From a virus (Duplodnaviria; Caudoviricetes): a stretch of DNA of 38,083 nt. The DNA lies in IMG/VR virus record IMGVR_UViG_3300027798_000104, positions 1 to 38,083 of that record. The stretch is one strand, 5' to 3'. The notes under the pieces are model-generated. The model was not told where the DNA came from. It made no database searches and saw only the letters and a list, made by a program, of their open reading frames with translations. Within the stretch, counting starts at the first letter, position 1; each line of letters starts with the position of its first letter. Below, in pieces: positions 1-38,083 of this stretch. The position numbers were made by a program, and so were the translations under genes.

Positions 1-3000
1 ATTGACAGATCGTCAACGGTTGGTACAAAAGTTAAATCAATTATGTTAGTACCAGTTGAGATTACTCTGTCAGTTTTGGTAGTTTCAGTGTAAGGAATAG
101 TTTCACTAGACCCAATATCTTGTACATATGATCCTATTGGGTGTGTGCTAGGTGTGCCCGTCCCTAACGTACCTCGACGAATTTGACCTAATACATTACC
201 AACTTTAGTAAAGTATTCAATTCGTTCGCCGTGAATTTCGATAATGCCCGGTTTATTTTGTTGCGGATTAGGTATATCAAAATTGCTTGCATCACCAACT
301 GTGATTGTTATATCAGTATACTTTAATTCAACAGTCAATTGTGTTTGCTTATTTTTACTTAATCGCTTAAAGTGAGTTCTGTTTAACATATCCTTAAATT
401 GCATATATGCGATTCCAGAAGTTAACACATTACTACTAAAAGTTATTAACGTAATTTCATCTGTTAGTGATGGTGGAGTAGCTAACGTTATGCTTTGTCG
501 ATCAGTATTAACTTTAAAATCAACACTAGGTGTTAACAAAGTACCATTCTTTAAAACCCAAACGTAGTTGTCATCAATTACTGTTCTATCTAATTTTAAG
601 AGGCCACCGGCTAACGCAGTATAGTTATAATATTCTGCCGTATCCGGAGTTAATGATAAATTGGATGTTATGTTAATTCCAGTACGTTGTATATCTAATA
701 TATCATGTTTATAAAACGCAGTAACTTCAATTAATCCGGCAGAATATGATTGTGCAAATATTATTTGTGCAGGAGAAGTTCCAATTGATGGAACATAAAC
801 ATATCCTTGATTTTTTCTAATACTAACAATTAGTTGTTTTCCGGTATACTTATTATATGTTGTCTTATTGATCTTAATTGTAAGCCCGCTAAGGTCAATA
901 ATATAATCAGTGCTAGGAGTTAATAAGATTCCGTCAGCTAGCACAACAATGTCAGTTGCCGCAACACTAAAAGGTACAAACTTTGCAGGGTCAATTATGT
1001 AGTTTAATCTGTTACTTCCTATTTTAAAATAGCTATTATTTGGACCAGACAAAATAGTATTGTCAACTCTAACTATCATGCTAGATTCTATTGGTAAAGA
1101 ATCACCTGATATGTTTTGAAGATCGTAAGTATCAGTTCCTGTAGGAGTAATAATTTCAGATTTAGTAATTGAAAATGTTTGTCTGCTGCCTGTAACAATA
1201 ATATAATTTATAACACTATTAGCCAGCGGCGGATTAATAAATCTTATGCCGATTTGATCAATATCCTCATAACTAGTATCTGTTTTAAATAGTACCACAT
1301 TAACCGGAGAACCATTTACATATACCAAATATGTCACTGGGTCAGTCCAAGCCGCCTTTGTTATAAATTCGTTAGTAGTGCCATCACCTATAAAATAATC
1401 TAAATCTAAAATGCCCGTGCCGTTAAAACCAACACTGAATATTGACACTAATTCGCCAGCGGGCGGAGCTGTAACAAATCTTACTTCATTAGTATTATAT
1501 AATACTATGTAATCATCAATTTCAGTTTTAATCGACGACACAGATTCTAACACAGTCCCTGTACGCTGGCCTTTGGTAAATTTAACAATTACTGCTTGAT
1601 GGCTATTCGGAGTTTGCGATATTTGAAAGTTACGTTGATTACCGTCAGCTAAGTAGCTGTCAACTTTAATTACTGCGCTACCACTACTTGGTCTATCAAA
1701 TACCTTAATAGCCATAGTATCCACTACTTGTCCTGGAACTACTTCTTCAGGAGCTCCACTCGAAGTTGGAGTTACAAATCCGTCACCATCTACTATAATA
1801 GTATCAGCTAGTAAACCTGTAGCAGAAGTATATGCTAGGTTTCCACCCTCTAAAGCTGTATCATAATCAGTATCCTGTGGTTTAACTGAACCATCACTAG
1901 TCCACTTACGAATAATAATCTGATCACCTTTGCTAACTGAATCAACATATCCAGAGATGTCAATGATTTTTGTAATCCCGTCAGTATAGTAAGTGCCGTC
2001 GTCTACACGAAGTGCACCGGACGAGCCAAGGGCTGTAATTAATGAAGAAATATTAATAGAACTACCCGCATCAACTGGATTTAGTAAGGTTACTGTCCCA
2101 TTCATGTTAATTACATAGTCAGTGGATATACCCAATGTTCTAGTAAACGTTGCTGTAGAATTTGTAATATTCTTAAATAAAATTTGATCTAACTGTACAG
2201 TAGTACTTGATAGTACTCGAAGTATTTTTGTATTGTACCCGATAGTATCTGCAATAAAGGGAGTTACTGTGATAGCATCTCCGGCTACTAGCAGTTCGGT
2301 ATTTTCAACTTCTAATATATCAACACCTGCTATGTTCTTTGTAAAATATAAAGTACCAACTGGTTGATTGTTCGGCGAAGCACTTAAAATTAAAGTAGAA
2401 CTATTAACTACAGTAACTACAGTTTGCCCCGAATTAAATCCTGTGCCTATAACACTCATTCCCGAAACAATTGTTCCAGATAAACCAGATATTTTTAAAG
2501 TTGTTCCGGTACTTCCGGTTTGCACATACGTCGCGGATGCATCAGTTATATCTAATTCAGTAGTAACAGTTACTACCGGATTAATAGCTTGAATATTAAA
2601 ATCATAATTTAACTGCTCGCCATCTGACAGATACGATTCAACTAACAGCTTTGCTTGGTATATGTTTATCTTGCCGGTACCTTGTTCTGGAATATAAGGT
2701 AATGTATACAAATATTGATCATCAGTCGCCGCGGTAGCAATGTAATCATCAAATGTAGTATCAAAAGTATCCCACTTATCACTATAGTACGGAAGACTGT
2801 CCCAGCCCTTGGCTAATTCAAAACCTAGACCACTAACAATTACGCCACCGTAATCTATGCCGTCCATTAGTTGTGCTAAATCTTTACCTAGTTCTCCAGA
2901 TGCCGGGTCGTAATAATGCTGTATTCTATCAGCGGCATTTAATAATGACCAATCTTTGATATACGTAACGGTAATAACTGCATCCTTAGGAGGCGCTGTA

Positions 3001-6000
3001 TTAAATGTTAAAGTACCATAATATCTAGTGTACATACTAGCAGATGACTTTGTGATAGCTAATGAATACTCGCCCTGTAGTACTTCTGTGCTAGTAGTTA
3101 ATGTTTTAAGTTTTATAGCGACTATTGATTTTCCGACCCGTACGTCAGGTGCCCATGTTAAGACAAATTGTTTTTGTGAACCAGTTGCTGGAAATGTTTC
3201 TGTTTCCTGTAGTTGTGTAATAACATATTGACTCGTTGTGCGATCAAATTTAATTTTTATAAGATTTGATCTTACCACGCCGTGACCAATAATTGCAACT
3301 GCTTTTGCTAGTGTTCCTGTAGTGTTGCCGTCTACTACAATTATCGGAGCTTCAAGATAGCCTGAACCGTTTGAGATTAGTGATATTCTTGTTAATTTTC
3401 CGTTTGAAACAAATCCTCTTGCCACAGCGCCAGCGCCAGAACTACTAGTAATTCGTATTACAGGGGGAGTTAGATATCCGCTTCCGCTATCCGTAACGAC
3501 AATTTGTGTTATTTTAAATCCAACGTTGTCTAACCAATATTTCCACGGATATGAATTCATCACAGAGCTGTCAGTTTGAATTGTGCCGTTAACAACCGAG
3601 CCGGTGATAGGAATTACAGCATTTCCTATTAATACCGGAGGGAGATCAAAATCAGTAGTCGATGTTTGACTATTTTCAAGGTTTGTATAAGAGCTAATAT
3701 ATTCTCTAATCTTAGTTCTATATGGTTTTACCTCATCAATATAATTTTCAAAGTCAGCTAAATTATCATTTTTGTAGGTTACTGGTTTATCTAAATTACC
3801 CACATTATGTTGAGCCTTAACAAAACTAGTTTTAAAAATCCAGTCAATATAAGTTTGTTCACTAAACGCATATCGAACGTTGCTAAAAAACAAGTTTAAA
3901 TATTCTTGTTTTAAATTATCAACAAATATATTATTTTTTAGTGTGTTAAGAATTATTCTTAACTCAATTGAAGCATTATTATCAAATGTTCCGCCATCAT
4001 ATAATGCCGAATCATATCCATAAATTGTATTTGCAGATTCATATAGAGCTGAACTTAGTTGGATTGTTCCTTTTTGTTCTGCTACTACTTTATAACTAGT
4101 AGTCCAATCAATTGTAATATTATTAGAATACTTTTCTAGTAGAATCCATGTTGAATTAGTTGTAGTTCTAACTTTAACGGTTTGCCCTATACTAATACTA
4201 AGTTGTCCTAGCTCTGCAAATGTATCAACTGAGTGATCGATTGCAGTAAATTGATTATATCCTGTAGAATACCAATCTGCATAAGTCCAGAATTTTCTAG
4301 TGTCGTATGACTGTCCGTTAGTACGAGACCATAATTCAGTAGACGGTTCATATGCGTATATACTCCAAATTCCGGCGGCTTGCGAATCGTTCCGTACAAG
4401 AACTGAATAATTTCTAACACTTAAAAATGTATTGTCATCATACCCTTCGCCGGCTGCAACAATTGTAACTCCGTTAATCTGTCCGCTAGAATTAATAGTT
4501 GCTCTTAAAATTGCGCCAGTGCCTGCGCCGCTTACTGTAATATATGGGGCTATTAAATACCCGCTACCTTTTTCAAGAATATTAACAGAAGTAATCTTAC
4601 CGTCAATCGGAGGTCCTACTGTTAATGTAGGTTTTCTAAAACTTCCGATATTGGCAAATCTAAGTTCTGCGTCAGTGTCTACAATAGTATCATATATTCC
4701 AGTAATACTACTTGGCAACATATCATAGCTATCTAACTGTGTTAAATTTCTTTGATCAGCAATTTGATTGTTAATCAATATTTGATTTGTTTTCTCAACA
4801 AATTGTTTTAATGCCTCAAATCTATTAATAAACATGCCCTGTCGCGGTCGATTTTCAATACCGTATCGTAACTTAGCAGGAAGATTAGTGTCCGGAACTA
4901 CTCGGCCAGCAATATCTTTCCCACATAAGCTGTCAAACCACTTATCTTCTATTCTGGTTGGGATTTCAGAATTAATATCGTTTGAAATTAATTTCCATTG
5001 GCTATGAATATTACTCTGAGTTATCGCCGAGTCGGAAATCCAATAATCAACTGACAATATAACATTATTGTCTTCTAATAACGGTTGGCAGTTAGCAAGA
5101 CTAAAACTATTTGAGCTAGTTAATGCTAGGTACTTATAACCATCGCCTCGAGGATTAGCAATTAATTTAGCTACATTAATAGCAGACATATTCCTACTTA
5201 AAGAACTTGGTATTGTCTTTTTATTTTTTACCCAGTAATAGTAAACATTTTTAAAAGTTTTAGCGACTGCATCGTATTTTCTAATAACGCTATAAACGGT
5301 ATTGTCATATAATGTAGTTCCGCTAATACCGTTAGCTAGTCCTGATTCTGTATCAGCTGTAGTGTTCCATTCTGCCGGTTTTAATTTAGACTCAACCCAT
5401 TCGTATATGTCAATACTTGCACCAGGAAACAATGTATTCCATGTACTGTTTCTATATACAACATCTGCAGAATCGTGACTTTCGATAAATTTTGCAGTGC
5501 GTAAATCCCACCATAATGTACCAACTTGAGATTTAGACCAAGCCATACCGTCATCAACTGTCACAGTTGTTGTTCCTATCGAATATGTCGCAGGGTCGTA
5601 AAATGTTTTATATTTTATTTCTTGTTCGGCAATTCCCGGTATCTGCCCTTGACTCGGATCGATTGCATCTAAGTATGAAACAATATTGTTTGTTAGTTTA
5701 TTATATAAGAATGCTTTTTTAATTCTTTTTAAATTAACAGCTTTACCTTGAGAATGTATTTTTTTCCAGCTAAAGGTTCCATCTCGTTTACTACAATCGT
5801 AAAGTTTTCCAGACATTATTCCCTTATCAAGTTGATAAGGTGAACCTACAATAACTCGATTTGCGGCGACCGCAAATCCTGAACTATACGCAGAATGTGC
5901 ATCTGCATCATTGGTTTTTAAACTTTCACTAAACACCCAAGATGTGTCATAACGATCATAGATGTCAATTCGACCCGTATTTGAGTTGTTAATTAAAAAG

Positions 6001-9000
6001 TGTGTTGTATCGTCATCGAACGTTGTATTGTCTGTTAATACAATTGGATCTCGAACAAACGAATTTGGACTGTAAACAACTAGCGTTTCAGATCCGTTCA
6101 TAAAATTTAATTTTGTACCAAAGAATTCAGCAATTGATGGATTGTTATTAACTATTTCTTTTCGAGTGGTCGGATCATATACTTCTCCGTTCCATGCACG
6201 AATATCAACAAGTCCCTGATCGATTTTTTCTCCGTCATATAATACCGTACTAATAGCAATATAGTTGGCATCAGCTGTTAACGCTACCGCAGTTCCAAAC
6301 CCGCTGTTATTTAATGCATTGCTACTAGCGGTCAGTAATTGAAATTGAGGATATGCATTACCATTCTTTTTATAGATAAAGACATATCCCGCAGTTCCGG
6401 GCGCAGATACTGCTAGTGTATTGCTGTCCTGACTAATAGACATAGAATGTCCAAACTTTGCGCCGGCTGTTAAACTATTATGTCCGAGATATCGAGTAGT
6501 AGCATATTGCCATTCGGTTGCTGTGAATTCTAATATGCCGGCTGGCGTGCTATCTGGAGCAACACTTATATATAAAGTTGTACTATTAACTACTTGTGTT
6601 ACATATTGACCGCTGGTAAATCCAACGCCGACAATTTTCATATTAACTTCAATATTAGCGGTATTAGATACTTTTATTACAGTTCCTGTGCTACCGATAG
6701 GACTGTATGCTGTACTGGCTATAACATTAGTTTGATAGTTTAATTGATATACTCTACCAATAGTGTTATATCCGGCGGCAGTTACAAACATTACATCGTT
6801 GCCGAGCACAATATTCGAGCCAAATAATTCATTAGCTACTGGAGTTGGGCTTATTATTGAATCTACAAATGTATAAACGTTGCTTGCATCTTTCTTATAT
6901 AAAGAGATCGCACCTTGATTTACTAATGATGAATTGTAATCTGAATCAGTTGTATTAACTGCGGTGTATAAATCTCCAACTTGTGGATTTGTTGAAACAT
7001 AACTAGCTAACGGTGTTCCGGTTGCTAACCAAGTACCGTCTGGGGACATAGCAATAACGTCACCTAGGTAAACTGCGTTCTGCTGACCTAGTCCGTCAAC
7101 AGTTAACACAGGCGGCTCAATTGAAGATCTTTGAATCCACGGTGCTACTAGCCCTGCCCTATCGTAAATAAATGTTGTTCCATTGTTAATTGTAGTTGCC
7201 ATCACAGTTCCGACACTATTAATTACAATCTGTTTTCCTCTTCCTAAATCATATAGTGGTTCAGTGTTTACTAGTTCTTTATTAGTATACACAGGCGTAT
7301 ACTGCCATGTTTCCCAGTCATAAGACGTTCCTTGGCCGCCGGTCCACAGCAATTCTCCAGAAACAATATTAATAGGTCGAACATTATCAGCGTTGTTAAT
7401 TGAATTTGCTTTTTGTGATCTAAAAACAAAAATTACAATTGTTTTTTGATCAGCAAATGAACCCGAAGGTGTTGTGCTTAGTAATGCACTCAATATCATT
7501 TTATTACCGATAATTGATTTAATTTTAAAAAATCCATTAAACGAACTAGTTTGATTAATGCCTATCCATTCTCCGACAGTAAGAGATATATTATTTTTAG
7601 TTGTTAACGTTATTTCTTTATCGTTAGATGAATAAGTTGCATTTGTAACTATCAGGTCGGCGTCGGTGTATCGATAAACATTCCATGTATTATTTTCAAA
7701 ACCGCACCAAACATAATCACCATTTAAAAAAGTAGTTACATCTTGAGATACAATATCATCAATTGTAGGTAATGCTACTTTAACTTGATCAAGCCTAACG
7801 TGTCCAGGAGTTCTTAAATAATAATGCTGGCTATCTAATGTAGGCCATAAATCATTTTTATATCCTACTGGTTTTAAATACACGTCGTTAGGAGTTTGTC
7901 TAATTATAAAATCAGTTACTGAAGGATCTACATAGTTAACTAATTCAAAACCTTGAGGATTGTTTTTAAACAGCCCTTCAGATAATATAAACTCAACATT
8001 ATTAAATGCAGAACTTGCTCCGTACTGTCCCATACGTACAGCCCACTCTTCGTAAAAACTCACGCTGTCTTTGTTATCTGCGCTAAGGACATCAAATAAT
8101 TTGTTAAGGACATTTTTTGTTCCTTTTTCAATTATCATTCCTTGATAAAATTTAAATTCACTAACATCATCTTGTATAATGTTTTCAAGGAATTGTCGTT
8201 TCTGATAACCAACTAAATGTTGAGACATTTTTTGTTGACTGCTATCAAAGTTATCGCTATCAAGACTATAGAAATCTGTAAACTGTCCTGCTTTATAATT
8301 CCAGTTTGGTAATAATTGTGCTGTTGGTTTTTTATCTAATTTTATCCAACTTATATTTTCAAACGTATTTGTCCCGGATAAAGACGTTTTTGAACTATAA
8401 TAAAATTCCTTATACTTAACGATATCCCCTAGAGAATAATCCTTCCATGCTTCCCAATTTTGGATTATTGCTTGATCAAAAATAAATCCCGGCGCATCAA
8501 ATGATCCAGTCCATCTGTCACTTACATAACCCGATACTCGGATACGCTCTTGTCTATAACCGCTTTCAACATTATAAATTGTATCGTTAAACATTGTAGA
8601 ATTGTTTAAAATTACTACTTGTTCTTTTTGTACTAGATAAAAACTAGCACTGTATACTCCGTCTGCACCGACCGGTATGTAACTAACAGTATTATCATTT
8701 CTATACGAATTCAAGAAATTTGGTTGGATCGGTGTTCCATCAACTTTAAAAAATTCGTAGTCATTAAACGTATTTCTAATATCATCAACAACTGCTAACG
8801 GTAAAGAAAATGTTATCTTTGCCGCAGAAGGACTTAAACTAATCACGCTACTACCTAGATTACTCAACCCGTCGAGCCTAGCATATCGTTCATTGTCAAA
8901 TACCGAAGTTGCTGGAATAGCAGTATATGCTCGGTAGTAGTCGCCGTTATACCTAACAATACTACCTGCCTGTACATCCACAGTCGGTATCCAGTCGTTC

Positions 9001-12000
9001 CACTTATCTTGGCCGAAAGACCAATTTTGTGTTGTCCAGAATAAAAATTCTTTAGCACTTGTTTCCCAGTTTGTTACTTGAGATAACGTAGTATTAAAAT
9101 CATCAAATATAAATCCTTGATCTTCTAACCACGCACCGTAACCTACTAGGAAATCTACTACCTCTTGGATAGTTCTAAATTTTGTGCTGTACGGAACTAT
9201 AACTGTTTCACTTTTATCCCATTCAGATTTTAAATATGCGTCTTGTCCTCCGATGATCGGAAGCTCTGCTAATAGTTCATAAAATTGAACTGTAAAAGTA
9301 TCGGTAGTAGTGTGTAAAGATTTTGATCTATAAAACTTTTTATTGTATTCTACAATTTTGCCAGCGGCAAATCTCGAATTAGGGGCCCATGTGCTAAACG
9401 TTTCTGAAATTCCGCCAACATTGATCTTTAGCCCAATGTCAGTAGCTGGATAATATTTAAAATATGGTTGTGTTTTACTATATCCTTTTACTTCGTACCC
9501 GGTGATTGTACCAATTAGTGTTTTAGTAATGATTACACCGCTGTAGGTAATTTTCTTAATAGGACTAGAGCTATTTAAAATAATACTGTAATCTTCTTGT
9601 GGCACAAAAACACTACCTTGGCTTAGTGGTGTTTTACTATCTAATAATAAATTGAATTTTTCTTTGCTAGTAAATGCGCCAATTCTGTAGGTTAATCTTG
9701 CGTTAATGTTCATTAGATCATAAACATAAGAATTGTAAGATTTTAAATTGTCACTTAAAATATAATCAATTATGTAATTAATAATACCCGAAGTTTGTAC
9801 ATGCGTTTCGCTAGAATATATGCTAGGAATCATAATATCACTGGGTGATATACGCAATCCTGTTTCAGTATAAATTAGTTGACCGGCAATATTTCTTACT
9901 ATTCTTGATCGATCTAAGAGTGTTCCAAATGTTTTTGCGGGATGCAATAACATAATAGTACGTAGTACACTAAAAGGATAATGGCTACTTCTTCTCCAAG
10001 CCGACTCTACTGGACTTACATCTCCGAATACAAAATCAGATTCTGTTGCTTGTGTTATAACTCCAGATGCTAACCCAGAAAATGCAGGGCTTAGAATATT
10101 GCCTTGATCGTCAACAGGAATACATTTATCTAAAATAGGTCTTGCAAATTTTGCATTTATTCTTACCGGTGTATTAGGTTCTCTAATTGTTCCAGTAGCA
10201 AGGTCTTCCCATAGAATTTTATTTTCGCTAGTGTACGGTGCTGGTCCATATACCTCTTGCCACCAACTTGGTTCAATACTAAACCCTAACATCTCCCAAG
10301 GGCATAAATTTGGGCGGTCAGTATCTAGCATCCAACGATAAATTCCTTTCCAGTATCCGGGCAAACCTTGACCGTTGGGCGCAGAATTAAATCTATAATT
10401 AAATGTAAAAGGATCGGTTCTATCGTAATTTAAAGGTTTAGTAAAATCTTGGTCAACTAAACTAGTCCATTTATAAAAATCGGAAGCTAGAACAGAATTA
10501 AACTCTTCTAATGAGTAGTCTGTTTCTCGACCGTATCCGGGAATAACATCATAAATGTCAAATATCGACGGATTATATTCTACTTTAATATTATTAAAAA
10601 TTCTGCTTTCTAGTTCTAAAATTAAATTATCTCTATAGTCCCCGTACGCAAGTATTTGACTGCCGTCGTGACCTTGGATCATTAGTCGAGGAGTAACTAG
10701 ACTTGTATCAAGATAAATTTTTGGTTCGTATTTTGGCCATATTCCAAGTTTAGTAGGAGTAGCCGGTATAAAAGATCCGTTCGTGTTATCGTACTCATCA
10801 ATAATAATAGTATCGCCTGTAGCAATAGTTGCTGTAATAATTACAAAACCCTGGCTACTAAAAACATAATCTCTTTTATATAAAAGCTGTGTTTCGTTTA
10901 GGTATACAATAACTGAACGAGTTGACAATGTATCCATGCTGAACACATTAACTAATGGATATGTTTTAATTCTATAATCAACTACTGATAACGTATTTCT
11001 AATACGTGCAGTGTAAGGAACCATATCGCTAAAATAATATGGACTAGTTTTTGGCTTATCTTGATTTATTTTTTGTAAAATAAGATTTACACCCGTTGCT
11101 TGATCTGTATCAATTCCAATAGTCGAAGCAACTGTTATAAAATTTTTCTTAAATGTATTATAGTCTTCTTTTGAAAATTCTATTGCATTGATTATATTAT
11201 TGTTTTCACTAGTGATATGATATAAACTTAAACTGGCAGGACCGCTATGCTGTACAAATTTTGTACCAAAGGGTGTTATATTTCCAAGGTCTCTTAAATT
11301 ACTGTAGCCTGGAAAGTCTCCGGCGAATCCAGAAATGTTATCAACAATTGATCCTACATGATCAATAACTTCGCCTAATGTAAAATCTGCAATATTGCTG
11401 TTTAACGGATTATTTTGTAAGTTAACAGGGATTTCATAAAATCCTTGTTTGTTAACAGGCTGAGATGCAAATGCTTTTATAGTTAATACATCAGTCAAAC
11501 TAATATCGCTGTTAAGAACAATTTTTTTGTACACTGGGCCATCGACTACTGACCAATTACTGTTGTCTAATCGAATACCATTAATATACACTTTGACAAC
11601 TAAATCGTCTAGTTCTGTAATACTATCAAAAATATCCAAGTCAAAGTTATTCACTAGATTAGAATTTTTATAAATTCTAATGGCTCCTTGATATGTATTT
11701 GACTGGCATTGTTGCCAGCCGTTAACATACACTGTACCCGAGGGAGTTAATTTTTCTAAATAACCAACATCAATAGTTTTAACTATTACACCCGTGTTAT
11801 TTTTATATTCAAAATAATCAGTAAGTAAATTAAAATTAAAAACAATATCACCAATGTTATTGATATTTTTATAAGATAATGAAAATCCTAGCGTAGAATC
11901 TACTGTACCAGTACCTACCTTATAAGAAAACACTGATGTTCCTGTAAACGTTGAGCCGTCATAAACACTAGTATCGCCGTAACTAATACCTTCTTCGTTA

Positions 12001-13673
12001 ACTATATCAAATAACGGAGTTTGATTTAATTTTGTTTTTTGCTGAGCTAGCTTCCACTGAGTTCCAGTGTACCAATAAGTGCTTCCTTGATTCGTTAAGC
12101 CCTGTTTAATAATGCAACCTTGGCCTGCTTCTGGTTCTGCTTCCGGGGACAAGTGAATTTGTCTTTTTCCATTTAAAGTTATGAATTCTACTTTATAAAT
12201 TCTATTCTTTACTAACACATCAGTGTCTGCTGTAAATAAAATTCGTTGTCCCTGAGATATTGATATCCCATCTATATTATAACCAACCTGACCTTCAATC
12301 GTGCTGAACACATCCGTAGTATAACTATCAACTAGATCAATATCTTCAATCGCAACTGATCCAAAATTAAATAATCTTAAATTTGCTTTGAATTCGATAA
12401 TAGGTCGTACTGCTCTAGATGTTTGATTTAAATCAACCGGAATTCCATTAAGTTCTGCTGTTTTAATTATAACGTCTTTATGAAACCAACGATTGTATCG
12501 TGTCCAAGGATTTCGATCCTTGCTTGCTCTATTAATAACAATATGCTCAGGACTTCCGGCAAAACCGGTTGCATCGCTAAACGGCAAAGTATCAAAAGGA
12601 CTATTGTCAAATAATATAGTTTCAGAGGTTGTATAAGTGCTTAATAATTCTAAAATTGAAACATTTATTAATTCAATTGCAGTGCCAACACCTTCAACAT
12701 AATATGATCCCCGATCATATGAGGCCGGTTCAACATTGCCAATAAATCGTATTTTCATTCCGTTAGTAAGACTAATACCGTTAGGCAATGTATAAGATTT
12801 TTTTCCTATGATGTCAAGATTAACATTAATAAATGTGTTATCATCTATAGATAATATTTCAAACACTCCACCAAGATTAGCGTTAGCTGTGCTAGTGTAA
12901 AATAGGACATCGGGGCAAGAGTAAGGCACTGTGAATGTAACAGTACCTTTTTCAATCGAATTTACAACATTGCCGTTTTCATCTTTATATACTAGTTCGT
13001 TGTTAAGATAAGGATGAGATAACCCAGATGATCTAGATGTTTTAATCATGAAGGGATTTGACGGACTAGTTACATTAAATGTATAGGTTTGTCCTCTATA
13101 TAATTTAATTACAGGATCTCTAATTAGACCCGGTGGAGTAAAAATAAACTGATCATCGCCGCCTACTGATTCAACTGTAACAGTATACTCGCTAGTAATT
13201 GCTAATTGTTGCCCTGCAATTTTAACAGTGTCAGGTCCATAAGGCAACCAGTAGTAATTTTGAAAGTTAACAAATTTATCCCAATCAATATGAGGATCCC
13301 AAGAATAAAATTCTTGTTTGTTTAACCTGGCATGATTACTAGTATTACCAGCAAATACTCCTATTTGATTAATATAATCAGCATAGTCTTTAAAAAATGT
13401 AGTATTTCCTAAATCATCAGTTATAACCATCCCCGGTTCTAATTGATAATTTTGTCTGTCCAACGTTGGGGCAGTAATGAAAATGTCAGCGCCATTAGTA
13501 GCTTTAGCATTTTCTCTACCAATGAATCCATTAATCTTCTTAACAGTACCAGGGCGTGTTAATTGTTCTACGGTTGCCTGTAAAAACTTTTTATTAGCAT
13601 CAGTTTGGTAGAATTTAGGTAGGAAGTCAGAAGCTTTTGCATCGCCGCCTGTGGGATTTACACTATCAGCCAT
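1..13673 (-). CDS. Giant modular virion structural protein (baseplate wedge/gp7-like position, adhesin-like), >4557 aa, truncated by the left window edge
   Basis: ATG at 13673 overlaps the gp6 stop (ATGGCTGA) and reads MADSVNPTGGDAKASDFLPKFYQTDANKKFLQATVEQL... Manual translation stays in the same frame at ~8130 (EFKFYQGMIIEKGTKNVLNKLF), ~2450 and the edge (...IIDLTFVPTVDDLS). Its absence from the ORF track is expected if no stop occurs before the edge. It lies directly downstream of gp6, like T4 gene 7. Confidence 0.88.
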   Translation of the reverse strand, partial: MADSVNPTGGDAKASDFLPKFYQTDANKKFLQATVEQLTRPGTVKKINGFIGRENAKATNGADIFITAPTLDRQNYQLEPGMVITDDLGNTTFFKDYADYINQIGVFAGNTSNHARLNKQEFYSWDPHIDWDKFVNFQNYYWLPYGPDTVKIAGQQLAITSEYTVTVESVGGDDQFIFTPPGLIRDPVIKLYRGQTYTFNVTSPSNPFMIKTSRSSGLSHPYLNNELVYKDENGNVVNSIEKGTVTFTVPYSCPDVLFYTSTANANLGGVFEILSIDDNTFINVNLDIIGKKSYTLPNGISLTNGMKIRFIGNVEPASYDRGSYYVEGVGTAIELINVSILELLSTYTTSETILFDNSPFDTLPFSDATGFAGSPEHIVINRASKDRNPWTRYNRWFHKDVIIKTAELNGIPVDLNQTSRAVRPIIEFKANLRLFNFGSVAIEDIDLVDSYTTDVFSTIEGQVGYNIDGISISQGQRILFTADTDVLVKNRIYKVEFITLNGKRQIHLSPEAEPEAGQGCIIKQGLTNQGSTYWYTGTQWKLAQQKTKLNQTPLFDIVNEEGISYGDTSVYDGSTFTGTSVFSYKVGTGTVDSTLGFSLSYKNINNIGDIVFNFNLLTDYFEYKNNTGVIVKTIDVGYLEKLTPSGTVYVNGWQQCQSNTYQGAIRIYKNSNLVNNFDLDIFDSITELDDLVVKVYINGIRLDNSNWSVVDGPVYKKIVLNSDISLTDVLTIKAFASQPVNKQGFYEIPVNLQNNPLNSNIADFTLGEVIDHVGSIVDNISGFAGDFPGYSNLRDLGNITPFGTKFVQHSGPASLSLYHITSENNNIINAIEFSKEDYNTFKKNFITVASTIGIDTDQATGVNLILQKINQDKPKTSPYYFSDMVPYTARIRNTLSVVDYRIKTYPLVNVFSMDTLSTRSVIVYLNETQLLYKRDYVFSSQGFVIITATIATGDTIIIDEYDNTNGSFIPATPTKLGIWPKYEPKIYLDTSLVTPRLMIQGHDGSQILAYGDYRDNLILELESRIFNNIKVEYNPSIFDIYDVIPGYGRETDYSLEEFNSVLASDFYKWTSLVDQDFTKPLNYDRTDPFTFNYRFNSAPNGQGLPGYWKGIYRWMLDTDRPNLCPWEMLGFSIEPSWWQEVYGPAPYTSENKILWEDLATGTIREPNTPVRINAKFARPILDKCIPVDDQGNILSPAFSGLASGVITQATESDFVFGDVSPVESAWRRSSHYPFSVLRTIMLLHPAKTFGTLLDRSRIVRNIAGQLIYTETGLRISPSDIMIPSIYSSETHVQTSGIINYIIDYILSDNLKSYNSYVYDLMNINARLTYRIGAFTSKEKFNLLLDSKTPLSQGSVFVPQEDYSIILNSSSPIKKITYSGVIITKTLIGTITGYEVKGYSKTQPYFKYYPATDIGLKINVGGISETFSTWAPNSRFAAGKIVEYNKKFYRSKSLHTTTDTFTVQFYELLAELPIIGGQDAYLKSEWDKSETVIVPYSTKFRTIQEVVDFLVGYGAWLEDQGFIFDDFNTTLSQVTNWETSAKEFLFWTTQNWSFGQDKWNDWIPTVDVQAGSIVRYNGDYYRAYTAIPATSVFDNERYARLDGLSNLGSSVISLSPSAAKITFSLPLAVVDDIRNTFNDYEFFKVDGTPIQPNFLNSYRNDNTVSYIPVGADGVYSASFYLVQKEQVVILNNSTMFNDTIYNVESGYRQERIRVSGYVSDRWTGSFDAPGFIFDQAIIQNWEAWKDYSLGDIVKYKEFYYSSKTSLSGTNTFENISWIKLDKKPTAQLLPNWNYKAGQFTDFYSLDSDNFDSSQQKMSQHLVGYQKRQFLENIIQDDVSEFKFYQGMIIEKGTKNVLNKLFDVLSADNKDSVSFYEEWAVRMGQYGASSAFNNVEFILSEGLFKNNPQGFELVNYVDPSVTDFIIRQTPNDVYLKPVGYKNDLWPTLDSQHYYLRTPGHVRLDQVKVALPTIDDIVSQDVTTFLNGDYVWCGFENNTWNVYRYTDADLIVTNATYSSNDKEITLTTKNNISLTVGEWIGINQTSSFNGFFKIKSIIGNKMILSALLSTTPSGSFADQKTIVIFVFRSQKANSINNADNVRPINIVSGELLWTGGQGTSYDWETWQYTPVYTNKELVNTEPLYDLGRGKQIVINSVGTVMATTINNGTTFIYDRAGLVAPWIQRSSIEPPVLTVDGLGQQNAVYLGDVIAMSPDGTWLATGTPLASYVSTNPQVGDLYTAVNTTDSDYNSSLVNQGAISLYKKDASNVYTFVDSIISPTPVANELFGSNIVLGNDVMFVTAAGYNTIGRVYQLNYQTNVIASTAYSPIGSTGTVIKVSNTANIEVNMKIVGVGFTSGQYVTQVVNSTTLYISVAPDSTPAGILEFTATEWQYATTRYLGHNSLTAGAKFGHSMSISQDSNTLAVSAPGTAGYVFIYKKNGNAYPQFQLLTASSNALNNSGFGTAVALTADANYIAISTVLYDGEKIDQGLVDIRAWNGEVYDPTTRKEIVNNNPSIAEFFGTKLNFMNGSETLVVYSPNSFVRDPIVLTDNTTFDDDTTHFLINNSNTGRIDIYDRYDTSWVFSESLKTNDADAHSAYSSGFAVAANRVIVGSPYQLDKGIMSGKLYDCSKRDGTFSWKKIHSQGKAVNLKRIKKAFLYNKLTNNIVSYLDAIDPSQGQIPGIAEQEIKYKTFYDPATYSIGTTTVTVDDGMAWSKSQVGTLWWDLRTAKFIESHDSADVVYRNSTWNTLFPGASIDIYEWVESKLKPAEWNTTADTESGLANGISGTTLYDNTVYSVIRKYDAVAKTFKNVYYYWVKNKKTIPSSLSRNMSAINVAKLIANPRGDGYKYLALTSSNSFSLANCQPLLEDNNVILSVDYWISDSAITQSNIHSQWKLISNDINSEIPTRIEDKWFDSLCGKDIAGRVVPDTNLPAKLRYGIENRPRQGMFINRFEALKQFVEKTNQILINNQIADQRNLTQLDSYDMLPSSITGIYDTIVDTDAELRFANIGSFRKPTLTVGPPIDGKITSVNILEKGSGYLIAPYITVSGAGTGAILRATINSSGQINGVTIVAAGEGYDDNTFLSVRNYSVLVRNDSQAAGIWSIYAYEPSTELWSRTNGQSYDTRKFWTYADWYSTGYNQFTAIDHSVDTFAELGQLSISIGQTVKVRTTTNSTWILLEKYSNNITIDWTTSYKVVAEQKGTIQLSSALYESANTIYGYDSALYDGGTFDNNASIELRIILNTLKNNIFVDNLKQEYLNLFFSNVRYAFSEQTYIDWIFKTSFVKAQHNVGNLDKPVTYKNDNLADFENYIDEVKPYRTKIREYISSYTNLENSQTSTTDFDLPPVLIGNAVIPITGSVVNGTIQTDSSVMNSYPWKYWLDNVGFKITQIVVTDSGSGYLTPPVIRITSSSGAGAVARGFVSNGKLTRISLISNGSGYLEAPIIVVDGNTTGTLAKAVAIIGHGVVRSNLIKIKFDRTTSQYVITQLQETETFPATGSQKQFVLTWAPDVRVGKSIVAIKLKTLTTSTEVLQGEYSLAITKSSASMYTRYYGTLTFNTAPPKDAVITVTYIKDWSLLNAADRIQHYYDPASGELGKDLAQLMDGIDYGGVIVSGLGFELAKGWDSLPYYSDKWDTFDTTFDDYIATAATDDQYLYTLPYIPEQGTGKINIYQAKLLVESYLSDGEQLNYDFNIQAINPVVTVTTELDITDASATYVQTGSTGTTLKISGLSGTIVSGMSVIGTGFNSGQTVVTVVNSSTLILSASPNNQPVGTLYFTKNIAGVDILEVENTELLVAGDAITVTPFIADTIGYNTKILRVLSSTTVQLDQILFKNITNSTATFTRTLGISTDYVINMNGTVTLLNPVDAGSSINISSLITALGSSGALRVDDGTYYTDGITKIIDISGYVDSVSKGDQIIIRKWTSDGSVKPQDTDYDTALEGGNLAYTSATGLLADTIIVDGDGFVTPTSSGAPEEVVPGQVVDTMAIKVFDRPSSGSAVIKVDSYLADGNQRNFQISQTPNSHQAVIVKFTKGQRTGTVLESVSSIKTEIDDYIVLYNTNEVRFVTAPPAGELVSIFSVGFNGTGILDLDYFIGDGTTNEFITKAAWTDPVTYLVYVNGSPVNVVLFKTDTSYEDIDQIGIRFINPPLANSVINYIIVTGSRQTFSITKSEIITPTGTDTYDLQNISGDSLPIESSMIVRVDNTILSGPNNSYFKIGSNRLNYIIDPAKFVPFSVAATDIVVLADGILLTPSTDYIIDLSGLTIKINKTTYNKYTGKQLIVSIRKNQGYVYVPSIGTSPAQIIFAQSYSAGLIEVTAFYKHDILDIQRTGINITSNLSLTPDTAEYYNYTALAGGLLKLDRTVIDDNYVWVLKNGTLLTPSVDFKVNTDRQSITLATPPSLTDEITLITFSSNVLTSGIAYMQFKDMLNRTHFKRLSKNKQTQLTVELKYTDITITVGDASNFDIPNPQQNKPGIIEIHGERIEYFTKVGNVLGQIRRGTLGTGTPSTHPIGSYVQDIGSSETIPYTETTKTDRVISTGTNIIDLTFVPTVDDLS

Positions 13674-16600
13674 TAGTTGCTCCGTATGGTGAACTTGTTA
13701 CATTTTGTTGTGTAGTATTAACTACGTTAGAATTAGTATTTGTAATTGCTTTAATTGAGCTTGACGTTATAGATGTAATAATTTCAATATCGTCAACTGT
13801 TGCTCCGTTGATGAACAACTGATCGCTAGACGATTTAATTTCAAATAGACTACCAAAATTTAGACTGTTTTGTCGAGGAACTATAACAAAATTAGCGATG
13901 TAAGGTGCCGCTTGATTCATAACATACGTCGATAGTTCAGTAAAATAAAATGTATCTCCAAAGTCCCAATTTTCTAAACTAAAAAATTGATTAATTGCTG
14001 TAATTACTTTTACCTTAACATCATTATCAGATATCACTTGACTTGCATTTTTAATTACTTTAAAACTTGCTTGAAGATTATCTTCGGCAATCGTTCCGAA
14101 CAATACTTTATAATTTACTGGGTGATAAATTACTTCATCACTTATTGATTTAATTAAACTTAGACCTGGATCTATGATATCATATAATTCTGCACTGCTA
14201 GGAGGCAACGGCTTGCTTATGGCGGCACCACTTATCCACTGCCTAAACAACGTATCATATCCCTTAGTTAATACAAACACATCTATTATATTAGATGCTC
14301 CGGGATCAATTCTAGAATCGTAGTCAGCACTATGAGTGTATTGAAATTTAATTTTATCTCGACCTACAAATACTTTGTAGTCAAGACTAGCAACTAATGG
14401 CTGATTTGCTGCCGTTAGTTTTTTAACCACTCCGGTTTTTACAAAATAAAAATACTGAGGAAAAGTGTATTGATTCCTATCGCCGACTAATGATTCGTCA
14501 GCTAATATTTTTACTGTAGAATTATTATAATTTTCTACATATCTGTAATCGTCTTGTCCTTGACTAATTGTATATTTTTCTTGCAAAATATAACGTGTCC
14601 AATTTGTAGAAACTGGGTTAACTACATTTAAAAATAATTCTGGGTTGTCAACTACTCCGTTGTCATCAGAATCAGCAAATGTAATTACTATTTTTTTATT
14701 ATCAATATAACCATCTTGTCCAGCATACTCTGAAACAACTTCCCAAGGATAGTCTACAGTGAACGGATACCCTTCAACACTTGCCGGATTCGCATTTACA
14801 TTTAAAATATTAATAATATCTTTAATTACAGAATCACTTCGGCTGTCATAGATTTTACGAGTGTTATCAAAAAAGAATCTAACTTGTGTATCACTTTCAA
14901 ACACATATCGTTGTTCTCTACTAGTCACAGTATAGTATTCATTATCAGTGCTAAACAAAAGAAGCCAACTGGCATCTTGATTTTTACTTGTAACATCGCC
15001 TTGTTTTGCGGTGCTAAAATTAGAAACTAAATCTAAATTTGCTTCGAACACAATTTTCCATATTTGTGTCGTGGCATCATATCTTAAGGCAAACGGTTTA
15101 TTTGAATCAATTAAATCAATCATAGTAGTAATTGTTGAGGTGTCAATTACTGTTCTCCACTTGGGCACAATCTGAGTGATAATTGGTTTATTTGTAGCAG
15201 TTCCCGACGGAACCGGACAATTTAATCCTATTGGTCCAAATCCTGTCGCTAGGCGTCCTGTGCCGGCGGCGGTACCATCGTCGGATACCGATACAACTTC
15301 CGCCCATAGAGTTTTTATATAACCGGCAGTAGTTGTCGCTGACGTTTGTACAAGTGTGTTCTCTCTACTAGTGTCAAAGTAATATCCAGTTGGAGCGGTA
15401 AACTGTATTAATGCTCCGGCTTTTAAATATTTTAAATCTGTACTAGTATATTCTCCAACTTTATAAATTGTGCCGTCAACAACGTCGCCGACATAACCCG
15501 ACGATGCGTTAGCATCAGTAGTTACATTATTCCAAACAATGTTTAAACTAGCAGTAATAAAATTAATAAATTTAGAATAATAAAAATTACGCAAGTTTGA
15601 TCTTTTAAGAATATCAAAAATTTGATTGTAAATAACAACCTCAATATCAGTTTTACTGTTATAATTAAATCTGTACTGGCTCGTGTATTCTTCTGTATAT
15701 AGCACGCCGTCGTTGGCAAATAAGTTTGTCGAGCTGTATTTTCCGGTAGGATCTGCTAGATCAAAATATCGGCTAATGCCACTACTTGTTCTATTAACTG
15801 CTTTTACTTTTGCAACTTGTGTGCTTACAGACAGCGGACTGATGTTATAATCTTCCCCGGTAATCATACGATTTTGTGTATAATAAGTCTGTGGAGCATT
15901 TGCCTTAATACTGTCGTTTGATTCAGTTGCACCAGCGTTAGTAACTGTGTAAGTTAATGACAATGTAATTGTTAAAGTTTGTAGTTGATTTTGTGAAGAA
16001 AAATAAGGAACTTCAATTGATACGTTTCGAATGTCTCTTGCATTAATTGCATACTGTAACCCGTTGCTTACTCTGTAGTAAGTTCTAAATACCCCTAACG
16101 GTAAATCTCCAAAAGTACCATCGCTAAATTGTAGGCTAAATCTATCGCCGGCTCGTGTTATTACACTATAGATATTTCTAATATTTTTAGTAGTGCTGTT
16201 ATAAATTATGTTGTTGCCTTCAAAATTACTAACCGGAGTCCATAAATTAGTTTCAGCATTGTTGCCGTCTAATCGATATAACCACACGTCCGAATTATTA
16301 ACACCCGGACTGTCAATATCAACTGATTGATTGCTACTAGGTTGAGTAATTGTAAATAATCCAGTGTTTAATGTTCCTTGAACGAAATTTAAAAAGAATC
16401 CGCTAGCGGCACTGCCTAATCCTTTGCCGTCATCTCTATAAACACAGGCTAATCGATTTCCTATCTTAGGAGCTTCTTCATATATGTAATTTTGTTCACT
16501 AAATGTTGTACTAGTAATTTCAAAAGGCATTGTTCTGCCGTCAACTGTTTTAGTAAATTCATACACGGGAACATTTGTATTTGCTCCTTGTATACGATAT

Positions 16601-17157
16601 TGTTCTGTTGGGATTCCGTAAATTGTATTTTTATCTGCTGGATTTCCAAATTGTTGAGTCGATGGGAACGATGCGTTCATTATTTTAATAAATTGATCGT
16701 ACCAGTTGGCGTTTGCTGAATCGTTCCAATTAATAGTTTGTCCTGCTAGATTTCTGCCGTTGCTATCAATTACATTTTCTGTAGTAGATACACTAGTAAA
16801 TTTTAATAATCCTTTAGAAGGAATGTTTCTCTTGGCATTGTAGCTAATTAATCGTGCTAAACGTAAGACACTTTCGCGACGCTCTGCTAGTTCTAAGAAA
16901 TTTTCACGGGCATTTAAGTCAACGCGGAAAGCTATGCTTTGGCCCAGGAACGCAATAAGATCAATTAGGGCAAGGTATTCGCTAGATTCAATGTAATCGT
17001 TAAAATCTTCAGGGTAATTAGTACGAATGTAATCAATCATAGTGCGGCGTAGATTTTCAAAGTCGTAGCTTTGGAAGTCCGCATTACGGAAAGACTGGTA
17101 TACTTTTTTCCAGTCCTGTGCGACTAATAGTCTGTTTTGTCTAGTTGTTACACTCAT
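13666..17157 (-). CDS. gp6: Baseplate wedge subunit, T4 gp6-like (1163 aa)
   Basis: N-terminal DFQSYDFENLRRTMIDYIRTNYPEDFNDYIESSEYLALIDLIAF...ENFLELAERRESVLRLARLISY, plus FSDGTFGDLP and GATESNDSIKANAP..YYTQNRMITGEDY; these are typical gp6/baseplate-J motifs. Follows gp25. Confidence 0.9.
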   Translation of the reverse strand: MSVTTRQNRLLVAQDWKKVYQSFRNADFQSYDFENLRRTMIDYIRTNYPEDFNDYIESSEYLALIDLIAFLGQSIAFRVDLNARENFLELAERRESVLRLARLISYNAKRNIPSKGLLKFTSVSTTENVIDSNGRNLAGQTINWNDSANANWYDQFIKIMNASFPSTQQFGNPADKNTIYGIPTEQYRIQGANTNVPVYEFTKTVDGRTMPFEITSTTFSEQNYIYEEAPKIGNRLACVYRDDGKGLGSAASGFFLNFVQGTLNTGLFTITQPSSNQSVDIDSPGVNNSDVWLYRLDGNNAETNLWTPVSNFEGNNIIYNSTTKNIRNIYSVITRAGDRFSLQFSDGTFGDLPLGVFRTYYRVSNGLQYAINARDIRNVSIEVPYFSSQNQLQTLTITLSLTYTVTNAGATESNDSIKANAPQTYYTQNRMITGEDYNISPLSVSTQVAKVKAVNRTSSGISRYFDLADPTGKYSSTNLFANDGVLYTEEYTSQYRFNYNSKTDIEVVIYNQIFDILKRSNLRNFYYSKFINFITASLNIVWNNVTTDANASSGYVGDVVDGTIYKVGEYTSTDLKYLKAGALIQFTAPTGYYFDTSRENTLVQTSATTTAGYIKTLWAEVVSVSDDGTAAGTGRLATGFGPIGLNCPVPSGTATNKPIITQIVPKWRTVIDTSTITTMIDLIDSNKPFALRYDATTQIWKIVFEANLDLVSNFSTAKQGDVTSKNQDASWLLLFSTDNEYYTVTSREQRYVFESDTQVRFFFDNTRKIYDSRSDSVIKDIINILNVNANPASVEGYPFTVDYPWEVVSEYAGQDGYIDNKKIVITFADSDDNGVVDNPELFLNVVNPVSTNWTRYILQEKYTISQGQDDYRYVENYNNSTVKILADESLVGDRNQYTFPQYFYFVKTGVVKKLTAANQPLVASLDYKVFVGRDKIKFQYTHSADYDSRIDPGASNIIDVFVLTKGYDTLFRQWISGAAISKPLPPSSAELYDIIDPGLSLIKSISDEVIYHPVNYKVLFGTIAEDNLQASFKVIKNASQVISDNDVKVKVITAINQFFSLENWDFGDTFYFTELSTYVMNQAAPYIANFVIVPRQNSLNFGSLFEIKSSSDQLFINGATVDDIEIITSITSSSIKAITNTNSNVVNTTQQNVTSSPYGATNG

Positions 17158-17175
17158 GATGTGTCCTAATATTGA

Positions 17176-17183
17176 TATTTATC
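17176..17183 (-). promoter_or_regulatory. T4-type late promoter (GATAAATA) for gp6 and the giant ORF
   Basis: tatttatc on + reads GATAAATA on -, about 19 nt upstream of the gp6 ATG. Near match to T4 late consensus TATAAATA. Confidence 0.7.
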
Positions 17184-17204
17184 GATTAAAATTATGTGCG
17201 TATA

Positions 17205-17648
17205 TTATGCCATTAGCAGGCCGTTTGTTTGGTCAAACCGTAACTCTAACTGTTGTTGTATATTGTATGCACGATACGTAAGAGTGCATTGTATTTGTAT
17301 TCCGCTTTCGTATGGGGTTACAATTACCTGTTCTGTAGATACCCTAGGGTCATAGTTTATAATAGAGCTTACGTTTTCTGTAATAAGGAATCTAGTTTCA
17401 TCTGTTAACGGTTCGTATAATAAATCCCAAATAACACAACCAAATTCAGGATTCATCAATCGTTCGCCCTGGCGTATATAAAAATGATTTATAATATCTT
17501 GTTTTATTAACTCAAAGTCAAATAACGCAAAATTTTCAGTGTCAGTATTAACTGTACTAAATCCTTTATAAGTTTTAGGTGTTGTTGCGCCGGTGAGAGG
17601 TGCGGCTGGTAATGTAATTTTGTTGTACAAATTTGAACTCGAGCTCAT
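17205..17648 (-). CDS. gp25: Baseplate wedge subunit gp25-like (sheath initiator)
   Basis: LIKQDIINHFYIRQGERLMNPEFGCVIWDLLYEPL...IINYDPRV is the GPW/gp25 family signature. Confidence 0.92.
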   Translation of the reverse strand: MSSSSNLYNKITLPAAPLTGATTPKTYKGFSTVNTDTENFALFDFELIKQDIINHFYIRQGERLMNPEFGCVIWDLLYEPLTDETRFLITENVSSIINYDPRVSTEQVIVTPYESGIQIQCTLTYRAYNIQQQLELRFDQTNGLLMA

Positions 17649-17657
17649 ATGTTTTCC

Positions 17658-19451
17658 TTATTCAGAAGTCGGTGGGGGTGGATTGAAAGTATCAAAACTA
17701 GTAGAATATTTTTTCCACTTGCCCGGCGGTGTCATCATGTCAGTGTTATTCTGTTCGTACCTTTCGTCGGCATCCCTATCAGTTAATTCAGGTTTGAATT
17801 TTGTTGGGTCTAGATTTTCGTGTGATGGCCATGGCTCATGCATCGGAATCCTACGCATAATCGACTTTGTATACTCTTCACCCGTTTCATCAGGAACGCT
17901 TGCTGTTGATAAAGATTTTGGCACACTTTCAGTAGGCGGTTGCGGTAACGGTAAAGCAGGAGTTGCAGGAGTTGCAGGAGTTGCAGGATTAGTAGCTGAA
18001 TTAAAGTCAATCCTACCTGCAGTTGCTTTAATATTTGGGCCCGCTTTAAAGTTAATTTCGCCATCTGAAGTTTGATTCATGCTTCCTGTAGATTTAATAT
18101 TTGTAGTACCGGTAGAAGTCAGTGTTAATCCGCCGTTAGTGAACAGACTAAATCCTTGTTGAGAATTTAAAATTAGTTTGTTGTCGGCAAATATGTTTGT
18201 GTTATTGTTTGATTGAAGATTTATATCATCAGTTGTTAGTATCGAAAAGTCTTTTTCAACTTTATAACTAACAGAACCTAATACATTTGTACTAGTATCA
18301 TTTTTAATTTGTATTTTTTGATCATGTCCTACTATTAATAAATGATCCACTAGAACTTCAGTGTGCATTTCTTTATCAACTTTAATATTAAAATTTCTGC
18401 CGGCTTCCATGTTAATATCACGTTTGGCGTAAAAATTCATGTCTTGTTTTGTATGCACACTTATACTATCTTCAGCATAAATGTCTATTTTACCATCGCT
18501 AGACAACTCTATCCAACTTGTTCCTCTGGCATTACCGATATAAATTAAATCTTCGCTGTTGTGTAATAATATTTGATGGCCGGTTCGGGTACGGATACGC
18601 ACAAGCTCGTTGTGAGGAATATTTGGCACGCCCGTTTCTTCAGCAACGCTTACATATTCAGGAGGACCTTCGCTTGCTTTAGTTTTACGCTGAAAGGTGT
18701 CGTCGCCGTCATCCATGACAAAAGTTGTTCCACCTAATCGACTTATAAACGTATTTCCCTTACTTTCAGCTTTTCCGATAAGACCCTTTGGCCCTTCTTT
18801 ATCTAAGGGGCCTGGCGTACTAATACCGAACACTGCGCTTGGCGCTTCTCTTCTAGCACTACTACTGGTAATGCCGCGAGTATCGTCAATTAGTAATCCC
18901 TGCTCATCTAATACTTTAGCAAATGGATGCACTGGTTTTTTATTAAGTGTCGGATTAGTTAGTGCGGGAGTTATTGCTGTATTAAACTCTGCTACTGGTA
19001 GTCTATCCGGATTGTCAGTAAAAGGTTCGCCGTCTGGATCTGGGATATTAAACGTAGTTGCGGCTAGTCCCGGAACACTAAAATTCATATGTTGGTCGGG
19101 GACGCAACCGTACCAATATCCTCTTGCCGGATCACCGTTGATGAAAATTACTAATACAGTAGTTCCAACATCGGGTGGTATAAACCACATGCCATAACTT
19201 TTTCGTGTATTATTGTAAGAGTCAGGATCTGTTTGAAGAAATTCTTCACTAGTACTGCCAAAAAACGGACTGATCATTTGTACTTGTACAACCTGTACAG
19301 CACTGTCAGTATTGCCTGCGCCGGGCCGTTCTATAGAAACTTCTAAGGCTCCCATAGTAGCAGGATCCGCGTGGCTTACGACTTTTGCCAACACTGGCCA
19401 AGAAGGCAGATCAGGTGTTTCTGTTCCAGTATTGATATCTTCTGTTGACAT
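17658..19451 (-). CDS. gp5: Baseplate central spike, gp5/VgrG-like (OB-fold + beta-helix, no lysozyme domain seen)
   Basis: AKVVSHADP..MGALEV and YGMWFIPPDVGTTVLVIFINGDPARGYWYGC (gp5 OB-fold), RIRTRTGHQILLHNSE, then short beta-helix-like repeats. Lies upstream of gp25. Confidence 0.85.
   Translation of the reverse strand: MSTEDINTGTETPDLPSWPVLAKVVSHADPATMGALEVSIERPGAGNTDSAVQVVQVQMISPFFGSTSEEFLQTDPDSYNNTRKSYGMWFIPPDVGTTVLVIFINGDPARGYWYGCVPDQHMNFSVPGLAATTFNIPDPDGEPFTDNPDRLPVAEFNTAITPALTNPTLNKKPVHPFAKVLDEQGLLIDDTRGITSSSARREAPSAVFGISTPGPLDKEGPKGLIGKAESKGNTFISRLGGTTFVMDDGDDTFQRKTKASEGPPEYVSVAEETGVPNIPHNELVRIRTRTGHQILLHNSEDLIYIGNARGTSWIELSSDGKIDIYAEDSISVHTKQDMNFYAKRDINMEAGRNFNIKVDKEMHTEVLVDHLLIVGHDQKIQIKNDTSTNVLGSVSYKVEKDFSILTTDDINLQSNNNTNIFADNKLILNSQQGFSLFTNGGLTLTSTGTTNIKSTGSMNQTSDGEINFKAGPNIKATAGRIDFNSATNPATPATPATPALPLPQPPTESVPKSLSTASVPDETGEEYTKSIMRRIPMHEPWPSHENLDPTKFKPELTDRDADERYEQNNTDMMTPPGKWKKYSTSFDTFNPPPPTSE
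17956..17988. repeat. 9-bp tandem repeat (GCAGGAGTT x3.7) encoding a PAT-PAT-PAT-PA linker in the spike
   Basis: gcaggagtt gcaggagtt gcaggagtt gcagga read directly from the sequence. Confidence 0.9.
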
Positions 19452-19453
19452 AA

Positions 19454-21706
19454 TTATTCTTCAATTTCTCCGCGGTCTCTGGCGGCTCTAGCTTCAGCAG
19501 GTGTCATTTCTGAGGTTGATCCATCACTGGTATTAGTCACTACTGTTTTAGCAGTCGGGAATGATTTAGCACTAGCTGGTGCAGTACTATCCTGTCCTTG
19601 TCGTCTGTTGGCTACAAGATTCTGTGTAAACTTTCCGTTTTTAAAAGAACTGGTGATAGTTGTTAATTTATAAAGTCCGCTAAATTGTGAAACTAGTTTG
19701 GCATTATTAATGTCAAACAATCCAGTCGATTGATTAAGATCAGTGGGTGTTTTAAAATTAATTACAACATCAACTTCACCATTTTGATAATTTACATTTC
19801 CATCTTTTGTCACATTAATTAAATTAGTTTGTGTTGCTGTATAATTTCCTACACCGCTGTTGGCAATATAATACGGGTCGCCTGCAATATCCATGTTGAT
19901 ATTCATCATGTCCATACCGTTGATTAAAGCGTCATGAAACATTCTTGCTACTCGACTTGCTTGTGTCTCACCTTTACTACCGCCTTTACTATCAGTTGAA
20001 AAAACCGATGCAACAAATTTAGATGCAGTGGCAACAGCATCCACTACTGGATTACCACCAACCGGCGCTTCAGGAGCAGACTTAGGCTTATCTTTAGGTT
20101 CAACAGGTGCATCTCCCGATGTTGTAAAATTATCTGCTTGGAATACTTGATAAAAGGTATTAGATACATCGATGTCAAATTTTAGTACTTCGCTATTTTT
20201 GCCGGTGTAGATATAATTATATTCTTTAGCGGCTTGTTTTTTAAGTTGCTCTATACCAGGTGCTGATGCATTTGGCGCTAACATACGACTAGCATGAACT
20301 TGATAAGGAACTACTCGATAAACGTGTAACTTAGGTAGTGTTCCAGTTTTAGCCAAGTTGGCATTGTTTGGTATATGATATGTTTGCACATCAATGCGCC
20401 ACCATGGTCTCATACCGTTTATATTCGGGGGTCTATCTAAGGCTGCAACTGCTATCTCGCTTTTTAATAAAACTTGATTGATAGCATTGATCACATCTGA
20501 TCCACGTTTAAAAGTAAAATCGTTAAGGCCAACCGGTACTGCTGTTACATTAGCTTTAATTTTATTTCCGTTGGCATCAATCGTGTTTACATCTTCATTA
20601 AAGGATCTGGAAATGTCAAATCTTAATACTGCTTTGCCAATATCGTTACACACGCCGTCCGGTTGTACTAATGTTTTATTGACCGAACTTCTTGATATAT
20701 TTAATTTACCAAATAGTTTTGCATCGGTGAATGAAGCGGCTACGTCTACCGTAGCAGTTGTTGGTGTTTCCTTAGTGGCAGTTGCCGAACTTGCTAAATT
20801 TGTTCCGTTAGCTCCGCTAGAAGAAATATCTGTGGGGAACAGTATTACATATTCGTCTGGAACGTTTACTAGCTTTTCATCTTTCTGTTGTTTTGTTTTA
20901 GCATTTAGTGCGGCTTGCAAACTATTAGCACCAGTCTGTAATATTTCTTGTACAGTTCTACCTTTTATTGTGTGATCTGCTTTTAATAATCTAACACTGT
21001 CTGCTTGCGATGCCGCGTTGCATGGCACACCGGTACACTGATAAACACTTCCAGACCCCGATACTTTAAGATTCATGTTGTTAAAATTAAAAGGAATAAA
21101 TTTCTTTGTTCCCGGAACTGTTTTTAATGCTCCTAATTGATCTGACCCTCGAAACTCAATCATAAGCAAATAGGGCGCCTCGTTGAAGTTTTTATAACCT
21201 TTATTTCTTGCGGCAATTTGTATGGCCTGCATAAACTGCCCCATGCTATATGGTTCAATTATTGTAAATTCTAAATTAGTACTGTTCGTATTACCGGTAC
21301 CTTTTTCAAATCCGTATTGTCCTTTTATTACTAAGTCAGAACAATAGTATTCTTGGATACCTGTAGTTTGTTTTACTCTGTTATTTGGAGTTATGCTTGC
21401 GCCTCTAAATATAAACGGGGTAGGTAATATGCCTGCCATGTAAGAAGTGTCGGGATAATTGTATTCGTCGGCAGACAAGCAAGCCATACTAATAATATAA
21501 TCGTATGATGCATATTGACTTAACGAATTTGACATTGGCAATTTATAGGGACTAGGAATTAGTCCAGCATCTAATGACGTGAACAAGCTGTCAACAGATG
21601 CTCCAAAACTTTGTAACGAGCTGGCAAGGCCGCCAAGAGCTGATGCTACACCACTAACTACCGCAATGCCTGTTGCTACTGCCGCAAGATCCTTTGTTGC
21701 TGCCAT
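19454..21706 (-). CDS. Putative baseplate hub protein (gp27/phage late-control D-like), 750 aa
   Basis: Lies between the gp53-like and gp5-like genes. Motifs LEFTIIEPYS, KEYNYIYTGKNSEVLKFDI, INMDIAGDPYY and FSGLYKLTTITSSFKNGKFTQNL resemble hub-protein C-termini. Confidence 0.65.
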   Translation of the reverse strand: MAATKDLAAVATGIAVVSGVASALGGLASSLQSFGASVDSLFTSLDAGLIPSPYKLPMSNSLSQYASYDYIISMACLSADEYNYPDTSYMAGILPTPFIFRGASITPNNRVKQTTGIQEYYCSDLVIKGQYGFEKGTGNTNSTNLEFTIIEPYSMGQFMQAIQIAARNKGYKNFNEAPYLLMIEFRGSDQLGALKTVPGTKKFIPFNFNNMNLKVSGSGSVYQCTGVPCNAASQADSVRLLKADHTIKGRTVQEILQTGANSLQAALNAKTKQQKDEKLVNVPDEYVILFPTDISSSGANGTNLASSATATKETPTTATVDVAASFTDAKLFGKLNISRSSVNKTLVQPDGVCNDIGKAVLRFDISRSFNEDVNTIDANGNKIKANVTAVPVGLNDFTFKRGSDVINAINQVLLKSEIAVAALDRPPNINGMRPWWRIDVQTYHIPNNANLAKTGTLPKLHVYRVVPYQVHASRMLAPNASAPGIEQLKKQAAKEYNYIYTGKNSEVLKFDIDVSNTFYQVFQADNFTTSGDAPVEPKDKPKSAPEAPVGGNPVVDAVATASKFVASVFSTDSKGGSKGETQASRVARMFHDALINGMDMMNINMDIAGDPYYIANSGVGNYTATQTNLINVTKDGNVNYQNGEVDVVINFKTPTDLNQSTGLFDINNAKLVSQFSGLYKLTTITSSFKNGKFTQNLVANRRQGQDSTAPASAKSFPTAKTVVTNTSDGSTSEMTPAEARAARDRGEIEE

Positions 21707-21707
21707 A

Positions 21708-22007
21708 TTATATGCCTAGTACTGTTGACAAACTGCTGTTTTTAGGAAGATAAATTTGTTTGCCTATAGAAAAATCAAAAACAGGATCTTCTAATACATC
21801 TAAATTTCTTTGCACAAATACCCACCACAGATTTGCATCACCGTATAGGTCAAATGCCAGTAAGTCTGGTCTGTATTGATATTGAGGTCCGATAGTATAC
21901 AATACATCATCGGGCTCTGCGCTTACCGGACGTATCGAAAGCACGTCTAAATAATTTTGAGTTATTTGTGTTGTATACCAAGGACTAGTGTTATTATAAG
22001 TTGCCAT
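21708..22007 (-). CDS. Baseplate wedge gp53-like / LysM-like (tail X) protein
   Basis: YQYRPDLLAFDLYGDANLWWVF..RN...DPVFDF..GKQIYLP is a gp53/LysM-type motif. Confidence 0.8.
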   Translation of the reverse strand: MATYNNTSPWYTTQITQNYLDVLSIRPVSAEPDDVLYTIGPQYQYRPDLLAFDLYGDANLWWVFVQRNLDVLEDPVFDFSIGKQIYLPKNSSLSTVLGI

Positions 22008-22009
22008 AA

Positions 22010-22921
22010 TTAAATGTATCCAAATGCGTTTTGCACATAGCCGCCTGTCACAAATCTATCAAGACTAAATTTACGAGCACTTGATCTGCTGTACATTGGT
22101 TGTAATGTAACTGTAAAAGTACTCTTTGTAGGAACATAGGCCTTGCCGGCATCAGTACCCCCACCAACCCCAAACGATCCTAATATCCCACCTACATTAC
22201 CTAAGCCATCTGTAAGGCTACTTAGACTACTTAATCCTAAAGTTTCCGACAAGCCTCCGATACTGTCTGCTAAACCGCCGGCTATTGCCATTGTACTTGC
22301 TTTAGGATCACAGCTGATATAATCACAGTCTTTTCCTAATGATGTTTGAAAATTTGTTACTACTACGGGAACGTTTTTAAAAACATAACTACCATAACCG
22401 TTTAAAAATATTACAGGAGGAGGGTTACCTGCTTTAGGATCAAAGCCTGCAAACATTTTTGTTATGCTACGGAAATAATGTAATGCCGCGATCCAATATA
22501 ATGCTTGAGTAGAGTCCTCAACGTTCATGGGAGCTGTTATAGTTATCTGCCCAGGAGCACTGTTCTCGTAAGCCTGGAATTGATAATTACTATGCGTTGT
22601 GGGAATTGCACTATATTTTGCGGCTGTCGAAAATGACACTTCTGGGGTGTAGGGAAATACCATTCCGCCTGCATCTTTTAATGGTGCTAACACTGGGCTA
22701 GTTCTAAAACTAGGCCAATATGGGAGGCTCAATCGTACACGCCAATCGTCGGCATTGCCGAGGTCACTAAACATAGAAACTGCACCTAGTATATCTCCTG
22801 CCGCTTCTGCTCCGCCTGTTAGTCCGGCACTGGCTAATCTTGACAAACTAGCGACACCAGTACCAATTCCGCTGATTGCTGTTGTTGCTGTAGATATTGA
22901 TTGCGTTAAACTCGATGCCAT
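22010..22921 (-). CDS. Putative tail-tube initiator / baseplate tube cap (gp48/gp54-like)
   Basis: GMVFPYTPEV...THSNYQFQAYENS...GNPPPVIFLNGYGSYVFKNVPVVVTNF...VPTKSTFTVTLQP resembles contractile-system tube-initiator proteins. First gene of the baseplate operon. Confidence 0.6.
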   Translation of the reverse strand: MASSLTQSISTATTAISGIGTGVASLSRLASAGLTGGAEAAGDILGAVSMFSDLGNADDWRVRLSLPYWPSFRTSPVLAPLKDAGGMVFPYTPEVSFSTAAKYSAIPTTHSNYQFQAYENSAPGQITITAPMNVEDSTQALYWIAALHYFRSITKMFAGFDPKAGNPPPVIFLNGYGSYVFKNVPVVVTNFQTSLGKDCDYISCDPKASTMAIAGGLADSIGGLSETLGLSSLSSLTDGLGNVGGILGSFGVGGGTDAGKAYVPTKSTFTVTLQPMYSRSSARKFSLDRFVTGGYVQNAFGYI

Positions 22922-22944
22922 ATTGATTTCCCCATTTGATACTC

Positions 22945-22952
22945 TATTTATT
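22945..22952 (-). promoter_or_regulatory. T4-type late promoter (AATAAATA) for the baseplate operon
   Basis: tatttatt on + reads AATAAATA on -, about 24 nt upstream of the ATG at 22921. Confidence 0.6.
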
Positions 22953-22980
22953 TGACTTTATTAAGTGCATAGTTTATAAT
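22952..22980 (+). promoter_or_regulatory. sigma70-type early promoter for the gp55-gp47-gp46 operon
   Basis: TTGACT (22952-22957), 17-nt spacer, TATAAT (22975-22980). A GGAG RBS follows before the ATG at 23003. Confidence 0.85.
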
Positions 22981-23002
22981 ACAACATCCGGAGAATGATT
23001 AA

Positions 23003-23836
23003 ATGACAGTTAAAGTTAACTACCTAAACAACAAGGATATGTTGTTAGAAATACATAGATCAAAGAGTTCATATTGCTCATTTACCGATCCAAAGTACCA
23101 TCAATATGACATTATTTTGCCAAGTACAGACAAAATAAACATACGCACGATAGCCGAAGCTAAAAGAAATCAAGCCAAAAGAATAGGTGATTTGGACTAT
23201 CAAACACGCAAAAAGGCTGGTGAAAAAGTCAAACAAGCTGACTGCGAAATCGACTATAAGAAGATTGACAAGCACGATTTAGTCTTTAGAATCATGACAT
23301 TTGATCATATTCCGCTTAATAATACACGCAAGAAAAACCCTAAAAGTCTAGCTGATCACCGGGACAAAGTTAATTTTCCACCGTTCCAACATTGGAAGTT
23401 TAATGAAACTGAAGAACTAGTTTGTGTGGGTAAGAGTCACTGGAAGGGACCGTTAGATACTGGACGCTTTGACAAAGATGCTGGGACTATTACCAACACC
23501 CTAGCCCGCATGATGATTAAACTATGCGAACGATATGCAACTCGTGGTAACGTTCGAGGTTATACATACAATGACGAAATGAAGGGCCAGGCCATTCTAC
23601 AGTTAACACAAATTGGATTGCAGTTTGATGAGAGTAAATCAGATAACCCGTTTGCCTATTTTACTGCGGCTGTTACTAACAGCTTTGTTCGTGTTATTAA
23701 TCTGGAAAAACGTAATCAAAATATACGTGACGATATTTTAGAAATGAATGGAATGAATCCGTCATATTCACGCACGGGACAAGGCGAACACGAGGCCGCT
23801 CTTAAACGACATAACGAGGATACTACTAGTGAGTAA
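23003..23836 (+). CDS. gp55: Late-transcription sigma factor, T4 gp55-like
   Basis: NYLNNKDML N-terminus and LCERYATRGNVRGYTYNDEM..AILQL...FDESKSDNPFAYFT..VTNSFVRVINLEKR. Upstream of gp47/46 as in T4-like phages. Confidence 0.9.
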   Translation: MTVKVNYLNNKDMLLEIHRSKSSYCSFTDPKYHQYDIILPSTDKINIRTIAEAKRNQAKRIGDLDYQTRKKAGEKVKQADCEIDYKKIDKHDLVFRIMTFDHIPLNNTRKKNPKSLADHRDKVNFPPFQHWKFNETEELVCVGKSHWKGPLDTGRFDKDAGTITNTLARMMIKLCERYATRGNVRGYTYNDEMKGQAILQLTQIGLQFDESKSDNPFAYFTAAVTNSFVRVINLEKRNQNIRDDILEMNGMNPSYSRTGQGEHEAALKRHNEDTTSE

Positions 23837-24842
23837 TTTGTTTAAAAAAGTAGCATGTTTTACAGACATACATTTTGGATTAAAATCTAATAGTTCAACT
23901 CATAATCAAGATTGTGAAGATTTTGTAGATTGGTATATTGCCAAAGCAAAAGAGGAGGGATGTGATGTTGGCATCTTTATGGGCGATTGGCATCACAATC
24001 GTAACAGTCTTAATATTACTACTATGGACTATAGTCTTAGAGCCCTTGAGAAACTGGGACAGGCTTTCGATAAGTTTTATTTCTTTCCTGGCAATCATGA
24101 TCTTTACTACAAAGATAAGCGGGACATCCACTCAGTTGAATTCGGAAAGTATATTCCTGGCATAACTGTGGTACACGAGCCCACTACTATTGGTGACGTT
24201 ACTTTATGTCCTTGGCTCGTTGGGGAAGAGTGGCGAAGCATAGGCAAGAAGGGCGGCAAGTATATCTTTGGCCACTTTGAATTGCCCAGCTTCTTTATGA
24301 ACGCTATGGTACAAATGCCGGACCACGGAGAGATTCAATTAGATAGTTTTCAAAACTATGAGTTAGGATTTAGTGGGCATTTTCACAAGCGACAGCAACG
24401 CCAAAATATGATTTACATCGGCAATGCGTTTCCGCACAACTATGCAGATGCATGGGATGACGAACGAGGTATGATGATATTAGAATGGGATGGAACTCCG
24501 GAATACCATAGCTGGCCGGCGCAACCAACGTTCCGCACAGTTAAATTAAGCCAGCTTATCGATGAAGCGGACTCGTTAATCTTGCCCAAGCAACATTTAC
24601 GTGTTACACTAGATATTGACATCTCGTATGAGGAAGCAAGTTTTATCAAAGAAAAGTTTGTATCTGATTATGATATCCGAGAACTAACTTTGATTACAGA
24701 ACGCAAAGACGTTGAGATTAATACTAACATTGATATACAAGCATTTGAAAGCGTTGATCAAATTGTAAGTAGCCAAATCATTAATATTGAAAGCGACCAA
24801 TTTGACAAGAACACACTTTTAGCAATTTATAATAGCCTATGA
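23829..24842 (+). CDS. gp47: Recombination endonuclease subunit (Mre11/SbcD-like)
   Basis: Metallophosphoesterase motifs FTDIHFG, GDWHH, GNHD, GHFE, SGHFH. GTG start overlaps the gp55 stop. Confidence 0.93.
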   Translation: MSNLFKKVACFTDIHFGLKSNSSTHNQDCEDFVDWYIAKAKEEGCDVGIFMGDWHHNRNSLNITTMDYSLRALEKLGQAFDKFYFFPGNHDLYYKDKRDIHSVEFGKYIPGITVVHEPTTIGDVTLCPWLVGEEWRSIGKKGGKYIFGHFELPSFFMNAMVQMPDHGEIQLDSFQNYELGFSGHFHKRQQRQNMIYIGNAFPHNYADAWDDERGMMILEWDGTPEYHSWPAQPTFRTVKLSQLIDEADSLILPKQHLRVTLDIDISYEEASFIKEKFVSDYDIRELTLITERKDVEINTNIDIQAFESVDQIVSSQIINIESDQFDKNTLLAIYNSL

Positions 24843-26617
24843 TAAAAATTAAGGAATTAACTGTACGTAACTTTATGAGTGTAGGCAACCAAACTCAAGG
24901 AGTTAATTTTGCACAAGAAAACTTAACACTGGTACTAGGCGAAAACTTAGACCAGGGTGGAGACGATAGTGGCAGTAGAAATGGTACTGGTAAAACTACT
25001 ATCGTAAATGCCTTGAGTTATTCTCTGTTTGGTAATGCGCTTACTAACATTAAAAAAGATAATCTTATTAACAAGATTAACAATAAAGGCATGTTAGTTA
25101 CTCTAGCATTTGAAAAAGATGGCACTGACTATCGTATCGAGCGTGGGCGCAAACCTAACATATTAAAGTTCTATGTAAACGATCAAGAACAAGAAACAGA
25201 CGAAACAGATGATGCACAAGGCGATATGCGTGAAACCCAGAAAGACTTAGATGACTTGCTGGGTATGAGTCACGATATGTTCAAGCATATTGTCGCTCTT
25301 AACACGTATACTGAACCGTTTTTATCAATGCGGGCAAATGATCAGAGGGTAATTATTGAACAACTTTTAGGTATCACATTACTGTCAGAAAAGGCAGAAA
25401 CGCTAAAAGAAATGATTCGGCAAACTAAAGATAGCGTTATGCAAGAAAGTGCTGATATCGAAGCGGCAAAAAAATCTAACGAAAAAATTCAAATAAGCAT
25501 TGATAGTCTGTTAACTAGACAAACTGCTTGGAATACCCAACACGAACAAGAACTTGAAAAAATCGGTCGTGCTATTATTGAACTTGAAAGTGTTGATATT
25601 GATACTGAGCTAGCCAAGCATGCCGAGCTCAAAGTTTACGAAGAAGCTTCGCAGAAGCTAAAAAGCCTAAACAAGGAGCGGGCTACGTTAGACAGCGCGA
25701 CAGCGCAAGCGGAGCGAAGCGTAAAAAAATACGCTGACGAGCTTGCTAAGTTGAAGGACAAAAAATGTCACGCTTGTGAACAGGAACTGCATGATCACAA
25801 ACATGAAGAAATGTCTACTACTGCTCAACTGCACTTAGACGAAGCCAACAAATACAATAACAAGGTAGCCGCGGACCTTGCTAAAATCATGAAAGAGATC
25901 ACGGCTATTGGCGAAATTGCAAAACGTCCCAACACTTACTACGATACTGTAGAAGCCGCACTTAAACATCAGAATAATTTAAAAACTCTTGAAACACAGT
26001 TGACTATCAAAGCAGGAGAAACTGATCCTTATCAAGAGCAAGTTGATGAGTTAACTGATACTGCCATACAAGAAATCACATGGGACAAGGTTAATGAGCT
26101 TAACAGTCTCAAAGAACATCAAGAGTTTCTGCTCAAGTTGCTGACCAGCAAAGACAGCTTTATTCGGAAAAAGATCATTGATCAGAATTTAGCCTATCTC
26201 AATAACAGATTGACCTACTATCTCGACAAGATGGGACTACCGCATACTGTCACATTCCTCAACGATTTAACCGTTGAGATCATGCAACTTGGGCAGGATC
26301 TAGACTTTGATAACTTGAGCCGTGGCGAACGCAATCGATTGATTTTGTCGTTGAGCTGGGCGTTCCGTGACGTGTGGGAAAGTCTATATCAAGGTATTAA
26401 TTTACTGTTCATTGACGAGCTTATTGACAACGGGCTAGATGCCGCCGGTGTTGAAGGTGCGTTGGCTGTACTTAAGAAAATTGCCCGTGAACGTAAAAAG
26501 AATGTGTTCTTGATATCGCACAAAGATGAACTAATCGGTCGTGTGAACAATGTACTTAAAGTCATTAAAGAAAATGGCTTTACGTCATATGCCAATGATC
26601 TAGAGGTTACAGAGTAA
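24839..26617 (+). CDS. gp46: Recombination ATPase subunit (Rad50/SbcC-like)
   Basis: NFMSVGN, Walker A (NGTGKTT), coiled coil with CHAC zinc hook, signature LSRGE, Walker B LLFIDE, ISH switch. Confidence 0.95.
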   Translation: MIKIKELTVRNFMSVGNQTQGVNFAQENLTLVLGENLDQGGDDSGSRNGTGKTTIVNALSYSLFGNALTNIKKDNLINKINNKGMLVTLAFEKDGTDYRIERGRKPNILKFYVNDQEQETDETDDAQGDMRETQKDLDDLLGMSHDMFKHIVALNTYTEPFLSMRANDQRVIIEQLLGITLLSEKAETLKEMIRQTKDSVMQESADIEAAKKSNEKIQISIDSLLTRQTAWNTQHEQELEKIGRAIIELESVDIDTELAKHAELKVYEEASQKLKSLNKERATLDSATAQAERSVKKYADELAKLKDKKCHACEQELHDHKHEEMSTTAQLHLDEANKYNNKVAADLAKIMKEITAIGEIAKRPNTYYDTVEAALKHQNNLKTLETQLTIKAGETDPYQEQVDELTDTAIQEITWDKVNELNSLKEHQEFLLKLLTSKDSFIRKKIIDQNLAYLNNRLTYYLDKMGLPHTVTFLNDLTVEIMQLGQDLDFDNLSRGERNRLILSLSWAFRDVWESLYQGINLLFIDELIDNGLDAAGVEGALAVLKKIARERKKNVFLISHKDELIGRVNNVLKVIKENGFTSYANDLEVTE

Positions 26618-26865
26618 TGCACCAAGACGAAGAGTTGCATGCCGAACTCTTAAAGAAGTTTAGAGAGTATTTTGAAGCTAATCAAGAATGGTTAGGAAGA
26701 GGCACGAAGGTGTCGGCTATAAAACTGCGCAGGATAATGAGCGAGATTAGAACATTGCTGAGTCGGCGCAGAGTATTGGTCCGAGAATGGACTGACCAAA
26801 AAGAAGAACAATTAAAGGCACGTAATCAAAAACGCAAGGCTACCAAGGGATCCAATGCTAACTAA
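26617..26865 (+). CDS. Small basic helical protein, Hc1-like (histone H1-like) putative nucleic-acid-binding protein
   Basis: 82 aa, coupled to gp46 by TAATG. GRGTKVSAIKLRRIMSEIRTLLSRRR resembles the G-x-K-A-A-x-x-R-x-R-K core of short Hc1-like proteins (recognised from memory). Confidence 0.5.
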   Translation: MHQDEELHAELLKKFREYFEANQEWLGRGTKVSAIKLRRIMSEIRTLLSRRRVLVREWTDQKEEQLKARNQKRKATKGSNAN

Positions 26866-26868
26866 AGC

Positions 26869-27294
26869 ATGTCATGGACTTATCAAAATGAAATTGTTGA
26901 AACACTTCCCGAAGAATGTGTTGGTTTCGTATATTTGATAACAAATGACATCTCTGGCAGAAAGTATATAGGCAAAAAATTAGCCAAGTTCGCTAAAACA
27001 TCTTACCGGGTGGTTAAGCTCAAGAACGGAACTAAGAAAAAGAAGAAAATTCGTAGCAAGATCGACAGCGATTGGAGAGATTATTATGGCTCCAGCGATG
27101 CGTTGACAAAAGACATAGAAACACTAGGCAAAGAAAACTTCAGTAGAGAAATCCTATATTACTGCACATCCAAGGCGCAATGCTCTTACATCGAGGCCAG
27201 AGAACAATTCACCCACAAAGTTCTTGAATCAACGGACTATTACAACGGACACATAGCTGTTCGTGTACACGGTTCACACATATTAAAATCATAG
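26869..27294 (+). CDS. Stand-alone GIY-YIG superfamily nuclease (catalytic domain only)
   Basis: GFVYLITNDISGRKYIGKK (GIY-YIG pair), WRDYYGSS, helix SYIEARE with candidate metal-binding Glu, terminal YYN. Lys-rich insert KLKNGTKKKKKIRSK. Confidence 0.8.
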   Translation: MSWTYQNEIVETLPEECVGFVYLITNDISGRKYIGKKLAKFAKTSYRVVKLKNGTKKKKKIRSKIDSDWRDYYGSSDALTKDIETLGKENFSREILYYCTSKAQCSYIEAREQFTHKVLESTDYYNGHIAVRVHGSHILKS

Positions 27295-27324
27295 GCTCCT
27301 AGCGGTAATATAGCTCGCACTAGC

Positions 27325-27640
27325 TAATATCTTGTGCCCATGACAACTCGATAAAAAGAGGGACGGAAATCTCTAGCCGCCAGAGTACTCAGCAACTATC
27401 CTTAACAGGACGATGATCGCGAATTGCCGTGGTTTTGCTGTTTTAAACTAAAAAGGCACAAGGAAGGGTGAAAAACCCTACGTTTGTCAGTATGTTAGCG
27501 TATACTCACAAACCGCCGTTGAATAAAGACTCAGCTCGTGGTATCGGTCAACCGCCACTGTAATGCTGTAACGCTAAGTGACATACGTGCAACTCAGATA
27601 ATGTCAATTCTTTGCCCGGCCTGGGCAAAGTGTGACTGAA
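27325..27640 (+). ncRNA. Putative highly structured non-coding RNA of unknown family (boundaries approximate)
   Basis: No ORF in the track. Helices: CTTGTGCC 27331-38/GGCACAAG 27455-62; CAGCAA 27390-95/TTGCTG 27435-40; TCCT-TAAC-AGGA 27399-410; AGGGT-GAAAA-ACCCT 27465-79; stem 27482-27513 with loop TTAGCG complementary to CGCTAA 27572-77; CTTTGCCC/GGGCAAAG 27610-30. Confidence 0.6.
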
Positions 27641-27645
27641 CAATC

Positions 27646-27745
27646 TAGATAATATCTAAGTGCTTCGCACTTAATAGTTCTTGATAATTAAAGAAAAGAG
27701 AATATGCTTGAGCGCAAGCGAAGAGCAGATGAACGTAGTTCATCT
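27646..27745. repeat. Cluster of short inverted repeats, including GNA-triloop hairpins
   Basis: TAGAT-AAT-ATCTA 27646-58; TAAGTGC-TTC-GCACTTA 27657-73 (GCGAAGC core on -); GCTTG-AGCG-CAAGC 27706-19; AGATGAAC-GTA-GTTCATCT 27727-45. Confidence 0.8.
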
Positions 27746-27753
27746 TTAAAGTA

Positions 27754-27761
27754 GATAAATA
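27754..27761 (+). promoter_or_regulatory. T4-type late promoter (GATAAATA)
   Basis: About 20 nt upstream of the ATG at 27781, with a GAGGA RBS between. Confidence 0.7.
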
Positions 27762-27780
27762 TTCTTAGAGGATTCCCTAA

Positions 27781-28644
27781 ATGAAGATATATGAAGTAAT
27801 CGCTGAAGACGCCGCTTATAATGTAGGTTTTGCCGCGGGTAAAACTGCAAAACTAATTGACAAATACATTATAGCCCACAACATACAAGGGGAAGTTGTG
27901 ACTAGTCGTTTGGCCAAAGGCGCTGGCACATTCCTTCGTGTAATTAAATTGCTGGGATACTATGATATTGCTGTGGTATTATGGCAGCAAAAAATAGCAA
28001 TTCAAGGTCTAGTTAAGAGCAAGCAGATCAGTGCTGAAGACGGTGATGCCGCAATTCGCCAACAGTACGAAAAGATGGTTGCATCAATATTGGCCGCAGG
28101 CGGCGTTGTCAAACTTATGGCCTTACTAAGGGTATTGCCATTTGTCAAATGGTTTGTACGTGCAGGTACCGCAGTGGCTTCGGGCGCAACTTTAGGTGCT
28201 CTTGGCGGTCCAGCTATCATGTTTGCCATTGCTACTGAAGTTGGTATTATTTGGTTACAAAAATATCTAGCGACCAAAGAAGGTCAAGAAGCACTGGCAT
28301 GGTTCGTGATTTACATTATCGATCCTAGCGTAGTTTGGGTGTGGAATGAAAGTTTTGGTAGGATTGTCGAAGCTTGGAAACTTAAAGAAGTTAGTCCAGA
28401 AGCGCAGGCTAAGATTGACGGAACTATCAAAGGCAAAGATGGGGTCGCAGGCGGTATTGCCGGCAAACCTAGTGCTAAAGATGACATTGAAAAAAGTTCC
28501 ACTAGTAAAGACTTTAGCGGCGGAACTGTTCAGGCTTACGATCAATATGGTAATAGATCGAGTTGGGGGGTAGGAGATAGATTTGCACATAAAGTTGGTG
28601 ACAAACTAGACCAAGGTGAAGACTACCGCGGGCCTATTAAATAA
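27781..28644 (+). CDS. Hypothetical late protein with hydrophobic segments; candidate capsid-internal protein
   Basis: 287-aa ORF with its own late promoter and RBS. N-terminus MKIYEVIAE; several Gly/Ala-rich hydrophobic stretches. Confidence 0.7.
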   Translation: MKIYEVIAEDAAYNVGFAAGKTAKLIDKYIIAHNIQGEVVTSRLAKGAGTFLRVIKLLGYYDIAVVLWQQKIAIQGLVKSKQISAEDGDAAIRQQYEKMVASILAAGGVVKLMALLRVLPFVKWFVRAGTAVASGATLGALGGPAIMFAIATEVGIIWLQKYLATKEGQEALAWFVIYIIDPSVVWVWNESFGRIVEAWKLKEVSPEAQAKIDGTIKGKDGVAGGIAGKPSAKDDIEKSSTSKDFSGGTVQAYDQYGNRSSWGVGDRFAHKVGDKLDQGEDYRGPIK

Positions 28645-28870
28645 TAGCCATTTGTGATGCTTTGGTAGTTTCGATATTTTCTTTAATAATATCGCCCATG
28701 ATTTTTATATCTTCAGCAGAGTAAGTATGCAGTAAATCGTTGATATTTACGCCTCCGCGCATAAACCAACTTATTCTAAACAGCTCTGTTTTATATTGTA
28801 TTGCATCTTTTTCAAGCCTAACAAGCAAGTCTTCAATTTGCTGATTAGAAAGTCTTGTTAGGCGGCGGCG
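28637..28870 (-). CDS. Small baseplate/tail assembly protein (cyanophage 'gp51'-like position), probably the -1 frameshift extension of the upstream gp26-like gene
   Basis: Frame is open from the slippery site: RRRLTRLSNQQIEDLLVRLEKDAIQYKTELFRISWFMRGG...IIKENIETTK. The only early start is a TTG at 28828 with no clear RBS. Confidence 0.7.
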   Translation of the reverse strand, partial: RRRLTRLSNQQIEDLLVRLEKDAIQYKTELFRISWFMRGGVNINDLLHTYSAEDIKIMGDIIKENIETTKASQMAII

Positions 28871-29688
28871 AAAAAACTTGCTTGATCCAAATCAACATTA
28901 AATGAATTTTCTGCATCGCAACTATCACACTTAACATGCGTAGTTGGTATGCGCCACACTTCGCTGTTTTTAGTCACTTGCGTACGGACAGTATCAAACA
29001 CAGTTTTATCAGCATTTTCAATCCACTCGGTAATAAACTCTGACTCAGTAACTACTTGTCCACTAGGTAATTCTACTTGTTCAATGCCTGCAATGATTAC
29101 TTTATTTTGAAGAAGTCCTAAATCTCGATAAATCTCACCAATTAGTTTATTTTTTTCTTCTTCGTTTTCTAATGCGCTAGCTTGTATTAATCGTTTTTGC
29201 AACGCAAATTGTGCTAGATTAAAATCAGTTACTTGTCTGTAATCAAGAGGGCGAATCCGAATAGTTAGATCACCAAGTGTGACACTTGACTCAAACTGAC
29301 ATTGACTAAAATGATCTAGGAATTTAGTAACATCAAGATCGTAATTGTTTTCAGTATCACATTTCTCACACACATGTACCATAGTCATAGTATTGCCATA
29401 AGTAGCAACACGAATTCCTACTAGCAGTGCATCTACGTCTAGGTTGCTTACAGCCCATCCATCTTTAACGTTTGGACAACAACTTTCAATTACTCTCACA
29501 GTACTTTCGCCTGTTATCAGAGCATCCGGAGTTTTTAACATGATCTCATCCATGCCAGTCATACCATATACTGGCATGTGAGTAAGATCGCCTGTAATAG
29601 CTGTAGGATCGTTGTAAACACCTTGACTAGGCAATGATACAAATACCTTGGGTTGTCTAAAATACTGTTGTAATGGGTTATTGGCCAT
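28858..29688 (-). CDS. gp26: Baseplate hub assembly chaperone, gp26-like
   Basis: NPLQQYFRQPK.FVSLPSQG, MTGMDEIMLKTPDAL, DVDALLVGIRVATYG, two CxxC motifs (CEKC, CDSC), C-terminal SFF. Confidence 0.8.
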   Translation of the reverse strand: MANNPLQQYFRQPKVFVSLPSQGVYNDPTAITGDLTHMPVYGMTGMDEIMLKTPDALITGESTVRVIESCCPNVKDGWAVSNLDVDALLVGIRVATYGNTMTMVHVCEKCDTENNYDLDVTKFLDHFSQCQFESSVTLGDLTIRIRPLDYRQVTDFNLAQFALQKRLIQASALENEEEKNKLIGEIYRDLGLLQNKVIIAGIEQVELPSGQVVTESEFITEWIENADKTVFDTVRTQVTKNSEVWRIPTTHVKCDSCDAENSFNVDLDQASFFAAA

Positions 29689-29700
29689 TGTTTATCTCCG

Positions 29701-29726
29701 GATAAATATTATACAGTGTATTTATA
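29701..29726. promoter_or_regulatory. Overlapping pair of late promoters: GATAAATA (+, 29701-29708) and TATAAATA (-, 29719-29726)
   Basis: Both boxes read directly in the 62-nt gap between the divergent gp26-like and tape-measure-like genes. Confidence 0.75.
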
Positions 29727-29750
29727 TACGCATATTTCTTGGAAAAATAA

Positions 29751-32159
29751 ATGGCAGATCCAGATCCAAATAAACCCACAGTAACGATGACCGAAGATCA
29801 GTTGAAAAAACTGCTCAAAGAAAACAATCAGAATCGCACACCACCCGCTAGTGCCAGGGGTTTTGATATGCAACAGGCTGTAACTATCGCCACCGGCGGG
29901 CTTTCTAGCATGAGAAAGCTGATCGATGAAACTGCTGACGTTTGGAGAGCAAGCTCGGATATAGGTATTGGTTTTAATAATGATTCTGTTGGCTTAAGAA
30001 CTAGTATTGCTAAGACACGATTAGGCACTGATGAATACACTGATGTTATTGGTCGTGCTAAACTAGGACTTACTAGTCTAGGTGGATCAATGACTGAAGG
30101 CGCTAAGGCCTTTAACAGATTATCCGACGATTTTTCAAGAAGTGAGGCTGCTGATAGATTAACCAAGTTAGGGTATAGCACTAAAGAATTTAACGAAGTA
30201 CTAGCATTAAGCGTTACTGGTAAACGCTTTGATACTGCTAATGATCAACAATCTAGCTATAAAGCTCGCCAAGCCGCAGAAGAACTGGCAGTTGAAATGG
30301 ATAAAGTTGCCCAGCTAACAGGTGTAAGTCGTCGAGATCAAATGGAAGCACTACAAGCCCAGCAACGAGATGCTCGATTACAAGCGGCTTTTGAAATTGA
30401 AATAAGAAAAGGCGGGACTCAAGTAGCCGATGATTACAAAAAAGCCAGTGCTAACTTACAAGGTGTGGGATTAGACAAACTAGGCAAAGAATTATTTACT
30501 GGACAAGCATTAAGCGAAAAAGCTATTGCTCAAATGAACGCTCTCGGACCAGCCGGTACACAATTACGTGAAGCTATGAATGCTACACGCGATGCACGTA
30601 CTAAAGAACAGCGTGATGCTGCCGGTATGTTAATGCAAAATGCTCAAGCCGCCGTTGCTACAAGAATACAACAAGACAGTTATCTAGCACTAGTTGTAAA
30701 AGGACAGGGCGTTGTTGCAGACGCTGCCGGCGAACAATATATTGCCGCTAAAAATTATGCTGAATCGTTAAATGCTGTACGTAGAGAAGCACTAGACAGC
30801 GGCAAAACACTAACAGATCAAGAAGCGGCCGAAGCCGCCGCCAAACGAGTTGATCTCGCCCAGCGCGGGAAAGATAAAGACGGAAAAGATGTTGAAGGTG
30901 CTAAAACTACTGAGTTAGCAATACAAGCACAGAATAGATTAAAAGATGCCTATGTAGTATCTGCACAAATTATTGAAGCTTCTAACAATAGTTTAGGAAG
31001 AGGTCCAACAGTAGATGCACTGATTGAAAAAACTAGAAATGTAAAAATGCAGGATGGCGTTAAGTCGTCTTTTGTAGATAGATTTGGAGCAAACAGTTTA
31101 CAAGAATTAGTCAAGTCTATTAATAATGACACACCTGGTGGCGACTTACCTGGCTTAATTAAACAAGGGTTTAAAGAAGCTGCCGAAGCGACACTTGATA
31201 TTGGTAAAATTGTAGGTGGCGGAATACTTGATTCTGTAGTGCCAGGATTTAAAAGTTTCTTTGAAAACATAAAAGAAATGTTTCCTAACCTAAAAGATAT
31301 TAAAGAAGCTGTAAAACGAGATACAGGTACCCTAGGGAAAACGGGACAGTTAAGAGAACCTACAGATATTTTTGCTAGCGTTGAAGCCGGCGAAACAGTT
31401 TTTACTCCTACACAGTTGGATAATTTTGCAAGAAACGTTGCAGAGTCAGCTAAAACTCAAATGCCTCCGGAGTTCACTAGCGTGTTACGTAGTATGCAGG
31501 TAAATCAAGGAACATCAGGCACATCTAGCGGTATTGATTTGTTTGCAGACATGTTTAAAAATATACAAACTAGTATTAGCTCTGCCAATGCTCCAAGTAA
31601 AAATCCTGCCGATCAGTCATCGATTATGTTTAGCGATCAAGTGATTGAACAAAATGCTCGTATTGCTGAAGCTATTTCAAAGTTTTCAACAGCTGATACA
31701 GCAACAAAAGATACAGTTCCGTCTGTAGATTTTGCCAGTGTGTTTGATGGATTGTTTAAAGGACTACAAACAGAGATTCCAAAGTTTGGCGAAACTGTTA
31801 GAACATCGTTTAGTAATTTGGCTAGCGTTATTCCCAGCGCACAACAAAACAGAACTAGCGAAATGTCAAGAACTATTCCAGCTGAAATCAGTCAAGCTAG
31901 AATAGAAACACAAAGACAAGAAGAAAATAGAAAGCGTGAAGCCGCACAGCAAAACACAACAACAGATAACAACAATCAACGTCCAAACGAAACTGCACTA
32001 GCTGGCACAGCTACTCTAGATGACCTCAAAGACTTATTAGAACAGTTAAATAGTACTATGGGACTTAATGTGTCACATTTATCTGACTTAGTTAACTCTA
32101 CAGATAAACAAGTCAGAGCCACTAAACGTCTTGATCCAAACGTTACTATGAGATCTTAA
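29751..32159 (+). CDS. Putative tail tape-measure protein (802 aa)
   Basis: Long Ala/Gln/Lys-rich helical sequence. GTLGKTG...AGETVFTP motif resembles those in TMP C-terminal halves. Adjacent to the chaperone gene pair. Confidence 0.6.
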   Translation: MADPDPNKPTVTMTEDQLKKLLKENNQNRTPPASARGFDMQQAVTIATGGLSSMRKLIDETADVWRASSDIGIGFNNDSVGLRTSIAKTRLGTDEYTDVIGRAKLGLTSLGGSMTEGAKAFNRLSDDFSRSEAADRLTKLGYSTKEFNEVLALSVTGKRFDTANDQQSSYKARQAAEELAVEMDKVAQLTGVSRRDQMEALQAQQRDARLQAAFEIEIRKGGTQVADDYKKASANLQGVGLDKLGKELFTGQALSEKAIAQMNALGPAGTQLREAMNATRDARTKEQRDAAGMLMQNAQAAVATRIQQDSYLALVVKGQGVVADAAGEQYIAAKNYAESLNAVRREALDSGKTLTDQEAAEAAAKRVDLAQRGKDKDGKDVEGAKTTELAIQAQNRLKDAYVVSAQIIEASNNSLGRGPTVDALIEKTRNVKMQDGVKSSFVDRFGANSLQELVKSINNDTPGGDLPGLIKQGFKEAAEATLDIGKIVGGGILDSVVPGFKSFFENIKEMFPNLKDIKEAVKRDTGTLGKTGQLREPTDIFASVEAGETVFTPTQLDNFARNVAESAKTQMPPEFTSVLRSMQVNQGTSGTSSGIDLFADMFKNIQTSISSANAPSKNPADQSSIMFSDQVIEQNARIAEAISKFSTADTATKDTVPSVDFASVFDGLFKGLQTEIPKFGETVRTSFSNLASVIPSAQQNRTSEMSRTIPAEISQARIETQRQEENRKREAAQQNTTTDNNNQRPNETALAGTATLDDLKDLLEQLNSTMGLNVSHLSDLVNSTDKQVRATKRLDPNVTMRS

Positions 32160-32163
32160 AAAT

Positions 32164-33909
32164 ATGAGCTGGAAAAAGTACTTTACACCAGTACCAACAG
32201 GTACATCACTTAGTCCGATATCGGGATCTTCGTCGTCTAGCAAGGCAGGGCCTGCTAAAACAAACTATAGTAGCTATTTGCCTGATGTTTACTCAGGTAG
32301 TCCAAATCGTATCGAGCGTTATCAGCAATATGAAGTAATGGACAGCGATCCAGAAGTTAATGCGGCATTAGATATTTTAGCAGAGTTTTGTACACAAAAA
32401 TTAAAAGACGGTAAAACACCATTTAGTGTAGGTTGGAGACATCGTGCTACCAACACAGAAATTAAGATTCTAGGCGAATATATGCAACAATGGTGCAAAC
32501 TACAAAAGTTTGACACTCGTATATTCCGTATTATCCGTAATGTATTCAAATACGGTGATGCTGTTTTTATTCGTGATCCAGAAAATCAAAAATGGTCTTA
32601 TGTTGATCCTAGCAAGATTGTTAAAATTATTGTAAACGAAAGCGAAGGTCGTAAACCTGAGCAGTATGTTATCAAAGATCTAGCACCTAACTTTGAAAGT
32701 CTAGTTGCTACACAAATCACTCCTAATCTTAATCCTAGAAACACAACCAGCGGTATCGGTGGCGGCGCAAGTTATTTACAACCTAGCGGTGCAGGTAGAG
32801 GTTCATCAAGTAACTATCCCAGCAGTTCAAGCGGCAACCGTTTTGGTACTACTGAAACAGAATACGCAATTAACGCAGAACACATTATACATCTGTCATT
32901 AAGCGAAGGTCTAGATAATAATTACCCATTTGGTAACAGCTTATTAGAGAACATCTTCAAAGTTTACAAGCAAAAAGAATTATTAGAAGATGCTATTCTT
33001 ATCTATCGCATACAACGTGCTCCAGAAAGACGAGTATTCCACATTGACGTTGGTAACATGCCAAGCCACATGGCCATGGCGTTTGTTGAAAGAGTTAAAA
33101 ATGAAATACATCAACGAAGGATTCCAAGTCAAACCGGCGGTGGACAGAATGTTATTGATAGTGCTTATAACCCATTGTCTATTAATGAAGATTACTTCTT
33201 CCCACAAACCGCTGAAGGACGAGGAAGTAAAGTTGAAACTTTACCAGGAGGAACGAATCTTGGTGAGATTGACGACTTAAAATACTTTACAAACAAGTTG
33301 TTCCGTGGTTTACGTATTCCATCAAGCTATTTGCCAACAGGTGCAGATGATTCAGCGGCATCGTATAACGACGGACGAGTAGGCACAGCGTATATCCAAG
33401 AGCTACGCTTTAACAAGTATTGTGAACGATTGCAAGCACTAGTATCACATGTGTTTGATGAAGAATTTAAGATGTACATGTACCATAGAGGTATGAACAT
33501 TGATGCAAACTTGTTTGAATTAAAGTTTAATCCTCCTCTAAACTTTGCAAGTACACGCCAAAGTGCATTGGATTCAGAACGTATTAACACATTTAATACT
33601 ATTCAAGCAGTGCCATTCATGTCAAAACGATTTGCTCTTAAACGTTTCTTAGGCTTAACAGACGAAGAAGTAGCAGAAAACGAACGCATGTGGGGCGAAG
33701 AGAACGGCAAGGGCAATCCAATTAATACTGATGCCGCTGGAGAAATGCGTAGTGCAGGACTAAGTGCCGCAGGTATTGAAGGCGACTTGGGAGCCGCAGG
33801 AGATTTATCAGCCCCAGAAGACATGGAAGGCGATCTAGAGCCAGGTATGGAAGCACAAACTACTCCAGGTGTCGGTGGTGCGGCTCCAGCAACTGCTCCA
33901 ATCATATAA
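32164..33909 (+). CDS. gp20: Portal vertex protein
   Basis: LLEDAILIYRIQRAPERRVFHIDVGNMP, EDYFFPQTAEGRGSKVETLPGGTNLGEIDDLKYF.NKLFRGLRIPSS, ELRFNKYCERLQ. Confidence 0.96.
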   Translation: MSWKKYFTPVPTGTSLSPISGSSSSSKAGPAKTNYSSYLPDVYSGSPNRIERYQQYEVMDSDPEVNAALDILAEFCTQKLKDGKTPFSVGWRHRATNTEIKILGEYMQQWCKLQKFDTRIFRIIRNVFKYGDAVFIRDPENQKWSYVDPSKIVKIIVNESEGRKPEQYVIKDLAPNFESLVATQITPNLNPRNTTSGIGGGASYLQPSGAGRGSSSNYPSSSSGNRFGTTETEYAINAEHIIHLSLSEGLDNNYPFGNSLLENIFKVYKQKELLEDAILIYRIQRAPERRVFHIDVGNMPSHMAMAFVERVKNEIHQRRIPSQTGGGQNVIDSAYNPLSINEDYFFPQTAEGRGSKVETLPGGTNLGEIDDLKYFTNKLFRGLRIPSSYLPTGADDSAASYNDGRVGTAYIQELRFNKYCERLQALVSHVFDEEFKMYMYHRGMNIDANLFELKFNPPLNFASTRQSALDSERINTFNTIQAVPFMSKRFALKRFLGLTDEEVAENERMWGEENGKGNPINTDAAGEMRSAGLSAAGIEGDLGAAGDLSAPEDMEGDLEPGMEAQTTPGVGGAAPATAPII

Positions 33910-33912
33910 ATA
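33905..33912 (+). promoter_or_regulatory. Late promoter TATAAATA containing the portal stop codon
   Basis: Exact T4 late consensus; next ATG at 33917. Confidence 0.75.
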
Positions 33913-33916
33913 TATC

Positions 33917-34153
33917 ATGATCCTTAGAGAATTGTTTTATATTGATCCCGATACTAGGCGCACTAGTAATGATCTGAGATATGATGCAGATCGTGATCTA
34001 ACGACCATGCATAGAGATGACACACGTAAGACACGATTGTCCTTACGCCAAATTAACGAACTTCGCAAAGCCAGCGAGTCACACATTTTAGAACAAGAGC
34101 AAGAATTAGAATTTATACACGCAATGTACAAAATGCCAGCACCGGCTGTATAA
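33917..34153 (+). CDS. Small hypothetical head-assembly protein (78 aa; gp67/68 syntenic position)
   Basis: MILRELFYID...DDTRKTRLSLRQINELRKASE. ATG 33917 preferred over the upstream GTG that lies inside the portal gene. Confidence 0.7.
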   Translation: MILRELFYIDPDTRRTSNDLRYDADRDLTTMHRDDTRKTRLSLRQINELRKASESHILEQEQELEFIHAMYKMPAPAV

Positions 34154-34156
34154 ATA
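34149..34156 (+). promoter_or_regulatory. Late promoter TATAAATA containing the stop codon of the small ORF; variant TGTAAATA at 34217-34224
   Basis: Exact consensus upstream of the core/protease/scaffold/capsid genes. Confidence 0.65.
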
Positions 34157-34261
34157 TCTTGATTTTGTTAAAATACGCCGTTTTTAGGCTATTTCACCCC
34201 CGTTTTAAAAATAATATGTAAATATTATACAGCCTTGTCATCATATCACAGGAGATTAATA

Positions 34262-35086
34262 ATGACTGATCGTACGCAATTTGAAGCCATGCTTGAGGCA
34301 TTGATCAACGAAGATCAAGAAACAGCACAAGAAATTTTCCACAACATCGTAGTAGCGAAATCACGCGAAATCTACGAAGAACTACTAGAATCAGACTTTA
34401 AAGTAGAAGAAGGTGAAAACCCATTTGCAAAAGATGACGACAGTGAAGAAGAAGAACCAGCAGATGATGCAGAAGACGACGCAGAAGGTGAAGATGATGA
34501 TGTAGGCGGTGACGCTACTGATGACTTCATGAGCGACGTTGACGGTGAAGAAGGTGACGCAGAAAGCGATGGTGGTGACGTTGAAGATCGAGTTATGGAC
34601 CTAGAAGACGCACTAGAAGAATTAAAAGCAGAATTTGAACAGCTAATGGCTGGTGAAGAAGATATGGGCGGTGACGACATGGGCATGGAACCAGAAATGG
34701 GCGATGACGACATGGGCGGTATGGATGCCATGGGCGGTGAAGAAGAGCCAGACGAACTAGCAGCCATGATGGAATATGTTAACAAAGTAAGTCCTCCAAA
34801 GCACGGCGACAACGGTACTAACACCAAGTCAATCGTTGCCGGAAAGAACGACATGGGCGGCACAACTGCTAACATTGCTAAGTCATTTAGCACAACAAGC
34901 GGTGGTACACAAGGCGGTTTATTAAAGCCAACAACATCTATCCATGATGGTGGTAACATTAATAAGCCAGGTGCAAATGTTGGTAAGACAGCATTTAAGA
35001 AGAAAGAGCCAGGTCACGGTGCAGAACGTAAAGGTTCAGCCGACACAGCTCCAGATAAGAAAAGTTTGATTGGATCACGTAAGTAA
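34262..35086 (+). CDS. Acidic prohead core/scaffold-like protein
   Basis: ATG 34262 has an AGGAG RBS at 34250-54. Extremely D/E-rich N-terminal two-thirds, coiled coil (VEDRVMDLEDALEELKAEFEQLM), basic C-terminus. Lies between portal and protease. Confidence 0.75.
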   Translation: MTDRTQFEAMLEALINEDQETAQEIFHNIVVAKSREIYEELLESDFKVEEGENPFAKDDDSEEEEPADDAEDDAEGEDDDVGGDATDDFMSDVDGEEGDAESDGGDVEDRVMDLEDALEELKAEFEQLMAGEEDMGGDDMGMEPEMGDDDMGGMDAMGGEEEPDELAAMMEYVNKVSPPKHGDNGTNTKSIVAGKNDMGGTTANIAKSFSTTSGGTQGGLLKPTTSIHDGGNINKPGANVGKTAFKKKEPGHGAERKGSADTAPDKKSLIGSRK

Positions 35087-35089
35087 TTT

Positions 35090-35716
35090 ATGTTATATCT
35101 CCGAGAAAATCTAAGCTTCAACGAAGCAAAAATGATCGTTGAATCTGATGACAAAGACGGGAAATCGTTGCACATGTCGGGTATCTGCATTCAAGGCGGT
35201 ATCCGTAATGCTAATCAACGTGTCTATCCTGTGAATGAGATTGGCAAGGCTGTCAAAACCCTTAACGATCAGATTCAAAACGGTTATAGTGTTCTCGGAG
35301 AAGTAGATCATCCAGATGACTTAAAAATTAACTTGGATCGTGTAAGCCACATGATAACAAATATGTGGATGGACGGTCCAAACGGTTATGGTAAATTGAA
35401 AATTTTACCTACACCTATGGGACAACTAATTCGTACAATGCTGGAAAGCGGAGTGAAATTAGGCGTTAGTAGTCGCGGATCCGGCAACGTCAAAGAAGAC
35501 GGTTCCGGTGAAGTATCAGATTTTGAGATTATCACAGTAGATATGGTAGCTCAACCTAGTGCTCCGGGAGCATATCCTACACCAATTTATGAACACTTGA
35601 TGAATAGTCGAGGTGGATTAAGTGCCTTACGCATAGCGCAAGAGGTAAAAGGTGACCCGAAGGCACAGAAATATCTCAAAGAGAGCCTATTAGCAATAAT
35701 TGGCAAACTCCAATAA
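35090..35716 (+). CDS. gp21: Prohead core protein protease
   Basis: GICIQGGIRNANQRVYP, LGEVDHP, INLDRVSH, ILPTPMG, GVSSRGSG, DMVAQPSAPGAY. Confidence 0.95.
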   Translation: MLYLRENLSFNEAKMIVESDDKDGKSLHMSGICIQGGIRNANQRVYPVNEIGKAVKTLNDQIQNGYSVLGEVDHPDDLKINLDRVSHMITNMWMDGPNGYGKLKILPTPMGQLIRTMLESGVKLGVSSRGSGNVKEDGSGEVSDFEIITVDMVAQPSAPGAYPTPIYEHLMNSRGGLSALRIAQEVKGDPKAQKYLKESLLAIIGKLQ

Positions 35717-35729
35717 TAAGGAGAATCAC

Positions 35730-36824
35730 ATGTTGGATGCACTAAAACAATTATTCGAGAACAACGTGATTTCTGAAGAGATCCAAGAGTCAATCGAGCA
35801 AGCATGGGAAGCACGAATCGTAGAGAATCGTGAACAAGTGGCTACTCAATTACGCGAAGAGTTTGCTCAGAAATATGAGCACGACAAGCAAACTATGATT
35901 GAAGCAGTTGATCGTATGATCACTGATCAATTAGCAGGCGAGCTTGTTGAATTTGCCGACGATCGCAAGCAATTAGCTGAAATGAAAGTCAAGTATGCTA
36001 AGAAGATGAAGAAAGATGCTGAAGTAATGAAGGAATTTGTTACACGTCAGTTAGTTTCTGAAGTTTCTGAGTTACATGAAGATCAAATGGTTATGGCTAG
36101 CAAGTTTGGCAAGTTAGAACAATTCGTAGTAGAAGCTCTAGCTCAAGAAATTACAGAGTTTTACAAGGACAAGCAGGACTTAGCAGAAACTAAAGTTCGT
36201 CTAGTTCGTGAAGGAAAAGAACAACTTAAGAAAGTTAAGCAAGATTTCGTACAACGTGCGGCATCAATGGTTGATAAAGTTGTTAATGAGAGCCTACGCT
36301 CAGAGTTAACAAGTTTGAAAGAAGACATTGACGCGGCTCGTCGCAACGATTTTGGTCGTAAGTTATTTGAAGCGTTTGCTTCGGAATATCAGACTAGCTA
36401 TCTTTCTGAGAAATCAGAAACTGCAAAATTACTCAAGGTCATAGACATGAAAGAGTTAGCAATTTTGGAAGCTCAACAAGCATCCACAAGAGCAACAACT
36501 TTATTAGAAAGTAAACAAGCAGAAATTGCGACTTTAAAAGAGTCACAAGAAAGAAAAGCAATCATGACAGAATTACTTGCTCCGTTAAACACAGAGCAAA
36601 AAGAAATCATGGGTGAGTTAATGGAGAGTGTGAAAACATCAAGACTTGTAGAAAGTTTTGACAAGTATCTACCGTCAGTATTGAATGGTAAAGCTCCGCA
36701 GAAGAAACAGGCACTTGTAGAGGCTAAAGAAATTACAGGAAACAAAGTTTCCAACAGCAATCGTAGCAGCGAGAGCGATAACAACATCGTTGATATCCGT
36801 CGCCTTGCTGGACTAAAAATTTAA
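35730..36824 (+). CDS. gp22: Prohead core scaffolding protein
   Basis: Coiled-coil E/K-rich protein between protease and MCP. ATG 35730 has an AAGGAG RBS. C-terminal IRRLAGL. Confidence 0.85.
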   Translation: MLDALKQLFENNVISEEIQESIEQAWEARIVENREQVATQLREEFAQKYEHDKQTMIEAVDRMITDQLAGELVEFADDRKQLAEMKVKYAKKMKKDAEVMKEFVTRQLVSEVSELHEDQMVMASKFGKLEQFVVEALAQEITEFYKDKQDLAETKVRLVREGKEQLKKVKQDFVQRAASMVDKVVNESLRSELTSLKEDIDAARRNDFGRKLFEAFASEYQTSYLSEKSETAKLLKVIDMKELAILEAQQASTRATTLLESKQAEIATLKESQERKAIMTELLAPLNTEQKEIMGELMESVKTSRLVESFDKYLPSVLNGKAPQKKQALVEAKEITGNKVSNSNRSSESDNNIVDIRRLAGLKI

Positions 36825-36836
36825 GGAGAAATTTAC

Positions 36837-37997
36837 ATGTCAGAACTACTAAATGGCCGTTGGGCAGAAACTAAGGAAGCTCTTTTAGAAGGCCTTCAAG
36901 GCACTAAAAAATCAGTAATGGGTGTAACCCTAGAGAATACTCGCAAGTATTTGATGGAAAGCCCAACAGCTGGTGCCACTTCTGCCGGCAACGTCGCAAC
37001 ATTAAACCGCGTGATTCTACCAGTGATTCGTCGCGTAATGCCAACTGTTATCGCTAACGAGTTGGTAGGTGTACAACCAATGACTGGTCCAGTGGGTCAA
37101 ATCCATACTCTACGTGTTCGTTACGCTGATAGCGCAACTGGCGTAGTAGCTGGTGAAGAAGCACTAAGCCCATTCAAAATTGCTGAAGCATACTCAGGCA
37201 ATGACGGTTCACCAGCCAGAGGCGCTTCAACAGCAACTCTTGAAGGTGCCGCTGGAAAGCGTATGAGCATTCAAATCTTGAAACAAACAGTTGAAGCTAA
37301 AACTCGTAAGTTGTCTGCACGTTGGACATTCGAGGCTGCTCAAGATGCACAAGCCCAACAAGGTATTGACATCGAAGCAGAAGTTATGGCTGCTTTGGCA
37401 CAAGAAATTACAGCTGAAATTGACCAAGAAATCCTAGCAAGTTTAGGTTCATTGGCTGGTTCAGCAATCGAGTCTTATGACCAGTCCGCTGTGTCAGGTA
37501 CAGCTACATTCGTTGGTGACGAGCATGCCGCATTGGCAGTTCAGATCAATCGTGTATCTAACTTGATCGCTCAACGTACCCGTCGTGGTGCAGGTAACTG
37601 GGCAGTTGTAAGTCCATTTGCTTTAACAATTCTACAGTCTGCTACTACTAGCGCATTTGCTCGTACAACAGAAGGTACATTTGAAGCACCTACAAACACT
37701 AAGTTTGTTGGTACATTGAACTCAGCAATGAAAGTTTATGTTAACACATACGCTACTGACGCGACTGACGTTCTAATCGGTTACAAAGGTTCATCAGAGT
37801 CTGATGCGGCTGCATTCTATTGCCCATACATTCCATTGATGAGCAGTGGTGTTGTTTTAGATCCATCAACATTCGAACCAGTCGTATCATTCATGACACG
37901 TTATGGCTATGTTGAGTTGACAAACACAGCGTCATCTTTAGGTAACGCGGCTGACTACTTAGGTAAAGTTAGCATTTCAAACGTTTCTTTCAAGTAA
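36837..37997 (+). CDS. gp23: Major capsid protein
   Basis: LPVIRRVMPTVIANELVGVQPMTGPVGQIHTLRVRY, VEAKTRKLSARWTFEAAQDA, EITAEIDQEI, AFYCPYIPL, FEPVVSFMTRYG. Confidence 0.97.
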   Translation: MSELLNGRWAETKEALLEGLQGTKKSVMGVTLENTRKYLMESPTAGATSAGNVATLNRVILPVIRRVMPTVIANELVGVQPMTGPVGQIHTLRVRYADSATGVVAGEEALSPFKIAEAYSGNDGSPARGASTATLEGAAGKRMSIQILKQTVEAKTRKLSARWTFEAAQDAQAQQGIDIEAEVMAALAQEITAEIDQEILASLGSLAGSAIESYDQSAVSGTATFVGDEHAALAVQINRVSNLIAQRTRRGAGNWAVVSPFALTILQSATTSAFARTTEGTFEAPTNTKFVGTLNSAMKVYVNTYATDATDVLIGYKGSSESDAAAFYCPYIPLMSSGVVLDPSTFEPVVSFMTRYGYVELTNTASSLGNAADYLGKVSISNVSFK

Positions 37998-38021
37998 TCC
38001 AATTACTTGTTGTAAACATGC

Positions 38022-38048
38022 AAGGGCTCTTCGGAGCCCTTTCTCTTG
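38022..38048 (+). terminator. Rho-independent terminator with C(UUCG)G tetraloop after the capsid gene
   Basis: AAGGGCTC-TTCG-GAGCCCTT followed by a T-rich tract (TCTCTTG). Confidence 0.85.
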
Positions 38049-38052
38049 ATCA

Positions 38053-38060
38053 GATAAATA
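38053..38060 (+). promoter_or_regulatory. Late promoter GATAAATA for the next gene (outside the window)
   Basis: Same motif as the other late promoters, just after the terminator. Confidence 0.6.
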
Positions 38061-38083
38061 CTTTGTCTAACTTACACAGGGTA

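What the first reader, a model, noticed from the sequence alone, without database searches (positions are those of the whole stretch)
26869..27640. Minimal GIY-YIG nuclease followed directly by a complex, pseudoknotted non-coding element: candidate nuclease-RNA system
Seen: in a genome whose genes otherwise abut or overlap, the 141-aa GIY-YIG ORF is followed by ~480 ORF-free nt. An 8-bp helix (27331-38/27455-62) closes a multibranch domain containing CTCT/AGAG (27371-85), CAGCAA/TTGCTG and a UAAC hairpin. There is a possible crossing pair ACGGAAAT 27363-70 with ATTGCCGT 27423-30 (one mismatch). A second domain has a long stem (27482-27513) whose loop TTAGCGT matches ACGCTAA 27571-77 (7-bp pseudoknot). 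No terminator is evident between ORF and element. Known: GIY-YIG homing endonucleases (I-TevI, Seg) need appended DNA-binding domains, and this protein has only the catalytic domain plus a Lys-rich insert. Inference: the RNA could be the protein's partner (an RNP nuclease or guide-like scaffold, by analogy with HEARO/omega-RNA loci), a ribozyme, or a replication-priming RNA. I do not recognise it as a known family.
Basis: partly seen in the sequence, partly recalled or inferred. Interest (0 to 1): 0.85.

Follow-up and report, generated by a model that had tools for sequence, protein, structure and literature searches.

The report
Phage orphan RNA, likely replication primer
The gene-free gap behind a small nuclease-like gene in this freshwater phage holds a conserved, knotted element of about 345 bases from an RNA family catalogued in 2010, and two short repeats at its end that almost always change together suggest the predicted RNA likely grips its own DNA to start replication, with the nuclease probably a replaceable neighbour and not its partner.

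Summary
The element is real but not new. 27312-27443 is Rfam Polynucleobacter-1 (79 bits), and the 2010 alignment already holds the second domain and the UUAGCGU/ACGCUAA pseudoknot. The nuclease-RNA reading is not supported. GIY-YIG proteins 99% identical sit beside different RNA bodies, a resolvase-like gene replaces the nuclease in some phages, and 16 Polynucleobacter-type contigs, several shown to be integrase-bearing islands, carry the element with no such gene in view. Beyond the 2010 alignment lie a second 4-bp pseudoknot and two direct repeats (27596-602, 27647-653), identical in 196 of 203 loci; all four mismatched types among 27 distinct pairs are G versus A. Downstream, DNA-type GNA mini-hairpins occur in 150 of 197 loci. 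Best reading (about 45%): a ColE1 RNA II-like pre-primer whose upstream repeat pairs with the template strand of the downstream one, forming an R-loop origin. Priming is untested, there is no skew switch at the site, and transcript data are weak. The scan reached this same reading earlier on other genomes.

The parts
23003..26617 (+). Context: gp55-like late sigma factor, gp47 (SbcD/Mre11-like) and gp46 (SbcC/Rad50-like) of a T4-like phage
   Evidence: PHROGs 12791/234, 100, 77
26617..26865 (+). 82-aa ORF of unknown function between gp46 and the nuclease
   Evidence: no PHROG match; only sub-cutoff Pfam matches
26869..27294 (+). Stand-alone GIY-YIG nuclease-family protein (PF19835; phrog_447, labelled 'NAD synthetase'), with a basic beta-hairpin at residues 40-66. 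Replaceable neighbour of the RNA
   Evidence: model pLDDT 92.6; best fold match I-TevI catalytic domain, Z 8.7, rmsd 2.6 over 82 residues; invariant Y22, Y33, G35, E109, N126 in 32 homologs
27312..27443 (+). RNA domain 1 = Rfam Polynucleobacter-1 (5' hairpin with helices 27312-14/27323-25 and 27317-21/27333-37; multibranch closed by 27390-95/27435-40)
   Evidence: 79.2 bits; covariation
27444..27578 (+). RNA domain 2: long stem 27482-27513, helices 27532-35/27565-68 and 27538-42/27554-58
   Evidence: covariation; present in the 2010 alignment
27495..27577 (+). Pseudoknot 1, UUAGCGU 27495-501 with ACGCUAA 27571-77 (annotated in 2010)
   Evidence: 91% of cells paired; 7-9 joint changes at each of three pairs; SS_cons_1 line
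27519..27551 (+). Pseudoknot 2, 27519-22 with hairpin loop 27548-51 (not drawn in the 2010 structure line)
   Evidence: UA to CG in 18 of 86 and GC to AU in 15 of 86, 9-11 joint changes on the tree; this genome has A-U where 82 of 86 have U-A
27592..27604 (+). Repeat R1: ACTC + heptamer AGATAAT (27596-27602)
   Evidence: identity covariation with R2
27610..27630 (+). GC-rich hairpin between the repeats, followed by a TGAC motif that starts 14-15 nt before the R2 heptamer in 176 of 203 loci
27643..27655 (+). Repeat R2: ATCT + heptamer AGATAAT (27647-27653)
   Evidence: identity covariation with R1
27657..27673 (-). DNA mini-hairpin with cGAAg triloop on the minus strand
27710..27721 (+). GA-GCGCAAGC-GA mini-hairpin motif (GCGNNAGC type)
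   Evidence: motif in 145 of 197 loci; motif class described in PMC13037366 (passages)
27727..27745 (+). 8-bp DNA hairpin with cGTAg triloop
27755..27761 (+). ATAAATA, resembling a T4-type late promoter for the next gene at 27781
   Evidence: sequence; the consensus is recalled

Best explanation
The gap holds a full-length Polynucleobacter-1 element of about 345 nt whose predicted RNA likely acts in cis as a ColE1 RNA II-like pre-primer of an RNA-primed replication origin, probably without needing the neighbouring GIY-YIG protein. Shown: the fold, both pseudoknots, the co-changing repeats, the downstream DNA mini-hairpins, one element per genome, and independence from the nuclease. Inferred: read-through transcription makes the RNA and its domains fold. 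As RNA polymerase passes R2, the already-made R1 segment (7-9 nt, about the recalled length of the polymerase's RNA-DNA hybrid) would pair with the template strand of R2 and anchor the RNA as an R-loop. Trimming, perhaps by the phage's 5'-3' exonuclease/RNase H-type enzyme, would give a 3' OH for the phage B-family polymerase. The exposed single strands would fold into GNA mini-hairpins that serve as helicase/primase loading marks. Integrase-bearing islands in lake bacteria would carry the same cassette to use or mimic this start site. The nuclease likely works on branched DNA with gp46/47, as the resolvase-like gene that replaces it would.
For: Repeats: identical heptamers in 196 of 203 loci, against a shuffle mean of 26 and maximum of 42. 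In alignment columns, 86, 85 and 86 of 86 rows are identical at three variable positions, with 13, 7 and 10 joint changes on the tree. There are 27 distinct pairs, 23 identical, and all 4 mismatched are R1=G/R2=A, the wobble allowed if sense R1 pairs with the antisense of R2; position 8 is G/A in 128 of 203. No complementary partner shows among the top 70 covarying column pairs of the type A alignment, and no GIY-YIG or gp46 C-terminal residue tracks the heptamer (best 0.1-0.3 bits against 0.85-1.1). Unrelated heptamers obey the same rule in the island set (13 of 14 identical, 1 G/A). cGNAg hairpins follow R2 in 150 of 197 loci, against 0.002-0.004 per window genome-wide and 0 of 203 inside the RNA body; such hairpins are more stable as DNA than as RNA and occur at G4, St-1/alpha3 and RSF1010 priming sites (PMC13037366, passages). 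One full element per genome in 4 of 4 large contigs, all with PolB and a 5'-3' exonuclease. T4 oriF uses a transcript R-loop as primer (PMC3016281, passages), as does ColE1 (PMC5043065, passages). A motif built from the phage hairpins has its two best ColE1 matches about 150 nt past the origin on the RNA II strand. Short repeat clusters lie just upstream in 3 of 7 GIY-less type A/B phage loci.
Against: No priming, R-loop or RNA end was observed. Third-codon GC skew does not change sign at the element in G001-G003 and shifts only weakly in G004. The ColE1 match is not significant by score (2 of 30 shuffles reached 15.8), a full profile found nothing, and blastn of the hairpin region against plasmids gave only chance hits. 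Wobble polarity is mixed outside the core: the invariant CTC/TCT flank and positions -5 and 10 favour the opposite polarity or none. Four G/A mismatch types, all at position 7, are a small sample. Joint changes on the tree may be inflated by block exchange of the whole 3' module. A protein encoded elsewhere that binds both repeats was not excluded. The known T4 R-loop origins need no elaborate fold. RNA-library cover is thin (longest pieces at depth 2-7), with strand and level unknown. GIY-YIG lies within 1.5 kb upstream in 134 of 142 phage loci.
Confidence: 0.45

Rival explanations
1. The two repeats are DNA sites bound by a protein (iteron-like initiator sites, or a packaging or recombination signal), and the folded RNA is a separate or accessory part.
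For: Direct-repeat identity is what paired protein sites show. The ACTC and ATCT flanks are near-invariant. An island protein weakly matches a terminase small subunit (E 0.0014) and another a clamp loader. T4 oriE has iterons.
Against: At least 23 different heptamers, some differing between near-identical relatives (ATGAAGA versus ACGAAGA; five kinds among 14 island loci), would each need a matching protein change. Spacing varies from 47 to 74 nt. Mismatches are only G/A. No covarying residue in the two proteins tested.
Confidence: 0.17
2. R1 displaces the nascent R2 from the template to pause or release RNA polymerase, so the module is a terminator or 3'-end-forming device for a stable RNA and primes nothing.
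For: Same pairing polarity as the best reading. Terminator-like matches on both strands at 27656-74 and 27706-19. The module persists where the next gene is convergent.
Against: The downstream hairpins have DNA-type GNA loops on both strands and short U-tracts. RNA-library contigs run across R2 into the hairpins in two runs (X4 27548-27698, X6 27596-27746), though these may be DNA.
Confidence: 0.15
3. A trans-acting RNA or ribozyme (packaging, processing, or helper-satellite conflict) with a function unrelated to DNA synthesis.
For: Elaborate conserved tertiary fold with two pseudoknots and invariant unpaired bases. Carried by islands. Three different bodies exist.
Against: It does not explain identity covariation or the DNA hairpins. 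No Rfam ribozyme match at gathering or at E up to 1 (10 loci). No tmRNA or tRNA. No sign of high abundance in 8 RNA runs laid.
Confidence: 0.12
4. One reading: the RNA is the partner or guide scaffold of the GIY-YIG nuclease (HEARO/omega-RNA-like).
For: GIY-YIG within 1.5 kb upstream in 134 of 142 phage loci, directly adjacent in 79. RNA type needs fewer changes on the GIY tree than on the gp46 tree (12 versus 16). The protein has a basic hairpin that is longer in this clade than in two RNA-less homologs. The 3' module is shared by all RNA types and could be a common substrate.
Against: 99.3% identical proteins beside types B and C. A gene or gap intervenes in 55 of 142 loci. A resolvase-like PD-(D/E)XK gene is present instead in 5 loci. 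G004 lacks the nuclease. None in 16 island-type loci, 9 of them with 2 kb or more upstream. The P-SSM4 homolog overlaps its next gene and the Melnitz homolog has a 148-nt gap, neither with a profile hit. No guide-like match to the own genome in 4 genomes. The locus is fixed, not a mobile element.
Confidence: 0.08

Closest known systems
Polynucleobacter-1 RNA motif (Rfam RF01718; Weinberg et al. 2010, PMC2864571)
   Same: Domain 1 matches the model end to end (79.2 bits). Domain 2 and pseudoknot 1 are in the paper's 16-row alignment (supplement 5). Fresh-water habitat.
   Different: The 2010 alignment stops at about 27578 and lacks the repeats, the hairpin between them, the DNA mini-hairpins and pseudoknot 2. 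It was listed as probably cis-regulatory with no function in the table I saw. The text and gene-context supplements (S1.DOC, S3.PDF) could not be read and may mention the neighbouring gene.
ColE1 RNA II pre-primer origin (NC_001371; PMC5043065, passages)
   Same: Long folded transcript ending near a putative start site; proposed persistent hybrid; hairpin-type motif downstream on the same strand. An upstream G-run of RNA II pairing with a downstream template C-run is recalled, not read here.
   Different: No Rfam or blast similarity. About 345 nt against 550. The anchor here is a variable 7-9-nt repeat. No antisense RNA I counterpart was identified. Phage with its own polymerase.
Phage T4 oriF/oriG R-loop origins (PMC3016281, passages)
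   Same: T4-like phage; transcript-primed start; PolB and 5'-3' exonuclease present in relatives.
   Different: T4 origins need only a middle promoter and an A+T-rich unwinding element, with no specific sequence or conserved fold. There are several per genome, against one element here.
HEARO / omega-RNA with IscB-type nucleases (recalled)
   Same: Nuclease ORF next to a large pseudoknotted RNA.
   Different: No Rfam hit to those families; fixed chromosomal slot, single copy; nuclease replaceable or absent; no guide-like segment found.
I-TevI and T4 Seg GIY-YIG catalytic domains (PF19835)
   Same: Fold (Z 8.7, rmsd 2.6, 82 aligned) and GIY/YIG tyrosines, glutamate and asparagine.
   Different: No appended DNA-binding domain. 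Homologs in 502 GenBank phage records. Long basic beta-hairpin. No invariant arginine in the stretch after YIG, so activity is inferred.

Membership tests
Polynucleobacter-1 (RF01718) | Covariance-model score above the gathering threshold over the whole model | tested here: met
   79.2 bits against 37, model 1-141
Polynucleobacter-1 (RF01718) | 3' extension with the pseudoknot of the 2010 alignment | tested here: met
GIY-YIG nuclease (PF19835) | Profile match and fold | tested here: met
   112.9 bits against cut-off 25; I-TevI best fold match
GIY-YIG nuclease (PF19835) | Nuclease activity | not testable with these tools
   invariant Y22, Y33, E109, N126; the mapping to catalytic roles is recalled
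RNA-guided nuclease system (HEARO/OMEGA-like) | Obligate pairing and co-evolution of RNA scaffold and nuclease | tested here: not met
RNA-guided nuclease system (HEARO/OMEGA-like) | Variable guide segment matching a target | tested here: inconclusive
   no convincing match to the own genome in 4 genomes; host and competitor genomes not searched
RNA-guided nuclease system (HEARO/OMEGA-like) | Multi-copy mobile element | tested here: not met
   one full element in 4 of 4 large contigs, next to gp46 in the phage loci
Group I intron with GIY-YIG ORF | Intron core and an interrupted host gene | tested here: not met
   no Rfam intron hit; upstream ORF ends 3 nt before the nuclease, and the downstream gene varies in length and strand
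tmRNA / RNase P / GOLLD / ROOL | Match to family model | tested here: not met
ColE1-type RNA-primed origin | Sequence homology to RNA II | tested here: not met
ColE1-type RNA-primed origin | Persistent RNA-DNA hybrid processed into a primer | not testable with these tools
   indirect only: repeat covariation
ColE1-type RNA-primed origin | Downstream single-strand initiation signal | tested here: inconclusive
   mini-hairpins enriched; top two motif hits lie past the ColE1 origin but not above shuffles; that this stretch is the primosome site is recalled
ColE1-type RNA-primed origin | Antisense copy-control RNA | not tested
   contig data give no strand
Retron/RT template RNA | Cognate reverse transcriptase | tested here: not met
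   PF00078 in 0 of 4 genomes

The most novel reading that the evidence does not exclude
Large freshwater T4-like phages start replication from a single modular RNA origin: interchangeable pseudoknotted RNA bodies (at least three kinds, two without an Rfam match) joined to a self-anchoring 3' module in which a free-to-vary repeat re-pairs with its own template. Satellite-like islands in lake bacteria have captured the whole cassette to be copied by the helper's replisome. This would give an orphan RNA family a function and define a programmable R-loop origin distinct from ColE1.
Probability: 0.35. Interest if true: 0.85.

Novelty: new variant of a known kind. Interest (0 to 1): 0.55.

Why it matters
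The family has had no function in the papers my searches found since 2010, and the element occurs in roughly 900 viral stretches for one pattern alone (estimate). How large environmental T4-like phages start replication is unknown, and the T4 review lists the rules of origin R-loop formation as open. Identity covariation of two repeats gives a sharp test: swap both repeats to a new sequence and see if function returns. If true, it is a new RNA-primed origin design shared by phages and their likely satellites. If false, the result still removes this locus from the list of candidate RNA-guided nucleases.

Tried and rejected
Group I intron, tmRNA, tRNA, RNase P, HEARO, GOLLD, ROOL: no Rfam or ARAGORN hit. 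Types B and C: no Rfam hit at gathering (8 of 20 loci without any hit) or at E up to 1. Sigma-70 promoters: 2 found against 3.4 expected; the GATAAT of the repeats is not a -10 box, since it varies to CATGAA, GAGAAA and others. Guide or third-copy search: extra copies of the 10-mers in four genomes are scattered, with no shared context. Replication skew switch: absent in three genomes, weak in one. Profile HMM of the hairpin region against ColE1: nothing. blastn against plasmids and GenBank phages: chance hits only. Pattern scan of prokaryote genomes: 113 matches, only 3 with neighbouring domains of the element. The pattern GCRGTAGCRGAGACTT in viral contigs gave 4 true elements among 59 matches. 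RNase HI (PF00075) and RT (PF00078): 0 of 4 genomes. Sequence search of solved structures: nothing at E under 0.2; Foldseek gave no match at E up to 0.001. My recollection that the motif was reported next to a P-SSM4 gene could not be verified. I did not find a readable source for the ColE1 primosome site or the G-run pairing. Literature searches for a function: 'Polynucleobacter-1' gave one paper, 'RF01718' three listings of which I read only the 2010 paper, and two combined searches gave nothing relevant. Subscription journals and bioRxiv supplements are not covered. A resemblance of the GCATAAT repeat variant to Xer/dif half-sites (recalled) was dropped because the repeats are direct and most variants differ.

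Full report
Setting. The window is a 38-kb fragment of a T4-like phage, with baseplate, portal, protease and capsid genes and a gp55-gp47-gp46 block. Relatives with the same locus reach 300-347 kb. After gp46 come an 82-aa ORF, the 141-aa GIY-YIG ORF (26869-27294) and a 486-nt gap, the largest between listed ORFs. No GenBank phage is close: 502 records hold a homolog of the protein, all under 60% identity, mostly cyanophages, often labelled 'NAD synthetase'.

The element is a known family. cmscan of the window gives one hit, Polynucleobacter-1 (RF01718) at 27312-27443, 79.2 bits against a threshold of 37. I read passages of Weinberg et al. 2010 (PMC2864571) and its alignment in supplement 5. 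That 16-row alignment is longer than the Rfam model: 11 rows by my count continue through the second domain, and the UUAGCGU/ACGCUAA pseudoknot is annotated. The descriptive supplement and the gene-context file could not be read, so a published link to the neighbouring gene cannot be excluded.

I collected 208 distinct elements (86 type A like the window, 65 type B, 57 type C). In the 85 type A relatives (mean pairwise identity 66%), CAGCAA/UUGCUG is 99% paired with 14-16 joint changes at each of three pairs, the long stem 86%, and pseudoknot 1 91%. In 22 covarying pairs G-U occurs 100 times and A-C 8 times, which points to the + strand as RNA. The 8-bp closing helix and the crossing pair are kept by 0 of 85 and their sides change independently. 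The closing helix appears only in the single-sequence fold. A further 4-bp pseudoknot, 27519-22 with 27548-51, covaries and is not in the 2010 structure line.

The nuclease is a neighbour. Of the 80 best protein relatives kept (of 569 found), 62 have a clear type A domain 1, 3 a weak or cut one, 7 type B, 6 type C, 1 a divergent form and 1 ends at the gene. From the RNA side, 134 of 142 phage loci with at least 1.4 kb upstream have the nuclease within 1.5 kb: 79 adjacent, 55 with a gene or gap between. Against partnership: proteins 99.3% identical flank types B and C. RNA type changes at least 12 times on the 75-row nuclease tree, against 16 on the gp46 tree (short alignment, weak forks). Five of the 8 loci without the nuclease have a PD-(D/E)XK protein like a Holliday junction resolvase (PF24608, phrog_244). 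G004 (302 kb, 85% complete) has that gene between gp46 and the RNA and no GIY-YIG match, while the three GIY-bearing genomes have no match to that resolvase. The P-SSM4 and Melnitz homologs have no such element behind them. The predicted structure is a GIY-YIG core closest to I-TevI with a long basic beta-hairpin. I infer a branched-DNA nuclease working with gp46/47.

The 3' module. All types end in ACTC-[7 nt], a hairpin, then ATCT-[7 nt]. The two heptamers are identical in 196 of 203 loci, against a shuffle mean of 26. Five of 208 were dropped (two with no anchored pair, three scoring under 6 of 7), and the finder picks the best anchored pair, so it leans to identity. The alignment-column test has no such bias: 86, 85 and 86 of 86 rows are identical at the three most variable positions, with 13, 7 and 10 joint changes. 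Across the session there are 27 distinct pairs, 23 identical and 4 with R1=G/R2=A at position 7. No complementary partner shows among the top covarying pairs, no shared third copy was found in four genomes, and no nuclease or gp46 C-terminal residue follows the heptamer. The simplest reading is that R1 in the RNA pairs with the template strand of R2, where G-T wobble is tolerated. The flanks do not show the same polarity, and block exchange of the module could inflate the change counts.

Downstream DNA hairpins. Within 122 nt after R2, 150 of 197 loci have a C-GNA-G triloop hairpin on one strand or the other. The genome background is 0.002-0.004 per window, and 0 of 203 occur in a control stretch of the RNA body. 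145 of 197 carry a GAGCG-n-AGCGA type motif. A review (PMC13037366, passages) describes GCGNAGC and GCGNNAGC as unusually stable DNA hairpins found at phage G4, St-1/alpha3 and RSF1010 priming sites and N4 promoters. A weight matrix of the motif has its two best ColE1 matches at 1330 and 1347, about 150 nt past the origin on the RNA II strand. The score is reached by 2 of 30 shuffles, a full profile finds nothing, and I formed the comparison from memory, so this is a lead only.

Islands. A motif from the Polynucleobacter row of the 2010 alignment found 16 metagenome loci. None has a GIY-YIG, resolvase or gp46 match in view; 9 have 2 kb or more upstream. The five whose ORFs I listed share a gene of about 190 aa; the copy scanned is a tyrosine integrase, and one locus also has a clamp-loader-like ATPase and another a weak terminase small-subunit match. 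All 14 with the 3' end in view have the same module with new heptamers (AGAGAAA, AGCGAAA, GACAAAA, GGAGAAA, GTCAAAG/A); 13 are identical and one is G/A. This set was found without any repeat-based selection, and it shows the cassette exists without the nuclease.

Tests that did not help the origin reading. One full element occurs in each of four large contigs, but third-position skew follows the coding strand and does not switch at the element. T4-like phages replicate largely by recombination late in infection (PMC3016281, passages), so this neither supports nor refutes. Twenty RNA runs from 20 studies hold part of the stretch. In the 8 laid, the longest contig pieces over the element have depth 2-7, three bridge the nuclease stop codon and the element, and strand, ends and level cannot be read; DNA carry-over is possible.

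Verdict. The nuclease-RNA system is unlikely (0.08). The best-supported mechanism is a cis-acting pre-primer of an R-loop origin, working like ColE1 RNA II or T4 oriF without being homologous to either (0.45). Protein-bound repeats (0.17), a termination device (0.15) and a trans-acting RNA (0.12) remain open. I had noted the co-changing repeats before reading the scan's earlier notes. Those notes reach the same reading on other genomes and gave me the island and ColE1 leads; they are not independent support. The searches found no paper giving this RNA a function.

Noticed in passing
window 28637-28870 (- strand): The gp26-like baseplate hub gene (28858-29688) ends on a TTTTTTC run followed 6 nt later by a stem (-17.8 kcal/mol). 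The -1 frame is open through the 63-aa ORF at 28637-28828, so this is a programmed -1 frameshift candidate.
   Followed up: partly
window 3-13673 (- strand): A single ORF of at least 4557 aa runs off the window; only weak Pfam matches (FG-GAP, CBM_5_12, DUF2460) below cut-off. Likely a giant tail or virion protein.
   Followed up: partly
L093:1460-1880 and 112 other matches: Type C: a roughly 400-nt covarying RNA body with no detected similarity to domains 1-2, in the same slot and with the same 3' repeat module; no Rfam match in the loci scanned.
   Followed up: partly
L197, L206, L053 and others: Type B: a different 5' domain joined to a domain-2-like core and the same 3' module; no Rfam match in the loci scanned.
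   Followed up: partly
L223:1156-1276; also L201, L240: Clusters of short TAGGCAC-type repeats just upstream of the RNA in three loci that lack the GIY-YIG gene; iteron-like.
   Followed up: partly
L011:3443-4450, L012:3426-4271, L026:2135-3130, L069:3426-3692: Genes inserted between nuclease and RNA; the three scanned (L011, L012, L069) have no Pfam or PHROG match.
   Followed up: partly
L569, L573, L576, L578, L581: Integrase-bearing islands of Polynucleobacter type with a DUF6641 gene divergent from the RNA, plus a clamp-loader-like ATPase (L573) and a weak terminase small-subunit match (L569); possible satellites of these phages.
   Followed up: partly
window 25644-25660: The only other cGNAg mini-hairpin in the window (6-bp stem, loop at 25651) lies inside gp46.
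   Followed up: no
phrog_447: The family label 'NAD synthetase' looks like a misannotation of a stand-alone GIY-YIG protein.
   Followed up: yes
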